Part shown: positions 1-64,000 of the stretch, piece by piece | How the letters are laid out: every line of letters begins with the position of its first letter | Numbering within the stretch: position 1 is the stretch's first letter | Origin: Eubacteriales bacterium | Lineage (GTDB): Bacteria > Bacillota > Clostridia > Oscillospirales > CAG-272 | Assembly (NCBI GenBank): GCA_045541735.1 | Contig: JAZQJQ010000138.1 | Coordinates: 11,034 to 75,033, forward strand | DNA: 64,000 nt | Direction of reading: 5' to 3' | Notes under the pieces: generated by a model | Told to the model about the DNA's origin: nothing | Databases searched by the model: none | Seen by the model: the letters and a program-made list of their open reading frames with translations, nothing else | Position numbers and translations under genes: made by a program

Positions 1-686
1 GCAAAAGTGTGTTGTGTAGCAGCCGGAGTATCAAAAACCGCATACACTCCGGGCGTTATGAAGAGGTCAACAGTATTTTCATAAACGTTTTTAACAAGCT
101 CACTTTTCACGCCTATATAGTAATCAAGCGCCCGTGTTTCCGTATTCCAGCACATTACACCGTAATCAACTGCGTTATTCATATCCGTAAGCCTTACGGA
201 ACAGCCGGATGCATTATACTTGTTCCAAGCTTTGTTGGGTGATAGACCTAAGAAGGGATATGCGGAAATGCTAAATCCGTTGATGTAGACAATGGTTGCA
301 ACAGGCAGGTTTTCCTGCTTATCGAAGGAAAAACGATTGTAAAGACGCAAACTGCAATCAGCACTTCTGAAATCCGTGGGAAGTATCCCGTGCTCGCTGA
401 TAAAGGCACGGGTAAAGTTCTCCTTTGAGTTAAACCCGTATTCAAAGGCGATGTCTGATATTGGACGGTCGGAAACACACATCACTCGAACTATTTCGGA
501 AATTCTTCGTTTTCGTATATAGTCCGCAGGGGTGATCCCTACAGCTTTTTTAAAAATCCGAAGAAAATGATACTCCGAATAGCCTGCGACGCGGGATAGA
601 CTAACGTTATCAAGGATTCCCGACTTATCACTTTTCAGCTCTGATTCGATAAGGGATATAACCTTTTCAATGCTTTCGCGGTACAT
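1..686 (-). CDS. AraC-family transcriptional regulator with C-terminal GyrI-like effector-binding domain (3' end runs off the window)
   Basis: Manual translation of the minus strand from ATG at 686: MYRESIEKVISLIESELKSD...LSRVAGYSEYHFLRIFKKAVGITPADYIRKRRISEIV...IAFEYGFNSKENFTRAFISEHG (AraC HTH), then a GyrI-like tail. No stop before position 1, so it is absent from the ORF track. Confidence 0.8.
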   Translation of the reverse strand, partial: MYRESIEKVISLIESELKSDKSGILDNVSLSRVAGYSEYHFLRIFKKAVGITPADYIRKRRISEIVRVMCVSDRPISDIAFEYGFNSKENFTRAFISEHGILPTDFRSADCSLRLYNRFSFDKQENLPVATIVYINGFSISAYPFLGLSPNKAWNKYNASGCSVRLTDMNNAVDYGVMCWNTETRALDYYIGVKSELVKNVYENTVDLFITPGVYAVFDTPAATQHTF

Positions 687-753
687 AGCAACACCTCGCC
701 TATATATTACCACTTCCAACAGAAAAAGGATTGATAAAAATTGCGAAAAAGAG

Positions 754-3339
754 TTATCTCTTCATCTCCGCATATTTGCGGACAAATTCGTTTATCTCGT
801 TGCCGACGGCAGTGAGCTCGTCCGCGAATTCCTTGGGTGTCATACGGAGTATGCCCGAATTTACCGCAGAGCACTGCACAAGCCTGTCTGCGGTAACGAC
901 ACGGGCGCTGTAATCGGGGCCGAGATCGTGCATCAGTTTTTCAATAAATGCATCTGCCGTTTGCTCGTGCTTTGTGAACACAACTCTGTATCCGTTGCGC
1001 TCAAAATCAGAGCCCTGCCCCTCCTTTACAAGATAAGCATCGAAAACAAGTATAAGCTCGGTCTTTGTAAATCCAACGTAATTTGCAAGCAATGTCATAA
1101 GGCTCTCCCTTGCATCGTCAAGATTTACTTCGGCAAGCGATTTAAGACTTTCCCAAGCAAATATTACGTTGTAACCGTCAACTATTACGATATTATGCTG
1201 AGGTTTTGTTGCCTTTTTCTTAGGCGTTTTTCGTCTTTCTTCATTCATCACCGTCTTTACTTCGCGGTACTGACGGCGCTTTATCGGTCCAAACGCACGA
1301 AGCATGATCGCTTCAAGTTCTTCGTCACTCAGCGAATATTTTTTTGCAAGGCTCGAAGCCTTAGGAACGGTTATTTCCTCCTTCTTCCCGGAGTCAAGGT
1401 CAACGGTTATATGCTTATATGCATCCACCTCGTTCCACGGAACAGTAAAGCCTGCGCCGTGCGCGCAGAATACGGAATGTGGAGAATTTGCCAGGTCCGC
1501 TTCAGGGTCATATCCGCGTTCAGAGATTACTTCATCGGCATTATGGCATGGTTCGTATCCGTCGGAAACACAAGTCATTCTTCCCTTTCCCGCTGTGTAT
1601 GCGGTAAGCTCTCTTGCGTATCCGTGAAGCTCGGAGACGGGGCCTCTGCCCGAAAGTACGGCAATATCGTTTTCGTTTGAGAGGATCTCAAATTCCGCGT
1701 AACGCGACTGCAATTCCGCCATAGCTCTGCCAAGATTTGCCGACGGAAGCTCAAGACGGAATTTATAATACGGCTCAAGAAGCTCGCACCCGGCCTTCAT
1801 AAGTCCTTGACGGACTGCGCGATAGGTAGCTTGACGAAAATCGCCGCCTTCCGTATGCTTTAAATGCGCTCTGCCGGCAACGAGAGTTATCTTGGTATCG
1901 GTGAGAAATGCGCCGGCAAGCACGCCCCTGTGGCGTTTTTCATACAAATGGGTGAGTATCAACCTTTGCCAATTTGTACTTAACGTATTGTCGGGGACAT
2001 CTGTATCAAAAACAAGGCCGGTTCCCTTCGGTTGAGGTTCCATAAGAAGATGTACCTCAGCATAGTGCCTGAGGGGTTCGAAATGACCTACACCAATTGT
2101 CTTACCAGCTATTTTTTCCTTGTACAGTATCTTGCCGGTATCGAACTCGCAATCAATGCCGATGCGCTCGCGTATAGTTCTTTTGAGTATATCGGTCTGA
2201 ATGTCGCCCATTAGGCGCGCCTCTATCTGAGAAAGCTCCTCATTCCAGCAAAGATGCAAAGACGGCTCTTCTTCCTCTATCTCCTTTAGCTTTGGAAAAT
2301 ATAGATTAACGTCACATCCGAACGGCAAAACAATACGGTACGAAAGCACCGGTTCAAGAACCGGTTTGCCGCAATCCGCCTCGAATCCGAGTCCCTGACC
2401 TATATAACTTTCACTAAGTCCGCTTACTGCGCACACTTCACCCGCACTCACAGTTTCTGTCTGTTCAAATTTTTCACCGGAATATAAGCGTATGCGATCG
2501 ACCTTTTCTGCGATCCTTTTACCTTCGCCGTTAATATAAACTATCTCGTCGCGAACAGACAGCGTACCTCCGGTTACTTTCATATACGTAAGGCGCAACT
2601 GATCCGCACGGCCTATCTTATATACCTTTGCGCCAAAGCGCTCGTCACTGTACACGGGATCAAGGGTAAATCGGTCAAGCGTTTGCAATAAGTAGTCAAC
2701 GCCTTCCGTTTTTAAAGCAGAACCGTAAAGACACGGAAAGAGCCTTCGTTCCGAAATCAACTGAGCTATATCCTCGTCTTCTATCGGTTCATCGGAAAGA
2801 AAGGTATCAAGCAGATCTTCATTTATCATTGCAAGGCGTTCATCAAAATCGTGTTTTGATGAATCTTCAAAAAATGAAACACAGCACGGAGAAAGGATCC
2901 TTGAAAGCTCTGCTTCAAGTTCGTCTTTCAGTTTTATTGCAATATCGCATTTATTTACAAAAATGAATGTTGGAACTCCGTACATTTCAAGCAGCGACCA
3001 GAGTGTGCGTGTGTGGTTCTGCACTCCGTCCGAGCCGCTTATAACGAGCACTGCATAGTCAAGCAGCGCAAGAGTTCTCTCCGTTTCCGCAGAAAAATCA
3101 ACGTGTCCCGGAGTGTCAAGAAGTATAAAATCGCAATTATCGGTAGAAAAGCGCGCCTGCTTTGAAAAAACGGTGATACCGCGCTCGCGCTCTACTTCGT
3201 TAGTATCAAGATAGGTATTCTTATGATCGACTCTCCCAAGCGTTCGGATCTTACCCGATCGGTACAAAAGAGCCTCGGAAAGAGTTGTCTTGCCGGCATC
3301 TACGTGTGCAAGTATTCCAATCACTATCTTCTTTTTCAC
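754..3339 (-). CDS. Translational GTPase (EF-G/TetM-like, domains G and II-V) fused to a C-terminal Rae1/YacP-type NYN ribonuclease domain
   Basis: G motifs AHVDAGKTT, DTPGH, NKCD. EF-G domain V-like LEPYYKFRLELPSANLGRAMAELQSR. Lys-rich linker RRKTPKKKATKPQ. C-terminal approx aa 715-861 (nt approx 757-1197) has VDGYNVIFAW, LVFDAYLVKEG, VVFTKHEQTADAFIEKL and VVTADRLVQ, which match B. subtilis YacP/Rae1 by eye. Confidence 0.85.
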   Translation of the reverse strand: MKKKIVIGILAHVDAGKTTLSEALLYRSGKIRTLGRVDHKNTYLDTNEVERERGITVFSKQARFSTDNCDFILLDTPGHVDFSAETERTLALLDYAVLVISGSDGVQNHTRTLWSLLEMYGVPTFIFVNKCDIAIKLKDELEAELSRILSPCCVSFFEDSSKHDFDERLAMINEDLLDTFLSDEPIEDEDIAQLISERRLFPCLYGSALKTEGVDYLLQTLDRFTLDPVYSDERFGAKVYKIGRADQLRLTYMKVTGGTLSVRDEIVYINGEGKRIAEKVDRIRLYSGEKFEQTETVSAGEVCAVSGLSESYIGQGLGFEADCGKPVLEPVLSYRIVLPFGCDVNLYFPKLKEIEEEEPSLHLCWNEELSQIEARLMGDIQTDILKRTIRERIGIDCEFDTGKILYKEKIAGKTIGVGHFEPLRHYAEVHLLMEPQPKGTGLVFDTDVPDNTLSTNWQRLILTHLYEKRHRGVLAGAFLTDTKITLVAGRAHLKHTEGGDFRQATYRAVRQGLMKAGCELLEPYYKFRLELPSANLGRAMAELQSRYAEFEILSNENDIAVLSGRGPVSELHGYARELTAYTAGKGRMTCVSDGYEPCHNADEVISERGYDPEADLANSPHSVFCAHGAGFTVPWNEVDAYKHITVDLDSGKKEEITVPKASSLAKKYSLSDEELEAIMLRAFGPIKRRQYREVKTVMNEERRKTPKKKATKPQHNIVIVDGYNVIFAWESLKSLAEVNLDDARESLMTLLANYVGFTKTELILVFDAYLVKEGQGSDFERNGYRVVFTKHEQTADAFIEKLMHDLGPDYSARVVTADRLVQCSAVNSGILRMTPKEFADELTAVGNEINEFVRKYAEMKR

Positions 3340-3413
3340 GGCAAGCTCCTTTCCGTTTTTATTTATAATCTTAACATTTTTCCGTCTTTATTGCAACCTA
3401 TATTTTGAATATT

Positions 3414-3451
3414 CAAGAAAAATCGGCAAGGAGCAAATATCCTTGCCGATT
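3414..3451 (-). terminator. Rho-independent terminator after the DUF1622 gene
   Basis: Inverted repeat aatcggcaagg / ccttgccgatt (3421-3451), followed on the minus strand by a U-run. Confidence 0.55.
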
Positions 3452-3453
3452 TA

Positions 3454-3843
3454 TTATTTTTTATCAATAAGTCCCTTTTCATCCTTTTCCATTTTTATTT
3501 CCCAATGAATAAGGATGGCAAGAAGAGCACGGATAAGTATAACAACGGCAAGTATGCCAAGCTCACGCAGATCGCGGACAATTACAGTATTGATTATCTC
3601 AGCGCCCATCTTAAACTCAAGAGCAAACGCAAGTGTTCTGCCAAGGTCGATTATTATTGTTGTGGGTCTTTTTCTTAATACGACCACCAAAAGCTTTGCG
3701 AGCGATCCTATCGATCCAAAAACTATTATAAGGATACCTACAAGTTCCAAAGTATTAACTACAAACTCGGCAAAATACTCAAGAAACTCGGTATATCCAC
3801 CAAGGAACTTTGAAAAGAACTCCATTTCAACCTCCGTTAGCAT
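3454..3843 (-). CDS. DUF1622-like small membrane protein
   Basis: 129 aa with hydrophobic helices. The LGRTLAFALEFKMGAEIINTV pattern is typical of DUF1622 (recognised from memory). 7-nt overlap with the upstream M20 gene. Confidence 0.65.
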   Translation of the reverse strand: MLTEVEMEFFSKFLGGYTEFLEYFAEFVVNTLELVGILIIVFGSIGSLAKLLVVVLRKRPTTIIIDLGRTLAFALEFKMGAEIINTVIVRDLRELGILAVVILIRALLAILIHWEIKMEKDEKGLIDKK

Positions 3844-5270
3844 TGCCTCATCAGGCGGATATAGAATTCAACAGCACTGCGGGCAGTCTCTAAGCGTATA
3901 CTTTCGTTATTACCGTGTATCGAAGCGCGCTCATCGCTTGTAAGATCCATAGCCGAGAAGCGATATACTCTGTCGGATATCCTTCCCCAATGACGGCTGT
4001 CGGAGCACTGCACCATCAGATACGGAGAAACGATACAACCCTTCCAAGTGGAGGCAACAGAACTCGCGACCTTGTTCCATCCTTCGCAGTCCGTGCTCGA
4101 AACACGGCTGGGCTCCATACCGTGAAGAGCCTTAACTTCAACATGCTCATCACTGATAGTCTTACGAAGATATTCGAGACCGCTCTCCATACGGTCATCG
4201 GGGTTAAGGCGGATATTAGATATAAGCATTGCTTCAGGCGGAATTACGTTAGAGGCATCGGATCCCTTCATCTGCGTAAAAGCAACCGTGGTACGCATAA
4301 GAGCATTAAGCTCGCCGCCACTTTTTTTACAAATAAGATCGAGCACCGGCAAAAAGATCCCAATATTAGAAAATATGATCTTGTAAATAAAGGACGAATG
4401 CCTGCCGAGAGTATCAAACATCTGCGCAACGGGCGCTGTGAGATGAGCTTTAAAGGGATTATCAAGTACTCTGCGGCACGCCTTGGCAAGTAAGTCTATA
4501 GGAGCATTCGGCTTTGGAGCGGAAGCGTGTCCTCCGCTTGACTTTACCGTGTAAGATACGTCCATCATTCCCTTTTCGGCAATACCTATAAGTCCGCAAG
4601 GGGCGCTCACTCCCGGAAATACGTTCTGGACGACTGCTCCGCCCTCGTCAATTACAAAAGCAGGCTCGATTCCTTCTTTTTCAAAATAATCAACAATATT
4701 TACTGCGCCCTTGCCGTTTGTTTCCTCGTTACCCGAGAAAGCAAAATAGATATCGTTTTCCGGCACGTAGCCTTCCTTTATCAGATGTTCCGCGGCAAAC
4801 ATTATACCGTTAAACGTGACCTTAGTATCAAGCGTTCCTCTACCCCAGATGCGGCCGTCTTTAAGAAGCGCCTCAAATGCAGGAACATCCCAGCCGTTCT
4901 CGTTAACGGGAACAACGTCATAATGCGCCATCATTACGGCAGGCAGACCGTCGGTTTTTCCCTTCCATCTGAAAAGCATACCTCGATCTTCCATACGTGT
5001 AAAAGTACATTTTTCAAACACATTGGGATAGACAGCCGGCAAAGCATCGATAAACGCTTCAAACTCCGCATTATCTTCAAGCGAAGCATCGCGGTAGGAC
5101 ACGGTCTTGTATCTCACGAGTCTGCGAAGAGCCTCTACGGCAGCATCCGAGTCAAATTGCTCATCGTTTTTTAGTAACTTAGGCTGTGACTTGGGTTTAA
5201 AACAAATTGCACGTACTATAATGACGGCAAAGAATATCAAAATAACAGCGGGTATTATCATCCACCACAT
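3837..5270 (-). CDS. Membrane-anchored M20/M25/M40 family metallopeptidase
   Basis: AHYDVVP, RGTLDTK, SGNEETNG and IDEGG metal/catalytic motifs, with an N-terminal TM helix. Start moved to ATG 5270 (SD aaggag upstream). The track start at 5363 would overlap the upstream gene by 92 nt. Confidence 0.8.
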   Translation of the reverse strand: MWWMIIPAVILIFFAVIIVRAICFKPKSQPKLLKNDEQFDSDAAVEALRRLVRYKTVSYRDASLEDNAEFEAFIDALPAVYPNVFEKCTFTRMEDRGMLFRWKGKTDGLPAVMMAHYDVVPVNENGWDVPAFEALLKDGRIWGRGTLDTKVTFNGIMFAAEHLIKEGYVPENDIYFAFSGNEETNGKGAVNIVDYFEKEGIEPAFVIDEGGAVVQNVFPGVSAPCGLIGIAEKGMMDVSYTVKSSGGHASAPKPNAPIDLLAKACRRVLDNPFKAHLTAPVAQMFDTLGRHSSFIYKIIFSNIGIFLPVLDLICKKSGGELNALMRTTVAFTQMKGSDASNVIPPEAMLISNIRLNPDDRMESGLEYLRKTISDEHVEVKALHGMEPSRVSSTDCEGWNKVASSVASTWKGCIVSPYLMVQCSDSRHWGRISDRVYRFSAMDLTSDERASIHGNNESIRLETARSAVEFYIRLMRQC

Positions 5271-5271
5271 A

Positions 5272-5940
5272 TCAGAGAGCTCCTTTTTTGTAGAGTATTC
5301 TTGCCACAGCGACAGTAAAGAGTACGCCAACAGGAACCATAATGCCGACAGTAGACGCATCAAGCGCAGGAACGAAGATAAAGAGCGCTAACATCAGGAT
5401 GATAGGCGCAACGGAAAGCTTGAGGTTTTTAGAAATAAACACTACAGCAAGTCCGCCGAAAAGAGCAGGCAATATCATATCGAAAGCCGGAACAAGTACG
5501 GGAGATTCGAGAATAGGAGTAAGCGGAACTATGCAGATGACTCCGATTATTATTATTAGCGTTGTTACTATGCTCGAAACAGCAATAGCTATGGTGGATA
5601 TTACCTCGCCTTCCTCGCTGGAAGCCTTTACTTTTGCACGCTCCATTGCATCAATAGCACAAGGGAGTTTGAGGTTTGAGATGTTACCGGTGACGAAAGA
5701 AAGGTAAGTGCCTCCTGCACCAAGCATCGGAACGTAAGTAAATATCTCAACGATTCCGACCGCCCAATACATTGGCGCTGTTGCAATGATTCCCTTTAAA
5801 AGGATCTTAAAATCAGGCAAAGCCCCGAATATCACGGAAAGAACAGCCGGAAAACAGATAAGCACGCAGGCAACGATAATGCCCCATGTCCGTCCGTAAG
5901 CGTGGACACTGTCCATATAAGAACGTTCTGACTTTTTCAT
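5272..5940 (-). CDS. Multi-pass membrane protein of unknown function, partner of the DUF5058-like protein
   Basis: 222 aa with about 6 hydrophobic helices. Start codon overlaps the upstream stop by 1 nt (TAATG). Confidence 0.6.
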   Translation of the reverse strand: MKKSERSYMDSVHAYGRTWGIIVACVLICFPAVLSVIFGALPDFKILLKGIIATAPMYWAVGIVEIFTYVPMLGAGGTYLSFVTGNISNLKLPCAIDAMERAKVKASSEEGEVISTIAIAVSSIVTTLIIIIGVICIVPLTPILESPVLVPAFDMILPALFGGLAVVFISKNLKLSVAPIILMLALFIFVPALDASTVGIMVPVGVLFTVAVARILYKKGAL

Positions 5941-6683
5941 TACATTGCACCTCCCAGAAGGTTAGTAAAGGGGATAGCGCTGGCCATACCGCAAACAAGG
6001 CTTATAGGCAGTGCGTAATCATTTAACCAGCGTATCTTCAGCTTTGTAGCTCCGAGACCGCATATTGCCATAACAACAGCAGAAACAAACATAACGCATA
6101 CAGGTATAAGGCCGCTGAGATCCCCCTTGAAAACTAGTCCGACATCACAGAAAACGTAGCCGAGAAAAGCAGATATCATGCCGAGGAACATAGCGTTATT
6201 GAATATTTCGCCCCATTTTTTGTCCTTCATCGTAACGTTCAAGAGTCCTGCTTGAAGCTTTTTTGTAACAAACGGAACAAACATAAGTCCTGCAGCTATA
6301 CCGACAGTCATTACCCAAGCAACGGTAATGAAAACAGAGGGATCCGTTATTGTGGTACCCGCATTCATACCTGCTGCCTCAAGCGCGTTACCTGCTGCAA
6401 CAGTCTCGTACGTAATGGAGCCTATAACAGAAAGGCGAAGCCAAGGAAGAGCAAGTCCGAGGCTTTTTGAAAGTGCAATTACGCCGACAAGTACTGCTAC
6501 GGCGGGCGCAATGGTAAAGATAGCGGCAGATGAGATCGTTTTTTTAACTGTGCTTGAAGCTATACCAAGCTCCTTTGCACGCTTCATTGCCTTTGCAAGG
6601 AAAAATACCGACTGTCCGAGCACAAGTGCAATTATTGCACCGACTATTATAAACAGTATCGGACTGTTAACGCTGAAATCCAT
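5940..6683 (-). CDS. DUF5058-like multi-pass membrane protein
   Basis: 247 aa, hydrophobic throughout. The N-terminal segment MDFSVNSPILFIIVGAIIALVLGQSVFFLAKAMKRAKELGI resembles DUF5058 (from memory). Confidence 0.55.
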   Translation of the reverse strand: MDFSVNSPILFIIVGAIIALVLGQSVFFLAKAMKRAKELGIASSTVKKTISSAAIFTIAPAVAVLVGVIALSKSLGLALPWLRLSVIGSITYETVAAGNALEAAGMNAGTTITDPSVFITVAWVMTVGIAAGLMFVPFVTKKLQAGLLNVTMKDKKWGEIFNNAMFLGMISAFLGYVFCDVGLVFKGDLSGLIPVCVMFVSAVVMAICGLGATKLKIRWLNDYALPISLVCGMASAIPFTNLLGGAM

Positions 6684-6685
6684 TT

Positions 6686-7624
6686 TTACGCCTCCTTATT
6701 TTTTTCGGTTTTTGCAAAAAATCTAAACGTCATCGGCCACAGACCTCCGCCGACAATGACCATAATAAAATAACGAAAAGCACGGGCAACGTATTCATTT
6801 CCGAACAATGCTTCAAGAGGCGTTCTCATTCCCTCTTTAACGGCAAGCACAAGGCCTATTCCTATAATTACCTTTATTATCTGCGCCCACCATGCAGCCT
6901 TAGTTTCAAAATGAACGAACTTGATATCAAGAGTGTATACGGCGATAAGGCCGAGCATGCAACCGAGAAGGGTGTATGCGTTTTTAACTGCTGAGTTAAG
7001 ATTATGTATATTTGCCTCCGTATAAACGTCCGCGGGAAACGGATAAAGACTTACAAAACACATAAACAGAATTACTGCAAGTGTTATCCCTGTAAGGATC
7101 GCATACATCGTAATCGGCGACTTTTCCGCCTTTTTAAAAAGCGGATAAAGACCGAAGATAAAAACAAGCGCAACGCCAACGGAAACACATACGTCAGCCG
7201 GTGTATGAACGCCGAGATACATACGCGAAAGCGGAACGAGAACGCAAAGCGCAATCATGATGCAGCGCAGTATTTTTCCTTTATTCCATCTTGCGACACC
7301 ACCGAAAAGACCGACAGAAGTCTGCGTGTGTCCGCTCGGGAAAGAATAACCTGATGCCGCCTCCTTTGCGGTTTCTACTATGGTAAAATTCGGGTCCTTC
7401 ACCCAAGGTCTGGGAACTCTGAAGAGCATTTTCAGGAACTGATTTACCGCAGTACCAAGAAATCCAGCGCAAAGAAGATAATATCCCTGATACTTGCTTA
7501 CACACCAGAAGATTATCATTCCGACCGCCATAAAAACGGTCTCCTCGCCGCAGAGGGTAATGACCGAGAACAGTGCATCGAGCACTGAATTTCTCAACCC
7601 CTCAAGAAAATATAGAAAGGACAT
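6686..7624 (-). CDS. PAP2-family lipid phosphatase (membrane)
   Basis: The three PAP2 motifs are present: KMLFRVPRP, SFPSGHT, SRMYLGVHTPADV. Multiple TM helices. Confidence 0.8.
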   Translation of the reverse strand: MSFLYFLEGLRNSVLDALFSVITLCGEETVFMAVGMIIFWCVSKYQGYYLLCAGFLGTAVNQFLKMLFRVPRPWVKDPNFTIVETAKEAASGYSFPSGHTQTSVGLFGGVARWNKGKILRCIMIALCVLVPLSRMYLGVHTPADVCVSVGVALVFIFGLYPLFKKAEKSPITMYAILTGITLAVILFMCFVSLYPFPADVYTEANIHNLNSAVKNAYTLLGCMLGLIAVYTLDIKFVHFETKAAWWAQIIKVIIGIGLVLAVKEGMRTPLEALFGNEYVARAFRYFIMVIVGGGLWPMTFRFFAKTEKNKEA

Positions 7625-7759
7625 AAATACGATCTCCCCTCGTTTTTTTACATTCTATCACAGATCAGCCTGCAATTCAACAATTTTCGCCGTTTTGGTA
7701 AATAGTTATTGAAAATATGCGCTCAGATATGGTAAAATTGAAAAAAACAGGAGGCGAAA

Positions 7760-8125
7760 ATGGACCTGAAAGAGCGCGCAAGCAGATTAAAAACAGATGT
7801 TCCCGCCGTGTTTCTTGCTCTGAAACATAAAAAAACTCCGTGGTATGCAAAGATAACCGCAGCAATTGTTGTGATATATGCGCTCTCCCCGATCGACCTT
7901 GTTCCCGATTTTATTCCATTTTTCGGGTTTCTCGATGATCTCATCATCTTACCCGCGCTTATTACACTGACGGTCAAATGGATACCGCATCAGATCTTTG
8001 AAGAGTGCAGAACACGTTCCGAAGGAATGTGGAACGACGGAAGACCCGAAAAATGGTACTACGGTATTCCCTTTGTGTTAATTTGGTTACTTATCATCGC
8101 GCTTATCGTGTGCGCCGTTATATAG
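7760..8125 (+). CDS. DUF1232 (YkvA-like) membrane protein
   Basis: YALSPIDLVPDFIPFFGFLDDL is the characteristic DUF1232 core. Confidence 0.7.
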   Translation: MDLKERASRLKTDVPAVFLALKHKKTPWYAKITAAIVVIYALSPIDLVPDFIPFFGFLDDLIILPALITLTVKWIPHQIFEECRTRSEGMWNDGRPEKWYYGIPFVLIWLLIIALIVCAVI

Positions 8126-8133
8126 GAGGAACT

Positions 8134-9351
8134 ATGAAATACGATTTTGTTTCCGTAATAGATAGGAAAGGCAAGGATGCGCTCGCCATTGACAGCATCG
8201 GAAACGGATATTCACCCGATAAGCCAAAGAACGGCTTTGACATTATCCCTATGTGGGTCGCTGATATGAACTTTGCTACCGTCCCCTCTGTATGCAAGGC
8301 TGTAGCAGAACGTGCAATGCATCCTACCTTCGGATATTTTGAACCCCGCAAGGAATACTTTGATTCAATAATCCGCTGGCAGAAGGAGAGAAACGGTGTA
8401 ACCGGCCTCAAGCCTGAATACATAGGTTACGAAAACGGTGTTCTCGGTGCTATGCTCAACGCTATGGCGACCTTCTGCTCCAAGGGCGACAGCGTGCTCG
8501 TCCATTCTCCTACATACGCAGGCTTTACCGGATCGCTTTCGAACAGCGGTTACAGAATCGTGCATTCCCCCCTCAAGCGCGACAGTGACGGAATATGGCG
8601 TATGGACTACGAGAATATGGAACGGAAGATAAGAGAGAACAGCATCCATGCTGCAATTTTCTGTTCTCCCCACAATCCAACAGGCAGAGTATGGGAGAAA
8701 TGGGAGATAGAAAAGGCATTATATCTCTTTGAGAAATATGACGTATACGTTGTCTCCGACGAGATATGGTCTGATATCATACTTGGGGATAATAAGCATA
8801 TTCCCACTCAGTCTGTAAGTGATGAGGCAAAAAACAGAGTAGTTGCTCTTTACGCGCCCTCAAAGACCTTTAACCTTGCCGGTTTGATTGGCTCTTATCA
8901 CATCATTTACAATAAGCGGCTCCGCGACAGAATCAGAAAAGAGTCCTCCATCTGCCACTACAATAATATGAACGTACTGTCTATGCACGCCCTCATAGGC
9001 GCTTATGCCGACGAAGGACACGAATGGACGAATGAGCTTTGCGAAACTATCACCGAAAACGTCGAATATGCGCTGAATTTCATCAATACACGTTTCAAGG
9101 GTATTTCCGTATCAAGGCCGCAGGGAACGTATATGATCTTCCCAGATTGCAGTGAATGGCTCAAAGAGCATAACAAAACCATCGAAGAGCTTGTAAAAAT
9201 GGGTTGGGACGTCGGAGTTGCCTGGCAGAACGGAAAAGTCCACGGCGGAACTAACCATATAAGAATAAACCTCGCTCTCCCTCTATCAAGAGTAAAGGAA
9301 GCGTTTGATAGACTCGACAAATACGTGTTTAATCCCAAAGAAACAAAATGA
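8134..9351 (+). CDS. MalY/PatB-family PLP-dependent C-S lyase (cystathionine beta-lyase-like aminotransferase)
   Basis: MKYDFVSVIDRKGKDALA N-terminus and PLP-lysine motif YAPSKTFNLAGL. Start placed at ATG 8134 behind SD aggagga (8124-8130) rather than the track start at 8005. Confidence 0.85.
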   Translation: MKYDFVSVIDRKGKDALAIDSIGNGYSPDKPKNGFDIIPMWVADMNFATVPSVCKAVAERAMHPTFGYFEPRKEYFDSIIRWQKERNGVTGLKPEYIGYENGVLGAMLNAMATFCSKGDSVLVHSPTYAGFTGSLSNSGYRIVHSPLKRDSDGIWRMDYENMERKIRENSIHAAIFCSPHNPTGRVWEKWEIEKALYLFEKYDVYVVSDEIWSDIILGDNKHIPTQSVSDEAKNRVVALYAPSKTFNLAGLIGSYHIIYNKRLRDRIRKESSICHYNNMNVLSMHALIGAYADEGHEWTNELCETITENVEYALNFINTRFKGISVSRPQGTYMIFPDCSEWLKEHNKTIEELVKMGWDVGVAWQNGKVHGGTNHIRINLALPLSRVKEAFDRLDKYVFNPKETK

Positions 9352-9827
9352 AACTTATAAAAGCATCAATAAACGAATATTTATGTGCTGCCAAAATATA
9401 CGAAGCTGTTAAAGGCAGTACGTTCTGTGCGTGGGACGAAAACTATCCAACGGCTGACAGAGCAAGAATGGATGCCGAGGCCGGATGTCTTTATCTTCTG
9501 AAAGACAGCGAAAATGTTATAGGCTGCGCATCAGTCGAACCGATATCAGAGGATAACGATCTGCCCTTCTGGAAAATAAACGATGAAACGCACCGCGAGA
9601 TAGCGAGAATTGCAATATCGCCCGAACATCAGGGCAAAGGCTATGCAAAATCAATGGTAGGAATATTACTCGACGAGTTAAAAGAAAACGGAGTTCGCTC
9701 CGTACACTTGCTTGCCGCCAAGATGAACCCCCCCGCACTGAAAACGTATCTTGCACTCGAATTTGATATCCTCGGTGAATGCTTCCGCTACGGTCACGAA
9801 TACTTCGTATGCGAAAAGCTGCTTTAG
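9348..9827 (+). CDS. GNAT-family N-acetyltransferase
   Basis: 159 aa with acetyl-CoA binding motif-like segment IAISPEHQGKGYAKSMV. 4-nt overlap with the upstream gene. Confidence 0.7.
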   Translation: MKLIKASINEYLCAAKIYEAVKGSTFCAWDENYPTADRARMDAEAGCLYLLKDSENVIGCASVEPISEDNDLPFWKINDETHREIARIAISPEHQGKGYAKSMVGILLDELKENGVRSVHLLAAKMNPPALKTYLALEFDILGECFRYGHEYFVCEKLL

Positions 9828-9870
9828 GCGATCACCCGCAACACTTGATTTCCATATCTTTAATAACAGC

Positions 9871-9903
9871 ACACCGCCCCGTGAAAGAATCACGGGGCGG
9901 TGT
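9871..9903. terminator. GC-rich hairpin between convergent genes (probable bidirectional terminator)
   Basis: Perfect 14-bp inverted repeat acaccgccccgtga / tcacggggcggtgt with a 5-nt loop. U-runs are weak. Confidence 0.5.
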
Positions 9904-9923
9904 CTTGCTATTGAAATGTAAAT

Positions 9924-12900
9924 TTAATTCTGTTCTGCGCCGTAGGCGATAGCGGCATCGCCGTACTTCATCATTGCCTTTACAAGATCGCCGATGACGT
10001 CATCGTTCTGCTTTTTATACGCATAGCTTTCAACGCTGTAGGTAAGGACCTTACTTACGGCATTGCCGTCGGCATCACGTACCGTTGCCTTGATGATCTC
10101 GGACATATGGGTTGCGGAGAACTTATCGAATTCCACTACGTACCAGCCGTAAGTCTCGTCATAGCCGAACTCGTCTATTCTGTACGTGTGTCCGTACATC
10201 TCGACCTCTACGTAAAGTCCGGTAATATCCGCAGCTTCAAACTTCATCTCAACAGTGATGTTTTCTCTCAGTTTAAGCGCGGCGGACTTCCACTTTGCCG
10301 TTTCAACTGCGGGAGCATCAACTCTGTCGGTTACGTTTTTGAACTCTCTGGTGTCCTGAGTACCCCAAGCCTTCTGCGCATCGGTAAGATCCGCATTTGC
10401 AAGGGCATCGGTTCTGTAACCGGTGTACTCCTGAGTTGCGGAACCGTAGTTGAGAAGATCAACGCATACCGTTGCAAGTGCGGTCTTTTCGGTGCACTTC
10501 TTGAGCTGATTGTAGCAGTATTTTGCTACGCTGTAGCTTACGCTGTTGCTTGCGTGATCCTCGCCGTTAAACGCAGCGTGGAGAGTTGCGGTTATCGTAT
10601 CGTTCATCCTATCGGGTGTAAGATTCTTGAACGCGAATACGTATACCTCGGTCTCAACTCCGCTTACCATCATCGTTTCTACTGTGTAATCGCGTACGGT
10701 GTAGGTGTTGCCGTTAAATTCGAACACCGCGTAAGCATCTGTAAATCCTGCCGCGTCCATTACTTCCTTATTTGCCTTGAAGTTTACTGCAATGTCGTTA
10801 TAAAGAGAGAGTGATGCGGAAAGGAATTTGATACCGGGTAAGGTTATTGTGCTGAAGCTGTGTCCATTTTCGTTTGCATAGCTTTCTGCGGTAGAATCTG
10901 CAACACCCTGAATCGTGAGATCAGCAGATGCTTTGTAGAATACATCTAAGTCAAAAGCAGCATCCTTATTGTAAACAGTAACCGTATTCAAGCCCGTACA
11001 GTACCTGAAAGCATAGTAACCGATATATTCTACACTGTTCGGCAAAGTAACGCTTGTGAGAGCCGTGCAATATTCAAAAGCATAGTCACCTATCATAGTT
11101 ACACCGCTGGGTACTGCGTAACTTGTTTCGGTCTTTCCTGCAGGATAAGAAACAAGAGTGTTCATATCCTTGGTAAACAAAACTCCGTTTACGTCCACAT
11201 AAGCGGTGTTACCGTCCGTAGCGTAAATATTGGAAAGGTTGGTGCTATCTGCAAATACACCAATACCAAGCGTAGCAACATTTACCGGTAATTCTATCAT
11301 TGTAAGTGCCGAGCATTTAGAGAATGCACTGTTTCCGATAGATGTTAAGCTTGTGGGAAGCTCTATATTTGCAAGCGAAGAGCAGTACATAAACACATTG
11401 TTACCGATTCGGGTTATTCCCTCGGGTATCTCTATATCGGTAAGTGCGGTGCAATAATAGAATGCTCTGTTACCGATGCCGGTCACGCCGCTTTCGATAA
11501 CAACGGATCTGATCTCAGCCTTATATGCAAGCCAAGCGGTAGATGCGTTTGCAAAATTCTGCATATCGCCGGTGCCGGAGATCACAAGGCGACCGGTAGC
11601 GGAATCAAGCTCCCATACAAGACCGTCGAGCAGACCGCAATAACCGCCGATAGCAACGTCTGTTTTTGTTTCAAAGCAGCCTGTGCAGGTATATTCTTTG
11701 GTGTTTTCACCAACCACAACGCCGTCATCCCACTCGTGATCGGGAAGCTTATCAAGCGTTTCGGTGCGGGTTTCGCCGCAAGCGCAGGTAAAGAGCTTTT
11801 CGCCCAACGAAGTGTGGGTAGGCTCTGTTGTAACGGTGCCTTCGTCCCATTCGTGGCCTGCAAGCTTCTCTACAGCTTCCGTACGTGTATCACCGCAGAT
11901 GCAAGTGTAGGTCTTTACACCCTCGGCCGTATGAGTAGGTTCGGTCGTAACAACACCGTCATCCCATTCGTGGTCCGCAAGCTTTGCAACGGCCTCTGTC
12001 TTTGTATCTCCGCACGAGCAGGTAAAGGTCTTAACGCCCTCTGCTGTGTGAGTGGGCTCGGTAGTAACAACACCGTCATCCCATTCATGGTCTGTAAGCT
12101 TTGCAACGGCTTCAGTCTTTATTTCGCCGCAGATACAGTTAAAGGTCTTAACACCCTCCGAGGTATGGGTGGGTTCAGTTGTAATAACACCGTCATCCCA
12201 AATGTGTGTTGTAAGCTTTGCAACAGGCTCGGTTTTGAACTCACCGCATACACAGTTGAAAGTCCTTTCACCCTCTGTGGTATGAGTAGGTCTTACGGTG
12301 ATCAATCCGTCGTCCCATTCGTGCTCAGCAAGCTTATCCGCGGGTCCGGTGCTTGTTGCGCCGCAGGAGCAGGTATAGGTTTTAACTCCCTCGGTCATAT
12401 GAGTAGGCGCGGTGGTAATTACGCCTTCATCCCAATCGTGAGGAATAACGGGTTTAACTTCTGCATCGCAGCCGGAACAAATTACAGGCTGTGTGCAGGT
12501 AGCATCTATTTCATCGGTGGGGATCAGCTGAACTGTGTCAATAATACCCAGAGCCTCTGTAAGGATCTTGAAATATGCCTCGTCTTGTCCGCTTGCACCG
12601 CTACCATCCTTTTTATATTGGATTGTAATTATATCACCGGCAGACACGCTGATAGATCTGCTTGTTTCCGTAGTATTACCGGATATGGTATCTACAGATA
12701 CACCGTTTTTGCATATTATCAATTTATCCCAACCCGATTCGCTTGAGACGTAATATGCAATTTCGATCTCGCAATTGTGCTCGACGTTGATAGTGAACGT
12801 TGAGGTTGTGCTATGCGCCTTGTTTGTGGACGTGTACAGTCCGCTTGAAAGCCTAAACGGATATGCCTTGTCGTTTTCAATTGTGTAAAGAGTAGCCTCT

Positions 12901-15900
12901 ACGCGCGAGCCAAACTGAACGTAATGATGGCCAATCGGCTCAACAGGCTCTTCCTTTGTTGCGCCGCAAGCACAGGTAAAGGTCTTTACGCCCTCTGTAA
13001 AGCACGTCGGCTCTGTGGTTATAACACCGTCATCCCAAGTATGAGGTATGACAGCGACCGGCTCGGTATACGTTTCGCCGCAAGCGCAGGTAAAGGTTTT
13101 TACTCCCTCGGTGCTATGTGTAGGCTGAGTAGTAACACTTCCTTTCCAGGAGTGGGGTGCTGATTCTACGTAATCGCCGCAAACAAGGCAGCTACCCGTG
13201 TGGTTAGCTTCACCAAGGCTTGTAAATTGATAATTATGATAACTTACAGATGCACTATTGCAGCTATACTTCCAAGATGAACCCTTACTTACGCTGCCCC
13301 ACTCGTCAGCCGTTCCGCAGTACACAATCTTGGAAAGCGCAGAACAGCTGTATATTGCATAAGTAGCAATGCTCGATAAGCTGTTAGGCAAAACGACTTC
13401 TTTCAATTTACTGCAATAATAGAATGCATACTGTCCGATATCGGTCACACCTTCGGCGAGGGTGACGTTTACAAGATTATTGCAATTGTAGAATGCACCG
13501 TACAATAATTTACCGCCGGTTACGGTTACGGACGTGAGTGACGAAGGTATGTAATACGTCGTTGAGGATGAACTGTAACTCTGTTTTGTAGAAACACCGC
13601 CCGTGTAGCTCTTGGTTCCGAAGATATAACCGAACAAAGTAGAGGCACTCGCAGAGGTTGCGGTTCCCGAAGTTCCGACAAACGGTACGGTCAAGCTTTG
13701 GAGAGAGCTGCATCCGCTGAAGGCATGAGAACCTACGGAAGTGACGTCTTTTCCAAGAATAACGCTTGTAAGATTGCTGCAACCGTAAAATGCTCCGTAC
13801 AGTATTTCACCGCCCGTTACCGTAACAGAGGTAAGTGATTCGGGGATATAATACGTCCTTGCAGATGATGAGGAATAATACTGAGTTGTGGCAACTCCGC
13901 CGGTATAAGACGTAGTGCCAAAGATATAACCGAACAACGTATCGTAGCTTGAATACGATCTAAAAGCAAAAGTGCCAACGAAAGGCAAAGTGATACTTGT
14001 AAGTCCGCTGCATCCCGCAAACGCACCGCTGCCTATGCTTGTTACGGTATCAGGTACAGTAACGGAAGTAAGTGCACTGCATCCGGAAAAAGCACTGCTG
14101 CCTATGCTTGTTACGGTATTGGGTATTTCAATCTCCGTCAAGGACTTGCAGTTTGTGAACGTTCCGGAGGCGATGCTTGTTATTCCGCTCGGTATATTTA
14201 TATGCGACAAAGCACTGCACCCGTAAAATGCATTGGATCCTATACTTGTTACACTATCAGCCATAGTGATAGCTGTAAGTGCAGTGCATCCGGAGAATGC
14301 ACTTGCTCCGATACTTGTAACACCGCCGGGTATAACAATACTTAGAAGTGCACTACATCCCAAAAATGCCTTGTCGTAAATAAATCTCGTGTTTTCCGAT
14401 ATTACGAATTCTTCTGCGCCGGTATTTAGAACACCGATAAGCACAAGATAGGGATTGGTCGCATCGCCCAAATACCTGCCGTTGTTATATACGTTGTAAT
14501 TAAGGCTTGCGCAGCCGTTAAAAGCGTCAGCACCAAGAACGGTCAGACCGCTCGGGATCGATATACTTGTAAGTGCGCTGCATCCAGAGAATGCAATGCT
14601 ACCAATGCTTGTTACGCCCTCAGGTATAGAAATGCGCACCAAGCTGCTGCAACCGCGAAACGCATAATCACCGATGCTTGTTACGTTTTCGGGAATGCTT
14701 ATAACAGTCAAGCTGCTGCAACCGTCAAACGCACCAGCGCCGATGCTTGTAACGCTATCGGGAATGCTTATACTTGTTAAATTGCTGCAACCGTCAAACG
14801 CTCTATAACCGATACTCGTGACTCCGCTTTCAATTTTTACAGCCTTGATATACGATTCATATTCAAGCCAACCCGAAGATGAAGACAAGCTGTTCATTTC
14901 GCCGCTGCCGGAAATGACAAGAAGTCCGCTTTCGGGATCAAGCTCCCATATTAGATCACCCAATACTCCGCAATAAACGTTGCTTACAGACTGCGTTTCA
15001 ACAGTTCCGCAATGCACGCAGGTAAAGGTCTTTTTGTTAGTATCAGCTATTACTCCTTCGTCCCATACGTGTATCGGCTCGGTTTCGGTGTAGCTGCATA
15101 ACGTACATTTGTAGTACTTGGTGCCGTCTGCCGTCTGAGTAGGTTCTGTCTGTCCGTTTTCAACTATATTGTGGAATTGATTGCGGTAATCGTCATACCA
15201 GTCTGTTGTATTAAAAGAGATACCGCAGGAGCATGTACACACCGCGTATCGAAGATCGCCGCAAATGGGGGGAGCTATTTCACAAGAAAAATCGTGTGTA
15301 TGTGCAACAGGGATGGGATTTCCGGTAGTTTCTCCAACGTACCTGTTAGTCGTATTGGTTCCCCACTCCGTATAGGAATAAGTGTAAGATACAGATCCTA
15401 CGTCAGCCGTACAATCATAGATACCGGTAGGAGGAGTATTAATGTAATTACCCACGAAAGCACCAACGGAAACTCCGCAGTAGTTTTTCGAGGAGCTGTG
15501 AACGCTCGTTGCCGTTACGTTCGAGTAATATATAGTTCCGGTATTCTTACCTACAAATCCCGCAACGTATCCCTGATAACCGTTCGTATCGGAAGAAGAC
15601 ATATAAGCGGCAAAGACTTCTACGTATCCATTAAAATCGCAATACTTTACGGTTCCCCTGTTGTCACCGATCACACCGCCCGCTCTTGCCGCAGTATCTG
15701 CCCGTAAATATCCGTCTGCAGAACACTTTTCCACGCGGCCGTGATTTGTTCCGGCAATAACACCGATGCTGTCGTAAGACGATCTGCTGTTCACTCCGCC
15801 TTCAAAAGTACAGTTATAGATAACTCCGTGATTTATGCGGGCAATGCCTGCTTCAGCAACAAGCTCAGCGCCTTCCTTGGTTATTACGGAAAGATTCTCC

Positions 15901-17270
15901 ACAATGCCGTAATTTTCCGCAAAAATACCGTTTATTATAGCGGAGGTATATACGTCCTTAAGAGCATACCCGCAACCGTCAAAATGCCCGTAAAATTTAC
16001 CCAGAGATATTATCTCATCCGTAAATATAATATCCTTAGTAAGACGATAGTATGCGCTGTTTCCAAGCTCCGGTATTGCTCTGAATGCAGCTTCGCTGTC
16101 TATCAGGTATGGATTCTCCTTGGTTCCGGCACCCATTGGCCTTGCATAATGGAAGGTGAATACGTTACTGTACATTCCGTCCTTATATGCAACCGCCTTT
16201 ACAGTGGTCGTGCTGCTTATAGTAAAGGGCGATACGTAACACTTGTCGTATATCGTAGGTGTTAAACCGTTAAGGGTATAATAAATGCTGACATTCGATA
16301 CGTCGGAGGAAAGCGATATTGACGTAGTTCCGGTTAACAAAACGTCGGTTTTGGAAGAGGAGACCGTAGCATTCAATGCGCGCCTTAAAACCGGATATCC
16401 GTTATTAACAGCAGAATTTGTATGTGCGACCCACTCGCTGTCGGTGTTGGAATTTTCGCCGTTTAAAAGAATGACAAAATCAAGGCTCTTCATATACTCG
16501 GTCGTTTGGCCGCCAGCGGCGCTGCTTGACTCAACTTCGCTGTTGTAATAAGAGTTCTTGACCGTTCCGAGAGTAATAGGGTGTTCTTTGCTGGAACCGT
16601 ACCTGCTGCCGCCGGAAGCAGACACGGAAACAACAGCATAGGAATTCGTAACAGTACCGGAACCGGCAATTCCTCCCGCCAGATATCCGTCGGGGCAGGA
16701 ACCGGTCACAGAACCGAAAGCTGCGCAGTTAACGATCGTTCCGGAGTTATATCCCGCAACGATACCCGTACCTCCGCAGCCGTATGACGAGTCTTTACCG
16801 CAGGAATTGTTTATCGTGCCGGTTACTATGACACCGCTTATGGTTCCATAATTAGAACACGCCAAAACACCGGTACCTTGATATGATGAAACCGCATTCT
16901 CCATCGCTACCGTGTTTGTATAGTAAAAATTCTTCAACACGCCCTTGTTTGATGAGCAGAAATACGTTTGAGCTGTGATCTTATGAAAATCACCGTCGAG
17001 GGTAACGTTCAAGGTTCCGGGAACGTATGAAGAGCCAAGGGTGATATCCTTATCCAGCTTTATGTAAGTTCCCTCCGTGTTATACGAGCTTAATACGGAA
17101 ATGAGCTCCGCACCCGTAGAAACTACGTACGGGTCTGACTCCGTACCCGTTCCCTCATAAGTTGCAGCATACGCAACCACGGTGAAAAACGGAAACATAG
17201 TAATTACCATAACGTAAGACAGAACTACGGAAATTACCCTTTTAAATAATTCCTTAAACAATGTTTTCAT
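9924..17270 (-). CDS. Giant secreted/surface protein (2448 aa): GLUG-like beta-helix regions, chitobiase-C-like Ig domain, two BspA-type leucine-rich-repeat arrays, His/Cys mini-domain repeats, duplicated C-terminal beta domains
   Basis: N-terminal signal/anchor ...FFTVVAYA. GTESDPYVV and GTKENPYLI module starts. YYTLNGLTPT...VKAVAYKDG (chitobiase/hexosaminidase C-like). Many IPxxVTSIGxxAFxGCSxLTSI LRR units. No LPXTG, SLH or dockerin seen. Confidence 0.85.
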   Translation of the reverse strand: MKTLFKELFKRVISVVLSYVMVITMFPFFTVVAYAATYEGTGTESDPYVVSTGAELISVLSSYNTEGTYIKLDKDITLGSSYVPGTLNVTLDGDFHKITAQTYFCSSNKGVLKNFYYTNTVAMENAVSSYQGTGVLACSNYGTISGVIVTGTINNSCGKDSSYGCGGTGIVAGYNSGTIVNCAAFGSVTGSCPDGYLAGGIAGSGTVTNSYAVVSVSASGGSRYGSSKEHPITLGTVKNSYYNSEVESSSAAGGQTTEYMKSLDFVILLNGENSNTDSEWVAHTNSAVNNGYPVLRRALNATVSSSKTDVLLTGTTSISLSSDVSNVSIYYTLNGLTPTIYDKCYVSPFTISSTTTVKAVAYKDGMYSNVFTFHYARPMGAGTKENPYLIDSEAAFRAIPELGNSAYYRLTKDIIFTDEIISLGKFYGHFDGCGYALKDVYTSAIINGIFAENYGIVENLSVITKEGAELVAEAGIARINHGVIYNCTFEGGVNSRSSYDSIGVIAGTNHGRVEKCSADGYLRADTAARAGGVIGDNRGTVKYCDFNGYVEVFAAYMSSSDTNGYQGYVAGFVGKNTGTIYYSNVTATSVHSSSKNYCGVSVGAFVGNYINTPPTGIYDCTADVGSVSYTYSYTEWGTNTTNRYVGETTGNPIPVAHTHDFSCEIAPPICGDLRYAVCTCSCGISFNTTDWYDDYRNQFHNIVENGQTEPTQTADGTKYYKCTLCSYTETEPIHVWDEGVIADTNKKTFTCVHCGTVETQSVSNVYCGVLGDLIWELDPESGLLVISGSGEMNSLSSSSGWLEYESYIKAVKIESGVTSIGYRAFDGCSNLTSISIPDSVTSIGAGAFDGCSSLTVISIPENVTSIGDYAFRGCSSLVRISIPEGVTSIGSIAFSGCSALTSISIPSGLTVLGADAFNGCASLNYNVYNNGRYLGDATNPYLVLIGVLNTGAEEFVISENTRFIYDKAFLGCSALLSIVIPGGVTSIGASAFSGCTALTAITMADSVTSIGSNAFYGCSALSHINIPSGITSIASGTFTNCKSLTEIEIPNTVTSIGSSAFSGCSALTSVTVPDTVTSIGSGAFAGCSGLTSITLPFVGTFAFRSYSSYDTLFGYIFGTTSYTGGVATTQYYSSSSARTYYIPESLTSVTVTGGEILYGAFYGCSNLTSVILGKDVTSVGSHAFSGCSSLQSLTVPFVGTSGTATSASASTLFGYIFGTKSYTGGVSTKQSYSSSSTTYYIPSSLTSVTVTGGKLLYGAFYNCNNLVNVTLAEGVTDIGQYAFYYCSKLKEVVLPNSLSSIATYAIYSCSALSKIVYCGTADEWGSVSKGSSWKYSCNSASVSYHNYQFTSLGEANHTGSCLVCGDYVESAPHSWKGSVTTQPTHSTEGVKTFTCACGETYTEPVAVIPHTWDDGVITTEPTCFTEGVKTFTCACGATKEEPVEPIGHHYVQFGSRVEATLYTIENDKAYPFRLSSGLYTSTNKAHSTTSTFTINVEHNCEIEIAYYVSSESGWDKLIICKNGVSVDTISGNTTETSRSISVSAGDIITIQYKKDGSGASGQDEAYFKILTEALGIIDTVQLIPTDEIDATCTQPVICSGCDAEVKPVIPHDWDEGVITTAPTHMTEGVKTYTCSCGATSTGPADKLAEHEWDDGLITVRPTHTTEGERTFNCVCGEFKTEPVAKLTTHIWDDGVITTEPTHTSEGVKTFNCICGEIKTEAVAKLTDHEWDDGVVTTEPTHTAEGVKTFTCSCGDTKTEAVAKLADHEWDDGVVTTEPTHTAEGVKTYTCICGDTRTEAVEKLAGHEWDEGTVTTEPTHTSLGEKLFTCACGETRTETLDKLPDHEWDDGVVVGENTKEYTCTGCFETKTDVAIGGYCGLLDGLVWELDSATGRLVISGTGDMQNFANASTAWLAYKAEIRSVVIESGVTGIGNRAFYYCTALTDIEIPEGITRIGNNVFMYCSSLANIELPTSLTSIGNSAFSKCSALTMIELPVNVATLGIGVFADSTNLSNIYATDGNTAYVDVNGVLFTKDMNTLVSYPAGKTETSYAVPSGVTMIGDYAFEYCTALTSVTLPNSVEYIGYYAFRYCTGLNTVTVYNKDAAFDLDVFYKASADLTIQGVADSTAESYANENGHSFSTITLPGIKFLSASLSLYNDIAVNFKANKEVMDAAGFTDAYAVFEFNGNTYTVRDYTVETMMVSGVETEVYVFAFKNLTPDRMNDTITATLHAAFNGEDHASNSVSYSVAKYCYNQLKKCTEKTALATVCVDLLNYGSATQEYTGYRTDALANADLTDAQKAWGTQDTREFKNVTDRVDAPAVETAKWKSAALKLRENITVEMKFEAADITGLYVEVEMYGHTYRIDEFGYDETYGWYVVEFDKFSATHMSEIIKATVRDADGNAVSKVLTYSVESYAYKKQNDDVIGDLVKAMMKYGDAAIAYGAEQN
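10860..11650 (-). repeat. BspA-type LRR array 2 (coding, approximate bounds)
   Basis: Units such as IEIPEGITRIGNNVFMYCSSLANIELPTSLTSIGNSAFSKCSALTMIELP. Confidence 0.6.
11657..12440 (-). repeat. Six full plus one partial 117-bp (39-aa) tandem coding repeats
   Basis: Successive HEW/HDW repeat starts at 12440 and 11738 are exactly 702 nt (6 x 117) apart. Unit consensus HEWDDGVVTTEPTHTxEGVKTFTCxCGxTKTEAVAKLxD. Adjacent units are nearly identical. Confidence 0.85.
13290..14980 (-). repeat. BspA-type LRR array 1 (coding, approximate bounds)
   Basis: About 20 units of the (I/V)xIPxxVTSIGxxAFxGCSxLTS(I/V) pattern. Confidence 0.6.
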
Positions 17271-18700
17271 TTTACTGCATCTCCACTGTTAAAATTATAT
17301 ATTAACGAGTCTAAAAGCTCGCATCTGGCTGTTAAAAAGTCCGTTATCTGCTTTATTTGATCTACGCTTGCATTCGGCGCATCCGGGTAAAGCGTTGTTT
17401 CGTATTCATAGCATTCAAACGGAATGGACGAAATAAACTCACTGTACCGCGCAATAAGCTTTTCGGTAGCTAAGATATCCGACCTAAGCTCAGTATATCT
17501 TAGTTTAAAGCGCTCCGTATAGTTATTAAGTATTCTGTCCCACAGTAGGTTGTCCGTTCCCGAGGAGATCCTTCCCTCCTCCGTAACCGAAGGTAACGAG
17601 AAGTCGAACGGTAGATACCCGCTTCCGTCGAACACCAGTCCGCAGGCAGTGTCAAGATCATACAAATTCGGGATCCAGCGCTCGCCGTCGTAGGTAAGCA
17701 GGATCATATTTTTTGAAAAATTATCCGTTAGACCCAAAACGTAAGCTGTGATCAAATAGTCAATTGCCGCATCAACGTCAAGATGCTTTTCTATGCCCTC
17801 GGTAAAACTATCTCCGTCGTTTTCCATTACAAAACCGATAAGCCTATCCAAGCTGATATAAGGAGCTTCGGAGCTTTCATCGTAAGCATATTCAAGATCA
17901 AAAACTGCGGCTTTATCCTCTTCTGTCATCAACGACCTGAAGTTTGCGGCATCGGATCCGATGCTGTTTATTACGAACATCGCTTCGTTTTTATCATCAG
18001 CAATATCATAAGTAGAGTTATCCTTGGGAATATTGAAGGTGTACAGTCCCTGATATCTTCCGTTGATGAACAAGGCAACGGGAAATCCGTCAAGCCCGCC
18101 GGCAAATTCCAATCGCGCAATGTTATTATCAAGTTTTTTTCTGCTTAAAACCACGTCGCTCCAGATATTAGAAGAAACGATGTTTCTTGCACTGCTAAAG
18201 TCTATGTAATTCGCTTTTAAGTAATATTTATGGGTTGCATCCCATCCGTTTATGGAAACGTCGTTTTTTTCGTGCTTCTGATCGCTTTTATAAAACTGAA
18301 GCGTGTAATTTTTCTTATCAAAGAGTATCGAGGTATGTCCCTGATACCTAACGTTAACGTGAGACTCAAATACGGTATCGCTATCGTAATACTTAGCATA
18401 CAGCATAACCGCGGAGTCTTTGGCTATTCCGTCGATATTGCCGTCCAAATAAAGCTGCGGCAGTTTGACCGTTGCGTTGACCGTTTCGGTTATTTCAAAA
18501 TGGCATTTTACGCAATGCTTCACCTTTTCTCCGGGTCTGAAATCAGAGGGAGCAACCGTTTCCTTGAACTCCGAAAATGAGTGCTCGCATTCGGCATCCT
18601 TATGATCCGACAAAACGGGGGCGAGCAAAACAGTACCCGATATCAATAACAGCAACGTTACAAAAGAAACGACGTTACCGAGTTTATCGTGCTTTTTCAT
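17267..18700 (-). CDS. CotH-family atypical protein kinase, secreted or membrane-anchored
   Basis: CotH-like segments KYYLKANYIDFSSARN and NFSKNMILLTYDGERWIPNLYDLDTACG. N-terminal TM/signal MKKHDKLGNVVSFVTLLLLISG. Start moved to ATG 18700 behind SD gggaggg. Stop overlaps the start of the giant gene (ATGA at 17267-17270). Confidence 0.8.
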   Translation of the reverse strand: MKKHDKLGNVVSFVTLLLLISGTVLLAPVLSDHKDAECEHSFSEFKETVAPSDFRPGEKVKHCVKCHFEITETVNATVKLPQLYLDGNIDGIAKDSAVMLYAKYYDSDTVFESHVNVRYQGHTSILFDKKNYTLQFYKSDQKHEKNDVSINGWDATHKYYLKANYIDFSSARNIVSSNIWSDVVLSRKKLDNNIARLEFAGGLDGFPVALFINGRYQGLYTFNIPKDNSTYDIADDKNEAMFVINSIGSDAANFRSLMTEEDKAAVFDLEYAYDESSEAPYISLDRLIGFVMENDGDSFTEGIEKHLDVDAAIDYLITAYVLGLTDNFSKNMILLTYDGERWIPNLYDLDTACGLVFDGSGYLPFDFSLPSVTEEGRISSGTDNLLWDRILNNYTERFKLRYTELRSDILATEKLIARYSEFISSIPFECYEYETTLYPDAPNASVDQIKQITDFLTARCELLDSLIYNFNSGDAVK

Positions 18701-18741
18701 ATTACCCTCCCATCTTAATCGTATAATACTCCATATTATAT

Positions 18742-18770
18742 ATAATATCAACCTAAATTTATTTAGTCAA
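18742..18770 (-). promoter_or_regulatory. Putative sigma-A promoter of the CotH/giant-protein operon
   Basis: Minus strand TTGACT - 17 nt - TATTAT. Confidence 0.35.
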
Positions 18771-18814
18771 GCGATTAAAAAAAAATATACAGTTGAACAA
18801 GCTAAAAACATGAA

Positions 18815-18850
18815 AAAAGGCTCTGTTTCCAACACGGCACAGAGCCTTTT
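18815..18850 (-). terminator. Rho-independent terminator ending the T-box operon
   Basis: Inverted repeat aaggctctgt / acagagcctt, followed on the minus strand by TTTTCATGTTTTT. Confidence 0.6.
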
Positions 18851-18853
18851 AAC

Positions 18854-21313
18854 TCACTTTTTAAGTCCGAGTCTTTCAACAGACTCGTCGCGCATCTTGT
18901 ATTTAAGTATCTTGCCTGCGGCATTCATCGGGAATTCATTTACAAAGATGAAGTAGCGCGGTACCTTATGGCGCGCAATGGATGCATTTCCGTACTCCTT
19001 CATCTCCGCTTCATCCGCAGTCTCTCCCTTATGAAGAATCACCCAAGCACAGCATTCCTCGCCGTATCTTTCATCCGGCACGCCGACAACCTGTACGTCG
19101 CGCACTTTGGGATTGGTAAGATAGAACTCCTCTATCTCGCGTGGATAGAGATTCTCTCCTCCGCGGATTATCATATCTTTGAGACGTCCCGTTACCTTGT
19201 AGTATCCATCGGGAGTGCGGCAGCAAATATCTCCCGAATGGAGCCAGCCGTCCTCGTCGATAGCCTGAGCGGTAGCCTCGGGCATCTTATAATAACCCTT
19301 CATGATGTTGAATCCGCGCGCAACGAATTCTCCGCTCTCTCCATCCGGAAGCTCCAATCCTGTCTCGGGGTCGATGATCTTACATTCAACACCGGGGAAA
19401 GCGCTTCCGACGGTCTCAACGCGATGGTCGAGGTCCTCGTTGACCTCACCCATTGTACATCCGGGCGATGCCTCGGTCTGTCCGTACACGGAGATTATCT
19501 CGCGCATATTCATCTCAACGGAAGCACGGCGCATAAGGTCTGCGGGGCAGTTAGCGCCTGCCATAATGCCCGTGCGCATATAGGAAAAGTCTGTTTTTGC
19601 AAAATCTGCGTGGTTGAACATGGCGATAAACATCGTGGGTACGCCGTTAAAGCATGTAATATGCTCGTCGTTTACGCACGCAAGTGACGACTTCGGCGAA
19701 AAGTACGGAATGGGGCAAAGCGTTCCTCCGTGTGTCATCATCGACGTCATAGAAAGAACCATTCCAAAGCAATGGAACATAGGAACCTGTATCATCATTC
19801 TGTCAGCAGTGGAGAGGTCCATTCTGTCGCCGATGGTTTTGCCGTTGTTTACTATGTTACGGTGTGTAAGCATAACACCTTTGGGAAATCCGGTGGTACC
19901 CGAGGTATACTGCATATTGCAAACGTCATCGGGCTTTACAAGCGATGCACGGCGGCGGACTTCTTCCATAGGAACCATTGCGGAACGCGCAAGCATCTGC
20001 TCGTAGGTAAGGCATCCCTGCATAGAGAATCCGACTGTCACGACGTTGCGCAGGAAAGGAAGATTCTTGGAGTACAAAGGTTCTCCGGGAGAGAGCGAAT
20101 CAAGCTCGGGGCAAAGCTCATGTACGATCTCCTTGTAATTAATATCCTTGCAGTACTCTATCATAACGAGGGTATGAGTATCCGACTGCTTTAACAGATA
20201 TTCGATCTCGTGGATCTTATACGCTGTGTTGACCGTCACAAGAACAGCGCCAATCTTTGTAGTCGCCCAGAAGGTAATAAACCACTCGGGAACGTTAGTC
20301 GCCCATACTGCAACGTGGTCGCCCGCCTTAACTCCGAGCGAGATAAGCGCGGCAGCGCACTCATCGACGTCTCGCCTGAACTGAGTATACGTTCTTGTAT
20401 AATCAAGCGTGGGATATTTAAAAGCGTACTGATCGGGATACTTTTCAGCCATTGTATCAAGTACGTCCGCAAAGGTAGCATCAATAACGTCGTACTTTTT
20501 CCAAACGAAGGTTCCGGTTTTTGCTCGGTTATAATATACGCGGTCGTAATTGCCTTTTTTCCTGCCGAGGCCTGAAACATAGTTTGCAAAATGAGTGAGA
20601 ACGATATCCGCGTCGTTTATCTCTTCATTCCACGCGGCACAGATAAATCCATCGTAATTAAGAGAAGAGAGAGCGTTAATAAGCTTCTCTACGGGAAGCT
20701 CACCCTCGCCGATAAGCACGGTCTTTCCGTCCTTCATATCACCGAGGCGAACGTATTTGATATAAGCACCAAGGGTCTTTATTGTAGTTTCCGCAGTTTC
20801 TCCGGCGTAGAAATACGTGCCCCTTACGTTCCAGGAAACACCGATAGCGGCAGAAGAAAAGTAATTGATAAGCTCTATTATATTCTCGGTATTTGCAAGG
20901 TAGCCAACGGTCTCAAAGAGAATACGAACACCGCTCTTTTCTGCACACTTTATAGCGCTTTCAAGCTTTTCGTTAAGTATATCGCGGCTTACTTCCCTTT
21001 CAATGCGTACGATGACGTCCTCAACTCCGGACGATGCCGCCATATCAACGTATTTAACGAGAACGTCGGAGCTTGCCTCCCCGTTATCGAGAGAAACGGG
21101 ATAATGCAATGCAGAAACGGCAAGGTCGCGGTTAAAGAGTTTTCTTTTAGAATCTGCAACGCGGTCGCGGCGAAGAACGCTGTCGTGATGCTGAAAGCGT
21201 TCCTTTAACGCATCATATATTTCAAAGCCGGAAAAACCGTAATCATAGGCATATCGGCAAGTGTCAAGGAACGAGGCACGAGAAACGTGCTTCGTTGAAA
21301 ACACGATTTTCAT
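18854..21313 (-). CDS. Fusion protein: N-terminal xylose-isomerase-like TIM-barrel (sugar phosphate isomerase/epimerase family) plus C-terminal AMP-forming acyl-CoA ligase
   Basis: aa 1 to approx 255 look like the AP-endonuclease-2/xylose isomerase-like TIM barrel (GFSGFEIYD..., VRILFETVG). aa approx 265-819 carry YTSGTTGFPKGVMLTH, GYYKMPEATA, WLHSGD, GRLKDMIIRGGENLYPREIE and GKILK adenylation motifs. Confidence 0.8.
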   Translation of the reverse strand: MKIVFSTKHVSRASFLDTCRYAYDYGFSGFEIYDALKERFQHHDSVLRRDRVADSKRKLFNRDLAVSALHYPVSLDNGEASSDVLVKYVDMAASSGVEDVIVRIEREVSRDILNEKLESAIKCAEKSGVRILFETVGYLANTENIIELINYFSSAAIGVSWNVRGTYFYAGETAETTIKTLGAYIKYVRLGDMKDGKTVLIGEGELPVEKLINALSSLNYDGFICAAWNEEINDADIVLTHFANYVSGLGRKKGNYDRVYYNRAKTGTFVWKKYDVIDATFADVLDTMAEKYPDQYAFKYPTLDYTRTYTQFRRDVDECAAALISLGVKAGDHVAVWATNVPEWFITFWATTKIGAVLVTVNTAYKIHEIEYLLKQSDTHTLVMIEYCKDINYKEIVHELCPELDSLSPGEPLYSKNLPFLRNVVTVGFSMQGCLTYEQMLARSAMVPMEEVRRRASLVKPDDVCNMQYTSGTTGFPKGVMLTHRNIVNNGKTIGDRMDLSTADRMMIQVPMFHCFGMVLSMTSMMTHGGTLCPIPYFSPKSSLACVNDEHITCFNGVPTMFIAMFNHADFAKTDFSYMRTGIMAGANCPADLMRRASVEMNMREIISVYGQTEASPGCTMGEVNEDLDHRVETVGSAFPGVECKIIDPETGLELPDGESGEFVARGFNIMKGYYKMPEATAQAIDEDGWLHSGDICCRTPDGYYKVTGRLKDMIIRGGENLYPREIEEFYLTNPKVRDVQVVGVPDERYGEECCAWVILHKGETADEAEMKEYGNASIARHKVPRYFIFVNEFPMNAAGKILKYKMRDESVERLGLKK

Positions 21314-21314
21314 A

Positions 21315-22703
21315 TTACTCCTCCTCGAACACTATCTTATTGAGTGCATTTATGTATGCTCTGATACTTGCGGCAACAATGTCGGTAGAGATACCGTTAC
21401 CGGAATAAAGCTTACCGTTATTACGCAGGCGGACAAGCGCCGAGCCGAGCGCTTCCTTGCCCTCGGTTACGGACTGTACCTGAAAGTCATCCAGCTCGTA
21501 GTGATAACCCACGCACTGTTCGATAGCGCGGAAAGCGGAATCAATGGGGCCGTCGCCAATACTTACACCGGATATCGTCTCGCCGTTGCATTTAAGAGTA
21601 ACTTGAGACATCGATCCTGTAAGATTACTGCTGTTAGTTGTATAATTATCAAGATGATATGTTGAAGGAGCCTGCATTGCAGAGCTTGCGATAAGTGCCT
21701 CAAGCTCCTTAGCTCCGACTGCATCCTTCTTTTCGCATACCTGGATCAGCGCCTTATGAACGTTTCCGCAATCGGAATCGGAAAGATCGTAGCCAAGCAG
21801 GCTGGCAGCCTGAGCCACTTGCGCTATCGTGCTATCTCCGTCAAGCAGGATCTTCTTCTTTTCGCTTACCGCGGAATCGTCCTCGTAAGCCTCATGATTA
21901 ATACTTGAAAGCATATCATCGATGCTTGCATGGATCTTTGTGTTGTTGAGCTTTGTTTCAGCATCTATTCTAGCTCCGCAAACACCGATCGCGTCGCAGA
22001 TAGCACCGGTTTGCAAAACGTCCTTGCCCGCCATCGCACACTTAACTCCGTCAGCACCGGAGCAAACGGCCGCAAGCGCAGATGCAACAGACATATTGAT
22101 ACGGTCCGATACCTGCACGTAAACTGGAATACCTACCGCACTCTTGAGCTTAGCGGCAAGAGATGCTATCTCCTCAGGCATTGCTATTCCCGCATCGTCG
22201 CACACGTTTACAGCAGTTGCGCCGTTCTCTTCTGCACTCTTAGCAACAGAAACGAGAAAATCAATATCCGTGCGCGTAGCGTCAAGCGCAGAAAACTCTA
22301 CGTCCGCGCAATAAGTTTTAGCAAAAGAAACAAGCTTGGCTATCTTATCGAGCATCTTTTCAGCCTTTACGTGATAGGTGTACTCCATCTGCACGGTCGA
22401 GGTAGGAAGCTCGATCTGGAGACGTGGATGCTTTGCATCTTTGACACATTCCCAAGCATTTGTGATCTCTTCCTCGCTGAATCCGGCAGGAATGACCACA
22501 GCGGCGTTCTGTACGTTCTTCGAAACTGTTTTGTAGATAATTGTATCTTCGCGCAGATTTTTTATGGGTGCAAGCTCTATCGCATCAACACCGATAGCAT
22601 CGGCGCAAGCCGCTATCGCTGTTTTTTCACGGAACAGAAGCGCAACTGCCCTATCCTCCGCAAGCTTTTTAAGCGTAATGTCCGAAACGTAGATCTTTTT
22701 CAT
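21315..22703 (-). CDS. 2-isopropylmalate synthase-like pseudoenzyme: degenerate HMGL/DRE-TIM catalytic domain with a retained LeuA-dimer (leucine-binding regulatory) domain
   Basis: Canonical DTTLRDGEQ is replaced by SDITLKKLAED, and canonical HxHNDxG by VQVSDRIN. The C-terminus keeps a LeuA_dimer-like segment: GDGPIDSAFRAIEQ...DDFQVQSVTEGKEALG...STDIVAASIRAYINALNKI. Confidence 0.7.
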   Translation of the reverse strand: MKKIYVSDITLKKLAEDRAVALLFREKTAIAACADAIGVDAIELAPIKNLREDTIIYKTVSKNVQNAAVVIPAGFSEEEITNAWECVKDAKHPRLQIELPTSTVQMEYTYHVKAEKMLDKIAKLVSFAKTYCADVEFSALDATRTDIDFLVSVAKSAEENGATAVNVCDDAGIAMPEEIASLAAKLKSAVGIPVYVQVSDRINMSVASALAAVCSGADGVKCAMAGKDVLQTGAICDAIGVCGARIDAETKLNNTKIHASIDDMLSSINHEAYEDDSAVSEKKKILLDGDSTIAQVAQAASLLGYDLSDSDCGNVHKALIQVCEKKDAVGAKELEALIASSAMQAPSTYHLDNYTTNSSNLTGSMSQVTLKCNGETISGVSIGDGPIDSAFRAIEQCVGYHYELDDFQVQSVTEGKEALGSALVRLRNNGKLYSGNGISTDIVAASIRAYINALNKIVFEEE

Positions 22704-22744
22704 TTGTTAGCTCCTTTTATAACAAGATTTAGGGCAAATATCAA

Positions 22745-23013
22745 CAAAAAAACGTTTTCGTCTCCTTGTTGACTCAAAGAGACGAAAACGTAATCAAATA
22801 ACATTTCCGCGGTACCACTCTTCTTCATCCAAACGGATGCCCTCAGATGCTATCACATCGCACTCTGTAACGGGAGTTCCCGTCCGCCCCTACTGCAAGT
22901 TCACGGCAGCCGCTCCGCGGTGAGTTCGGCAGATACTTCCCAATGCCTCGCACCAACCGACATCTCTCACCAGGCGAAGAAATCCGCTTACTATTCCGCA
23001 TCACTGCGTTTAA
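22745..23013 (-). promoter_or_regulatory. T-box riboswitch leader, probable Leu specifier CUC
   Basis: Minus strand reads ...GGUGAGAGAUG (AG bay)...GGUGCGAG...GCCGAA-CUC-ACC (specifier CUC at 22924-22922 followed by A)...AGAGUGGUACCGCGG (T-box motif, 22807-22820). Terminator hairpin acgttttcgtctc / gagacgaaaacgt (22752-22791) plus U7. Confidence 0.8.
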
Positions 23014-23021
23014 CTTATTGC

Positions 23022-23050
23022 ATTGTATCACAACAAAACGGCATTGTCAA
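23022..23050 (-). promoter_or_regulatory. Sigma-A promoter driving the T-box leader
   Basis: Minus strand TTGACA - 17 nt - TACAAT, immediately upstream of the leader. Confidence 0.5.
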
Positions 23051-23090
23051 TACTGTTTTTTGAATTTTCATCAAGACAAACCTGCAGTTA

Positions 23091-23675
23091 TTAACACGAT
23101 CCGCTCTGCTCGGCTATCGCGTTCCGCCAACAACTGTGGCACATCGCTACGTATGAATCGTTACCTCCCAAAAGTATCTGTCCTCCCTCGGTAACGATCT
23201 TCCCTTTTGCGTCGATTCTGGCATTTACAACCGCTTTTTTTCCGCAAGAGCAAATGGTCTTGATCTCAGAGATCGAATCAGCAACCTCCATAAGTCTTCG
23301 GCTGCCATCAAAAAAACGTGTGAGAAAGTCCGTTCGCAGACCGAAGCACAGCACCGGTACGTCGTACTTGTCAACTATCTTTCTAAGCTGGTCTATTTGT
23401 TTTTCAGTGAAAAACTGGCATTCATCCGCAATTATAACGTGATATTCCCTTTGCTTTGAAAACTCTTCATAAATATCCGTATCGCAAGAAACTGCATAAG
23501 CCTTTGCGGTAAGACCTACGCGGGAGGTTACGGCATCTGCACCGTCGCGTGTATCAAGTGCAGGTTTAATAAGCCACACTTTCATTCCGCGTTCCTCGTA
23601 ATTAAACTTGGTTATAAGCGCATTTGCAGTCTTTGAGGACCCCATTGCACCGTACTTGAAATATAGCTTTGCCAT
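23091..23675 (-). CDS. tdk: Thymidine kinase
   Basis: MAKLYFKYGAMGSSKTANAL (P-loop) and C-terminal zinc-ribbon cysteines CSCGKKA...CHSC. Start moved to ATG 23675. Confidence 0.9.
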   Translation of the reverse strand: MAKLYFKYGAMGSSKTANALITKFNYEERGMKVWLIKPALDTRDGADAVTSRVGLTAKAYAVSCDTDIYEEFSKQREYHVIIADECQFFTEKQIDQLRKIVDKYDVPVLCFGLRTDFLTRFFDGSRRLMEVADSISEIKTICSCGKKAVVNARIDAKGKIVTEGGQILLGGNDSYVAMCHSCWRNAIAEQSGSC

Positions 23676-23825
23676 AAAACCACCCTCTGTTGCTCGTTCT
23701 GAGTAGATTTTATTACATATTTCGACCTTTGTCAATAAATATTCTTATCCGATTGATATTGAAGTTAAGACAAAAGCGTGTTAGAATGTAGCTGATAATA
23801 CAGATCAACCATCAGGAGTACCGTT

Positions 23826-24674
23826 ATGAGTATAAGTGTAAAATTTCTCAAAGCGCTAAACAAGCTTTTCCCCGCAGTCGAGCACCCGTTAAATTTACAA
23901 AACGAAGGTAAGATGAGCTATGCTGAATGGCAATACAAATGGGGCGGCAAGACAGTTGAGTGCTTTGCACCCAAATTTACACCAGAGGATATTTTTAAGG
24001 GTAAAATAGTTCTTGATATGGGTTGCGGCGCTTCCGGTAAAAGCCTTTACTACCTCTCTATCGGCGCTAAGGAGGTAGTCGGCATCGACATAGTGCCACA
24101 TTACAAGGAAGCCGCCGAGGCTTTTGCTGATAAGCTCGGTTTTTCCGACCGTTTTACGTTTATTTTAGGCGATGCACTTAATTTGCCCGTTGAGGAAAAC
24201 ACCTTTGACGTTGTTATAATGAACGACTTTATGGAGCACATATACGATCCCGAAAAAGCCGTAAAGGAAGCGTTGCGCGTGCTGAAGCACGGAGGAAGAT
24301 TATACATCAATTTCCCGCCTTATTTTCACCCTATGGGCATCCATATGAGCGACGTTATCGGTATCCCGTGGGTGCATATGCTGTTTACACAAAAAACACT
24401 CATTACAGCATATAAGGATCTGGTAAAGGGTCTTCCCGACGAGAAGGAGAGGCTCTCCCTCCGTTTCAGTATCGATGAAAAAGGCAAAGAATATATCAGC
24501 TACCTCAACAAGATGACGATCCGCAAATTCCGCGCTATAGCTAAAAAAATGAACTTGGATATCTATTGGTATAACGAGATCCCACTGAGAAGTTATTTTA
24601 ATCTGTTTGCAAAAACGCCGATTCTTAAAGAAATGTTCGTAAAGATGTGCGCGTGTGTCATTGAAAAGAAATAA
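23826..24674 (+). CDS. Class I SAM-dependent methyltransferase
   Basis: Motif I VLDMGCGASGK and post-I/II segments DVVIMNDFMEH, LKHGGRLYI. Confidence 0.75.
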   Translation: MSISVKFLKALNKLFPAVEHPLNLQNEGKMSYAEWQYKWGGKTVECFAPKFTPEDIFKGKIVLDMGCGASGKSLYYLSIGAKEVVGIDIVPHYKEAAEAFADKLGFSDRFTFILGDALNLPVEENTFDVVIMNDFMEHIYDPEKAVKEALRVLKHGGRLYINFPPYFHPMGIHMSDVIGIPWVHMLFTQKTLITAYKDLVKGLPDEKERLSLRFSIDEKGKEYISYLNKMTIRKFRAIAKKMNLDIYWYNEIPLRSYFNLFAKTPILKEMFVKMCACVIEKK

Positions 24675-24727
24675 CAACAATAACTGATCGGAAAGACAAT
24701 TATCAATCATTTTCTAATGTGAAGAAA

Positions 24728-24767
24728 GCAGCTGCTGCAAACGATTGAAAACATTTGCAGCAGCCGC
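24728..24767. terminator. Hairpin between convergent genes (bidirectional terminator candidate)
   Basis: gcagctgctgcaaa / tttgcagcagccgc, 14-bp stem with one mismatch and T-rich flanks. Confidence 0.5.
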
Positions 24768-24788
24768 TTTAGATTTAAAAAGAAAAAC

Positions 24789-25634
24789 TCATTTCAAATA
24801 CGGTTTTGTCCTGCCGCCCATATAGTAGGCGAATACCTCAGGCTTATCTATTATCTCTCTCGCGAAAATCAGAAGCGCAATAAATGACGGCGTGGGACTA
24901 AAATGATACACTGTTTGCAGCTCGTCATCCATTTCTATCTGCGATGAATAGACTAAGCTGTATTTTTTTAGCGTTTTCAATATTTCGTTCGCTTTTTCAT
25001 ACTCGACCGCAAGATTTTTTACAAGCAATGCGGGAGTGAAGGCTTTTTTATGATCGCGCTTATACAAAAGCAAACATGCGTCCCAAAAAGCCTTATCGGA
25101 AAGCTCCTTGAAAAACAAAGGATAATCAATACCGTTAAAATAAGCAGCATCGCAGTTTTCGGGATCTTTCACGATCAAAAAATACTGAAGACGGTTTGCA
25201 ATACCCATACGAGTAAATCCGTCATTCTGCATTATCGACGAGTAATGCTGCACGTTCGCACCGATGCCTTTTTCATATTCTTCAATGCTGCACGTTCCGG
25301 CTGTGCTACTGTTTGGCATAAGGGCGCGTTCCATATCCCAGCAATAGTTAAATACAAGGTTTAGGCGCTTATCGCGTGCAGTCTCGCCGACCTTTTCCAT
25401 CAATGCGGATTGAAGATCTCTGTAATCTGTTACGCTTCTGCCAAACAAAAGATCAACTGAAACGGAAAAGAAGTCCGCAATCTTTGGCAGAAGGTCTGTG
25501 TCCGGTACTCCGCCGTTCTCCCATTTTGACACAGCCTGCGCACTTACCCCAACGTAATTTGCAAGTTCTTCCTGCGTTATTCCCTTCTCCTTGCGTAAAC
25601 GTGCGATCTGCCTGCCTATCATTTCTGTAGCCAT
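24789..25634 (-). CDS. XRE-family HTH transcriptional regulator with uncharacterised C-terminal domain
   Basis: IGRQIARLRKEKGITQEELANYVGVSAQAVSKWENG is a canonical HTH_3. Confidence 0.75.
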   Translation of the reverse strand: MATEMIGRQIARLRKEKGITQEELANYVGVSAQAVSKWENGGVPDTDLLPKIADFFSVSVDLLFGRSVTDYRDLQSALMEKVGETARDKRLNLVFNYCWDMERALMPNSSTAGTCSIEEYEKGIGANVQHYSSIMQNDGFTRMGIANRLQYFLIVKDPENCDAAYFNGIDYPLFFKELSDKAFWDACLLLYKRDHKKAFTPALLVKNLAVEYEKANEILKTLKKYSLVYSSQIEMDDELQTVYHFSPTPSFIALLIFAREIIDKPEVFAYYMGGRTKPYLK

Positions 25635-25752
25635 ATTCTTACTCCCTCAGTATTTCAAAAGCGTTTACTTTGGCTATATATTAGCACAATCGCCGGTTGA
25701 TTTCAATAGAGGTGACGTTGACGAAAACAAATGCAGGTTGAGTCCACCGAAA

Positions 25753-25797
25753 ACAATATGAAAACATATTGTAGCAAGCCTTTACACGTGATATAAT
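25753..25797 (+). promoter_or_regulatory. Palindromic operator overlapping a putative extended -10 promoter
   Basis: Perfect inverted repeat ACAATATG-aaaa-CATATTGT (25753-25772). TTGTAG (25769-25774) - 17 nt - TGaTATAAT (25789-25797). Confidence 0.4.
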
Positions 25798-25801
25798 ATG
25801 A

Positions 25802-25915
25802 TTACTTACCGAGCCGATGGTCACGCATACCTATACGCTTGCGAGAATCGACGAGGCATACGAGCTGTTTGAGAATAAGCGCGACGGTGTTATTAAGATC
25901 GTGGTGGAGTGTTGA
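25802..25915 (+). pseudogene. 3'-terminal remnant (37 codons) of a zinc-type alcohol dehydrogenase gene
   Basis: Frame opens just after a stop at 25799 and reads LLTEPMVTHTYTLARIDEAYELFENKRDGVIKIVVEC*. This resembles the conserved C-terminus of medium-chain dehydrogenases. No upstream body is present. Confidence 0.5.
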
Positions 25916-25950
25916 AAATAATGTGTGATAATTGCGAGGTGGTCCAAATA

Positions 25951-26799
25951 ATGATTTCTAAAAATTTTAAATTTTTATATAAGCATTTTAAAGATAAGCA
26001 AGAAGTATTGGCGAAAATGTTTAATGTCCCACAAAGCAATATTAGTGGATACATAAATGGAACGAAACCAATCCCTACAGATATTTTGCATAAAATCGCT
26101 ATTAGATATAGTGTAAGTGTTGATGATCTGGTTAATAAAGATATATCCTTGGAATTTGATACACCACAAACAATAGAGTTGAAAGACACCATGAATTTTA
26201 GCGAAAATATGTTTCCTATTCTTACCTCGAACATTGCCAAAACGAACGATAATTTTAATCGTGCACATAATATTTTGCTTGATACTTTACGATTGGATAC
26301 GCTGGATGCTTTTTACGGAAAAATTAATATATTAGAGCATGCCATAACTCTGTTTCAAAAGGCATGGAATGAATCTAAAAGTTATGTTGCACTATCTAAT
26401 TGTTTATCAACAATTTTGTTGATCTATACTTTTTATAGTCAGAGAGGCATCCATATTGGGCAGGAATTGATTAAAAAAGGAGCTTTAAGTTCATTTGATA
26501 TTGAAAGTAGTTTCCTTCGAGATCCAAGAAAACCCGAATCTACCAATCCATATGAAGAGAAACAAAAGACATTTTTTGAAAAATACGATGACCTTGTATA
26601 TGAAAGTATCAAGTCGTTGAAAGGTAATTCCCAATTTTCTGAGCTGGGTGATTATTATTTAGCAATGTGTTATTTTGTTGGCTTTGCAGAAGATTTTATA
26701 AAATATGAGGAATGCTCGCGCACAGGACTTTATATGCTTATTCAACTTAGTAAGATTGACAATAAATATGCAGACAAGTTTTTTGATACCATGCCTTAA
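25951..26799 (+). CDS. HTH (XRE-type) protein with about 210-aa helical C-terminal domain, in an AT-rich islet; possible RRNPP/Rgg-like regulator
   Basis: LAKMFNVPQSNISGYINGTKPIPTDILHKIAIRYSVSVDDLV is an HTH_3. Start set at ATG 25951 behind SD gaggtgg. Hand counts of lines 25921 and 25981 give 23% and 32% G+C, against 43% for line 25441 in the neighbouring regulator gene. Confidence 0.6.
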   Translation: MISKNFKFLYKHFKDKQEVLAKMFNVPQSNISGYINGTKPIPTDILHKIAIRYSVSVDDLVNKDISLEFDTPQTIELKDTMNFSENMFPILTSNIAKTNDNFNRAHNILLDTLRLDTLDAFYGKINILEHAITLFQKAWNESKSYVALSNCLSTILLIYTFYSQRGIHIGQELIKKGALSSFDIESSFLRDPRKPESTNPYEEKQKTFFEKYDDLVYESIKSLKGNSQFSELGDYYLAMCYFVGFAEDFIKYEECSRTGLYMLIQLSKIDNKYADKFFDTMP

Positions 26800-26909
26800 T
26801 TATCGTGAATCGCGATATTGTTGCCGTAAAAATCTATTGCCTTCATTTGCTAATAATGATAGAATATAAATGCAAACAACCAAATCATTAAACAAATGGA
26901 GGTGCATTT

Positions 26910-27269
26910 ATGTACGATGCTTGCGATGTATTACACGCTTCTTTTTGCTCCGCTGATGTAGCCAATCACGTTCTGCGCGAATATGGTGAAGGTAGCATGG
27001 GAAAAGGAATTCGAAAGTTAGCTGGGGAGATGCTAACAATCGGAGGACAACAGAGTTATGGTATCGGTTATGATGCAGGAGTTTCGGATACCTATCCGGC
27101 AGCATTTAAGGACGGTGCTGTGACAGGCTCAATCATTTGCGCTTGCGCAGTTGGTTTGATCGGATTCGGTGTTTGGTGCACCAAAAAACTAATTGAACAC
27201 CATAACGCAAAAAAAGAAGCAACCCAACTACTTACCGAAACTGCAGAGGAGGTGTCTGCTAATGCCTAA
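26910..27269 (+). CDS. Hypothetical protein with one C-terminal TM helix
   Basis: SD ggaggtg 6 nt upstream. Putative promoter TTGCCT...TAGAAT upstream. TM segment GSIICACAVGLIGFGVWC. No family recognised. Confidence 0.45.
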   Translation: MYDACDVLHASFCSADVANHVLREYGEGSMGKGIRKLAGEMLTIGGQQSYGIGYDAGVSDTYPAAFKDGAVTGSIICACAVGLIGFGVWCTKKLIEHHNAKKEATQLLTETAEEVSANA

Positions 27270-27447
27270 GAACAAACTGGATGCAGTCAATTTTTGTAAA
27301 ATACTTGACATGTTTGGAGAGGAAGCCGCAAGAGATACTCTCAAAGATGTTAACGATGGCAAAATTAGTGAAAAGACCATCGAAAAGTATCTTTACGATG
27401 AAACCGAAACAAAGGAGCAGTATGCAGAACGCCTCAAACGAGAGTAA
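27262..27447 (+). CDS. Hypothetical small acidic protein (61 aa)
   Basis: ATG 27262 preceded by SD gaggagg, overlapping the stop of the upstream ORF by 8 nt. The track version (27193) starts earlier in the same frame. Confidence 0.4.
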   Translation: MPKNKLDAVNFCKILDMFGEEAARDTLKDVNDGKISEKTIEKYLYDETETKEQYAERLKRE

Positions 27448-27492
27448 AATTTTCTACGCAGTAACCAAAGAAAAGCCAATTGAAAACAAAAA

Positions 27493-27530
27493 ACGGCGGT
27501 TCTCAGAGCAGAGAACCGCCGTCATTTTGC
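27493..27530 (+). terminator. Rho-independent terminator of the small-gene pair
   Basis: acggcggttctc / gagaaccgccgt, perfect 12-bp stem with 6-nt loop, then cATTTTg. Confidence 0.6.
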
Positions 27531-27700
27531 ATGAAATAAAAGTCTGAAAGTGCAGAAAATCCTTATGGAATATAGCCTTTTTGTGCCAAATGTGGTCAAA
27601 CATGTGGTCAAGCCTGTTTTTGAAGCCATTTTGGGCAAAAAAATAGCGGACATTTTCGAGGCGGTTCAAACACCAAAAAGCCCGAAAAAGCCCGTAAAAT

Positions 27701-27734
27701 TAAGAAAAACGAGGGTTCGTTATGAACCCTCGTT
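27701..27734 (-). terminator. Terminator directly after tRNA-Pro
   Basis: aacgagggttc / gaaccctcgtt hairpin (27708-27734), followed on the minus strand by TTTCTTAATTTT. Confidence 0.65.
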
Positions 27735-27735
27735 T

Positions 27736-27811
27736 TGGTCTGAGTGACAAGACTTGAACTTGCGGCCTCTACCACCCCAAGGTAGCGCGCTACCAGCTGC
27801 GCCACACCCAG
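27736..27811 (-). tRNA. tRNA-Pro (anticodon GGG), CCA encoded
   Basis: Minus strand CTGGGTG-TGGCGCAGCTGGTAGCGCG-CTACC-TTGGGGT-GGTAG-AGGCC-GCAAGTTCAAGTCTTGT-CACTCAG-A-CCA. 7-bp acceptor stem with the C1:G72 pair typical of bacterial tRNA-Pro. Anticodon loop TTGGGGT. T-loop GTTCAAGTC. Confidence 0.9.
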
Positions 27812-27902
27812 ACGCGCGTTCGTTTTGAAAGGCTATACCTACCGAGAAAGGCACGGCGGCTTCCATCAGGAAAACCAGTCAACTCGTTTTGGCGCGAGAT
27901 TG

Positions 27903-27931
27903 ATTATAGCACAGCAAGCCGGGGATGTCAA
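27903..27931 (-). promoter_or_regulatory. Consensus sigma-A promoter for tRNA-Pro
   Basis: Minus strand TTGACA (27931-27926) - 17 nt - TATAAT (27908-27903). Confidence 0.55.
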
Positions 27932-27990
27932 GGCTTTTTGGAAAATATTCTAAAAAAGTTTTTATGTCGAAACAAGGAATATTTAATAAG

Positions 27991-28692
27991 TCAACCAAGG
28001 AAGAATTTTTTGCGCAAGGATTCCTTTAACGGCTTTACGATACCTATAACGATCAACAACATACCAATGACAAACAGCGACGCAAAGGAACAAGCAGACC
28101 AAAAAACGGGCGACACGATCCCAAAGGTGACCCAGATCAAAAACTCAATAAGCACTGTCCACAGTCCGAGAGCTATGGTAGCTCCTCCAAAAATAAACAG
28201 ATATCCTCTCCGAATATAGCAGCAAAGCGAAACAACAGCGCAGCATATCATGCCGAAAGCGCCTGCAACGGGAAAGGCAAAAGAGAGAAACCAATTCCCT
28301 CCCGCCTGCTCAAGGTCTATATACAAGAGATACAGCAATATAGCCGCAAAATCACTGCCGACAAAAATAATCGGCGGTGCATGTTTGAACCAGCAAGGTA
28401 AAATAAGAATAATGTACCCAAGCAGCACACCGCCCGCAACAAGACCGGACCACGTTACGGTCGCATGCCACGCAAGCTCGAATATCACAGGCAAAACAAA
28501 GGGTATAAACCAAAGTATGCTGATAACGAACAGCAGTCCTCGTCTGTTATATTCCTCGGACTGAAATTCCTTATTGGGATAGGTAGGCTGCGCATCAGAC
28601 TGAGGCAGATCTGGGTGATATGCCCTTGTGTTGCAAACGGGGCAGAGCTTCTGCCCTTCCGACAGCTTTATACCGCAATTTACGCAATACAT
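27991..28692 (-). CDS. Zinc-ribbon domain protein with about 6 TM helices
   Basis: N-terminus MYCVNCGIKLSEGQKLCPVCNTR (CxxC...CxxC), then hydrophobic helices to the C-terminus. Confidence 0.6.
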   Translation of the reverse strand: MYCVNCGIKLSEGQKLCPVCNTRAYHPDLPQSDAQPTYPNKEFQSEEYNRRGLLFVISILWFIPFVLPVIFELAWHATVTWSGLVAGGVLLGYIILILPCWFKHAPPIIFVGSDFAAILLYLLYIDLEQAGGNWFLSFAFPVAGAFGMICCAVVSLCCYIRRGYLFIFGGATIALGLWTVLIEFLIWVTFGIVSPVFWSACSFASLFVIGMLLIVIGIVKPLKESLRKKFFLG

Positions 28693-28694
28693 AA

Positions 28695-30929
28695 TTACTC
28701 CCCTCCCCTTGTGTTACTTTCCGCTGTCGGCATAATGCCGAGCTCACGGAGTGCTTGGTATATTTCGTATTCAAGAACGGGCTCCGCAATATTACGGATA
28801 ATATTGAGTACGAGCTTTCCGTTATACGTTATTGCAGAGGTATTATACGGAGCGCTTGACTGTGAACCTAGCACAAAATCTAGTCTGTCCACGTAGCGCG
28901 CAAACTCATCGGGCATTTTTACGGCACCAAGATTAGAAAAGCTGAAGCAGGACTTTCGTTCGCCTACTGCATTGAATATCATCTTCATTACTATATCTTT
29001 TATAAAAAGCGGAACGAGCTTCATTGCAAGCGGCTTTTCGCTGTTTACGTTGGTAGCTATCATTGCCGCCATATTTTTTTCCGTTATCTGCAGTTTTAAC
29101 TGATGGTGCACTATCTCGCATATCTCATCAAATCCGTATTTGCCAAGCCGCGGATCAATTCCCGGTGTAGCGTACAACACGAAATTACGAAGCGAACGTG
29201 AAGGAAATATCTTACGCAAATTAACGGGAACACACACCTTGATCGGCAGATGTTTCTTTTTATTTAACACGCGTTTTTCCTGCACGCGCGCTGCCGCACT
29301 TATAAGAACTGAAGTAAGATAAGCCGTAACGGTCACACCGCGCTTTTTCGCCTCGTTCTTTACCGTTTCGGCATCAAGAATGAAACTTGTGTTCGTGCGG
29401 AACCCATCGACTTCGCGTTTACCTTTAATACGGAACGAGTTTGTGTCTGCCCGGGATGCGGGAGTGGGTCCGGCATATTTTTGAAAACTGTCCTCAAGCT
29501 CGGCTTCAGCCGGTTTTTCGAGGCGGTCAAGTACTCCGTTTCCTATAGGTACCTTTACACCGTGTTTCTGATAAAGATATTCGCTGACCAGCGTCTTTAA
29601 GAACACAAGTCCGCCGTTACCGTCTGTAAGTGCGTGGAAGAACTCGACTGCGATCCTTTTTTCATATACGATAACGCGGAAAGCACATTTGCTGATATCG
29701 TCAAACGGCATACGAGAAAGTGGGTACGGCTTTTCTTCAAGTATATCAGGCGCGCGGGGCACTTCCTCCAGATAATACCAAAACAGTCCGCGTCTTACGC
29801 GCATTGCAATTGAGGGGAAACGCCTTACTGTAACGTCGAGCGCGATCTTTAATACAGAAACGTCCACCTCCTCGCCAAGCGTTGCAGAGAGGCGGAAAAG
29901 ATTGCTCCAGTTGCGGCTCATTGACGCGGGAAATATTTTAGCCGCGTTATCGAGCGCAAGCCAGCGGAGCTTTTTTTGGCTGCTGATGTGCTTCTTTATA
30001 AAGTCGGATATCTTATCGAAATCCGATTCAAATTCCTTCAGACAGTATAGCACATAGCCGTGCCACATTCCCGGAGCCACAACAAGCTCGCTCTCCGCGC
30101 CGCTCCCAAGCAGCCGCTCGTGCATATTTGCGGCATCGTCAAGCATTATCTCGTCACTGCCTACAAAGATAAGAGACGGAGGCATATCGGAAAGGTCCGC
30201 AAACAGCGGGGACAAACGAGGATTGCTTTTTGTTATTCTATCGTTCTCCGCATCGTCATTTACACGGGGAAACACGTTCTTTCCGTCGGTTACCGAGCCG
30301 TACGCATAGCAGTCCGCAAAATACTTTAAACGCTCCGGCGTCATCGAAACGTCGTTTTTCAGATTCTGGATGTAAGAATTGCCGGATAGGGTGAGATCCG
30401 TCCACGGAGAGATCGCAATTATACCCGCAGGCATACTTCTTCCCTTTTCCTTCAATTTATCGCAAAGCGCGTAGCAAAGTCCTCCGCCCGCGCTCTCTCC
30501 GCATATCATTATTTGGGAAGCTTCGTAACCGCTTGAAAGCAAATATCCGTACGCATCGAGGCAGTCCTCAAGAGCAGTGGGGAAAGGATACTCCGGTGCA
30601 AGGCGGTAGGCACAGCAAAACACCTTGATGCCGCATTTTGCCGCAAGCACACTTCCAAATCCCTTAGCATAAGCAAGATTACCGCATATATATCCACCTC
30701 CGTGTAGGTATAGGATTACCCCCGCGGAAAGCTCGTCGATCGGAGTTATCATAGAGCACTCCATATTCGCAACACGGAAGTCCTCGTACTCCACCTCGCT
30801 TTTTTGAAAGCTTGCAAGCAGCGCACCGATGGCATCCTGCCCCTTGCGTACTGCGGAAAGGGAGCTTTTTTCAATGATCGGCTTGAATATACTCATCTGC
30901 GTGCGTATAAGCTTTTTTACGTAACGCAT
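28695..30929 (-). CDS. Fusion: HSL-type alpha/beta hydrolase (esterase/lipase) plus condensation/alcohol-acyltransferase-like domain
   Basis: N-terminal half: HGGGY oxyanion motif, GESAGG nucleophile elbow, downstream Asp and His (MWHGY). C-terminal half: FHALTDGNGG (HxxxDG acyltransferase motif) in an approx 410-aa domain. Confidence 0.75.
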   Translation of the reverse strand: MRYVKKLIRTQMSIFKPIIEKSSLSAVRKGQDAIGALLASFQKSEVEYEDFRVANMECSMITPIDELSAGVILYLHGGGYICGNLAYAKGFGSVLAAKCGIKVFCCAYRLAPEYPFPTALEDCLDAYGYLLSSGYEASQIMICGESAGGGLCYALCDKLKEKGRSMPAGIIAISPWTDLTLSGNSYIQNLKNDVSMTPERLKYFADCYAYGSVTDGKNVFPRVNDDAENDRITKSNPRLSPLFADLSDMPPSLIFVGSDEIMLDDAANMHERLLGSGAESELVVAPGMWHGYVLYCLKEFESDFDKISDFIKKHISSQKKLRWLALDNAAKIFPASMSRNWSNLFRLSATLGEEVDVSVLKIALDVTVRRFPSIAMRVRRGLFWYYLEEVPRAPDILEEKPYPLSRMPFDDISKCAFRVIVYEKRIAVEFFHALTDGNGGLVFLKTLVSEYLYQKHGVKVPIGNGVLDRLEKPAEAELEDSFQKYAGPTPASRADTNSFRIKGKREVDGFRTNTSFILDAETVKNEAKKRGVTVTAYLTSVLISAAARVQEKRVLNKKKHLPIKVCVPVNLRKIFPSRSLRNFVLYATPGIDPRLGKYGFDEICEIVHHQLKLQITEKNMAAMIATNVNSEKPLAMKLVPLFIKDIVMKMIFNAVGERKSCFSFSNLGAVKMPDEFARYVDRLDFVLGSQSSAPYNTSAITYNGKLVLNIIRNIAEPVLEYEIYQALRELGIMPTAESNTRGGE

Positions 30930-33478
30930 ATTCCCTCTCCTTTCCGGTTGTTCGGTATGTAATGGTTATTAAAAGTATACCACGAGAGGTAGTAAAATGC
31001 AACATAAAAATAGCCTATGCCGACACGCTCGATGTCTTCCGCTTTGGGTTTCTTTATTTTCGTTTTGTAAAACTGTTCCCTAAGAGCCTCATTTTCTGCC
31101 TTGAGCCGAATGTTTTCAAGGTTAAGCGCTTCGATGTCCTCGGAAGGCAGGATAACATCCGTATCCTCTGCGGAGTACAGAATATCCGAAGCAAGCACGC
31201 CAGCGGGTCTTGTGTCGTGTCCGAAATGTCGTAAAACGCCAGCGGGTAATATTTCAGGGAAATAGCTATTGACAAGAGAAAGCAAATCTGCTACACTGAT
31301 TTTAGAATCGGTAACGGATTGCGGGTTTCCCGTAGAACCGGGCGCATTTTGCGCAGCCGATTCTTTTTTTGCGTTTGCAGCATAAAGCACATCCATAGAC
31401 ACAAGCTCATTGTCAAAGCTGTTTACCACAAAACGCACTATGTACGCGTCCCCGTTTGTTTCCTGTGCCAAACCAACAAGGACATATGCTTTTTTTACAT
31501 CTTCGCGTTTTGGGTTGATTTCGTTTACCCTTACTGCGTTTTTAAGTATTTCTCCAACCTTTGGAACAACAACATAGTTCGGAGATGCGAAATTATTAGA
31601 TCTTGCAAGGCCGTGTCTTATTCCGTCCGCGCCAACAACAATATTACGTCCCACATCGTTGTTGTGTACGCTCGTTGTACCGTTCTCGCTAACCGTACCA
31701 ACGTCTGCCACGTTTTGCTTTCCTCTTAGGATTGCATCTTGTCTGCTGGTCGGTATACTCCCGTCAAGCTGAGTGATTTCCATATCGGGCTTACTTGCGA
31801 AATACTCGTAAGTGTACTTGCCAGGCAGGATAACATCCGTATCCTCTGCGGAGTAATACATATTATTGTCTCGCCTGTCGTAGGTACCTACATTATCCAC
31901 AGACTTTATTTGTGTAGGCTTGAACACTACAGTTTCTGTCGGAACAACAATACCATCAAACTTCGTTCCGTTAACCTTGTTGAATAGCTCCGATGCTTCT
32001 ACCATATCTCCGATCGCCGTTGCATTTATGTCAGTTATTACGGCAAAAGCATCGCGGCTTGTTATTCCTTTGAGAATTTCGTTCACATCATATGTGCCGT
32101 AATTCTCGATGGAATAATCCTCATTTTCTGCTACAGCTTCGAGGAACTTTCTTATCTGTTTTTCAGTAACAGTTGCAGACCCCTCTGACAGCGGATTCTT
32201 AACGTCAAGATAAACTGCATAAAGATTGCCATACTGCTTTGCATGGGTATCGCTGTCGGTAAAGTAAAAGCCCTTTCCGTAAAGTCCTGAGCTCTTTGCC
32301 TTTTTCTTATCGAATGCATAGAACTGATAAGGACTGCCGTGGTACATCACCTTTGGTGTTCCGTCCATATTTACGATCTTGCTTGCTTTTTGGGGAGAAT
32401 TCTGCCAATCGCCAAACCAACGCGTGAATTGTAACGATTTTGTTACATCGTCAACTAACATATTGACTTTTTCGGGGAACGGTCTTATAATAGTACCGGA
32501 AGCTGCCAATGTTTCTGTCAAACGTTTGGGGAATTGGACCCCTTCCGATGATAGGTTGGTTGCTTCTTTTTTTGCATAATATATGTTGTTATCTCCGGTG
32601 CTGGTCTGCGCGATCGCCTCATCGACCAATGCTTTTACGTTTTTGTCGTACGCAGAAGAGAGAACATTAACATCTATTCTGCTGCCTCCCACTTGCCTAA
32701 CCGTGCTTATTTCAACAGGCAATACAAGATGTTTTTCCGTTGTCCCGACATCAACTATAGCAACAACGCTGTGAGCGCTTCTCGTGGTTTTTGTCGGGTC
32801 TTCGCTTGCGGGCACATCCTTGGCCGCAATTATCATTAACGGGTCGGCCAAAGCTTCATAAAGCTTTTTCACCCTTGTATCTCCCATTCCGTGATAATGC
32901 ATTTTAGAGTTGTATCTACCCGCTTTTTTTGCGTCAGCTTCGGTTGTTGCGATAGAGTACACGTGTCCTGCGCCTATTGTGAACGGGAGACTTGGCATTC
33001 CAAGTTTGCGGAACAATTCGGGAGTGTAACCAAGCAACACAGCAGGATCGCCTTTGTATGTATTTGCCAAAATATCATCGACAGTTTTTTCGTATTCTGC
33101 TGTTATCTCTTTTTGTACCGCTTCGACACGTTCTTTGCTTCCGGGTAACATAACATCCGTTTCGCTCGCGCTATACATCCTCCCACCCTTTACCTCTGAG
33201 TCGTAAAGGTCCGAAACGAGCTCGACCATCTCGTCCTCCTCTGCGGGGGTGTTTTTTGTTTCTGTTGGTGTTTCCGCTTCGGAATCAGTTGGTTTTGTTT
33301 TGTTACCAACTGCATCGTTTTTCTCGGGCTTTGCGGTCTGCTCGGTTTCCTCGGCAAGCTCGGCTTCAAGCTTCGCATCAAGCTCCGCGCCGATCGCGGT
33401 TTCTTTCTTCGCTTCCTTCTTGCTTTCGGTCTTGCTTTCCTTCGCGGTCTTGACATCGCCCTTCGTTTCCTCGATCAA
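30917..33478 (-). CDS. Polyvalent-protein-like multidomain protein (nuclease-like module / ART-PolyVal-like ADP-ribosyltransferase module / second nuclease-like module); probably a fragment, start uncertain
   Basis: Central FTRWFGDWQNS...KVMYHGSPYQFYAFD...GLYGKGFYFTDSDTHAKQYG..YAVYLDVKNPL resembles ART domains of phage/ICE polyvalent proteins (from memory). The track start is a TTG with no SD and the frame is open upstream to 33559. The first ATG with a good SD (gaggagga) is at 33229. The C-terminal 30 aa look like read-through into flanking DNA. Confidence 0.6.
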   Translation of the reverse strand: MIEETKGDVKTAKESKTESKKEAKKETAIGAELDAKLEAELAEETEQTAKPEKNDAVGNKTKPTDSEAETPTETKNTPAEEDEMVELVSDLYDSEVKGGRMYSASETDVMLPGSKERVEAVQKEITAEYEKTVDDILANTYKGDPAVLLGYTPELFRKLGMPSLPFTIGAGHVYSIATTEADAKKAGRYNSKMHYHGMGDTRVKKLYEALADPLMIIAAKDVPASEDPTKTTRSAHSVVAIVDVGTTEKHLVLPVEISTVRQVGGSRIDVNVLSSAYDKNVKALVDEAIAQTSTGDNNIYYAKKEATNLSSEGVQFPKRLTETLAASGTIIRPFPEKVNMLVDDVTKSLQFTRWFGDWQNSPQKASKIVNMDGTPKVMYHGSPYQFYAFDKKKAKSSGLYGKGFYFTDSDTHAKQYGNLYAVYLDVKNPLSEGSATVTEKQIRKFLEAVAENEDYSIENYGTYDVNEILKGITSRDAFAVITDINATAIGDMVEASELFNKVNGTKFDGIVVPTETVVFKPTQIKSVDNVGTYDRRDNNMYYSAEDTDVILPGKYTYEYFASKPDMEITQLDGSIPTSRQDAILRGKQNVADVGTVSENGTTSVHNNDVGRNIVVGADGIRHGLARSNNFASPNYVVVPKVGEILKNAVRVNEINPKREDVKKAYVLVGLAQETNGDAYIVRFVVNSFDNELVSMDVLYAANAKKESAAQNAPGSTGNPQSVTDSKISVADLLSLVNSYFPEILPAGVLRHFGHDTRPAGVLASDILYSAEDTDVILPSEDIEALNLENIRLKAENEALREQFYKTKIKKPKAEDIERVGIGYFYVAFYYLSWYTFNNHYIPNNRKGEGICVT

Positions 33479-33523
33479 ATGCTCAAGGTTTTCGCGGAAG
33501 GTGGTCAGCTTGCCCGAAACAAT

Positions 33524-33551
33524 AAGGCTCTCGCGTATTCGCGAGAGCCTT
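33524..33551 (-). terminator. Hairpin after aroK
   Basis: aaggctctcgcg / cgcgagagcctt, perfect 12-bp stem with 4-nt loop. Weak U tract. Confidence 0.45.
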
Positions 33552-33562
33552 TCTGCTTTTTA

Positions 33563-34051
33563 TTAAAGTACCGCTACAATCTTACCCACGTTTTCGGTAA
33601 GAGATGCGTTGCAGACGTGGACGGTGATATCCGCATATTTTTCGTAAAGCGGCCTTCTTTGGGCGTACATATCCGCAAGAGTGCCGCCGCCGGGCATTAC
33701 CACTCCGCGGTGAGAATAGTCCCCAAGGCGCGAGAGCATCTCGTCATACGAAAGCTCAAGATATACAATTTTACCGAGCTTTTCCAGGTTTTGCATCGCC
33801 TTTTCTCCGTATATTACACTTCCGCCCGTGGCGATAACGGCGTTTGTTTCCGTAATCGAGGCGTTTACACGCTCCTCGATTTTAATAAATTCATTAACGC
33901 CGGCATCTGCAATTATTTCGTGCAAAAGCTTGCCTTCACTCTCCTGGATCAGTAGGTCGGAATCTATAAAACGGTAACCAAGCTGTTTTGCAAGCAGTAC
34001 GCCGAGGGTGCTTTTGCCGCATGACGGCATACCGATAAGTATTACTGACAT
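33563..34051 (-). CDS. aroK: Shikimate kinase
   Basis: ILIGMPSCGKSTLG P-loop, DSDLLIQ, 162 aa. Confidence 0.85.
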   Translation of the reverse strand: MSVILIGMPSCGKSTLGVLLAKQLGYRFIDSDLLIQESEGKLLHEIIADAGVNEFIKIEERVNASITETNAVIATGGSVIYGEKAMQNLEKLGKIVYLELSYDEMLSRLGDYSHRGVVMPGGGTLADMYAQRRPLYEKYADITVHVCNASLTENVGKIVAVL

Positions 34052-34156
34052 TTTGATCTCCTATATTAGGCGTGACGTCGAGGTATAGAACACCGTAAGG
34101 GATGATAGCGCGAAGCGGCACCGTCCCGGCGGTGTTGGAAACTCCGTCAACTACAA

Positions 34157-34648
34157 TTATTTTACTTCTTTTATCTCGCCTATAAGAGCAGCAAGATCGC
34201 TAACGGTTAAGTAGGCAAGATTCATGTTTTTTACTCTGTTTTCATAGGTAAGTTCCTTACCGAACCAGCTGGGAGGCGCGAAATCTTTTGCATCCTCCTC
34301 GCTTGCGAACTCCACCTCAACGGCACAAAAACCTTCAAGCTCTCCGTGATATTCGTCAAGCTCCGCTATAAGGCCGTTATCGAGTGGGATCTCCGTTCTC
34401 GTCTTTGTGATAACACGGCAGGACGTAACAAAAGCGCAAAGATCTTCATATTCCTCGGCTGATATCCTTATCTCGGTCTCCGCGCGGGAAAGATCGCCTT
34501 CGCCTTTGAAGGTGATATAAAACTTATCCCCTTTCCTTCGAATGCGTATCTCGGGATCGCGGCATATGTAACCTTGCTCTATTATTTGACTTACAAATCC
34601 GTCTGTCTGCGGCAACGACGCTACTAAAAACTTTCTTTCAATTTCCAT
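34157..34648 (-). CDS. CYTH-domain protein (triphosphatase / class IV adenylyl cyclase family)
   Basis: MEIERKFLV signature start and acidic beta-barrel motifs. Confidence 0.8.
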   Translation of the reverse strand: MEIERKFLVASLPQTDGFVSQIIEQGYICRDPEIRIRRKGDKFYITFKGEGDLSRAETEIRISAEEYEDLCAFVTSCRVITKTRTEIPLDNGLIAELDEYHGELEGFCAVEVEFASEEDAKDFAPPSWFGKELTYENRVKNMNLAYLTVSDLAALIGEIKEVK

Positions 34649-34834
34649 TTTGCAAGTTCCTTATCAAAAATCCTCTCCTTGCCGAAAAGTAACGCTCCGT
34701 TCGAACAAGGGGGTACTTGTAATTTCTATACAATTATATCACGCGCGCACGTGGTTGTCAACGCGCGCACAGTTATGGCTTTTACGGAAATACTGATTTT
34801 TGCAATTTTATTTGAAACAAAATTGCACAAGTAC

Positions 34835-34863
34835 TTGACAACATATCACGTGGGTAGTATAAT
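34835..34863 (+). promoter_or_regulatory. Consensus sigma-A promoter
   Basis: TTGACA (34835-34840) - 17 nt - TATAAT (34858-34863). Confidence 0.6.
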
Positions 34864-34894
34864 ATCAGAGTATTTTAATATGGAGGAGAAGGTT

Positions 34895-35131
34895 ATGTAT
34901 TTCGGCAATTATTCAAACCGTAATACCAAAGATGCAAATCGCTTTGCACCTTCTTCTTTCTCTGCGCTTATGAGCCTTTCTGCAGACATTGCCGATGCAA
35001 TGTCTGTTTTGTTTATCTGCGCTATTATTGCGATAATTATGATTTCCGTTCCCCTTGCGATAATTATTTCCGCAATAATTATTCCCGTCATTATGATTTG
35101 CAAAAACCGCGCACTGCCAAGCAAACGGTGA
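34895..35131 (+). CDS. Small hydrophobic protein (78 aa), Ile-rich double-TM
   Basis: SD ggaggagaagg 4 nt upstream of ATG 34895, about 30 nt after the consensus promoter. The longer track ORF (34679) spans the promoter and is rejected. Confidence 0.45.
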   Translation: MYFGNYSNRNTKDANRFAPSSFSALMSLSADIADAMSVLFICAIIAIIMISVPLAIIISAIIIPVIMICKNRALPSKR

Positions 35132-35212
35132 CTTACCGACACGGTCGAAAATGTGAGTTGACGGTTTTGCTTTGGCAAGACCGTTTTAGTTTTATTAGCC
35201 AAAGGAGAAGAT

Positions 35213-36493
35213 ATGGCAAATACCAAAATTGAAACAAAATGTGTGCAGGGCGGTTACGTTCCCGGAAACGGCGAGCCCCGTCAGGTACCAATTATTCAAA
35301 GCACGACATTTAAATACGATACGAGCGAGGATATGGCAAAGCTTTTTGATCTGGAGGCAAGCGGATATTTTTACTCTCGCCTGCAGAACCCGACAAATGA
35401 CTATGCAGCAGCAAAAATATGCGAACTTGAGGGCGGAAGCGCTGCTATGCTTACCTCCTCAGGTCAGGCGGCAAGCTTCTATTCTGTTTTCAACATTGCC
35501 TCTTGCGGAGACCATGTTGTTGCCTCCTCCTGCATCTACGGGGGAACGTACAACCTTTTCGCCGTTACTATGAAACGTATGGGAATCGAATTCACGTTCA
35601 TTTCCCCCGAATGCACCGATGAAGAATTCAACGCTGCGTTCCGTGAGAACACAAAGGCTGTCTTTGCAGAAACTATCGCAAATCCGGCGCTTACCGTTCT
35701 TGATATCGAGAGATTCGCCGAGATGGCTCACAACCACGGCGTTCCGCTTATCGTTGATAACACCTTTGCAACTCCCGTAAACTGCAGACCTATTGAGTGG
35801 GGTGCGGATATCGTTATCCACTCCACAACAAAGTATATGGACGGCCACGCCTCCGGCGTCGGCGGTTGCATCGTTGATTCAGGCAAATTTGATTGGACAA
35901 GATATCCCGATAAATTTCCCGGACTCTGTACACCGGACGCAAGCTATCACGGCGTTACCTACACGGAGCGCTTCGGTCTTGAGGGCGCTTACATAACAAA
36001 AGCAACCGCTCAGCTAATGCGCGACCTCGGCTCAATTCAATCCCCTCAGAACGCATTTATCCTTAACCTCGGTCTTGAGAGCCTTCACGTAAGAATGAAG
36101 CGCCATTGCGAGAACGCTCAGGCAGTTGCTGAATTCCTCGAAGCGCATGATAAGATCGCAAGCGTTAACTACTGCGGACTTGAGAGCAGCAAGTATAACG
36201 CTCTTGCCAAGAAATATCTTCCTAACGGCTCCTGCGGTGTTGTTACCTTTGAGATCAAGGGAACACGCGCTGATGCAGAGAAGTTCATGAAAAAGCTTCG
36301 CATCGGAATTATCGCAACGCACGTTGCCGATGCTCACACATGCGTTCTTCACCCGGCGAGCGCAACTCACCGTCAAATGTCTGACAGCGAGCTCGCAAGC
36401 TGTGGTATCTCTCCTAACACAATACGCTTCTCCTGCGGACTTGAAAACGCAGACGATATTATTGCAGATCTGAAGCAAGCCTTGGAGGACTGA
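35213..36493 (+). CDS. metY: O-acetylhomoserine sulfhydrylase (aminocarboxypropyltransferase), PLP-dependent
   Basis: [13 protein letters not shown]-lysine motif and full-length resemblance to MetY/CysD family proteins. Confidence 0.9.
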
Positions 36494-36494
36494 G

Positions 36495-37409
36495 ATGCCT
36501 ATAAAAATACCGGATGCCTTGCCCGCCGTAAAGGTGCTCAGTAACGAAAACATCTTCGTTATGACAGAAAGGCGCGCAATAACGCAGGATATTCGGCCTT
36601 TAAAGTTGCTGATACTCAATCTTATGCCGCTGAAGATAGACACGGAAACTCAGCTTTCCCGTCTGCTGGGGAACACTCCGCTTCAGATAGAACTTGAGTT
36701 TATTTGCACAAAGACCCACAATTCCAAAAACACGCCTCAAAGCCACTTGCAAACGTTTTACAAGCATTTTGATGATGTGAAAGACCGTCGATTCGACGGA
36801 ATGATCATCACGGGCGCTCCCGTTGAAAAGCTTGAATTTGAAGAGGTGGACCATTGGAATGAACTTTGTGAGATAATGGAATGGTCCAAAACCAACGTGC
36901 ACAGCACCTTCCACATCTGCTGGGGTGCGCAGGCAGGTCTTTACTACCACTTCGGAATTAATAAATATCCTCTCAAGGAAAAACTGTCCGGAGTATACCG
37001 CCATCACATAGTCAGAAAGACGTCAATGCTGTTCCGCGGAGCCGACGACGAGTTCTTCGTTCCCCACTCACGATACACCGAGGTACGATATGAGGACTGC
37101 GCGGCGGTACCCGAGCTTCGCGTACTTGCCCTTTCCGACGAAGCGGGAGTTTACGCGCTGTCAACTGACAACGGACGTCAGGTATTTATTACCGGGCATC
37201 CGGAATACGATGCAGATACCCTTAACAAAGAGTACACGCGCGACGTTAATGCCGGGATCGATCCGAACGTGCCGGAAAACTACTTTCTCGACGATGATCC
37301 CGCAAATCCCCCTGTTTGCAGATGGAGGAGCCACGCAAATCTGCTTTACTCAAACTGGCTTAATTACTATGTTTACCAAACCACACCTTACGACCTAAAC
37401 GAACTGTAA
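36495..37409 (+). CDS. metA: Homoserine O-acyltransferase (MetA family)
   Basis: [23 protein letters not shown]...[10 protein letters not shown]...HICWGAQA (catalytic Cys region). Confidence 0.9.
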
Positions 37410-37415
37410 GAAAGG

Positions 37416-38483
37416 ATGAATGTTATGAACATTTCAATCACAAAAACCACAACCCCCATCGAGAAGCCCACAAAGGATCTCGGCTTCGGAAAGTACTTTA
37501 CCGACCACATGTTCATTATGGACTACGTGGCAGGCGAGGGATGGAAAGATGCACGCATCGTTCCTTTTGCCCCCATCGCACTTCACCCCGCCGCAACCGT
37601 ATTCCATTACGGCGCAGAGGTATTTGAGGGACTTAAAGCTTACCGCCGTGCCGACGGTGAGATACAGTTCTTCCGTCCCATCGAAAACGCTCGCCGAATA
37701 AACAACTCTGCCGAGAGGATCCGTCTTCCCCAGATTCCCGAGGAGGACTTTATGCAGGCACTTACCGAGCTTGTTAAGCTGGATGCAGATTGGGTTCCCT
37801 CAGGAAACGGCGAATCCCTTTATCTTCGCCCCTTCCTTTTCGGAACCGACGATGCGCTTGGTCTTCACTCCATTAAGAAAGCGCGCTTTATGATAATCTG
37901 CTCTCCCAGCGGAAGCTACTATAAAGAGGGCATCAACCCCGTTAAGATCATGATAGAAGACGAGGACGTACGCGCAGTACGCGGCGGCACCGGCTACGCA
38001 AAGTGCGGCGGTAACTACGCGGCATCTAACAGAGCGGGCGAGAAGGCAGCTGAAAAAGGCTTTACTCAGGTCCTTTGGCTTGACGGTGTAGACCGTAAGT
38101 ACATAGAGGAAGTCGGCGCGATGAACGTAATGTTCAAGATAAACGGCGAGATCGTTACCCCCTCCCTTGAAGGCTCTATCCTTCCCGGTATTACAAGAAA
38201 GAGCTGCATCGAGCTTCTCCGTTCCAAAGGCTTTACCGTAACCGAGAGAAAGATCTCCATCGACGAGCTTTGCGAGGCTATGGAAAACGGCACTCTCGAG
38301 GAGGCTTGGGGCTGCGGCACCGCTGCTGTTGTTTCCCCCATCGGTCAGCTTTACTACAACGGAAAGACCTATACTATCAACAATAACGCGATCGGCAGCA
38401 CAACACAACTTCTTTACGACACCCTTACCGGAATACAGTGGGGCAGAATTGAGGACACCTTCGGATGGACGGTAAGACTGTAA
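37416..38483 (+). CDS. ilvE: Branched-chain amino acid aminotransferase
   Basis: FGKYFTDHMF, HYGAEVFEGLKAY, GGTGYAKCGGNYA, LPGITR. Confidence 0.9.
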   Translation: MNVMNISITKTTTPIEKPTKDLGFGKYFTDHMFIMDYVAGEGWKDARIVPFAPIALHPAATVFHYGAEVFEGLKAYRRADGEIQFFRPIENARRINNSAERIRLPQIPEEDFMQALTELVKLDADWVPSGNGESLYLRPFLFGTDDALGLHSIKKARFMIICSPSGSYYKEGINPVKIMIEDEDVRAVRGGTGYAKCGGNYAASNRAGEKAAEKGFTQVLWLDGVDRKYIEEVGAMNVMFKINGEIVTPSLEGSILPGITRKSCIELLRSKGFTVTERKISIDELCEAMENGTLEEAWGCGTAAVVSPIGQLYYNGKTYTINNNAIGSTTQLLYDTLTGIQWGRIEDTFGWTVRL

Positions 38484-39154
38484 AAAGAGTTACCGTATTT
38501 GCAGGACACTACGGAAGCGGAAAAACGAACATTGCCGTCAACTGTGCCCTTGAACAGAGAAAACACTTTGAAAGAGTTGCTATAGCCGACCTTGATATCG
38601 TTAATCCGTATTTTCGCTCCAAGGACGCAACAGATGTGCTTGATAAAAACGGTGTAAGACTTATATCCTCGCCCTTTGCGAACACAAACGTCGATACGCC
38701 TGCGCTTCCCGCCGAGGCTTATGCGCTGGTTCACGACAAAAGCTGCCAAGCCGTTATTGACGTCGGAGGTGATGACCGAGGCGCTCTGGCGCTCGGCAGA
38801 TACGCACCCGAGATCAAAGAAGAAAGCGATTATGATGCGCTGCTCGTTATCAATATGTACCGTCCGCTTACGGCAAATGCCGGCGACTGTGCGGAGGTGA
38901 TGCGAGAAATAGAAGCAAGTTCATCAATTCCCTTCACGGGGATCGTGAACAACTCCAATCTCGGCTCAGCCACTACGGCTGATGACGTGCTTGAAAGCAT
39001 TGAATATGCAAACGAGGTATCCAGGCTTACAGGTCTTCCGATAGTATACACCTGCGTAAAGCCGGAGCTTTACGATGCACTTAAAAATAAGATAGAAAAC
39101 TTAAAGCCTATAAGACTGTACGTACGTCAGTCTTTTGACAAAAAGGAGGAATGA
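38465..39154 (+). CDS. P-loop NTPase of unknown function
   Basis: Walker A FAGHYGSGKTN and Walker B-like AVIDVGGDD. Overlaps ilvE by 19 nt and the ferredoxin gene by 4 nt. Confidence 0.6.
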   Translation: MDGKTVKRVTVFAGHYGSGKTNIAVNCALEQRKHFERVAIADLDIVNPYFRSKDATDVLDKNGVRLISSPFANTNVDTPALPAEAYALVHDKSCQAVIDVGGDDRGALALGRYAPEIKEESDYDALLVINMYRPLTANAGDCAEVMREIEASSSIPFTGIVNNSNLGSATTADDVLESIEYANEVSRLTGLPIVYTCVKPELYDALKNKIENLKPIRLYVRQSFDKKEE

Positions 39155-39360
39155 AGATGCCTAAGGTATCATTCAACGAAAAGCTTTGCAAGGGCTGCGG
39201 ACTTTGTGTTACCGTTTGCCCCAAGAAGATAGTTGCTCTAAAAAAAGAGCTCAATGATAAGGGATACCACCCCGCGGAAGTAACCGACAGCAGCAAATGT
39301 ATCGGATGCGCTTTCTGTGCTACCATTTGCCCCGACTGCGTTATAACCGTTGAAAAGTAA
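39151..39360 (+). CDS. 2-oxoacid:ferredoxin oxidoreductase delta subunit (2x[4Fe-4S] ferredoxin)
   Basis: CKGCGLCVTVCP and CIGCAFCATICP. Confidence 0.8.
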   Translation: MKMPKVSFNEKLCKGCGLCVTVCPKKIVALKKELNDKGYHPAEVTDSSKCIGCAFCATICPDCVITVEK

Positions 39361-39373
39361 GGAGGACTTTATT

Positions 39374-40435
39374 ATGGCAAAAGTACTTATGAAGGGTAAC
39401 GAAGCTATGGCGGAAGCCGCTATCATGGCAGGCTGCAGACATTACTTCGGCTATCCTATAACCCCCCAGACTGAAGTTGCAGCCTATATGGCAAAGAGAA
39501 TGCCCAAGATCGACGGCGGAGTTTTTCTCCAGGCAGAAAGCGAAATAGCTGCTATTAATATGGTTATAGGCGTTGCCTCTACAGGCAAGCGCGTTATGAC
39601 ATCTTCTTCAAGTCCCGGAATATCTCTGAAAAGCGAGGGACTTTCCTACCTTGCTGGATGCGATCTTCCTGCCCTTGTTGTTAACGTACAGCGCGGCGGT
39701 CCCGGACTCGGCGGCATCCAGCCTTCTCAGTCCGATTACTTCCAGGCAACCAGAGGCGGCGGACACGGAGATTACCATATGATAGTTCTTGCCCCCTCCT
39801 CCATTCAGGAGATGGTAAGCCTTACCGTTAAGGGCTTTGACCTTGCGGATAAATACCGTATGACGTCTATGATACTCGCAGACGGTACTATGGGTCAGAT
39901 GATGGAGCCGGTTTCCCTTGACGTCGGCGAGGTGAAGAGCTACGAAAAACCTTGGGCGCTTACCGGCACCAAATGTGAAAGAAAGCCTAACATAGTTAAC
40001 TCACTCTTCCTTAAACCCGACGAGCTTGAGGTATTCAACAACGCGAGATACGCAAAGTATGCTGATATCTGCAAGACAGAGGCTATGCACGAGGAATACC
40101 GTATGGATGATGCCGAGATCTGCATCGTTGCTTTCGGTATTGCTGCAAGAGTTGCGCAAAATGCAATTGACGAGGCAAGAGCGCGCGGTATCAAGGTCGG
40201 TATGATCCGTCCCATCACCGTATGGCCCTTCCCTAAGGATGCACTCGCTAAAGCTGCTGACAAGGTTAAAGCTTTTATTTCCGTTGAGCTTAATATGGGT
40301 CAGATGATCGAGGACGTTGAGCTTGCAATTCGTTGCAGAAAACCTGTTCTCTTCTGCGGACGCAGCGGCGGCATGATACCCACAACCGAGGACATCGCAG
40401 TTAAGATCCACGAAGCCGCACAGATCGGAGGTTGA
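39374..40435 (+). CDS. 2-oxoacid:ferredoxin oxidoreductase alpha subunit (VorB/KorA-like)
   Basis: MKGNEAMAEAAIMAGCRHYFGYPITPQTE is typical. Start set at ATG 39374 behind SD aaggagga. Confidence 0.85.
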   Translation: MAKVLMKGNEAMAEAAIMAGCRHYFGYPITPQTEVAAYMAKRMPKIDGGVFLQAESEIAAINMVIGVASTGKRVMTSSSSPGISLKSEGLSYLAGCDLPALVVNVQRGGPGLGGIQPSQSDYFQATRGGGHGDYHMIVLAPSSIQEMVSLTVKGFDLADKYRMTSMILADGTMGQMMEPVSLDVGEVKSYEKPWALTGTKCERKPNIVNSLFLKPDELEVFNNARYAKYADICKTEAMHEEYRMDDAEICIVAFGIAARVAQNAIDEARARGIKVGMIRPITVWPFPKDALAKAADKVKAFISVELNMGQMIEDVELAIRCRKPVLFCGRSGGMIPTTEDIAVKIHEAAQIGG

Positions 40436-40439
40436 AATA

Positions 40440-41186
40440 ATGATAGTATTTGAAAAACCTAAAGCACTTACGGATGCGCCCCTGCATTACTGCCCCGGCT
40501 GCACCCACGGAATTATTCACCGCCTTGTTGCTGAGGCTATTGACGAGCTCGGCGTTCAAGGAAGAACCATCGGAGTTGCATCTGTCGGATGCTCCGTATT
40601 TACTTACAACTACTTCAACGTCGATATGGTGCAAGCGGCTCACGGACGTGCTCCCGCGGTTGCAACGGGCATCAAGCGTTCCGACAGCAACAATATCGTG
40701 TTCACTTATCAAGGCGACGGCGACCTTGCCGCGATCGGTACTGCTGAGACCGTGCACAGCGCCGCAAGGGGAGAGAACATTACGGTTATTTTCGTTAACA
40801 ACGCAATTTACGGTATGACAGGCGGACAGATGGCGCCCACCTCCCTGCCCGGTCAGGTTACGCAGACCTCTCCTTACGGACGTGACGTTAACACCGTCGG
40901 TTACCCCGTTAAAGTCTGCGAGATGCTTTCTCAGCTTGACGGTGCAACATATCTCGAAAGAGTTGCCGTAAACAACATCAAAAACATCAAGGCCGCTAAG
41001 GCTGCTATCAAGAAGGCTTTTCAGAATCAGATCGAGGGCAAGGGTTTCTCCCTTGTCGAGGTTCTTTCCACCTGCCCTACCAACTGGGGCAAAACTCCCG
41101 CAGACGCATTAAAATGGCTTGAGGAGAACATGCTTCCCTACTATCCTCTCGGCGTTTACAAGGACAAGACTAAGGAGGAAAAGTAA
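40440..41186 (+). CDS. 2-oxoacid:ferredoxin oxidoreductase beta subunit (TPP-binding)
   Basis: YCPGCTHG, GDGDLAAIG, NNAIYGMTGGQ. Confidence 0.85.
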   Translation: MIVFEKPKALTDAPLHYCPGCTHGIIHRLVAEAIDELGVQGRTIGVASVGCSVFTYNYFNVDMVQAAHGRAPAVATGIKRSDSNNIVFTYQGDGDLAAIGTAETVHSAARGENITVIFVNNAIYGMTGGQMAPTSLPGQVTQTSPYGRDVNTVGYPVKVCEMLSQLDGATYLERVAVNNIKNIKAAKAAIKKAFQNQIEGKGFSLVEVLSTCPTNWGKTPADALKWLEENMLPYYPLGVYKDKTKEEK

Positions 41187-41728
41187 TGAACACAAAGATC
41201 CTTATCGCAGGCTTCGGCGGACAGGGCATACTGTTTGCGGGCAAGTTTCTTGCCTATGAGGCTCTTTTGAGCGAAAAGGAGGTAAGCTGGCTTCCCTCCT
41301 ACGGTCCCGAGATGCGCGGCGGCACCGCAAATTGCAGCATCATAATCAGCGATACTCTTATCGGTTCTCCCATCGTTGACAAGCCTGACATTCTCGTTGC
41401 AATGAACGGCCCTTCCTTTGATAAATACGAAAATGACGTACCGGCAGACGGTGCAATATATCTCGATAGTTCACTTATCGACAGAAAGTCAGATCGCACC
41501 GATGCAAACGTATATTACATTCCCGCAACCGCTATGGCCGGCGACAACGGACTTAACGGACTTGCAAATATGATTATGCTCGGATGTGTGATCAAACACA
41601 GCGGAATAATGACTCTTGATTCTGCAAAGACGGCTATGGAAAAACTTGTTCCCGCAAAGAAGCAGGAAATGCTTGCACTGAATATCCGTGCACTTGAGCT
41701 CGGATACAATTACGAAGGAGATAAGTAA
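41186..41728 (+). CDS. 2-oxoacid:ferredoxin oxidoreductase gamma subunit
   Basis: [15 protein letters not shown]...[13 protein letters not shown]. Confidence 0.85.
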
Positions 41729-42279
41729 TGAACGAGCAGATCAAGGATATAGGTATGCGCCTCCGCACCCTCCGTGAGGATATGGAGATCTCCGCAGAGG
41801 AGATGGCTGCAAAGCTTGAAGTTGACCTTGATACTTATGAGGCATACGAAAGCGGCGACCAGGACTTTTCCTTCAGCGTTATCTACAATGCCGCCGAAAT
41901 TCTCGGTGTTGACGTGCTTGACCTGATAAGCGGTAATGCCCCCACGCTTTCTATGTGCAGTATGGTAAAAAAAGGCAAGGGTTATTCCGTAAAACGCGAG
42001 CACGAGTACGACTATAAGCATCTTGCTTATACATTTCGAAACAAGAAGGCTGAGCCCTTCCTTGTCACCATAAATCCCGACCCCAATCCCCCGGTTATGC
42101 ACGGACACGATGGTCAGGAATTCAACTACGTTATCTCCGGAAAGATGATGCTCTACATCGGAGACATTTCATACGAGCTTTCTAAGGGCGACAGTGTGTA
42201 CTTTGACTCCAGCGTTCCTCACGCAGAGGTAGCACTCGGCGATAAGCCTGCGGAATTCATCGCGGTAGTTATCAAGTAA
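41728..42279 (+). CDS. XRE HTH plus cupin-domain transcriptional regulator
   Basis: N-terminal IGMRLRTLREDMEISAEEMAAKL and C-terminal cupin GHDGQEFNYVISGKM...GDSVYFDSSVPH. Confidence 0.8.
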   Translation: MNEQIKDIGMRLRTLREDMEISAEEMAAKLEVDLDTYEAYESGDQDFSFSVIYNAAEILGVDVLDLISGNAPTLSMCSMVKKGKGYSVKREHEYDYKHLAYTFRNKKAEPFLVTINPDPNPPVMHGHDGQEFNYVISGKMMLYIGDISYELSKGDSVYFDSSVPHAEVALGDKPAEFIAVVIK

Positions 42280-42296
42280 TATCCGGAGGACTATAA

Positions 42297-43979
42297 ATGC
42301 CAATCTACGAAAAATTTGTCGGTGCATCACGCGACGATTTCCTTTCTCTTAAGGATGCACAGCACAACTACAACCTCACTTTCAAGGATAATTTTAACTT
42401 TGCCTATGACGTTCTTGACGAGCTTGGCAAAACAAAACCGGACAAGCTCGCTATGATCTGGGTGGGTGAGAACGGCGAAGAAAAGCGCTTCACATTCCGT
42501 GATATGATGCTTTACTCCAACAAAGCCGCAAATTATTTCAAATACCTCGGTATAAAGAAGGGCGACCGAGTTATGCTCGTTCTCAGAAGGAGCTATTACT
42601 TCTGGTTCTGTTTTCTCGGTCTCCACAAGATAGGCGCTATCGCTATTCAGGCGACGGATATGCTGAAAGCAAAAGACTACATTTACCGTTGCAACGCCGC
42701 AAAGGTTAAATGTGTTATAATCACGGGACACGGTAACTGTACCGAAAACTTTGACGAGGGCGCGGACAAGTGTGAGACTGTAGAAATTAAGCTTGTAGGC
42801 GGTCGCAAGAATGCGGGCGAGAGTTGGTTCGACCTTGAGCAAGGAATTGCTATGGCAAGTGATAAATGGCAGCGCCCCACCGGAAAGGAAGCGACAAAAG
42901 CAGACGATACGATGCTTCTCTCCTTCTCATCCGGCACCAGCGGATATCCCAAAATGGTATGCCACAACTTCAAGTATCCCCTCGGTCACATTATGACGGG
43001 TGTTTTCTGGCACAGAGTTGTCGACGGCGGTCTTCACTTCACCATTTCCGATACCGGATGGCTCAAGTCGCTTTGGGGCAAGATGTACGGACAGTGGTTC
43101 GGCGAAAGTGCCATATTAGTTTACGATTTTGACAGATTTGTTGCTAAGGACATCCTATCCGTAATGGAAAAATACAAGGTTACTACCTTCTGTGTTCCTC
43201 CTACGATGTACCGTATGCTTCTTGAAGAGGGCATTGAAAAATACGATCTCTCTTCCCTTACCCACTGCTGCTCTGCGGGTGAAGCTCTTAACCCCGATAT
43301 TTTCAACAAATGGAAAGAGCTTACCGGTCATAAGATCTACGAAGGCTTCGGACAGACAGAGACTTGCATCTGCATAGGAACTCTCTATCCTTGGACTGAG
43401 CCAACCCCAGGTACGCTTGGGCTTCCGATTCCCGGAATGGACGTTCACATCCTTGATGCAGACAGCCAGTCCTGCCCGCGCGGAAGCGTTGGAGAGATAT
43501 GCATCCGTGTACTTTCCGCAAAAAGAAAAGCGTGCGGAGTTCTCGACTCCTACAATATGAGCACGGAAGATACGGCAAAGGCAATGCACGACGGATTCTA
43601 CCACACAGGTGACCTTGCTTACAGAGATGAAAAAGGACTTTTCCGCTACGTTGGCAGAAATGACGACGTTATCAAGTCCTCGGGTTACCGCATCGGTCCC
43701 TTCGAGATCGAAAGCGTTATGCTTGAGCACGATGCAGTAAAGGAGGTTGCCGTAACCGGAGTTCCCGATAAAGTAAGAGGCTTTGTCGTTAAAGCAACTG
43801 TTGTACTTGCAGACGGCTTTGAAGGCACCACGGAGCTTACCAAAGAGCTTCAGGACTACGTTAAAAAGAACACTGCTCCCTACAAATACCCGAGAATCAT
43901 CGAATACTGTGATGAGCTGCCCAAGACCTTCAACGGCAAGATCAGAAGAAGCGAGATCAGAGCAAACGATGCTAAATGA
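42297..43979 (+). CDS. AMP-forming acyl-CoA synthetase (medium/short-chain type)
   Basis: SFSSGTSGYPKMV, YEGFGQTE, YHTGDLAYRDEKGLFRYVGRNDDVIKSSGYRIGPFEIES, NGKIRR. Confidence 0.85.
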   Translation: MPIYEKFVGASRDDFLSLKDAQHNYNLTFKDNFNFAYDVLDELGKTKPDKLAMIWVGENGEEKRFTFRDMMLYSNKAANYFKYLGIKKGDRVMLVLRRSYYFWFCFLGLHKIGAIAIQATDMLKAKDYIYRCNAAKVKCVIITGHGNCTENFDEGADKCETVEIKLVGGRKNAGESWFDLEQGIAMASDKWQRPTGKEATKADDTMLLSFSSGTSGYPKMVCHNFKYPLGHIMTGVFWHRVVDGGLHFTISDTGWLKSLWGKMYGQWFGESAILVYDFDRFVAKDILSVMEKYKVTTFCVPPTMYRMLLEEGIEKYDLSSLTHCCSAGEALNPDIFNKWKELTGHKIYEGFGQTETCICIGTLYPWTEPTPGTLGLPIPGMDVHILDADSQSCPRGSVGEICIRVLSAKRKACGVLDSYNMSTEDTAKAMHDGFYHTGDLAYRDEKGLFRYVGRNDDVIKSSGYRIGPFEIESVMLEHDAVKEVAVTGVPDKVRGFVVKATVVLADGFEGTTELTKELQDYVKKNTAPYKYPRIIEYCDELPKTFNGKIRRSEIRANDAK

Positions 43980-43986
43980 TCAGTCC

Positions 43987-44022
43987 AATACCGACAAGCG
44001 TATGCTTGTCGGTATTTTTTTT
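43987..44022 (+). terminator. Strong rho-independent terminator ending the 35.2-44.0 kb operon
   Basis: aataccgacaagc / gcttgtcggtatt, 13-bp perfect stem with 4-nt loop and T8. Confidence 0.8.
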
Positions 44023-44059
44023 CTTGTTTTAGTTACAATAATCAAAAAAGGAGATCATT

Positions 44060-44737
44060 ATGGAGATCATTTATGCTGCAATTAGGGCAAGCGCAGTCTA
44101 CCTCGGCCTGCTAATCGCAATGAAACTTCTCGGCAAGCGGCAAACCGGAGAAATGCAGCTATCCGAGCTTGTCACCACGTTCCTGGTTTCTGAGCTTGCA
44201 ACGGTACCGATCGTAGAACTCGACATACCCGCCGCAATACCAATAACCGCTCTAACAGTTATCCTTTCTCTGGAATTTATAATATCCTTTCTGGTGCTGA
44301 AAATTCCCTTTGTGCGAGAGTTTCTTGAAGGAAAGCCCAGTGCTTTAATAAACCGCGGAAAACTTGACAAGAAAGAATTACGGCGGTCACGAGTCAGCGT
44401 GGATGAGCTTATGTCGGAAATGCGTTTGCAAGGCATATCAGAACCAGAAGAAATATACAGCGCAACACTTGAATCTAACGGCAAAATGAGTTTTATATTA
44501 AAAAGCGATGCACGTCCTCTTACCTTTTCTGATCTCGGGATCAATTGTCGCGAAGAAGGCGTTGCGCACGCTGTAGTTACAGCGGGGCGCATTGATACTG
44601 CTGAGCTTAGAGCCTGCGGAAGAAATGAAACATGGCTTAATTCACTGCTTAAAGAAAAGAACGCCGCGATAAGCGACGTTCTTCTTCTCACCGTTACTGA
44701 CGGCGGACGTGTTTTTATTGCTTTAGAAAATAGATGA
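44060..44737 (+). CDS. DUF421 (YetF-like) membrane protein
   Basis: LGLLIAMKLLGKRQTGEMQLSELV and the C-terminal DUF421-like soluble domain. Confidence 0.75.
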   Translation: MEIIYAAIRASAVYLGLLIAMKLLGKRQTGEMQLSELVTTFLVSELATVPIVELDIPAAIPITALTVILSLEFIISFLVLKIPFVREFLEGKPSALINRGKLDKKELRRSRVSVDELMSEMRLQGISEPEEIYSATLESNGKMSFILKSDARPLTFSDLGINCREEGVAHAVVTAGRIDTAELRACGRNETWLNSLLKEKNAAISDVLLLTVTDGGRVFIALENR

Positions 44738-46573
44738 TCAATCGGCAAGACGAACCTTGCACCAAGTGTTGTATCGTTTAGTATCTGCGGCGGAAAGCAC
44801 ATCGCTGACGCTCTTTTTCCCATCATCTGTATTATCAAGAATAACATTGCATACAAATTCGTTATCAACGGATTCAAGAATCGAAAGCGGTACTGTCATT
44901 TCAGCGACGTATCCGGCCTGATCGTCTTTTTCAGATTCCGCTTCGTTAATTCTTGCGGCAAAGCTTATCTTTGAAGCATCTAAGACGGTAGTATTTCCAT
45001 TTTCAGATTTTACAAATTCAACTACACCGCCCTCGCCAAAGGTTATTACGTAATGGAATTTTGAGGATATTTTAGGTGCTATCATAACGGAAACAGTATC
45101 CCCTGCAGGATCACGGAGGTAATCAAGTCTTTCGCAAAGAATGGCAAGTTTATCTCCGTCCTTTGCAAAACGCGTTGAGCACTGAGCCTGAGAAACACTG
45201 CCGACAAACAGAGCATCCGTATTATTTTCCCATTCCTTAGAATCGCCGTCCACGGTTACTACTTGTGCCTTGGCATCAGTGCGGTGATTAAGGTAAAGTC
45301 TGCCGCTTACAATATAGTTTATCTCCGTACTGCCCTGTTTGGTGCGGTATTCGTTTGCCGTGATGAGCGAGTGTGATCCGATTATATCAAAACAACCCCA
45401 ATAATTTGTGGAAACACCTGCAAAAGGTGCAAATTCGAAGCCGAATTTTGCTGCATTGTCATCACCTATGCGGAATGTGAGATTGTTCTTTCTGTTGTAT
45501 GAAATTACCGTTTCTCCGGATTCGAACTGACCGATATACGGTCCCGCACCGACACAGTACTTTGTCAGCTTTGTAGAAGGACCTACATCCTTAAAAGCTT
45601 CAAGTGAAGTTGCCCAATTGTCGTCAGAATGTGATATTGTTATACGGAAGCTTCCTACACGGTCAAGCCTTGTTTCAAGCGCAAGGGCAATTCTGCCGTT
45701 ATGAAGCTCCACAGCAACAGGCATCTGATCGGAAAACATCTGCACACCGGTAATTACCTCTGTCTTGGTCTGAGAAACTATCTGACCTGACATAGCCTTA
45801 TTTATGTTACCTGTCCAAGTATAACCGTTATCGTTTGACCGCACGATTGCCGTTCCGGTTGAGGTGCACGTACCTTCACCGGTTGATAATCCGGTGGTGT
45901 TAGTCCAGTATGCGTGTATCTCGCCGCTTTTAAGCTGAAGGAGCGAAGGCTCCCAGTTGCATCCTCGGAATATGACCTGCTCGTTTGACCAGGTAATTCC
46001 ATTGTCGGTTGAACGCTTTATAACTATTCCGCTCTGCATTGGGTATCTCAAATAATTGCTTGCAAGCCTGTATGATGCAACCGCAAGTATGTCGCCGTTT
46101 TGGAGAACCAACGCATCGCAAGTGCTGTAAAACTTATCAGTTGTACCCTTAAAAAGAAGCTGAGGCTCGCCGTATTCAAATCCGTCCTCGGAGAGGCAGT
46201 AATAAATATCCGGACCGTGATTACCGTTTTGATAGAACAAAATAAATTTGCCGTCGATCATCTGTTTAACTCGAGGATAAAAAGCAAGCGAAGTCTTGAG
46301 TAAGCTTTTATCCAAGGATCTATACTCTCTGAAATTGCTTTCAAGTCCGGCAGTGGTATATTCACTTCCGTGACTGTCGCGCACAGTTTCGGTATTAAGT
46401 TCGGATATCTTATGTATATGAGTTTTTTCCATAGGTACATTCAAATCATCTGTTATCGCGTCACTTGTTACATACGTACTTTCCGAACCGTCAGTTACCT
46501 GCGGTTGCGGAGGGGTCTGATTGCATGAAGAAAGCATAAGCAGCGCAATTATAAGCGTAATTACTTTTTTCAT
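44738..46573 (-). CDS. Lipoprotein with BNR/Asp-box beta-propeller (sialidase-like) and a C-terminal CBM9-like domain
   Basis: Lipobox LMLSSC. Asp-boxes STDNGITW and SNDNGYTW (plus degenerate SDDNWAT). Start moved to ATG 46573 (MKKVITL) behind SD gaggtg. Confidence 0.7.
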   Translation of the reverse strand: MKKVITLIIALLMLSSCNQTPPQPQVTDGSESTYVTSDAITDDLNVPMEKTHIHKISELNTETVRDSHGSEYTTAGLESNFREYRSLDKSLLKTSLAFYPRVKQMIDGKFILFYQNGNHGPDIYYCLSEDGFEYGEPQLLFKGTTDKFYSTCDALVLQNGDILAVASYRLASNYLRYPMQSGIVIKRSTDNGITWSNEQVIFRGCNWEPSLLQLKSGEIHAYWTNTTGLSTGEGTCTSTGTAIVRSNDNGYTWTGNINKAMSGQIVSQTKTEVITGVQMFSDQMPVAVELHNGRIALALETRLDRVGSFRITISHSDDNWATSLEAFKDVGPSTKLTKYCVGAGPYIGQFESGETVISYNRKNNLTFRIGDDNAAKFGFEFAPFAGVSTNYWGCFDIIGSHSLITANEYRTKQGSTEINYIVSGRLYLNHRTDAKAQVVTVDGDSKEWENNTDALFVGSVSQAQCSTRFAKDGDKLAILCERLDYLRDPAGDTVSVMIAPKISSKFHYVITFGEGGVVEFVKSENGNTTVLDASKISFAARINEAESEKDDQAGYVAEMTVPLSILESVDNEFVCNVILDNTDDGKKSVSDVLSAADTKRYNTWCKVRLAD

Positions 46574-46679
46574 AACGCACCTCACACGTAAAATTCAAAA
46601 AATATGATAAAGCAAAACAGCAATATTTGTCAAGAAACTACAAAAATATGTTAAAACGTCAAACATAATGACAAACGTT

Positions 46680-47894
46680 TTATAGCGATCTGTCGGTGAG
46701 GATCTCCTGAAGAATATCGCAGACTTTTTCCATTGATTCGACGGAAACATATTCAAAGCGTGAGTGAAAATTCTCTCCTCCCGTACAAATATTGGGGCAA
46801 GGCAGACCTTCAAAGGAAAGTCTTGCGCCGTCTGTTCCGCCTCGTATCGGGATTATTTTCGGCTCAACGCCGCATCTGACCATAGCAGCCTCGGCTCTGT
46901 CAACGGTATATTTATGCTGCTCGATGATCTCGCGCATATTGTAATAGGAATCCTTTATCTCAACAGTTACGTACTCTTTACCGTATCTAATATTAAACTC
47001 CTCAGCGGCTTTAGTAAAATATGCCTTGCGTGCCTCAAATTTTTCTCTGCTGTGATCTCGGACTATATAGGTCATCTGAGTTTTCTCGATATCTCCGGCA
47101 ATATCACATAGATGATGAAAGCCTTCATATCCCTCGGTAAGCTCCGGAATATCAAGTGCCGGAAGCATAGAATTGAATTCCATAGCCATAGTAACGGCGT
47201 TCTTCATTTTATGCTTTGCGGAACCCGGATGAATAGACACCCCGTTTACTGTAACCCGTACACCTGCAGCATTAAAATTTTCGTACTCAAGCTCGCCGAG
47301 AGCACCTCCGTCGACCGTATAAGCATAATCCGCACCGAAGTCCGCAACGTTGAATTTATCGGCGCCTCGGCCAATTTCCTCATCCGGAGTGAATCCGATG
47401 CAGATATCGCCGTGTTCGGCGTCGCTTTCAATAATCTTTTCTATTGCGGTCATTATCTCGGCAATTCCCGCTTTATCGTCTGCGCCAAGCAAAGTTGTTC
47501 CGTCTGTTACGATAAGATGCTCACCTTTATATCTCGCAAGTGACGGATAATCTTCTTCGCTGAGATATATTCCCTTCTCCTCGTTAAGAAGAACAGGTGA
47601 ACCGTCGTATACAACTATTTTTGCATTGATAGGGGAATCCGCCGCGGCGGGAGACGTATCCATATGTGCTATCAGTCCAATGGCCGGAAGCTTTCTGTCG
47701 GTATTTGACGGAAGCTTAGCATAAACATAACCGAACTCGTCTATTCTTGCGTTCGTAACTCCGAGCGATATCAGCTCATTCACAAGCTCTACACCGAGCA
47801 CCTTTTGCTTTTCGGTTGAAGGGACAGTTTCACTGCTCTCGCAAGACATTGTGGGAAAGGATACATATTTTAAAAACCTTTCACTTACATTCAT
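46680..47894 (-). CDS. pepT: Peptidase T (tripeptide aminopeptidase, M20B)
   Basis: MNVSERFLKYVSFPT, IAHMDT, GADDKAGIA, FTPDEEIG, RGGTDG. Confidence 0.9.
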   Translation of the reverse strand: MNVSERFLKYVSFPTMSCESSETVPSTEKQKVLGVELVNELISLGVTNARIDEFGYVYAKLPSNTDRKLPAIGLIAHMDTSPAAADSPINAKIVVYDGSPVLLNEEKGIYLSEEDYPSLARYKGEHLIVTDGTTLLGADDKAGIAEIMTAIEKIIESDAEHGDICIGFTPDEEIGRGADKFNVADFGADYAYTVDGGALGELEYENFNAAGVRVTVNGVSIHPGSAKHKMKNAVTMAMEFNSMLPALDIPELTEGYEGFHHLCDIAGDIEKTQMTYIVRDHSREKFEARKAYFTKAAEEFNIRYGKEYVTVEIKDSYYNMREIIEQHKYTVDRAEAAMVRCGVEPKIIPIRGGTDGARLSFEGLPCPNICTGGENFHSRFEYVSVESMEKVCDILQEILTDRSL

Positions 47895-47993
47895 AAGATC
47901 ACCCTATTAAATTTATTTTACTTAATTTTACTTCATTTCCACTCATAAATTCAAGACAAATCATAAAATCTATATGACAGAAATTGCGGAACA

Positions 47994-48023
47994 TAAAAAA
48001 CCCGCCCCGGTCTCCCGGGGCGG
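47994..48023 (-). terminator. Rho-independent terminator after the solute-binding protein gene
   Basis: ccgccccgg / ccggggcgg stem with 4-nt loop, then a U6 run on the minus strand. Confidence 0.7.
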
Positions 48024-48031
48024 TAAAGCTT

Positions 48032-49543
48032 TTATTCTACTTCTTTAAGAGCATCGATCTGAGTATTGGTATTCTTTATCTGGTTATCAGCAGACTTCTT
48101 AAAGCGCTCTATCATAGAAGCAAATCCGTCGGGCTGATTATTGTTCAGAAGAGTAGCAAGCTGAGAGTAGTAAGAACCGATGGAGAAATAGTCACCGAGG
48201 TCAACGACCTTGGTATCGAAGCAGATCTCAATAGATCCTGCAGACTCCTCATCGCGAATGTGAGTACCGTGAAGGGTCTTATCATAGTATGCAGGAGTAA
48301 GAGTAGATTTTCCGAGATAACCGAGGAGCTCAGCGATCGCGCCGGTTCTGCCTGCATCCTCCTGGAGAGTAGGAACTGCGAAGAAGCAAGCGTGGGTACT
48401 TACGATAGAGCTGTAGTAATTCTCCTGATCGGCAAAGGTCTTAGGCTGAGGAAGGATACCGTAATCGGTATCAAGGTTACGGAAGTAATCAAGGGAGTTA
48501 AAGGAAGACATGGTAAAGAGTGCCTGCTTATTGATAAATATGGTCTTCCAGTCTACGCCGCCCTTCATACCGGACATATTAAGAACATAGTCGTTTGCGC
48601 AGATATTAATAAAGTTTGCAACGCCGGTCATATTACGCTCAGTGTTAAGGGTAAGGGTGAAGTATCCATCCTCATCAAGAGTGATGATCTTACCGCCTGC
48701 AGCGTGAACGGTCGCGATAACACGGCTGTCCCAAACGGTGAGACCGTATTTATCACGGGAATCAAGAACCTCATCGTTGTTAAGATCCTCAGAAACGTAC
48801 GCGGAATACTCATTGAGTTTATCAAGAGTCCAACCGCCGTTTTCAACCAACTGATAGAGCACCTGGGTGTCAACACCTATGTACTCCTTGAACATATCCT
48901 TGTTAAACGCTACGCAGCATACAAAGTCGTTAACAAGAGTAGAGATATCGCCGGAGGTGAAGTAAAGTGAACCTGCAATGGTAGAGTCATTGGTTACAGT
49001 CTGATCCCACCAGGGCTTAGAAACATCGAGATTTTCGAGATTCATAAGGTCATAAAGGTGACCGTTAACAGTAAGTTTAGAAACATCGTAGCTGCGAGCA
49101 ATGGTAAAATCGTAGTTGGTATCACCTGCGGAATATTCTTTAGCAAGAACGGTATTAGCAGAGAAACCGCCGGTAAAGTGCTCTTCTGTTTCAAAAAGAA
49201 CGCCAAAATCTTCTTCCATTTTGAGAGCACGGAGATACACGGCATTGCTGAACACGCTGTTAGACTCTTCGGTAACGAATTCATTTCTGCCGAGAGTAGT
49301 AAGTCCGAGCAGGACGGAGCAGGTGTAACCTTCGAAATCTGCATCCTCGTATACTGCGGGGAGTATTTCGGTAGTTACGGGTTCGGTAGATACGGGAGCA
49401 TCGGTTGCGGGTGTATCAGTTGTAACACCCTCTGTTCCGGACGGTGTTTTTTCACCGCAGGAAGCAAAAGCGAAAACTGAAACAAGCATAACCATCGCCA
49501 TTGCGAATGCAAGGCTCTTTTTAAAAGATGTCTTTTTCATCAA
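48032..49543 (-). CDS. ABC-transporter extracellular solute-binding lipoprotein (orphan; no permease adjacent)
   Basis: Signal plus lipobox VFAFASCGEK. 503 aa, sugar-SBP-like composition. Confidence 0.75.
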   Translation of the reverse strand: MMKKTSFKKSLAFAMAMVMLVSVFAFASCGEKTPSGTEGVTTDTPATDAPVSTEPVTTEILPAVYEDADFEGYTCSVLLGLTTLGRNEFVTEESNSVFSNAVYLRALKMEEDFGVLFETEEHFTGGFSANTVLAKEYSAGDTNYDFTIARSYDVSKLTVNGHLYDLMNLENLDVSKPWWDQTVTNDSTIAGSLYFTSGDISTLVNDFVCCVAFNKDMFKEYIGVDTQVLYQLVENGGWTLDKLNEYSAYVSEDLNNDEVLDSRDKYGLTVWDSRVIATVHAAGGKIITLDEDGYFTLTLNTERNMTGVANFINICANDYVLNMSGMKGGVDWKTIFINKQALFTMSSFNSLDYFRNLDTDYGILPQPKTFADQENYYSSIVSTHACFFAVPTLQEDAGRTGAIAELLGYLGKSTLTPAYYDKTLHGTHIRDEESAGSIEICFDTKVVDLGDYFSIGSYYSQLATLLNNNQPDGFASMIERFKKSADNQIKNTNTQIDALKEVE

Positions 49544-49750
49544 ACTTTCCTCCGTGTAAGTTTAGAAAATGATAATTTACAGTTTAGATTTTACCATAGG
49601 CAAACAAGAATTTCACATCGTTTTTGTTGTGTTAAACTGACTTTTTGTTCTGTCTTGCTTTTTCTTACAAACAAAGCGGCCGATGCAATAACTTTCATTG
49701 TCACAATGCACATACGACCGCTTTGATTATTGTGTTTTTTTACTAATGTG

Positions 49751-50947
49751 TCACTGAGGCTTACTTACAATATTGCCGTTATGTGCAAGGACGTCTCTTA
49801 ATTGACGTACATCAACTGCAGGCACCGTAACGGAATTTCTGACAGCAAGCGCCGCAGCGGTGCCGCAAGCCTCACCGGTCATAACCGCAACCGGAACTAC
49901 ACGGCTTGCATTCCACGCTTCTCCGGTGGAGGATATTATCCTGCCTGCCGCAAGCATATTCGGGAACTTGGAGGAGTAGAGGGTGCGGTAAGGAACCTCG
50001 TACCACGATGTCCTTCTCGACGGACGGAAGTCTGCAAACGCGCCTATCGCATCCTCGAATTTTTCATACATATTGCTCTCTTCAAGCGTGAAATCACCGA
50101 TAATTCGGCGAATGGTTCTGAACTGAGGCATCATAGGAAGTGCTGTTATCTCGCCTGCATTCCTATCCATAGTCTTAAGCTGAGAGATAAGTATTTTCTG
50201 ACCGGTCTGAATGTGAAGATTCACTTCATCACTTGTAACTCCAGCGATAGGCTTAAAGCCTTCCGGCTGGCCCTTGCCGGTCATTCCGGAGCCTGATACT
50301 TTCCAACGGCGCATGGCGAGCATATCGGGCTTGAGGTCATCGTCAAACTTGCGGTAGTGGGAAACAAAGGACATCCAGTTGGTCCCGTCCTCGCATTCAC
50401 AGCCGGCGCGGTGGAATACCTGCGCATCACCGGTAGCGTCAATTACTATCTTACAGGGATAGTACTCGCATCCGCTCTTTGTTTCAGCCAGTATTCCCTT
50501 ACACACACCTCCGTCCATCTGAGGATAAGTTGCAAGAGTGTCATACCTTACGGTAACACCCGCATCGATAAGAAGCTCAAACAGCGCTATTGCAAACGCA
50601 TTAGGAGAAAAATGCGTGGTGTAACGCTTGGAAACACCGTCGCTTTCGCCCTTCTCGCGCCAATCAGCAGGAAGAGTATCCTGACAGTACTTTATCGAAG
50701 CATGTAAAAACTCTTCACCGATACCGCCTATAAGCTTTTTACCGTTGCCGTCGCAGAGGGGCTCGTACCAGTTAATAAGTCCGATCGTGGCGAGTCCGCC
50801 GAGAAGCGCCGCTTTTTCAAGCAAAATCACGCTAGCGCCCTCCCTTGCCGCAGCAAGTGCCGCAGCAGCACCGGCTACACCGCCGCCGACAACGACAACG
50901 TCAAATTCTTTTTTCACTTCCGGAGTAGGAAATCTGAAATTAAGCAT
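49751..50947 (-). CDS. FAD-dependent oxidoreductase
   Basis: DVVVVGGGVAGAAAALAAAREGASVILLEK Rossmann dinucleotide motif. Confidence 0.75.
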   Translation of the reverse strand: MLNFRFPTPEVKKEFDVVVVGGGVAGAAAALAAAREGASVILLEKAALLGGLATIGLINWYEPLCDGNGKKLIGGIGEEFLHASIKYCQDTLPADWREKGESDGVSKRYTTHFSPNAFAIALFELLIDAGVTVRYDTLATYPQMDGGVCKGILAETKSGCEYYPCKIVIDATGDAQVFHRAGCECEDGTNWMSFVSHYRKFDDDLKPDMLAMRRWKVSGSGMTGKGQPEGFKPIAGVTSDEVNLHIQTGQKILISQLKTMDRNAGEITALPMMPQFRTIRRIIGDFTLEESNMYEKFEDAIGAFADFRPSRRTSWYEVPYRTLYSSKFPNMLAAGRIISSTGEAWNASRVVPVAVMTGEACGTAAALAVRNSVTVPAVDVRQLRDVLAHNGNIVSKPQ

Positions 50948-50967
50948 ATATTTCTCCTTATAACAAA

Positions 50968-50990
50968 ACAGAGGTGCAATGCACCTCTGT
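50968..50990 (-). terminator. Short hairpin terminator between the secreted-protein gene and the oxidoreductase gene
   Basis: acagaggtgc / gcacctctgt with 3-nt loop, then TTTGTTAT on the minus strand. Confidence 0.5.
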
Positions 50991-51010
50991 AATTTTTCTT
51001 ATTTGGCGCA

Positions 51011-52507
51011 TTAATCCGCAACAGTGAAGGTCGTGAGCGTCCACATGTCGTAGTATCTGTAATAAAGATCCTTGTAAGAAGTAGACTGCTCAAAAAGCAC
51101 GTTGTTTCCGTCCTCGGGATCATAAGCGGCGGGGTCGCAAACGAGGAACTGATAATCATTAGGATTAGCTGCATCGGGATTTATGCACTTAGTTATAACA
51201 ATATAGTGGCTTCCCATATAACTGCTGTCCATACCGATGATAACGCCTTCGGGATGAAGATCAAGCTGTTCCTTGATCATCTTCTTATTTGCATAATAGT
51301 AAGTGGAAGGCTTGAGAGTTTTACCGTCGACCTTAAAGCGGGAAGCTATCACACCCATAGCGGTATAGATAGGATCGTTATAAAGCAACTCGGTAGCAGA
51401 ACGGCAACCGTCGTTATACGTATTAGCAAGAGCGCAGGTATAAGGATCCGCCTCAAGATTACCGTTCTGACCGCTTCTGAGATCGTAACCCTCGGTCATT
51501 CTTGCATCAAGATTGCGAAGGACCATAGCGGCACAGGAAAGAGCACATCCCTCGTCCATCCAGTCGGCCTTGCTGTTGAAACCGTCTATCATAAAACGCT
51601 TGTAAACACCCTGCGAATAGAAGCAGAGATCCTTGAGGGCAACGGCATTCCAACCGCCGGTATACATATTACACTGGCTGTACCAGGCAAAGGCTTCCTT
51701 ATCCGTAACCGTCACCTTGCAGGAAACGCTCTTATCACCGAGTGTTGCGGTAATTACGGCCGTTCCTGTTGAAAATGCGCAATACGAACCGTTATCATCA
51801 ACAATGGCAACCTTTTTATCGGAAGTGGACCAAACCACTCTATCTGCGTAAACTGAGGGAGTAACAACGGCAAAAAGCTCGTTTACTGTGTACTGCTTTA
51901 CCGTATCATGGTCTTTATTGAGCGAAATAGATATTTCGATATTCTTACCGGTATTTTCGAGCTTCCAACGCTGTGCGGTGGATGCCGAATGCTTCTGAAG
52001 TTCGCACAGATTATAGTAATAATGCGCAAATCTTGTAGAAGATTCAGCAAGTGAATAAGCAGAAAGCTTAGAATCGGCAGGACGGATACGGACGGTTCCG
52101 TCACCGTTCTTGGTTATGTAGAAGCGGTTTGTAGAATCATCGGCATCAGACTTATAAACGGAAGTACCTTCGCCGGAATTAAGAGGGCACTCAAGCATAT
52201 ATATGCCGCCGTCATTTTGCGGATATATGGAATAAACGTTGTTTCCTCTGTGAATTATTGCGAACTCCTGAGCGCTTACACCCCTGCGGTTATCAAGGTG
52301 CATTCTTCCGTACGTGTCAAACTTAAAGTCGAAAGCTTCAAGCAGCTTGCCGCTTGAAGAGCTTACTATATTGTATATTCCGTCGGAGATAACGTTGCTG
52401 CTTGTTTGTGCCTCATCAGCCGATACCGTAAAGCACATAGACAAAGCTGCAAGCACAACGGCAAGAAAAAGCGCCGCAGATCTTTTGAATTTGTTGTTAA
52501 GTATCAT
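51011..52507 (-). CDS. Secreted protein: ricin-type lectin-like region, Big_2 Ig-like domain and C-terminal papain/C39-like cysteine peptidase-like domain
   Basis: Signal peptide ...CFTVSADEA. QRWKLEN (beta-trefoil-like). VVWSTSDKKVAIVDDNGSYCAFSTGTAVITATLGDKSVSCKVTV (Big_2). GCALSCAAMVLRNL and GSHYIVITKC (candidate Cys/His). Confidence 0.6.
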   Translation of the reverse strand: MILNNKFKRSAALFLAVVLAALSMCFTVSADEAQTSSNVISDGIYNIVSSSSGKLLEAFDFKFDTYGRMHLDNRRGVSAQEFAIIHRGNNVYSIYPQNDGGIYMLECPLNSGEGTSVYKSDADDSTNRFYITKNGDGTVRIRPADSKLSAYSLAESSTRFAHYYYNLCELQKHSASTAQRWKLENTGKNIEISISLNKDHDTVKQYTVNELFAVVTPSVYADRVVWSTSDKKVAIVDDNGSYCAFSTGTAVITATLGDKSVSCKVTVTDKEAFAWYSQCNMYTGGWNAVALKDLCFYSQGVYKRFMIDGFNSKADWMDEGCALSCAAMVLRNLDARMTEGYDLRSGQNGNLEADPYTCALANTYNDGCRSATELLYNDPIYTAMGVIASRFKVDGKTLKPSTYYYANKKMIKEQLDLHPEGVIIGMDSSYMGSHYIVITKCINPDAANPNDYQFLVCDPAAYDPEDGNNVLFEQSTSYKDLYYRYYDMWTLTTFTVAD

Positions 52508-52647
52508 TATTCACCATTTTTCGGCATAGTTTCACTTATAAAATTTCAGCTAATTATATAACAAAAGCGTATGTTATGTCAAGTGTTTTGCCGTATTTTA
52601 AACTCTGTACCCCGCAAAATGTTGATTTTTCGTACTCAAAACGACAC

Positions 52648-52681
52648 AAAACGGACTGCAGATGGCTTCTGCAGTCCGTTT
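52648..52681 (-). terminator. Rho-independent terminator after gpmI
   Basis: aaaacggactgcag / ctgcagtccgttt hairpin, followed by a U-rich tract on the minus strand. Confidence 0.65.
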
Positions 52682-52691
52682 ATTACAGTGA

Positions 52692-54347
52692 TCACTCAAT
52701 AATTCCCTTATCCCACATAACGGGAGCATCATATCCGAGGAGGTTTACTATAGTTGCCGCAACGGAAGAAAGACCGAAGGATCCGTCATCCTCACGCACT
52801 TTATAGTCGCTTCTGCCGCTCTTATCATAAACGTAGCAAGGAACTTTGTTAAGGGTGTGGCTGGTCTTTGCCTTAAAGCTTCCGCTCTTGGATGCCTTGG
52901 GCTCACCGGTCTTTTTGTCAAGCTCATACATCTCATCCGCATTTCCGTGGTCAGCTGTTATGACCGCAATACCGCCCATCTCATCAACTGCCGCAAGCAG
53001 CCTTGCGAGCTGAAGGTCGAGCGCCTCTACGGAAACGATTGTTGCATCGATGTTTCCGGTGTGTCCTACCATATCGCCGTTAGGATAGTTTACACGGAGG
53101 AACTTATATTCCCCGCTCTTCACACATTCGATAAGCTTATCGGTGATCTCGGCGCACTTCATCCAGGGACGCTGCTCGAAAGGCACCACGTCGCTCTGTA
53201 TCTCTATATAAGTTTCAAGCTCATCGGAGAACTTACCGCTTCTGTTACCGTTCCAGAAATAGGTAACGTGTCCGTATTTCTGTGTTTCCGAAATAGCAAG
53301 CACGTTAACGCCGCTGCCCGCAAGATACTCGCCCATGGTATTGGTGATTTCAGGGGGAGCAACAAGGTATCTGGAGGGGATGTGAAGGTCACCGTCGTAC
53401 TCAAGCATACCGGCGTATACGACCTTGGGAACGCGAACGCGGTCAAACTTAGAAAAATCATCTCCGCTTTCAAAAGCGCGCGAGATCTCAAGGGAACGGT
53501 CTCCACGGAAGTTGTAGAATACAACGCTGTCGCCATCGTTAATAGTGCCGACTGGGTTTCCGTTTTCCGCAATTACGAATGCGGGAAGATCCTGATCTAT
53601 TACTCCGGATTCCTTACGGTAGGTTTCGATCGCCTCCTTTGCGGATGCAAACTGTCTTCCCTCGCCGAGTACGTGGGTACGCCAGCCGCGCTCTACCATG
53701 CTCCAATCAGCTTCATAACGGTCCATGGTGATGTTCATTCTGCCTCCGCCGGATGCAATGCGCGCATCAAAACCTTCGTCTCGAAGAGATGCAAGGAACT
53801 CTTCAAAAGGTTCGGTGTAATCAAGCGCGGAGGTCTCGCCAACGTCTCGTCCGTCAAGCAAAATGTGGAAGCGAACGGTCTTGATACCCTCCTTCTTTGC
53901 CTGTTCGGTCATTGCCTTGAGGTGGTCTATATGAGAGTGAACGTTTCCGTCGGAGAAAAGACCGATGAAGTGAAGCACCGCACCGTCATTTTTTGCGTTT
54001 GCGGAAATCTCCTTCCATGCGTTACCGTTGAACATTTTTCCGGACTCTATGGAGTTGGAAACAAGCTTTGCGCCCTGCGCGAATACCTGACCTGCACCAA
54101 GCGCGTTGTGGCCGACCTCAGAGTTACCCATATCATCGTCCGAAGGAAGACCTACAGCCGTGCCGTGAGCCTTGAGCTCAACGCAGGGGCAGGTGTTTTT
54201 GAGCATATCAAGAGTTGGAGTATTTGCTCTTTCAACTGCATTACCGGCATTTTTGCCGCCAACACCGATACCGTCCATTACAACGCAAAGGACAGGTCCC
54301 TTGGCAGCTTCGAATTTTTCTGATTTTTTAAGTGTCTGCATCATCAA
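52692..54347 (-). CDS. gpmI: 2,3-bisphosphoglycerate-independent phosphoglycerate mutase (long, about 550-aa type)
   Basis: VMDGIGVG, GNSEVGHNALGAG, ITADHGNAD. Confidence 0.9.
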   Translation of the reverse strand: MMMQTLKKSEKFEAAKGPVLCVVMDGIGVGGKNAGNAVERANTPTLDMLKNTCPCVELKAHGTAVGLPSDDDMGNSEVGHNALGAGQVFAQGAKLVSNSIESGKMFNGNAWKEISANAKNDGAVLHFIGLFSDGNVHSHIDHLKAMTEQAKKEGIKTVRFHILLDGRDVGETSALDYTEPFEEFLASLRDEGFDARIASGGGRMNITMDRYEADWSMVERGWRTHVLGEGRQFASAKEAIETYRKESGVIDQDLPAFVIAENGNPVGTINDGDSVVFYNFRGDRSLEISRAFESGDDFSKFDRVRVPKVVYAGMLEYDGDLHIPSRYLVAPPEITNTMGEYLAGSGVNVLAISETQKYGHVTYFWNGNRSGKFSDELETYIEIQSDVVPFEQRPWMKCAEITDKLIECVKSGEYKFLRVNYPNGDMVGHTGNIDATIVSVEALDLQLARLLAAVDEMGGIAVITADHGNADEMYELDKKTGEPKASKSGSFKAKTSHTLNKVPCYVYDKSGRSDYKVREDDGSFGLSSVAATIVNLLGYDAPVMWDKGIIE

Positions 54348-55267
54348 ACCTCTTCTTCATTTATATCATTGTCGAACATCTCTTCGATGTCCTCTTTTGT
54401 AAACACGTAATTATTTCCGCAGAAGCGGCATCCGACCTCTATCACGGGGTCTTTGCCCTCGGCGATTGCCTCGTCTATAAGCGAAAGCGCCTCTTTTTTG
54501 CCGATGCTGTGTACGGCATTGCCGGTTCTTTCGCGTGAGCAGGTGCATTCATACTTAACTTCTATCTCATCGAAAACGTCGTATTCAATTCCGTCGAGCG
54601 CTATGTCGGCAACAAACATGTTGGCCTTGCCGGTTTCCGAATAACGGGAGAATATACCCGAAATATCGGTGAGACGTTCGGCGTTTTTTTCAAGCTTCGA
54701 GATGATCGACTCGTCCGCAAACGGCAAAAGCTGAATAATAATTCCACCCGCACCGATGCAATCTGCATTCTTACCTATTAGAACTCCGAGCGCGCAGAGA
54801 GTCGGTATCTGCTCGCTTTGCGCAAAGTAAGCGGCTACGTCCTCCGCTATCTCGCCCGATACGAGCTCAACGGAACCGATATGAGGCTCTTTACCTCCGC
54901 AATCGCGTATAACGCGCATCATACCGTTTCCGACAGCCGCACCAACGTCAAGCTTTCCGTTAGGTTTAGAGGGCGGATCGGCAAGCGGGTTTTCTATATA
55001 TCCGCGAATGTTTCCAAGCCAGTCGGAGCAAACTATCAGCTTTCCGGCTTCACCGTCGCCGTCAAGTGTGAGGGTGAGAGCGTCGGTCTTTTCACCGAGC
55101 ATACAGCCGATCATAGAACCAACTGTGAGGAGTCTGCCGAGGGCAGCAGATGCCGTAGGAGCCGTACCGTGTATCCTGATCCCCTCGTTTACAATGTCCT
55201 TTGATTCTATAATGTGAACACGCGCACTGCCGTCGCGGGTCATTATCCTTGTTATTTTTGAACTCAT
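54344..55267 (-). CDS. hslO: Hsp33 redox-regulated chaperone
   Basis: C-terminal zinc centre CTCSRER...CRFCGNNY. 4-nt overlap with gpmI. Confidence 0.9.
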   Translation of the reverse strand: MSSKITRIMTRDGSARVHIIESKDIVNEGIRIHGTAPTASAALGRLLTVGSMIGCMLGEKTDALTLTLDGDGEAGKLIVCSDWLGNIRGYIENPLADPPSKPNGKLDVGAAVGNGMMRVIRDCGGKEPHIGSVELVSGEIAEDVAAYFAQSEQIPTLCALGVLIGKNADCIGAGGIIIQLLPFADESIISKLEKNAERLTDISGIFSRYSETGKANMFVADIALDGIEYDVFDEIEVKYECTCSRERTGNAVHSIGKKEALSLIDEAIAEGKDPVIEVGCRFCGNNYVFTKEDIEEMFDNDINEEEV

Positions 55268-56059
55268 TTATTTTACGTCCTCCCAGGGCCGTTTTGCAAA
55301 GTAATATAATCTTTCGTCGGTATCGGTAGGATTCGAAAAATCCATATTTCCGTATACGCCGCAAAATTCCAAGCCCGCCGTCTTTAATGCACGGAGTACC
55401 GTACGGTGAGAAAAATACTTTTCGCGCTGGACAGCATCCGTACGCTCGTATCTTCCGTCCTCACGCTCTTCGAAGACCGACAGCCTGAACTCGGCGATAC
55501 CGCGCTTGGGATCATAAAAATTCTCCCAGCCGCAATACATTCCGTCATCCTCAAGAATATACGCATTATCTCCGTAGATACGTTCATATTTGTATTTTGA
55601 ATTGAGATCAAAATACAATACTCCGCCGTATTCGAGATAGTTACAAGCGAGACGGAAGACTTTTTCAAGCTCCTTGGCGGAAGTAAGGTGATTCAACGAA
55701 TCAAGGCAACAGGTAATAGCATCGACCGTGCCGTAAAGCTCAAAGTCGCGCATATCCTGACAAAGGAGAAGTACGTCGGTAAATCCCTCTTGATACAGTC
55801 TGTCTCTTGCGGTATTAAGCATATTCGGCGAAATATCAGCGCCTTGCATATCAAGTCCCCGCCGAGCAAGCTCTAAAAGCATACTGCCTGTGCCGCAACA
55901 AAGGTCAAGCGCTGTATTCGGGCGTCTTGAAAACCGCTCTGCTCCCTCAAGAAAAAAATCCGCCATAGCAGAGTGGTCTACGCAAGCGTTTATGCCGTCA
56001 TACCTGCTTGCGAGTATATCGTAAATACCCTTTCCGTTCATCTCTTCACCTACGGCCAT
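55268..56059 (-). CDS. Class I SAM-dependent methyltransferase
   Basis: ALDLCCGTGSM motif I and YGGVLYFD. Confidence 0.75.
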   Translation of the reverse strand: MAVGEEMNGKGIYDILASRYDGINACVDHSAMADFFLEGAERFSRRPNTALDLCCGTGSMLLELARRGLDMQGADISPNMLNTARDRLYQEGFTDVLLLCQDMRDFELYGTVDAITCCLDSLNHLTSAKELEKVFRLACNYLEYGGVLYFDLNSKYKYERIYGDNAYILEDDGMYCGWENFYDPKRGIAEFRLSVFEEREDGRYERTDAVQREKYFSHRTVLRALKTAGLEFCGVYGNMDFSNPTDTDERLYYFAKRPWEDVK

Positions 56060-56146
56060 AATTAGGCATCATGATTAAGCATTTCCAATATATTCTAATA
56101 CATTCGCTTTGCAAAGTAAATACCTTTGCGAAATTTTATTTTAGCA

Positions 56147-56185
56147 AAAGGGGATGTAAATAAATCACTTTTTTACATCCCCTTT
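56147..56185 (-). terminator. Rho-independent terminator
   Basis: aaaggggatgtaaa / tttacatccccttt, perfect 14-bp stem. Confidence 0.6.
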
Positions 56186-56187
56186 GG

Positions 56188-56571
56188 TCACTCTTTAAAA
56201 TTTTTTTCCATATAACGCTTATGCATGATCCGCGGCGTGGATTCGCAGTGTGAGCCGATAGCAAAAGCTATCTTCTGCCAGCTCCATCCGTCTATGTAAT
56301 ACATAGTGAATATTCTGCGTATAGTGCTTTGCTCTATTCCGTTTATAAAATTCTGTATCTCACTTGCTACCTCCATACAACGCACTAGATTCTCATTTAT
56401 CGCATTGCGGTAAGCCTCAGCTTCGGGGCAGCAGATACCGCCAAGCCTCTCCGCATCCTTTTCAAGAAAGCGAAGTCTGATCCTTTCGGCCGTTGCTTCC
56501 TTGAGCAAAGACCTGTAATCTTCAAGCTGCTGTCTTGTGAGGCGGACGGGTATACTCTTCTTTTTCAGCAT
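56188..56571 (-). CDS. Small sigma-70 region-4-like HTH protein (phage-type, DUF1492-like)
   Basis: STIRRIFTMYYIDGWSWQKIAFAIGSHCESTPRIMHKRYMEK resembles sigma region 4 / phage late-regulator proteins (from memory). Confidence 0.5.
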   Translation of the reverse strand: MLKKKSIPVRLTRQQLEDYRSLLKEATAERIRLRFLEKDAERLGGICCPEAEAYRNAINENLVRCMEVASEIQNFINGIEQSTIRRIFTMYYIDGWSWQKIAFAIGSHCESTPRIMHKRYMEKNFKE

Positions 56572-56581
56572 TCAACCCTCC

Positions 56582-56860
56582 TCAACGATTTGCACTAAGA
56601 GCAAGCACTGTGTCACGGATTGTTTCAAGCTCTCCGCTCAAGCGTTTCTCATCAGCGGAAAGCGAGTCGATCTCCTCGGCTATCTCTGAAAGCAGCTCGT
56701 CAAGCTTATCGAGCGCCGCAAGCATCTCTTCCCTCGTGGAGGGCATATCAAAACGGGGTTCGTATGGGTCACAAGTGACCGATGTGAAGTTGCTAAGCAA
56801 ATCCTTTCTCCTTTTCCGAGGGTGTTTTTTACGAAATTCGACAAAATTCGAAATTTCCAT
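56582..56860 (-). CDS. Hypothetical coiled-coil protein (92 aa)
   Basis: ORF with acidic heptad-like segment LAALDKLDELLSEIAEEIDSL. Putative promoter TTGAAA-17-TATAGT lies only about 5 nt before the ATG. Confidence 0.4.
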   Translation of the reverse strand: MEISNFVEFRKKHPRKRRKDLLSNFTSVTCDPYEPRFDMPSTREEMLAALDKLDELLSEIAEEIDSLSADEKRLSGELETIRDTVLALSANR

Positions 56861-56972
56861 ATTTTTACTATATCACATAATTTTTCCATTTTCAAGTAAA
56901 ATAATCAAAATTATCCCCTCTATGAATTTGCCTACATTCTACAACATTAAAATCGTACAAATCGTACAAACC

Positions 56973-57008
56973 GAAAAAATTTCCCGCACTTTTTAAAAGT
57001 GCGGGAAA
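56973..57008 (-). terminator. Rho-independent terminator ending the ABC/GldG/DUF4340 operon
   Basis: tttcccgcact / agtgcgggaaa hairpin plus U6 on the minus strand. Confidence 0.7.
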
Positions 57009-57021
57009 GCTAAAATATAAA

Positions 57022-58053
57022 TCAAAATAGGGATTCAAACGCACTGATATCGACAGAGAAAACCATATCGGAATCGGGCAGAAGCATATAGCAATCTGTC
57101 TTTGTTTCACTGTTTTGCACTGTTGCAAACGTAATAACGTACTGCATAGGAGTTTGAACTTTACCTGCGGAGGAATTCTCGGTAGATATTTCAAGCTCCT
57201 CGGTATAATGGACAGTGAGCTTTATCGGCTTATCCAAACCGTATACGGCACGTTCCGCTTCTTCAAGATGATAATCGGGGCAGGAGAGTACGATGGGATT
57301 GAGGACTCCGTCAACTATCTCATCTCCGGTCTCGGCATCAAGCTCAACAGCAGAACCTGCCTCATTTGTCAGAACGTAATAAGTTTCCTCTTTTTCTTCA
57401 GCGGTTCCGTCCTCATTTGTAACGGTAACGATGCGGGATAGCTTTTCAAGAGTTACCGTTCCCCGTACGGACTCTGTTACTATCTTATTCACCTTGCTTG
57501 CATCGATATCCTCTATCTCATCAAGCGCAAGAAGATCGGTATATACATCGCTGCAGTAATCAAGGATCGCCTTATTAACGCTGTAAACGGCAGTACTTCC
57601 CTTCAACGAAAGATAATACTCGGAGGTGTGCTTATTCTGCAGACCAATATAGTACTCAACGGTACTGCCGTCGGTATATTTCATAGTAATACGGTATGAG
57701 GGAGCATCGAGTCCGTATTCTGTGCTGGTATTTCCGTCTGCGGTGATCATGCGGTTGCACGCAACGGTAGTAAGCGCGGATGCAATCGAAGCTACCCTTG
57801 CCTGGTCGAGAGGCATATATTCATCAGCGGGATTTATCCATTTACCGCTCTTGTACTCAAACGAAACGGTCTCGCCCTTTGCTTCGTACTCCATAAAGGA
57901 AAGCATTGCGGGATCGGTCTCAACAACAAATATATAAGAGGTAGTATTCTCGGGTTCTTCGACAGTGTCGGACATACCTCGCACACCGAACCAAGCTGCT
58001 ATCAAAACCCCGAGCACGGCAACTGCAAGAAGTAATTTAATACCCTTGTTCAA
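57022..58053 (-). CDS. DUF4340-domain protein (membrane-anchored)
   Basis: N-terminal TM helix and position downstream of a GldG-like gene, the usual arrangement. Confidence 0.65.
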   Translation of the reverse strand: MNKGIKLLLAVAVLGVLIAAWFGVRGMSDTVEEPENTTSYIFVVETDPAMLSFMEYEAKGETVSFEYKSGKWINPADEYMPLDQARVASIASALTTVACNRMITADGNTSTEYGLDAPSYRITMKYTDGSTVEYYIGLQNKHTSEYYLSLKGSTAVYSVNKAILDYCSDVYTDLLALDEIEDIDASKVNKIVTESVRGTVTLEKLSRIVTVTNEDGTAEEKEETYYVLTNEAGSAVELDAETGDEIVDGVLNPIVLSCPDYHLEEAERAVYGLDKPIKLTVHYTEELEISTENSSAGKVQTPMQYVITFATVQNSETKTDCYMLLPDSDMVFSVDISAFESLF

Positions 58054-59553
58054 TTACCTCGACCTCCTTCTGTACCAAACGGCAAATCCGCCGCCCACAA
58101 CAGCGAGAGGAATTACCGCACAAACGATGATAAGCCATGTATTTGCAGCCTTTTCGGTTATGACAAGCGGCTGGACGGAAAGCGAAATGGTTCTGATAGA
58201 AACGGAGTTGGTCTTTTCGGCACACCAGCCGAGAGAATTAAGGAAGAGGTCGGTATTTCCTCCGCTTACCATGCTGTCTGCTTGGGCATTCAAAAACTCA
58301 TCCGAAGCAAACCAAACCGCCTTTCCGTTACCGATAGCAACTGCGGCTGCGGGAATGAACTGACCAAGCGTATCACCTTCCTCGTAGCTGATCTTGGTGG
58401 CATTTGGGTCGGCCTTACCCACCGCATCAGTACTCGTCAAGAGGATGGGTGTAACGCTGTCAACTCCCTCGGGTAATGTTTCCGCCTTTACCATCGCATG
58501 GCTGAGCGCCATCAAAACACGCTTGCCTCCCTCGGCAATGGGGTCGGTTATCTCGTGGCTCTGAAGCGCGGGAAGCAGATAATACGTTGCCTGCGTATAA
58601 TATCCGCGAGAGCCCTCGACGACCAGTCCGCCGCACACGTCAAGTCCAAGCTCTGACGCAAGCTTAACGAAATTGGTAAGATTTCCTATTTTGTATCCGG
58701 CACAAACGACCACGTTACCGCCTTCGCGGGCAAAGCTCAGGATCGCTTCAAGCTCGGCATCGGAAATATCGGATGTGGGACCGCTGATGAGTATGATGTC
58801 TGCGTCCTCGGGAACGGAAACGCTTCCCTGCACGATCTCGGAAACCAATTCGTCACCAAGATTGCCGGAAGAAGATTCAATAAGGCTAAGAGTATCATAC
58901 TCAAAGTTTTCGTCAGCAATATAACCGAGATAAGTTTCCGAAAGTGCGGTTTCGCCATGACCGGTAAGCGCATACAGCTTCGGAATATCCGTAGCAATAA
59001 CGTAGTCGATAGCGGAGGTAACGGCATTTTCGCCGGCAAAAACGGTCTCGCCCTGCGGCATAACGCCGTAGTAATAGTAGTTGTAGTATTCTTCCTCCGT
59101 GTAAGTGGTATAGACTATTTCTCCGTAAGGAACGACCTTTACGCGCTTATCGCTGACAACGATAAGGCTGTTATCCTCAAGCGCGTCATCGGTGTACTGA
59201 GCAATAAAATTGGGGGAAACGGCAGGGTCTACGGTCTTGATCTTTATTTTGGAGTTTGAGGAAGAATATCTTGAAAGAAGCTCGGTAAGATATTCAAGCT
59301 CATAGCCGCTCTGGGCAACGTGATAAACAGTCACTTCTTCGTTTACAGAATTGATTATCTCCTCAGACTGAGTATCAAGAGTGAAGAACTTTTTTGAAGA
59401 AGTATCAAGCTTGATAAACTCGGACGGCAGAGAATTTACGATAAGATTGATGAATATAAGCGCGGCAAGCACTACCGCAGTCATCACAACGCTGTAGCCT
59501 CCTGCCTTCAAAGCTTTTGCGGAGGCTGTATTTTTATTCTTTACATCTTTCAT
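58054..59553 (-). CDS. GldG-like ABC-transport auxiliary protein
   Basis: N- and C-terminal TM helices flanking a large extracytoplasmic domain. Abuts the DUF4340 gene (stop and start adjacent). Confidence 0.7.
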   Translation of the reverse strand: MKDVKNKNTASAKALKAGGYSVVMTAVVLAALIFINLIVNSLPSEFIKLDTSSKKFFTLDTQSEEIINSVNEEVTVYHVAQSGYELEYLTELLSRYSSSNSKIKIKTVDPAVSPNFIAQYTDDALEDNSLIVVSDKRVKVVPYGEIVYTTYTEEEYYNYYYYGVMPQGETVFAGENAVTSAIDYVIATDIPKLYALTGHGETALSETYLGYIADENFEYDTLSLIESSSGNLGDELVSEIVQGSVSVPEDADIILISGPTSDISDAELEAILSFAREGGNVVVCAGYKIGNLTNFVKLASELGLDVCGGLVVEGSRGYYTQATYYLLPALQSHEITDPIAEGGKRVLMALSHAMVKAETLPEGVDSVTPILLTSTDAVGKADPNATKISYEEGDTLGQFIPAAAVAIGNGKAVWFASDEFLNAQADSMVSGGNTDLFLNSLGWCAEKTNSVSIRTISLSVQPLVITEKAANTWLIIVCAVIPLAVVGGGFAVWYRRRSR

Positions 59554-59567
59554 TTCACTTAACCTCC

Positions 59568-60431
59568 TCAGCTGTATCTCTTCTTTTCCACGGACTGAAC
59601 ACAGAGGAAAAGACAGAACACGATAACGGACAGATAGTATACAACTGCACTCAGATCAAACATTCCCGTTGCAAAAAGATAGAATCTGTCGAACACCGAA
59701 AGCTTGTCAAGCACCTTTGCAAAAAGACCTGCAAAGCTTTCCTTAAAGTTAAAATAGCAGAACAAAACGACCGCTTCAAGAACTATACCGGCAGTGGCGC
59801 CTACCCAGATATCCTTTGTCATCACCCATACGATTACGCCCGCAAGGACACAGCAAACGGAGAATGCGGCAAGTGTACCTTCTGCCGTTGCGGGAATAAG
59901 GCCGGAAATAGCGCTCATAAGGTAAATTGCAAGCATAGCACCGAAGGTAAGCACAGCGGCGATCACCTGGCTTTCGGTTACGGAGGAAATAAACATACCG
60001 ATCGCAAGAAGAGCGGCACCCATAAGAATAAATCCTACTATGGTGCTGTAAGCAGACACAAGGGACACCTCGCCGTACATAGACAGAATGATGGGATAGA
60101 AGCTCATTATTGCAACTGGTATAAGAAACACCGTAAGCAGAGCAAAGTATTTACCGAGAACAACGGAGCTTACTTTAAGCGGGAGCGAGTAAAGAAGCTG
60201 ATCGGTGCGCTGATGCCTTTCCTCGGCAAGTATCTTCATCGTAAGCACGGGAACTATCAGAAGAAATATAAAACCGGTCTCCGAAAGAGCGCTCTCAAAG
60301 GAGGGATACAGTCCCTTAAAGTTATAAAGACTTGACAAAATGCCGGTAATGAGCAGCAAAAAGCCTGCAAACACCGCGCCCTGCATATTGCAAAAATACG
60401 AGCGCAGTTCCTTTCTGTACACAGAACTCAT
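59568..60431 (-). CDS. ABC-2 type transporter permease
   Basis: 287 aa with 6 predicted TM helices, adjacent to the ATPase. Confidence 0.75.
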   Translation of the reverse strand: MSSVYRKELRSYFCNMQGAVFAGFLLLITGILSSLYNFKGLYPSFESALSETGFIFLLIVPVLTMKILAEERHQRTDQLLYSLPLKVSSVVLGKYFALLTVFLIPVAIMSFYPIILSMYGEVSLVSAYSTIVGFILMGAALLAIGMFISSVTESQVIAAVLTFGAMLAIYLMSAISGLIPATAEGTLAAFSVCCVLAGVIVWVMTKDIWVGATAGIVLEAVVLFCYFNFKESFAGLFAKVLDKLSVFDRFYLFATGMFDLSAVVYYLSVIVFCLFLCVQSVEKKRYS

Positions 60432-60445
60432 TTTTATCTCTCCTT

Positions 60446-61504
60446 TCAGCCGAACAGGGGTTTGTAATCGTCCCCGCCGTCATCTTTATCTTCGGCATCT
60501 TCTTCCGCGGTATCAAGCGCCTTGCCTTCATCACCGTAAGCAACTTCCTGTTCTTCGCTATCTTCGATACCGTTACCATCGGTAAGCGAAAGGAATATAT
60601 CCTCAAGCGTTTTTTCGTGCGGTATCATTGCAAGCAGAGTCACACCGGACTTACATACCTGAGAGTAGACCGCGCTTCTTATATCGTTTGCACGCAGATA
60701 GCGGAGCATGATACGGCATACACCGTCATCATCCACGGAGGTATCGCAATCCTCCGCAAGTCCCTTCAGGTTTTCCGCAAGTGCTTTCATCTCCTTTTCC
60801 GTGCACTTCAGCTGAAGCTCAAGTACACCGTCGGAGGTGTATTTTTCCTCAAGGTCGGATAGCTTATCGTTTGCAACTATCTTTCCGTGGCTTATTATGA
60901 TAACGTGGTCGCAGACCTCGCTTATCTCCGTAAGTATATGGCTTGAAAGAATAACGGTATGCTTTTTGCCGAGAGAGCGGATAAGTTCGCGTATCTCGAT
61001 TATCTGAATGGGGTCAAGGCCTACCGTCGGCTCGTCGAGAATAATTATCTCAGGATCTCCGAGCATGGCCTGAGCTATACCAACCCTCTGCTTATAACCC
61101 TTGGAAAGATTCTTAATAAGCCTGCCACGCACATTGGCGATATCGGTAAGCTCCATTACCTCTTCGATCTGTTCGGCAAGCTCCGGACCGCGCAGTCCCT
61201 TTGCTCTTCCGACGAAATCGAGATATTCTGCGGGAGTCATATCCGTATAGAGCGGAGGGATCTCCGGAAGATATCCGATGCAACTTTTAGCCTCTATAGG
61301 TTCGGCATAGATATCGTGGCCGTTAATGGTAACGCTGCCGGATGTAGAAGCAAGCGTGCCGCAGATTATGTTCATAGTGGTGGATTTGCCTGCGCCGTTT
61401 GGTCCGAGAAAACCGTATATCTTTCCGGATTCAACGGTAAAGCTTATGCCGCGCACGGCCTTGTGGCCGCCGTAGCTTTTTACAAGATCTTTTACCTCGA
61501 TCAA
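60446..61504 (-). CDS. ABC transporter ATP-binding protein with acidic C-terminal extension
   Basis: GPNGAGKST, LSKGYKQRVGIA, IIILDEPTVGLD. Asp/Glu-rich tail. Confidence 0.85.
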   Translation of the reverse strand: MIEVKDLVKSYGGHKAVRGISFTVESGKIYGFLGPNGAGKSTTMNIICGTLASTSGSVTINGHDIYAEPIEAKSCIGYLPEIPPLYTDMTPAEYLDFVGRAKGLRGPELAEQIEEVMELTDIANVRGRLIKNLSKGYKQRVGIAQAMLGDPEIIILDEPTVGLDPIQIIEIRELIRSLGKKHTVILSSHILTEISEVCDHVIIISHGKIVANDKLSDLEEKYTSDGVLELQLKCTEKEMKALAENLKGLAEDCDTSVDDDGVCRIMLRYLRANDIRSAVYSQVCKSGVTLLAMIPHEKTLEDIFLSLTDGNGIEDSEEQEVAYGDEGKALDTAEEDAEDKDDGGDDYKPLFG

Positions 61505-61671
61505 AGAAAAGCACCCCTTTTACTGATTTTTTATAAATGCTAATGCATCAATGTGACGGTTGAATGATACGTTCCGTAAAAGAATACTACAAAATTATGA
61601 ACAAATTATGAACAAATCTCAAAAACAAGTATTTATTTTGCAAGTAAGGTTTCATTTTCAAGAGCTACAAC

Positions 61672-61700
61672 TTGACAAAGAGCGTAAGTAATGGTAAAAT
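61672..61700 (+). promoter_or_regulatory. Sigma-A promoter of hisS
   Basis: TTGACA (61672-61677) - 17 nt - TAAAAT (61695-61700). Confidence 0.55.
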
Positions 61701-61736
61701 GTGCTTTATCAGATGATGTATATTCAGAGGTAAATT

Positions 61737-62996
61737 ATGATCCAGAAGATGCGCGGTACCCTCGACGTTATGCCGGAGGAGACCCCAATATTCAACTATA
61801 TCGAATCCGTTGCCCGCAGAGTATGCGAGCGTTACGGATATAAAGAGATCCGCACCCCGACATTTGAGGCGACAGAGCTCTTTGCGCGCGGTGTAGGTTC
61901 CACGTCCGACGTTGTCCAAAAGGAGATGTACACCTTTGAGGACAGAGAGGGACGCTCCCTCACCCTGCGCCCCGAGGGAACTGCCGGCGTAGCCCGTGCA
62001 ATGATAGAACACGGCAGATGCGGCGGAGTTCTCCCCGAAAAGCTTTTCTATTTCATCAACTGTTTCCGCTACGAGGCGCCTCAGGCAGGCAGAAGCAGAG
62101 AGTTCTTCCAGTTCGGTACAGAGATGTTCGGCGCCGCAGGACCTCACGCCGACGCCACCGTTATCGCACTTGCACACGACGTTATTAAGGAGCTCGGCAT
62201 CGAAGCAGAGCTTCACATAAACTCGATCGGCTGTCCTAACTGCCGCCCCTCGCACAGAGATGCGCTCAAAGCATACTTTGCGGATTATGAGGACAAACTC
62301 TGCGACACCTGCAAGGGCAGACTCAAGTCCAACCCTATGCGCGTGCTTGACTGCAAGAGCCCCATATGCGGCGAGATAGCAAACGGTGCGCCCCGCACGC
62401 TGGATTATCTGTGCAAGGAGTGCGACGAACACTTCAAGACCCTTACCGCAGACCTTGATGCAATGGGTATAAAGTACAAGATTGACCCCCGCCTTGTGCG
62501 CGGACTTGATTACTACACGAAGACGGTGTTCGAGTTCATTTGCCCGGGTATAGGTGCTCAGTCCACCGTTTGCGGCGGCGGAAGATACGACGGACTTATT
62601 TCCGAGCTTGGCGGTCCTCAGCTTCCCGCGGCAGGCTTTGCCATGGGCATTACCCGACTCGTGCTCGCGCTTGAGCAGTGCGGCGCGAAGATCCCCGAAC
62701 AGGAAAAGCCTGTACTCTATATCGCACCCCTCGGTGCAGATGCCGCAAAGCACGCGGTTACCCTTACACATGGGCTTCGCAAGCTCGGTGTTTTCGCAGA
62801 ATGCGATATAATGGGACGAAGCCTCAAGAGCCAGATGAAGTACGCGGACAAGCTGGGTGCCAAGAATACTCTTATCATAGGGTCCGGTGAGCTTGAAAGC
62901 GGCAAAGCAAATCTCCGCAATATGGAAAACGGAGAACAGCGCGAAGTATCCTTTGCTTCCGCAGAGCAGCTTGCAAAAGAACTCGGCATACTTTAA
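61737..62996 (+). CDS. hisS: Histidine--tRNA ligase
   Basis: RGTLDVMPEE, LRPEGTAGVARA, FRYEAPQAGRSREFFQFG, GGGRYDGL. Confidence 0.9.
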   Translation: MIQKMRGTLDVMPEETPIFNYIESVARRVCERYGYKEIRTPTFEATELFARGVGSTSDVVQKEMYTFEDREGRSLTLRPEGTAGVARAMIEHGRCGGVLPEKLFYFINCFRYEAPQAGRSREFFQFGTEMFGAAGPHADATVIALAHDVIKELGIEAELHINSIGCPNCRPSHRDALKAYFADYEDKLCDTCKGRLKSNPMRVLDCKSPICGEIANGAPRTLDYLCKECDEHFKTLTADLDAMGIKYKIDPRLVRGLDYYTKTVFEFICPGIGAQSTVCGGGRYDGLISELGGPQLPAAGFAMGITRLVLALEQCGAKIPEQEKPVLYIAPLGADAAKHAVTLTHGLRKLGVFAECDIMGRSLKSQMKYADKLGAKNTLIIGSGELESGKANLRNMENGEQREVSFASAEQLAKELGIL

Positions 62997-63003
62997 AATA
63001 ATG

Positions 63004-63030
63004 GAACGGGGGAGGCATCCCCCGTTCTTT
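63004..63030 (+). terminator. Terminator hairpin after hisS
   Basis: gaacggggga / tcccccgttc with 4-nt loop, then TTT. Confidence 0.55.
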
Positions 63031-63042
63031 ACGGAGGAAACA

Positions 63043-64000
63043 ATGGAAAGGTCAAAGGTATATTTTACCGATATGAGAACAGCCATCGGCGACGGACTCC
63101 CCTCCAAGCTGAAAAGGCTGATAAAGGCGGCGGGGATCGGGAATATCGATATGGACGGCAAGTTCGTTGCGATAAAGATGCATTTCGGCGAGCTTGGCAA
63201 CATCAGCTTTCTGCGCCCCAATTACGCAAAAGCAGTTGCGGATACCGTAAAGGAATTCGGCGGCAAGCCTTTTCTCACAGACTGCAACACTATGTATCCC
63301 GGAAGCAGAAAGAATGCCCTCGAGCATCTTGAATGTGCTTGGGAAAACGGATTCTCTCCCCTATCCACCGGCTGTCCTATAATTATCGGAGACGGTCTCA
63401 AGGGTACGGACGACGTGCTTGTGCCCGTTAACGGAGGCGAGTACGTAAAGCAAGCAAAGATAGGCAGAGCAATTATGGATGCCGACGTTTTCATCAGTCT
63501 TTCCCACTTTAAGGGACATGAGATGACAGGCTTCGGCGGTGCGGTAAAAAATATCGGTATGGGTTGCGGTTCCCGCGCCGGCAAGACCGAACAGCACTCA
63601 GACGGAAAACCCGTGATTTATGAAGAAAAGTGCAGAGGCTGTAGGCGCTGCATGCGCGAATGCGCAAACAACGGGCTGGTCTTCGATAACGAAACGAAGA
63701 AAATGCACGTGAACTACGATGGATGTGTAGGATGCGGAAGATGTCTCGGAGCATGCGCATTCGATGCTATCGATTTTGCCTGCGATACCGCCGCAGCAGA
63801 TCTTAACCGCAAGATGGCAGAATATGCAAAAGCCGTCGTTGACGGCAGACCCGCATTTCATATTTCTCTCGTTATCGAGATTTCCCCTAACTGCGACTGT
63901 CATTCTGAAAACGATGCTCCCATCCTGCCGAACGTTGGTATGTTTGCATCCTTTGACCCCATTGCGCTCGACCGTGCGTGCGTTGACGCCTGCTTAAAGC
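63043..64000 (+). CDS. DUF362-domain protein with inserted 2x[4Fe-4S] ferredoxin domain (3' end beyond the window)
   Basis: Manual translation from ATG 63043 (SD ggaggaaa): MERSKVYFTDMR...IKMHFGELGN...FLTDCNTMYPGSR...CRGCRRCMRECA...CVGCGRCLGACA...NCDCH. No stop before 64000, so it is absent from the ORF track. Confidence 0.8.
   Translation, partial: MERSKVYFTDMRTAIGDGLPSKLKRLIKAAGIGNIDMDGKFVAIKMHFGELGNISFLRPNYAKAVADTVKEFGGKPFLTDCNTMYPGSRKNALEHLECAWENGFSPLSTGCPIIIGDGLKGTDDVLVPVNGGEYVKQAKIGRAIMDADVFISLSHFKGHEMTGFGGAVKNIGMGCGSRAGKTEQHSDGKPVIYEEKCRGCRRCMRECANNGLVFDNETKKMHVNYDGCVGCGRCLGACAFDAIDFACDTAAADLNRKMAEYAKAVVDGRPAFHISLVIEISPNCDCHSENDAPILPNVGMFASFDPIALDRACVDACLK

What the first reader, a model, noticed from the sequence alone, without database searches (positions are those of the whole stretch)
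18854..23050. Leu T-box controlling a dead isopropylmalate-synthase paralog and a TIM-barrel::acyl-CoA ligase fusion
Reading 5' to 3' on the minus strand, the locus begins with a consensus promoter. Next is a T-box leader whose specifier-loop context GAA-CUC-A indicates tRNA-Leu, the same codon used by the B. subtilis ilv-leu leader. The leader has the AGAGUGGUACCGCGG T-box sequence and a terminator with U7. The first gene (462 aa) has the IPMS fold but has lost the catalytic signatures: DTTLRDGEQ reads SDITLKKLAED, and HxHNDxG reads VQVSDRIN. It keeps the C-terminal LeuA-dimer domain that binds leucine in true IPMS. One nucleotide after its stop begins an 819-aa fusion of a xylose-isomerase-like TIM barrel with a complete AMP-forming acyl-CoA ligase. 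Induction by uncharged tRNA-Leu implies a role in leucine supply. A plausible idea is activation of isovalerate or a related acid for a salvage route, with the pseudo-IPMS acting as a leucine-sensing regulatory subunit. Neither the pseudoenzyme nor the fusion matches a characterised enzyme that I know.
Basis: partly seen in the sequence, partly recalled or inferred. Interest (0 to 1): 0.75.

Follow-up and report, generated by a model that had tools for sequence, protein, structure and literature searches.

The report
Leucine-switched isovalerate-activating operon, inactive LeuA partner
A leucine-sensing RNA switch controls a two-gene operon (a catalytically dead copy of the first leucine-pathway enzyme plus an acid-activating enzyme) that most likely lets gut and rumen Clostridia make leucine from the fermentation acid isovalerate, a route known since the 1960s; I found no gene assigned to its activation step.

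Summary
These are a near-consensus promoter, a T-box leader (Rfam 122 bits, cutoff 93) with specifier CUC (Leu), and a 17-bp terminator with T7. A 462-aa LeuA-like protein follows, lacking the Arg, Asp and two His of the IPMS active site. One nucleotide later comes an 819-aa fusion of a xylose-isomerase-like TIM barrel and an intact AMP-forming acyl-CoA ligase.

The pair is a conserved cassette, adjacent in all 88 related loci examined. Its leader carries CUC in 72 of 73 cases and CUG in one.

New evidence supports the salvage idea. The pair repeatedly sits beside ilvE, a four-subunit ketoisovalerate:ferredoxin oxidoreductase (VOR) and MbcS-like ligases; in this window that cluster lies 14 kb away. 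In sister loci the MbcS-like ligases carry T-boxes with AUC (Ile, 30/30) or GUA (Val, 15/15), and a PaaK-like ligase carries UUC (Phe, 5/6).

The pair is therefore the Leu member of a set of amino-acid-switched acid-CoA ligases. Its likely route is isovalerate to isovaleryl-CoA, then VOR to 2-oxoisocaproate, then IlvE to Leu. The pseudo-IPMS keeps a LeuA-grade regulatory domain and probably acts as a leucine sensor; this is inference only.

The system is uncharacterised and is a new variant of known kinds.

The parts
23022..23050 (-). Sigma-70-type promoter TTGACA-17-TACAAT with an extended -10 TG
   Evidence: 11 of 12 matches; sequence
22775..23013 (-). T-box leader (Stem I with specifier loop, Stem II/III region, T-box/antiterminator)
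   Evidence: RF00230, 122.1 bits (gathering score 93), E = 1.5e-26, full-length model match
22922..22924 (-). Specifier codon CUC (Leu) in the context GAA-CUC-A
   Evidence: The aligned column is CTC in 72 and CTG in 1 of 73 homologous leaders, while the flanking bases vary.
22808..22819 (-). T-box core AGUGGUACCGCG. UGGU would pair with the ACCA end of a tRNA that has discriminator base A73.
22745..22791 (-). Intrinsic terminator (17-bp stem, 6-nt loop, T7). Its 5' arm overlaps the 3' arm of the antiterminator.
21315..22703 (-). Pseudo-IPMS, 462 aa. It has a LeuA-like TIM barrel without the Arg, Asp, His and His of the active site, a linker, and an intact LeuA regulatory (LeuA_dimer) domain.
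20528..21313 (-). N-terminal xylose-isomerase-like TIM-barrel domain of the 819-aa fusion (aa 1-262). The canonical E-D-H-E positions read E134, N162, R189, A226.
18854..20491 (-). AMP-forming acyl-CoA ligase domain of the fusion (aa 275-819). All ANL core motifs are intact. It is the proposed isovalerate-CoA ligase.
34835..35185 (+). Leader of the companion operon: a 12 of 12 promoter, a 78-aa Ile-rich small ORF (34895-35131, 15 Ile) and a terminator-like hairpin (35160-35185). It is a candidate Ile leader-peptide attenuator.
35213..37409 (+). Met-pathway-type genes (Cys_Met_Meta_PP enzyme and homoserine O-acyltransferase) at the head of the companion operon
37416..38483 (+). ilvE, branched-chain amino acid aminotransferase (proposed last step, 2-oxoisocaproate to Leu)
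   Evidence: NF009897, 480.7 bits, cutoff 307
38465..41728 (+). CbiA/ParA-like P-loop protein plus a four-subunit VOR-type 2-oxoacid:ferredoxin oxidoreductase (Fer4 delta, alpha VorB, beta, gamma). Proposed reductive carboxylation of isovaleryl-CoA.
   Evidence: VorB NF005507, 527.9 bits, cutoff 399
41728..43979 (+). HTH_3-Cupin_2 protein and an MbcS-like short branched-chain acyl-CoA ligase (probable 2-methylbutyrate/isobutyrate activation)
   Evidence: best NCBIfam hit MbcS, 416.6 bits, below the cutoff of 850

Best explanation
The operon is the leucine-specific entry module of the 'isovalerate carboxylation' route of leucine synthesis used by anaerobes of the gut and rumen.

**Regulation (structure shown, response inferred).** When tRNA-Leu(GAG) is uncharged, it should pair with the CUC specifier and the UGGU bulge of the T-box leader. 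That stabilises the antiterminator, and transcription reads through into two translationally coupled genes.

**Chemistry (inferred).**
1. The 819-aa protein uses its intact AMP-forming ligase domain to convert isovalerate, ATP and CoA into isovaleryl-CoA.
2. The VOR-type 2-oxoacid:ferredoxin oxidoreductase reductively carboxylates isovaleryl-CoA to 4-methyl-2-oxopentanoate (2-oxoisocaproate). It is encoded 14 kb away in this window and directly adjacent in many relatives.
3. IlvE transaminates that 2-oxoacid to leucine.

**The pseudo-IPMS (inferred).** The 462-aa LeuA paralog cannot carry out IPMS chemistry. It has kept a LeuA-grade regulatory domain under the strongest constraint in the protein. 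It most likely forms a complex with the ligase and transmits leucine feedback to it. This would add a second, allosteric level of leucine control, as LeuA provides in the classical pathway. It would be a pseudoenzyme regulatory subunit in the manner of HisZ with HisG.

**The fused TIM barrel (speculative).** In this clade the xylose-isomerase-like barrel has lost three of four metal ligands. It may be the docking or transmission module for the pseudo-IPMS.

**Status of each step.** Shown here: the anatomy, the loss of catalytic residues, conservation of the pair, the specifier, and the genomic linkage. Inferred: the substrate, the direction of flux, the complex and leucine binding.
For: 1. **Leu T-box.** It is confirmed in the window. 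The specifier is conserved as CUC in 72 and CUG in 1 of 73 leaders, despite variable flanking bases.

2. **Obligate pair.** The two genes are adjacent in all 88 loci examined: 83 close relatives and 5 distant ones. Spacing is 1 nt in 57 loci and a 4-nt overlap in 3. Flanking genes are otherwise unrelated.

3. **Pathway neighbours.**
- In three distant loci (34-38% identity) the pair shares a gene string with ilvE, a CbiA-like gene, a Fer4/alpha/beta/gamma oxidoreductase and HTH-cupin ligases.
- Of 37 close loci with adequate flanks, 26 carry a cluster gene within about 8 kb, and 16 carry the oxidoreductase or ilvE, in several different orders and orientations.
- The window has the whole cluster at 37416-43979. 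VorB and IlvE both score above their NCBIfam cutoffs.

4. **Sister switches with matching logic.**
- T-box(AUC, Ile) precedes an MbcS-like ligase in 30 of 30 cases.
- T-box(GUA, Val) precedes a second MbcS-like ligase in 15 of 15 cases.
- T-box(UUC, Phe) precedes a PaaK-like ligase in 5 of 6 cases.
- Characterised MbcS activates 2-methylbutyrate and isobutyrate but handles isovalerate poorly (PMC10026030). That leaves isovalerate for a different ligase.

5. **A second regulatory solution.** In loci where the pair heads the ilvE-VOR operon and has no T-box, it is preceded by a promoter, an Ile/Leu-rich leader ORF and a terminator.

6. **Ligase competence.** The ligase motifs are intact. The domain is extremely constrained: 77-95% identity while synonymous sites are saturated, and dN/dS about 0.02.

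7. **Pseudo-IPMS properties.**
- All 105 full-length 50%-identity representatives aligned lack the RDGEQ, HxH and GERAGNA motifs.
- The regulatory domain is 37-38% identical to true LeuAs, the same as true LeuAs to each other. The barrel is 28%, against 50% among true LeuAs.
- dN/dS is 0.04 for the regulatory domain and 0.12 for the barrel.
- The model has pLDDT 90 and matches IPMS, MAM synthase and M. tuberculosis LeuA structures.

8. **The pathway is established biochemistry.** It was described in rumen bacteria by Allison et al. in 1962 and 1966, as cited in PMC7356843.
Against: - There are no enzymatic data. The ligase's best NCBIfam model is a generic 'fatty acid CoA ligase family' (PRK12583, 665 bits, below its cutoff of 832). 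I did not attempt to read the substrate from the sequence.
- In this window VOR and ilvE are not under the Leu T-box. They lie 14 kb away under a different leader.
- More distant family members show no T-box motif.
- Leucine binding by the regulatory domain and any pseudo-IPMS-ligase complex are inferred from conservation and gene coupling only.
- Distant relatives keep a full E-D-H-E set in the fused TIM barrel. This hints at an enzymatic step, at least ancestrally, that the model does not explain.
- Whether these genomes also have leuABCD could not be checked.
- Isovaleryl-CoA is also a primer for iso-fatty acids, so the product may serve lipids as well as leucine.
Confidence: 0.65

Rival explanations
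1. Lipid-primer supply. The ligase makes isovaleryl-CoA mainly as a primer for iso-branched fatty acids. This would spare leucine when it is scarce, as MbcS does for 2-methylbutyrate and isobutyrate in Staphylococcus aureus. It would not be for leucine synthesis.
For: The precedent is MbcS (PMC10026030). The neighbouring ligases are MbcS-like. A Leu T-box would also make sense for sparing leucine. In this window the T-box controls only the ligase pair, not VOR or ilvE.
Against: The pair is repeatedly linked to ilvE and VOR, often within one gene string. The same T-box logic applies to a PaaK-like ligase with a Phe specifier, and phenylacetyl-CoA is not, to my knowledge, a fatty-acid primer. 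The companion operon sits with Met-pathway-type genes behind an amino-acid-type leader. The two uses are not mutually exclusive.
Confidence: 0.12
2. The 462-aa protein is not a sensor but a neo-functionalised enzyme, or a channelling scaffold. It might bind isovaleryl-CoA or a 2-oxoacid in the remodelled barrel and hand it to VOR, or catalyse a metal-independent step.
For: The barrel remnant is under purifying selection (dN/dS about 0.12). It has family-specific residues that are invariant or nearly so: F24, P100, E107, Y108 and K113. It also keeps some LeuA substrate-region residues: D8, T10, S102, D141, R144 and D169. Fold relatives include DmpG-type aldolases, which channel intermediates to CoA-dependent partners.
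Against: Every residue known to be needed for DRE-TIM metallolyase chemistry is lost in all 105 divergent representatives. The barrel is the least conserved part of the protein and the regulatory domain the most conserved. No cofactor-binding motif has been gained.
Confidence: 0.15
3. The ligase acts on a different leucine-related or unrelated acid, for example isocaproate, 2-hydroxyisocaproate or a medium-chain fatty acid. The fused TIM barrel would supply a second catalytic step.
For: The ligase belongs to a broad medium- and long-chain-like subfamily. Distant relatives keep a complete E-D-H-E metal site in the TIM barrel. This suggests the fusion was once bifunctional.
Against: No dehydratase, dehydrogenase or CoA-transferase genes of the isocaproate or 2-hydroxyisocaproate routes were seen near the pair. 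The Leu, Ile, Val and Phe specifiers pair with four ligase types, which fits the four classical reductive-carboxylation substrates. In this clade the TIM barrel has lost three of four metal ligands.
Confidence: 0.08

Closest known systems
Bacillus subtilis ilv-leu T-box leader and feedback-inhibited LeuA (classical leucine pathway control)
   Same: Both use a Leu T-box with a CUC specifier (from my memory of the B. subtilis literature) and a terminator/antiterminator switch. Both include a protein carrying the LeuA regulatory domain at the first committed step.
   Different: Here the LeuA homologue is catalytically dead. The committed step is performed by an acyl-CoA ligase. The pathway starts from an external C5 acid rather than from 2-oxoisovalerate and acetyl-CoA.
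MbcS, the methylbutyryl-CoA synthetase of Staphylococcus aureus (PMC10026030, PMC11167679)
   Same: It is an AMP-forming ligase that brings exogenous short branched-chain acids into metabolism as CoA thioesters. Its relatives sit beside the pair and carry Ile and Val T-boxes.
   Different: The TIM::ligase is only 23-25% identical to the MbcS-like ligases and belongs to another subfamily (PRK12583-like). It has an N-terminal TIM barrel and a pseudo-IPMS partner. MbcS handles isovalerate poorly and feeds fatty-acid synthesis, not amino-acid synthesis.
[quoted passage not shown]
   Same: The habitat matches: MAGs from rumen, colon and faeces of sheep, goat, deer and buffalo. The predicted chemistry matches. 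The VOR and IlvE needed for it are encoded next to or near the pair.
   Different: That work was physiological and isotopic. As far as my searches show, no gene was assigned to the activation step, and neither a T-box nor a pseudoenzyme was described.
HisZ-HisG, and the AdoMetDC prozyme (catalytically dead paralogs that act as regulatory subunits)
   Same: A dead paralog of a pathway-related enzyme is retained under purifying selection. It is co-expressed with a catalytic partner and is a plausible carrier of end-product control.
   Different: Here the dead paralog derives from the enzyme of the alternative pathway (LeuA), not from the partner's own family. Neither a complex nor allostery has been demonstrated.
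PaaK phenylacetate-CoA ligase, and phenylalanine synthesis from phenylacetate in rumen anaerobes (Allison 1965, cited in PMC7356843)
   Same: The design is parallel: in sister loci a T-box with a Phe specifier precedes a PaaK-like ligase.
   Different: It is a different ligase family with no pseudoenzyme partner, and it is not present in this window.

Membership tests
T-box leader (RF00230) | Covariance-model score at or above the Rfam gathering score over the full model | tested here: met
   122.1 bits against 93, model positions 1-219
T-box leader (RF00230) | Specifier loop presenting a codon followed by a purine; conserved T-box sequence with UGGN | tested here: met
   GAA-CUC-A and AGUGGUACCGCG. 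The codon column is conserved in 73 of 73 leaders as a Leu codon.
T-box leader (RF00230) | Mutually exclusive antiterminator and intrinsic terminator | tested here: met
   The terminator at 22791-22752 shares CGUUUUCGUCUC with the 3' arm of the antiterminator.
T-box leader (RF00230) | Readthrough induced by uncharged cognate tRNA | not testable with these tools
   Needs in vitro antitermination or in vivo reporter assays with tRNA-Leu.
2-isopropylmalate synthase (LeuA) | DRE-TIM barrel plus C-terminal LeuA_dimer regulatory domain | tested here: met
   Pfam HMGL-like and LeuA_dimer. The model has pLDDT 90; its barrel superposes on IPMS catalytic domains at 1.7 A, and there are full-length matches to M. 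tuberculosis LeuA.
2-isopropylmalate synthase (LeuA) | Catalytic and metal-binding residues: R and D of RDGEQ, the two His of HxH, and the GERAGNA loop | tested here: not met
   K12, K13, V195 and V197 occupy these positions and the loop is absent. This holds in all 105 divergent family representatives.
2-isopropylmalate synthase (LeuA) | Reaches the curated cutoff of a LeuA equivalog model | tested here: not met
   The best is NF002086 at 259.8 bits against a cutoff of 532.
ANL superfamily AMP-forming acyl-CoA ligase | AMP-binding and AMP-binding_C domains with core motifs A3, A5, A7, A8 and A10 | tested here: met
   Pfam E = 6e-94 and 4e-16. Motifs TSGTTGFPKG, YGQTE, HSGD, GRLKD and PMNAAGK are present.
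PRK12583 fatty acid CoA ligase subfamily (NCBIfam NF009233) | Score at or above the curated cutoff | tested here: not met
   665.5 bits against a cutoff of 832. It is the closest subfamily but this protein is not a called member.
Xylose isomerase-like TIM barrel (AP_endonuc_2) | Domain model above the gathering score, and the fold | tested here: met
   58.4 bits against 31.1. The model has pLDDT 90.4; the best structural matches are UlaE and ketose 3-epimerases at TM 0.74.
Xylose isomerase-like TIM barrel (AP_endonuc_2) | Canonical Glu-Asp-His-Glu metal site | tested here: not met
   The positions read E134, N162, R189 and A226 in this clade. Distant relatives (L085, L088) read E, D, H, E. The assignment of the ligand positions rests on my knowledge of ketose 3-epimerases plus the alignment to MJ1311.
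Isovalerate carboxylation route to leucine | Genes for a 2-oxoacid:ferredoxin oxidoreductase of VOR type and a branched-chain aminotransferase in the same genome, linked to the activating enzyme | tested here: met
   In the window, VorB scores 527.9 (cutoff 399) and IlvE 480.7 (cutoff 307). The linkage recurs across loci.
Isovalerate carboxylation route to leucine | Isovalerate-dependent CoA-ligase activity and flow of isovalerate carbon into leucine | not testable with these tools
   Needs enzyme assays and isotope tracing.
Pseudoenzyme regulatory subunit (HisZ-like logic) | Catalytically dead paralog kept under purifying selection and co-expressed with a catalytic partner | tested here: met
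   Loss of catalytic residues. dN/dS of 0.04-0.12. Adjacent to the partner in 88 of 88 loci with 1-nt spacing or an overlap in most.
Pseudoenzyme regulatory subunit (HisZ-like logic) | Physical complex with the partner, and effector-dependent control of its activity | not testable with these tools
   No multimer prediction or biochemistry was available.

The most novel reading that the evidence does not exclude
Gut and rumen Clostridia may run a dedicated, end-product-controlled 'reverse Stickland' biosynthetic system. Four T-box switches (Leu, Ile, Val, Phe) would each gate a different acid-CoA ligase that feeds ferredoxin-dependent reductive carboxylation. In the leucine branch, a LeuA that has lost catalysis would be re-used as an allosteric leucine sensor bolted onto an isovalerate-CoA ligase through a second degenerate TIM barrel. 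That would be a new class of pseudoenzyme regulator, and the first genetic definition of the committed step of the isovalerate carboxylation pathway.
Probability: 0.4. Interest if true: 0.85.

Novelty: new variant of a known kind. Interest (0 to 1): 0.78.

Why it matters
Leucine synthesis from isovalerate, and the matching routes for Ile, Val and Phe, have been known physiologically in rumen bacteria for about sixty years. They explain why fibre-degrading bacteria need branched-chain volatile fatty acids. In my searches I found no gene assigned to the activation step.

This locus offers a concrete, testable candidate for the committed step, with a built-in label for its amino acid: the T-box specifier. 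It also offers a marker gene pair for annotating this capacity in metagenomes.

It would add a deep and widespread LeuA-derived pseudoenzyme family, with well over 100 clusters at 50% identity, to the short list of dead paralogs used as regulators. It would also explain two domain fusions that are currently annotated only as 'hypothetical protein', 'AMP-binding protein' or 'TIM barrel protein'.

On the practical side, it bears on ruminant nutrition (branched-chain VFA supplementation) and on how gut anaerobes recycle products of protein fermentation.

Tried and rejected
- **Literature.** Nine full-text searches covered isovalerate reductive carboxylation, T-box plus acyl-CoA synthetase, pseudo-IPMS, and T-box plus phenylacetate. 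None found a description of this gene pair or of T-box-controlled acid-CoA ligases. They did give the MbcS papers and the Allison citations. The library covers open-access papers only.\n- **Known RNA element in T-box-less relatives.** An Rfam E-value scan of the L087 leader found nothing. No T-box was found in L078, L083 or L084-L088. One related group has an Ile/Leu-rich leader ORF instead. The AT-rich leaders of L085 and L087 remain unexplained.\n- **Sequence search of the fused TIM domain against the PDB.** This gave only weak hits. A profile built with distant relatives was needed to place the metal-ligand columns.\n- **Homologue search with the TIM domain.** It returned only fragments of the same fusion and no free-standing or named relatives.\n- **A loosened rule for picking specifiers.** It mis-picked overlapping triplets and is not used. 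The counts come from the strict offset rule and the alignments and from Rfam alignments.\n- **Pseudogene or decaying gene.** Rejected.

Full report
**1. What is at the coordinates**

Reading the minus strand, the locus opens with TTGACA-17 nt-TACAAT, preceded by TG, at 23050-23022. This matches 11 of 12 consensus positions.

A T-box leader follows at 23013-22775. It matches the full Rfam model at 122.1 bits against a gathering score of 93 (E = 1.5e-26). The specifier loop reads GAA-CUC-A, with CUC at 22924-22922. The T-box core is AGUGGUACCGCG.

A 17-pair hairpin followed by seven T lies at 22791-22745. It shares its 5' arm with the 3' arm of the antiterminator. It dominates the minimum-free-energy fold.

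ORF1 (22703-21315, 462 aa) carries HMGL-like and LeuA_dimer domains. ORF2 (21313-18854, 819 aa) starts one nucleotide after the ORF1 stop. It carries AP_endonuc_2, AMP-binding and AMP-binding_C domains.

**2. The LeuA paralog is catalytically dead but not decaying**

Pairwise alignments to solved IPMS catalytic domains place K12-K13-L14-A15-E16 where RDGEQ should be. They place V195-Q-V197 where the two metal-binding His should be. No LeuA equivalog model reaches its cutoff; the best scores 259.8 against 532.

An exhaustive profile-free search of 1.84 billion representatives found a deep family of proteins 455-480 aa long, down to 29% identity. I aligned 105 full-length representatives. All lack RDGEQ, HxH and the GERAGNA loop, whereas the true LeuAs at the bottom of the hit list have them.

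The AlphaFold model has pLDDT 89.9. It matches IPMS, methylthioalkylmalate synthase and full-length M. tuberculosis LeuA. The barrel superposes on IPMS catalytic domains at 1.7 A.

Conservation is inverted relative to an enzyme:
- The C-terminal regulatory domain is 57% identical within the family. It is 37-38% identical to true LeuAs, which is as close as true LeuAs are to one another.
- The barrel is only 28% identical to true LeuAs, against 50% among true LeuAs.
- Almost every conserved regulatory-domain position is shared with LeuA, including GDGPID, STDI and AY..A.NK.
- Against 79 relatives, dN/dS is about 0.04 for the regulatory domain and 0.10-0.12 for the barrel and linker. Synonymous sites are mostly saturated.

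**3. The fusion protein**

The ligase half has all ANL core motifs. It is extraordinarily constrained: 77-95% identity across loci whose pseudo-IPMS is only 50-78% identical, and dN/dS about 0.02. Its nearest NCBIfam model is the generic PRK12583 'fatty acid CoA ligase family', below cutoff. The best solved structures are feruloyl-, fatty-acyl- and malonyl-CoA synthetases. None of these hits names a substrate.

The N-terminal 262 residues fold confidently as a xylose-isomerase-like TIM barrel (pLDDT 90.4). The nearest structures are UlaE and ketose 3-epimerases at TM 0.74 and 13-16% identity.

I built a profile that includes distant relatives and aligned it to MJ1311. The four canonical metal-ligand columns read E134, N162, R189 and A226 in the window's clade. 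They read E, D, H, E in L085 and L088. So this barrel too is probably non-catalytic here, although it is kept under selection (dN/dS about 0.08). No free-standing homologue of this barrel turned up.

**4. The pair is a conserved cassette with a Leu switch**

Eighty species-level genome loci and three metagenome loci carry the same two genes side by side, wherever the contig extends far enough. Five distant loci do as well. The gap is 1 nt in 57 loci and a 4-nt overlap in 3. Flanking genes differ from locus to locus.

The hosts are uncultured Oscillospiraceae, Acutalibacteraceae, Christensenellaceae, Lachnospiraceae and other Clostridia. They come from sheep, goat, deer and buffalo rumen, colon and faeces. 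Fragments of the fusion also appear in Spirochaetales MAGs.

Seventy-three leaders with a T-box core were aligned. The specifier column is CTC in 72 and CTG in 1, while the neighbouring bases vary: GAA-CTC-A, GGT-CTC-G, CCT-CTC. Rfam confirms the T-box in every locus I scanned from this group.

**5. What the pair works with**

Three distant loci (34-38% identity) place the pair in one gene string. The string contains a class IV aminotransferase, a CbiA/ParA-like gene and a four-subunit 2-oxoacid:ferredoxin oxidoreductase (Fer4 delta, alpha, beta, gamma). It also contains HTH_3-Cupin_2-linked AMP ligases.

I searched those proteins against all loci:
- Of 37 close loci with adequate flanks, 26 carry a cluster gene within about 8 kb.
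- Sixteen of them carry the oxidoreductase or the aminotransferase, in several orders and orientations.
- The window itself carries the whole cluster at 37416-43979 on the plus strand.

In the window, the aminotransferase is IlvE (480.7 bits, cutoff 307). The alpha subunit is VorB of ketoisovalerate:ferredoxin oxidoreductase (527.9 bits, cutoff 399). AMP-forming ligases are effectively irreversible; this rests on general enzymology, not a test here. The cluster therefore points to acid assimilation rather than acid production.

**6. Sister switches**

Additional T-box cores lie in front of the neighbouring ligases. Rfam alignments and a fixed-offset rule give three further groups:
- AUC (Ile) in 30 of 30 leaders of one group of HTH-cupin::ligase genes.
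- GUA (Val) in 15 of 15 leaders of a second group. Here the Rfam score is 78 bits, below the gathering score, but the codon is invariant while the flanks vary.
- GAA-UUC (Phe) in 5 of 6 leaders of a PaaK-like ligase.

The HTH-cupin ligases are closest to MbcS, at 440-450 bits and below its cutoff. The PaaK-like protein is closest to PaaK. Locus L008 has three such units in a row, Phe, Leu and Ile, between unrelated genes.

Purified MbcS activates 2-methylbutyrate and isobutyrate but handles isovalerate poorly (PMC10026030). That leaves isovalerate for a different ligase, and the Leu-switched TIM::ligase is only 23-25% identical to the MbcS-like ones.

The four specifiers match the four classical reductive carboxylations described in rumen anaerobes. 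These are isovalerate to Leu, 2-methylbutyrate to Ile, isobutyrate to Val and phenylacetate to Phe (Allison and co-workers, as cited in PMC7356843).

**7. Other regulatory solutions**

Four loci in which the pair heads the ilvE-VOR operon have no T-box. Instead they have a consensus promoter and a 34-36-codon ORF with a run such as ANILLLIAIIILAII. A GC hairpin with a T-run follows, just before the pseudo-IPMS start.

In the window the companion operon comprises Met-pathway-type genes, ilvE, VOR, an HTH-cupin gene and an MbcS-like ligase. It is preceded by a 12 of 12 promoter, a 78-codon ORF with 15 Ile, and a terminator-like hairpin. These look like leader-peptide attenuators and again point to biosynthesis. 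I did not test them further.

**8. Mechanism proposed**

Uncharged tRNA-Leu stabilises the antiterminator, and both genes are made together. The ligase forms isovaleryl-CoA, VOR carboxylates it reductively to 2-oxoisocaproate, and IlvE makes leucine.

The pseudo-IPMS, through its LeuA-type regulatory domain, senses leucine and throttles the ligase. The two degenerate barrels would provide the contact. The first part rests on regulation, linkage and analogy with the sister units. The second part rests on conservation patterns and gene coupling only. I give 0.65 to the whole, more to the ligase role and about 0.4-0.5 to the sensor role.

**9. Rivals**

- Supply of an iso-fatty-acid primer is plausible as an additional use. 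It does not explain the link to ilvE and VOR, or the Phe unit.
- A neo-enzymatic or channelling role for the pseudo-IPMS cannot be excluded. Family-specific residues that are invariant or nearly so (F24, P100, E107, Y108, K113) deserve mutagenesis.
- A different substrate is possible, because I did not attempt to infer specificity from the sequence.
- The intact metal site in the TIM barrel of distant relatives is unexplained by my model.

**10. Novelty**

The T-box, the ANL ligase and the pathway chemistry are known kinds. The assignment of the activation step, the LeuA-derived pseudoenzyme family, the TIM::ligase fusion and the set of specifier-matched ligase units were not found in the literature I could search. 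Public copies that carry a source name are annotated only as 'hypothetical protein', 'AMP-binding protein' or 'TIM barrel protein'. I rate it a new variant of known kinds, with interest 0.78.

Noticed in passing
L022:7294-7530(-), L022:4615-4862(-), L008:11946-12185(+), and about 45 further leaders listed: T-box leaders with invariant AUC (Ile, 30/30) or GUA (Val, 15/15) specifiers precede two groups of HTH_3-Cupin_2::AMP-ligase fusion genes. Their best family match is MbcS, the 2-methylbutyrate/isobutyrate-CoA synthetase. The role of the fused HTH-cupin module is unknown.
   Followed up: partly
L008:5492-5737(+) with ORF 5800-7116; also L007, L009, L012, L049, L055: A T-box with a GAA-UUC (Phe) specifier, seen in 5 of 6 leaders, stands in front of a PaaK-like phenylacetate-CoA ligase next to the Leu and Ile units. 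This suggests T-box-gated phenylalanine synthesis from phenylacetate. One leader (L055) reads UGC at that position.
   Followed up: partly
window 34835-35185 (+): The companion operon comprises Met-pathway-type genes, ilvE, VOR, an HTH-cupin gene and an MbcS-like ligase. It is preceded by a perfect 12 of 12 promoter, a 78-codon ORF with 15 Ile (AIIAIIMISVPLAIIISAIIIPVIMI), and a hairpin with a T-run. This is a candidate Ile leader-peptide attenuator, which I believe is unusual for Firmicutes. It could instead be a small membrane protein.
   Followed up: partly
L044, L047, L052, L056: about 200 nt upstream of the pseudo-IPMS start (e.g. L047:7780-8000): Where the pair heads the ilvE-VOR operon there is no T-box. 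Instead there is a promoter, a 34-36-codon ORF with an Ile/Leu run (MNMSAFFTANILLLIAIIILAIIKQDKNSAVCRVLR) and a GC hairpin with a T-run. This looks like a second, leader-peptide type of control for the same genes.
   Followed up: partly
L085:7068-9575, L087:9401-11908, L088:9416-11920 (N-terminal about 270 codons): Distant relatives of the fusion keep a complete Glu-Asp-His-Glu set in the xylose-isomerase-like barrel (LWDVHH, HVHIKD, SLEL/SLEW). The window's clade has lost three of the four. The barrel may be, or have been, a real enzyme of unknown reaction.
   Followed up: partly
window 38465-39154 (+) and its counterparts in L022, L030, L085, L087, L088: A CbiA/ParA-like P-loop protein is always inserted between ilvE or the ligases and the VOR delta subunit. 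It is possibly a maturation or assembly factor for the oxidoreductase. In the window copy no Pfam family reaches E = 0.001.
   Followed up: no
L085:5230-5664 and L087:7674-8000: The leaders of the distant pair-ilvE-VOR operons are AT-rich and 330-430 nt long. The L087 leader has no Rfam match, and neither has a T-box core or an obvious leader peptide. Their mode of regulation is unknown.
   Followed up: partly
window 9924-17270 (-) and 17267-18751 (-): Directly downstream of the operon lie a CotH-family kinase-like protein (494 aa) and a 2448-aa secreted protein with many leucine-rich-repeat-like and Cys-rich repeats. They are probably surface or adhesion proteins unrelated to the finding.
   Followed up: no
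window 30917-33478 (-): An 853-aa protein with a phage MuF C-terminal domain and an ADP-ribosyltransferase domain typical of polyvalent proteins. It hints at a prophage or mobile-element remnant near tRNA-Pro(GGG) at 27736-27811.
   Followed up: no
P0248 and P0267 (14 hits, 503-511 aa): Some full-length LeuA-like proteins are only partly degenerate: DTTLCDGEQ with IRAYNDLG, or DSTLCEGER with VHSQNDLG. They may be intermediates between true LeuA and the pseudo-IPMS family.
   Followed up: no
L001:15780-15879 (-) and L075:13267-13343 (+): A THF riboswitch lies upstream of an ECF-transporter/folylpolyglutamate synthase pair in L001. A Gut-1 sRNA match lies in L075. Both are incidental hits in the flanking DNA of related loci.
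   Followed up: no

What the first reader, a model, noticed from the sequence alone, without database searches (positions are those of the whole stretch)
27991..33478. Operon of a polyvalent-protein fragment, an esterase::acyltransferase fusion and a zinc-ribbon membrane protein beside tRNA-Pro
Three minus-strand genes are linked by a 13-nt overlap and a 2-nt gap. The first encodes modules characteristic of the polyvalent proteins of phages and conjugative elements. One is an ART-like core (KVMYHGSPYQFYAFD...GKGFYFTDSDTHAKQYG..YAVYLDVKNPL). It is flanked by two domains resembling the barnase/EndoU/RelE-like nuclease modules of those proteins (…LPFTIGAGHVYSI…HYHGMG… and …GADGIRHGLARS…AYVLVGLAQETNGDAYIVRFVVN…). 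This identification is from memory and needs confirmation. The gene looks truncated at both ends. There is no ATG or SD at the annotated start and the frame is open upstream to 33559. The last ~30 aa (IGYFYVAFYYLSWYTFNNHYIPNN...) read like non-native sequence running into the next gene. Yet 853 codons remain intact. No other mobile-element genes surround it; aroK lies immediately upstream. This suggests a domesticated conflict-system remnant, now co-transcribed with a lipid or ester-modifying fusion enzyme and a membrane protein. That combination could be a toxin or effector module with a membrane-level partner.
Basis: partly seen in the sequence, partly recalled or inferred. Interest (0 to 1): 0.65.

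Follow-up and report, generated by a model that had tools for sequence, protein, structure and literature searches.

The report
Decaying phage effector-gene fragment beside aroK
The 853-codon gene is an internal piece of a giant phage "polyvalent" effector gene stranded between the aroK terminator and the promoter of an unrelated, widely conserved enzyme/membrane-protein gene pair, so this is a phage remnant rather than a three-gene toxin operon.

Summary
The three minus-strand ORFs, the 13-nt overlap, the 2-nt gap, aroK and tRNA-Pro are all as described. The first ORF carries MuF_C and ART-PolyVal above Pfam cut-offs, plus a sub-threshold LPD3-like module.

It is truncated at both ends. In viral contigs the same modules lie in the middle of ORFs of 2,466-4,831 aa, next to internal-virion-protein and tail-fibre genes. 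Homology to native sequences stops at residue 819/820 (window ~31022). The last 34 codons run through the next gene's promoter and ribosome-binding site.

The operon and toxin-partner reading is not supported.
- No polyvalent homolog sits next to the fusion enzyme in 139 other loci.
- The acyltransferase-DUF6320 pair is conserved on its own (86 of 118 loci).
- The closest relatives form an allelic series at this junction: no insert (L001, L233), 2.5 kb (window), 1.4 kb with a different module (L072), and a ~260-nt stump (L234-236).
- The fragment lies between a strong, covarying terminator hairpin and the enzyme gene's own promoter. It has no conserved start codon.

The intact frame, the retained catalytic residues and dN/dS of 0.06 in one shared segment keep a small chance of residual function. 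Overall this is an ordinary but well-documented phage remnant.

The parts
33563..34051 (-). aroK (shikimate kinase), the chromosomal gene upstream of the insertion
   Evidence: Pfam SKI E 6.6e-31. Directly abuts the enzyme gene in L001 and L233.
33524..33551 (.). Terminator hairpin (12-bp stem plus U-run) immediately after the aroK stop, lying inside the upstream-open frame of the PV ORF
   Evidence: Scan hit on both strands. dG -27.4 kcal/mol, z -6.2. Present in L072 and L234-236 with a compensatory stem change, absent in L001, L233 and L005.
30917..33478 (-). 853-codon ORF: internal fragment of a giant phage polyvalent (virion-delivered effector) gene
33179..33478 (-). Residues 1-100: K/E/T-rich low-complexity stretch with no conserved start codon
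   Evidence: TTG33478 is TTA and ATG33229 is ACG in L072. dN/dS 0.38. Rarely matched by homologs.
33140..33178 (-). Linker repeat 1 (MYSASETDVMLPG)
   Evidence: Repeat family D1. Left border of the segment that differs between the window and L072.
32444..33121 (-). MuF-C (PBECR-type) module, residues ~120-345. Invariant H172, H196, D269 and N271 are retained.
   Evidence: Pfam MuF_C above cut-off. Conservation over 89 homologs. AF2 pLDDT 85. BFVD matches to phage MuF-C, polyvalent and 'nuclease' proteins, E 6e-10 to 5e-4.
31892..32368 (-). ART-PolyVal ADP-ribosyltransferase module, residues 371-529. H380, Y405/Y423 and D508 are retained.
   Evidence: Pfam E 3e-21. H-Y-D active site per PMC5512222. 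Column conservation.
31820..31858 (-). Linker repeat 2 (YYSAEDTDVILPG)
   Evidence: 43-nt direct repeat, 91% identical to linker 3 (D2). 31-nt match to the L072 linker.
31163..31822 (-). LPD3-like module, residues 553-772, function unknown
   Evidence: Pfam LPD3 E 5e-5, below cut-off. Homologs P0121-P0130. Found inside viral ORFs of 2,466-4,831 aa.
31142..31180 (-). Linker repeat 3 (LYSAEDTDVILPS)
   Evidence: Right border of the window/L072 difference.
31022..31141 (-). Start of a coiled-coil module, residues 780-819, ending at the 3' breakpoint (...KAEDIERV)
   Evidence: Native continuation in P0131/L073 and in the L224 giant ORF. dN/dS 0.06 against L072.
30917..31021 (-). Non-native tail (34 codons plus stop): read-through across the enzyme gene's promoter and 5' leader
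   Evidence: Homology to native sequence ends at ~31022. Same promoter architecture in L072, L234 and L005.
30974..31002 (-). Promoter-like element of the enzyme operon: TTGCAT (31002-30997), 17 nt, TGgTATACT (-10 at 30979-30974)
   Evidence: Read. Below the scan's 4-of-6 threshold for the -35, but positionally conserved as TTGATT-17-TATACT or TATAAT in L234 and L005. Inference.
30933..30942 (-). Ribosome-binding site AAGGAGAGGG for the enzyme gene's ATG at 30929
   Evidence: Conserved in the window, L072, L234, L005 and (GGAAAGGAG) L001/L233.
28695..30929 (-). Esterase::acyltransferase fusion. HSL-type esterase at residues 72-293 (HGGG 76, GESAG 144). Condensation-like acyltransferase at residues ~315-744 (HALTDG 432).
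   Evidence: Pfam and NCBIfam. Motifs. More than 6,000 homologs.
27991..28692 (-). Zn-ribbon plus DUF6320 polytopic membrane protein, conserved partner of the acyltransferase
   Evidence: Pfam DUF6320 30.4 bits against cut-off 29.9, plus Zn_Ribbon_1. Adjacent in 86 of 118 loci.
27706..27931 (-). tRNA-Pro(GGG) with its own perfect promoter (27931-27903) and terminator (27736-27706). A separate transcription unit.
   Evidence: Adjacency is conserved only in L008.

Best explanation
The 853-codon ORF is a decaying internal fragment, about one quarter, of a giant phage polyvalent protein gene. In phages such proteins are 2,500-4,800 aa, are packaged in the virion and are injected with the DNA. They carry strings of effector modules, here MuF-C/PBECR, an H-Y-D ADP-ribosyltransferase and LPD3.

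The fragment lies in a variable spot between aroK and a conserved two-gene unit made of a condensation-like acyltransferase (here fused to an HSL-type esterase) and a Zn-ribbon/DUF6320 membrane protein. It sits between a Rho-independent terminator that ends aroK transcription and the enzyme operon's own promoter and RBS. Its stop codon overlaps the enzyme gene only because the broken frame happens to stay open across that promoter.

Related lineages show the same insertion at different stages of reduction. Some changes are bounded by a 40-nt in-frame linker repeat (YSAEDTDVILP), which can delete or swap modules without breaking the frame.

Shown here: domain identity, both truncations, the breakpoint, the absence of co-occurrence, and the allelic series. 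Inferred: that the fragment is transcriptionally near-silent, that it has no role in the function of the downstream enzyme pair, and that the enzyme pair acts on a membrane or envelope acyl ester.
For: (1) Domains: ART-PolyVal and MuF_C are above Pfam cut-offs and LPD3 is just below. PHROG hits are to positions 519-688 of a 1,664-position profile and 1859-1923 of a 2,900-position profile.

(2) Native context: 69 IMG/VR loci carry the MuF-C+ART module. The ORFs holding it are 2,741-3,590 aa and the module lies at aa ~1,050-2,300. Neighbours are internal virion protein (phrog_511), endolysin and tail fibre. The LPD3-like module is likewise internal to viral ORFs of 2,466-4,831 aa.

(3) 3' breakpoint: the window and L072 follow the native DNA of L073 up to ...GAGCGYGT (ERV), then diverge completely. 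P0131 and the L224 giant ORF show the native continuation.

(4) 5' end: the frame is open to the aroK stop through the hairpin. The candidate starts are not conserved in L072, and no promoter-like site lies on the minus strand upstream.

(5) No co-occurrence: 0 of 139 enzyme loci have a PV hit, while DUF6320 follows the acyltransferase in 86 of 118 loci with room downstream. The esterase is fused in 32, separate in 29 and absent in 60.

(6) Allelic series: L001 and L233 have aroK, 45-58 nt, then the enzyme gene, with no hairpin. L072 has the same junctions but a different 0.8-kb module. L234-236 have the hairpin, ~260 nt of PV-derived sequence and the promoter. L005 has unrelated GH32, HTH and ABC genes there.

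(7) Terminator: dG -27.4, z -6.2, with a compensatory stem change in L234.

(8) No other PV or phage sequence occurs in the window. There is no defence-system match.
Against: The ORF is intact for 853 codons and keeps every invariant residue of the MuF-C and ART modules. Under neutrality, P(no stop) is about 0.005 at 5% divergence.

L072's variant is also open, for 479 codons. The 53 codons shared with L072 before the breakpoint show dN/dS 0.06, with 13 synonymous and 4 non-synonymous changes (binomial p 2e-6). That means coding constraint acted somewhere in their history.

An ATG (window) or TTG (L072) is present at linker 1 in both. Expression was not measured. The promoter call rests on consensus resemblance and positional conservation only.
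Confidence: 0.74

Rival explanations
1. A domesticated conflict-system remnant is co-transcribed with the esterase::acyltransferase and the membrane protein, forming a toxin or effector module with a membrane-level partner.
For: The 13-nt overlap and 2-nt gap give an operon-like geometry. The catalytic residues are intact. The same three genes are contiguous in L072.
Against: 0 of 139 other enzyme loci carry a PV gene, and the pair is conserved without it. The closest relatives lack the insert or keep only 260 nt. A terminator lies upstream and the enzyme operon's own promoter lies inside the ORF's tail. The overlap is produced by read-through of non-native sequence. There is no PADLOC match.
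Confidence: 0.05
2. A stand-alone, still functional chromosomal effector or toxin, for example an abortive-infection or superinfection-exclusion factor. It would be translated from an internal start (M84 or M101), independently of the downstream genes, and kept by selection in some lineages.
For: The ORFs are intact in two lineages, and the shared C-terminal segment has dN/dS 0.06. All invariant H/D/N and H-Y-D residues are present. GGAGG lies 5 nt before ATG 33229. A start codon at linker 1 is present in both alleles. Similar solitary PV genes occur among housekeeping genes in other Clostridia (L074, L075, L232).
Against: No promoter-like site was found and a strong terminator lies upstream. 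ATG 33229 is ACG in L072. The GGGAGG before M101 abuts the start codon with no spacer. The sister lineage L234 tolerates loss of nearly everything. There is no adjacent immunity or antitoxin candidate. The selection signal can instead come from alleles that diverged in phages and were imported by recombination: the promoter and tail are 99% identical between the window and L072 while the flanking genes are 81-87% identical.
Confidence: 0.13
3. An orphan cassette reservoir. The promoterless, 5'-truncated fragment persists because its conserved in-frame linker repeats let it exchange effector modules with the giant polyvalent genes of infecting or resident phages. This would be analogous to orphan CdiA-CT or Rhs toxin cassettes.
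For: Module differences between the window and L072 are bounded by the linker repeats. A related gene with 86.5% nt identity and the native continuation exists in nature (L073). Divergence along the locus is mosaic.
Against: No full-length polyvalent gene is in the window. No benefit to the host is apparent. The same pattern is expected from simple deletion between repeats in a decaying fragment. Only two informative alleles are available.
Confidence: 0.06

Closest known systems
Polyvalent proteins of phages and conjugative elements (Iyer, Burroughs, Anand, de Souza, Aravind 2017, PMC5512222). Specifically the giant virion-packaged type seen in IMG/VR contigs L079-L141 and L223-L230.
   Same: It has the same Pfam modules in one polypeptide: MuF_C (a PBECR clade), ART-PolyVal with the H-Y-D configuration, and an LPD3-like module. 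It shows 32-56% identity to the middle of viral ORFs of 2,466-4,831 aa that lie beside internal-virion-protein and tail-fibre genes.
   Different: It is only 853 aa, an internal piece with no native N- or C-terminus. It has no MPTase or other processing peptidase and no virion or T4SS gene context. It is chromosomal, lying between a terminator and another gene's promoter.
Prophage and mobile-element remnants (pseudogenised fragments) in bacterial chromosomes
   Same: The insertion is lineage-specific, both ends are truncated, close relatives form a graded series of deletions, and the region is tolerated as absent.
   Different: The frame is unusually long and intact with catalytic residues preserved. 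No second phage gene survives beside it. Some reductions are in-frame and occur at a repeated linker.
Orphan toxin cassettes of CDI (CdiA-CT) and Rhs/polymorphic toxin loci
   Same: It is a promoterless, 5'-truncated effector-coding piece that retains a short conserved junction motif at which modules differ between strains. This comparison rests on my knowledge of those systems and was not tested here.
   Different: There is no full-length gene nearby, no immunity gene, and no secretion-system context. The parent gene is a phage virion protein and not a bacterial toxin.
HSL-family esterases (Abhydrolase_3, GESAG subfamily) and condensation-superfamily O-acyltransferases (AATase, PapA5, WS/DGAT-like)
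   Same: HGGG and GESAG motifs are present with Abhydrolase_3 E 8e-47. An HxxxD motif (FFHALTDG) is present with weak AATase, PapA_C and PapA5 hits. The motifs are kept in 114-119 of 120 homologs.
   Different: The acyltransferase half scores below every curated cut-off and has no PDB relative by sequence. Its fixed partner is an uncharacterised DUF6320 membrane protein, for which no paper was found. The substrate is unknown.

Membership tests
Polyvalent protein (sensu Iyer et al. 2017) | Two or more distinct effector-type domains in one polypeptide | tested here: met
   MuF_C, ART-PolyVal and an LPD3-like module.
Polyvalent protein (sensu Iyer et al. 2017) | Encoded by a phage (virion gene context) or a conjugative element (T4SS context) | tested here: not met
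   The window neighbours are aroK, CYTH, metY/metA, thymidine kinase and similar genes. Only the homologs in IMG/VR have a virion context. The window copy is therefore a derivative, not a working member.
Polyvalent protein (sensu Iyer et al. 2017) | Complete gene with native termini, often with a processing peptidase (MPTase) | tested here: not met
   There is no peptidase hit. The modules are internal in native ORFs of 2.5-4.8 thousand aa. The 3' breakpoint is at residue 819/820.
ART-PolyVal (PF18760) | Score above the Pfam gathering threshold | tested here: met
   77.1 bits against 31.2.
ART-PolyVal (PF18760) | H-Y-D active-site configuration (PMC5512222) | tested here: met
   H380 (97% conserved), Y405 (Y or F in 96%) and Y423 (93%), and D508 (100%) are all present in the window protein. 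Assignment of these columns to strands 1, 2 and 5 is inferred.
ART-PolyVal (PF18760) | NAD-dependent ADP-ribosyl transfer | not testable with these tools
   Needs a biochemical assay.
MuF_C / PBECR (PF18819) | Score above the Pfam gathering threshold | tested here: met
   31.5 bits against 27.6.
MuF_C / PBECR (PF18819) | Barnase/EndoU/ColE5/RelE-like fold | tested here: inconclusive
LPD3 (PF18798) | Score above the Pfam gathering threshold | tested here: not met
   23.9 bits against 27, E 5e-5. The match is treated as LPD3-like only.
PBECR nuclease, claimed for the second flanking domain | Any sequence, profile or structural link to BECR or MuF-C domains | tested here: not met
   No PBECR hit. 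hhalign against the MuF-C profile gives probability 2%. No PDB hit. The AF2 model is unusable.
Three-gene operon or functional module | Conserved co-occurrence of the three genes across genomes | tested here: not met
   0 of 139 loci. The only other case, L072, shares the same insertion.
Three-gene operon or functional module | Single transcription unit, with no internal promoter or terminator separating members | tested here: inconclusive
   Consensus and comparative evidence shows a terminator upstream of the PV ORF and a promoter inside its tail. No transcript data are available.
Acyltransferase-DUF6320 gene pair | Adjacent, same strand, conserved across genomes | tested here: met
   86 of 118 loci with room downstream. 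The 32 exceptions are all relatives at 33% identity or less, where tblastn may miss the partner.
HSL-type esterase (Abhydrolase_3) | HGGG oxyanion motif and GxSxG nucleophile motif | tested here: met
   HGGG at residue 76 and GESAG at residue 144. Abhydrolase_3 E 8e-47. NCBIfam GESAG_HSLs scores 191 bits, below the subfamily cut-off of 430.
Condensation-superfamily acyltransferase (AATase/PapA5-like) | HxxxD catalytic motif and a family score above cut-off | tested here: inconclusive
   HALTDG is present at residue 432 and conserved in 114 of 120 homologs. AATase scores 17.2 against 22 and PapA_C 16.8 against 30.
Known anti-phage defence systems (PADLOC) | A match to any defence-system protein model | tested here: not met
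   Only a 40-residue, E 1e-3 hit of the ART core to candidate PDC-M13B. Nothing for the other two proteins.

The most novel reading that the evidence does not exclude
The fragment is not dead. It would be a maintained, promoterless cassette of phage effector modules, kept in frame by recombination at the conserved YSAEDTDVILP linker repeats. It would either trade modules with the giant polyvalent genes of incoming phages (an orphan-cassette reservoir outside any toxin locus) or be translated at low level as a chromosomal ART/RNase toxin that acts in phage exclusion. Solitary polyvalent fragments recur among housekeeping genes in other Clostridia (L074, L075, L232). That would then reflect a general process rather than random debris.
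Probability: 0.1. Interest if true: 0.6.

Novelty: new member of a known kind. Interest (0 to 1): 0.25.

Why it matters
As a single locus it matters little. It is a phage-gene remnant, and the downstream genes are an independent, widespread enzyme/membrane-protein pair. It has three modest uses.

1. It is a clean worked example of how an operon-like overlap can arise when a broken frame reads through the next gene's promoter. This is a warning for annotation-based operon and toxin-partner calls.

2. The allelic series (none, 2.5 kb, 1.4 kb, 0.26 kb) and the in-frame linker repeats show how the modules of polyvalent proteins are shuffled and lost.

3. The acyltransferase-DUF6320 pair has more than 6,000 homologs of the enzyme and no literature on DUF6320. 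It is a common, uncharacterised envelope or lipid-related unit of gut Clostridia that may deserve study in its own right.

Tried and rejected
- **Exact look-ups.** The window's PV and enzyme proteins are not on record in public assemblies.
- **Tail and coil DNA patterns.** Exact scans found nothing in metagenome contigs or viral contigs. blastn of the whole insert against 50,697 phage records also found nothing. The immediate donor is therefore not in these collections.
- **Close relatives in metagenomes.** The metagenome scan with the enzyme found none, with a best identity of 62%. It was used only for co-occurrence counts.
- **Structure of the LPD3-like module.** pLDDT was 42, so no fold search was attempted.
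- **Tail as part of the inserted DNA.** I first thought the 102-nt tail might belong to the insertion, because L001 lacks it. I rejected this after L005 and L234 showed the same promoter architecture upstream of the enzyme gene without that junction.
- **Junction repeat as att or target-site duplication.** An 8-nt direct repeat TTTAATAA (TACTTT[T]AATAA with one indel) lies at the aroK stop and at the -10 region. It is too short and AT-rich to separate from chance.
- **tRNA-Pro as an integration site.** Its adjacency is conserved only in L008, and the tRNA has its own promoter and terminator. It has no link to the PV fragment.
- **Regulatory RNA in the conserved tail.** No Rfam family matches it at gathering thresholds.

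Full report
**1. Observation**

The minus strand carries three ORFs.
- An 853-aa ORF at 30917..33478, with a TTG start.
- A 744-aa ORF at 28695..30929.
- A 233-aa ORF at 27991..28692.

These coordinates give the stated 13-nt overlap and 2-nt gap. tRNA-Pro(GGG) lies at 27736..27811. aroK (Pfam SKI, E 7e-31) lies at 33563..34051. The long ORF's frame is open up to 33559, directly after the second TAA of aroK's TAATAA.

**2. Domain identities**

- ART-PolyVal, residues 371-529: E 3e-21, 77 bits against a cut-off of 31.
- MuF_C, residues 191-306: E 2e-7, 31.5 bits against 27.6.
- LPD3, residues 601-689: E 5e-5, 23.9 bits, just below the cut-off of 27.

PHROGs places the ART region in the middle of profiles 1,664 and 2,900 positions long.

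The founding paper on these proteins (PMC5512222) makes three relevant statements.
- The ART of polyvalent proteins has an H-Y-D active site.
- The LPD domains have no known function.

In an alignment of 89 homologs, several residues are invariant or nearly so, and the window protein retains all of them. In the MuF-C part these are H172, H196, D269 and N271. In the ART part they are H380, Y405/Y423 and D508.

An AF2 model of the MuF-C module is confident (pLDDT 85). It matches predicted phage MuF-C, polyvalent and "nuclease" proteins. It matches no solved structure, so I could not verify the BECR fold myself.

- There is no PBECR hit.
- There is no profile relation to MuF-C.
- There is no PDB relative.
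- The structural model is unusable.

**3. It is an internal fragment**

The MuF-C+ART module occurs in 69 viral contigs. The open frames that contain it there are 2,741-3,590 aa long, and the module sits at about aa 1,050-2,300. The neighbours are an "internal virion protein" (phrog_511), an endolysin and tail-fibre genes.

The LPD3-like module is likewise internal to viral ORFs of 2,466-4,831 aa. The native gene is therefore a giant virion-packaged effector protein, and the window holds roughly a quarter of one.

*The 3' end.* The 3' breakpoint can be placed to within a codon.
- P0131 and its DNA (L073) match the window at about 87% nucleotide identity up to ...AAAGCGGAAGACATCGAGCGTGT (…KAEDIERV).
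- After that, P0131 continues LMRITKNFELSEED…, while the window switches to unrelated sequence at ~31022/31021.
- A viral giant ORF (L224) continues for about 1,500 aa past the same point.

*The 5' end.* The frame runs back through a hairpin to the aroK stop, with no promoter-like site on that strand. TTG 33478 is TTA there and ATG 33229 is ACG.

**4. What the "non-native tail" is**

The last 34 codons (31021-30917) contain three elements read directly from the sequence.
- TTGCAT (31002-30997), a 17-nt spacer, and an extended -10 TGgTATACT (-10 at 30979-30974).
- An AAGGAGAGGG ribosome-binding site.
- The enzyme gene's ATG at 30929.

The same architecture lies upstream of the enzyme gene in L234 (TTGATT-17-TGaTATACT) and in L005 (TTGATT-17-TATAAT). 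L005 has no polyvalent DNA at all. So the tail is the enzyme operon's own control region, and the 13-nt overlap is an accident of read-through. The promoter call is an inference from consensus and positional conservation. The -35 has only 3 of 6 matches and was not listed by the scan.

**5. The upstream hairpin**

Positions 33551-33524 form a 12-bp GC-rich stem followed by UUAUUGUUU. It folds at dG -27.4 kcal/mol, with a z-score of -6.2 against shuffles.

The hairpin is present in all three alleles that carry polyvalent DNA. In L234 it has a compensatory stem change (GGCTCTTGC/GCAAGAGCC against GGCTCTCGCG/CGCGAGAGCC). It is absent where aroK abuts the enzyme gene (L001, L233). The fragment thus lies in a pocket between a terminator and a promoter.

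**6. Comparative genomics of the three genes**

I collected 146 loci encoding relatives of the enzyme from species-representative genomes and from metagenomes. The counts are as follows.
- In 139 loci the C-terminal part of the acyltransferase half was matched, and these were analysed.
- None of them has any polyvalent homolog.
- DUF6320 follows the acyltransferase within 400 nt in 86 of the 118 loci with enough room downstream. The 32 exceptions are all distant relatives at 33% identity or less.
- The esterase half is fused in 32 loci, a separate adjacent ORF in 29, and absent in 60.

The enzyme family has more than 6,000 members at E≤1e-100. Sources name them "alpha/beta hydrolase" or "acetyl esterase/lipase/NRPS condensation-like". 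The HGGG, G[DE]SAG and FFHxxxDG motifs are kept in 114-119 of 120 homologs. The conserved functional unit is therefore the acyltransferase plus DUF6320, with the esterase as an optional addition. The polyvalent gene is not part of it.

**7. The allelic series at the aroK|enzyme junction**

| Allele | What lies between aroK and the enzyme gene |
|---|---|
| L001 (92% aa), L233 (91% aa) | 45-58 nt; no hairpin, no promoter |
| Window | Hairpin, 2.5-kb fragment, promoter |
| L072 | Same two junctions (88% and 84% nt identity), but the ~2 kb between linker 1 and linker 3 is replaced by a different 0.8-kb MuF-C-like module; frame open for 479 codons |
| L234, L235, L236 (89% aa; sisters of L072 at 91-95% nt) | Hairpin, ~260 nt of polyvalent-derived sequence, promoter |
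| L005 | GH32 lipoprotein, HTH regulator and two ABC exporter genes |

The ~260 nt in L234-236 is made of two pieces. About 35 codons match L072's module, and about 45 codons match window 32572-32451 at 88% identity.

This is the pattern of an insertion being whittled away, in a spot that tolerates variable content.

**8. Linker repeats**

The motif [LMY]YSA[SE][ED]TDV[MI]LP[GS] occurs three times, at residues 101, 541 and 767. At the DNA level two copies share a 43-nt repeat that is 91% identical. The window/L072 difference is bounded by these repeats. Recombination between them would delete or swap modules in frame, which helps explain why reduced alleles can still be open.

**9. Evidence that cuts the other way**

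Several observations speak against simple neutral decay.
- 4.2% of possible substitutions in the ORF create a stop. P(no stop) is therefore about 0.005 at 5% neutral divergence and 2e-5 at 10%.
- The 53 codons before the breakpoint differ from L072 by 13 synonymous and 4 non-synonymous changes. That gives dN/dS 0.06 and a binomial p of 2e-6.
- The N-terminal 127 codons give dN/dS 0.38 (p 0.01).

So coding constraint has acted somewhere in the history of these sequences.

However, the divergence along the locus is mosaic.

| Segment (window against L072) | Divergence |
|---|---|
| aroK | dS 0.65 |
| PV N-terminal segment | dS 0.19 |
| PV C-terminal segment | dS 0.54 |
| Tail | 1 difference in 102 nt |
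| Enzyme gene | dS 1.31 |

L072's tail and promoter resemble the window's far more than those of its own sister L234. This points to recombination between lineages, or with phage copies that evolve under selection. That would produce both the low dN/dS and the young, intact modules without any selection in the host. I cannot separate these possibilities with the data available. I therefore leave about 0.13 for a still-functional stand-alone gene and about 0.06 for a cassette-reservoir role.

**10. Other tests of the conflict-module idea**

- PADLOC gives no meaningful hit for any of the three proteins.
- The window contains no other polyvalent or phage-like sequence.
- tRNA-Pro has its own perfect promoter and terminator. 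Its adjacency is shared only with the nearest relative L008.

**11. Mechanism proposed**

*Shown.* A piece of a phage polyvalent effector gene lies downstream of aroK. It is truncated at both ends. It is absent or reduced in close relatives. It is unconnected in distribution to the downstream pair.

*Inferred.*
- aroK transcription stops at the hairpin.
- The fragment is largely untranscribed.
- The enzyme and DUF6320 genes are transcribed from the promoter inside the fragment's tail.
- The pair acts on an ester-linked acyl group at the membrane. The esterase would remove it and the HxxxD acyltransferase would add it, with the six-helix DUF6320 protein serving as membrane partner.

The last point is speculative. 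It rests only on family resemblance.

**12. Verdict**

The interpretation as a domesticated three-gene toxin or effector operon is not supported. The locus is a new example of a known kind of thing, a remnant of a phage polyvalent protein gene. It is of low general interest apart from the neat allelic series and the linker-mediated module loss.

Noticed in passing
L074 8435-11083; L075 1956-4148; L232 8001-11543 (compare L077); L076 7872-10964; L077 10001-14338: Solitary polyvalent-gene pieces of 330-1,445 aa recur among housekeeping genes in other Clostridia. Examples lie between PPIase and rpsO, and between Mn-catalase and pspC, where the syntenic L077 has none. Some sit next to a tyrosine integrase. 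Several begin inside a zincin HExxH motif or end in odd Cys/aromatic tails, so they look like fragments too. Whether polyvalent genes are over-represented among phage debris was not tested.
   Followed up: partly
window 33140-33178, 31820-31858, 31142-31180: A conserved linker, YS[AS][ES][DE]TDV[MI]LP[GS], marks every module boundary. Two copies are a 43-nt, 91% identical direct DNA repeat. Looser versions of the motif (...NPDIRYS..., KYSLS) end the ART module across the family. It could be a recombination hotspot or a processing site.
   Followed up: partly
146 loci L001-L071 and L148-L222; window 27991-29987: The condensation-like acyltransferase and the Zn-ribbon/DUF6320 membrane protein form a very widespread conserved gene pair in gut and rumen Clostridia. 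The HSL-type esterase is fused, separate or absent. No paper mentions DUF6320.
   Followed up: partly
P0076 / L231 8001-10511: One homolog is an ORF that joins MuF_C and ART-PolyVal to the C-terminal third of a tyrosine recombinase (Phage_integrase profile positions 104-171). It sits at a contig end next to sugar-transport genes. It may be a fusion created by insertion or recombination.
   Followed up: no
window 33560-33570 and 30966-30978: An imperfect direct repeat TACTTT(T)AATAA lies at the aroK stop codon and again at the -10 region of the enzyme promoter, so it brackets the inserted DNA. It could be a relic of an attachment site or target duplication, or it could be chance in AT-rich sequence.
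   Followed up: partly
window 24789-27700: The region on the other side of tRNA-Pro has two XRE-type HTH genes (24789-25634, 25909-26799) and several small unannotated ORFs. GC content dips to 33% at 26001-27000, against about 46% elsewhere. It is not shared with L001 or L005. It may be a small island next to the tRNA gene.
   Followed up: no
window 22775-23013 (-): A T-box leader (Rfam, 122 bits) lies upstream of the LeuA/HMGL-like gene at 21315-22703.
   Followed up: no
window 9924-21313 (-): A 2,448-aa BspA-type leucine-rich-repeat surface protein is followed by a CotH kinase-like protein. Next comes an unusual fusion of a xylose-isomerase-like TIM barrel (AP_endonuc_2) with an AMP-binding (adenylating) enzyme.
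   Followed up: no
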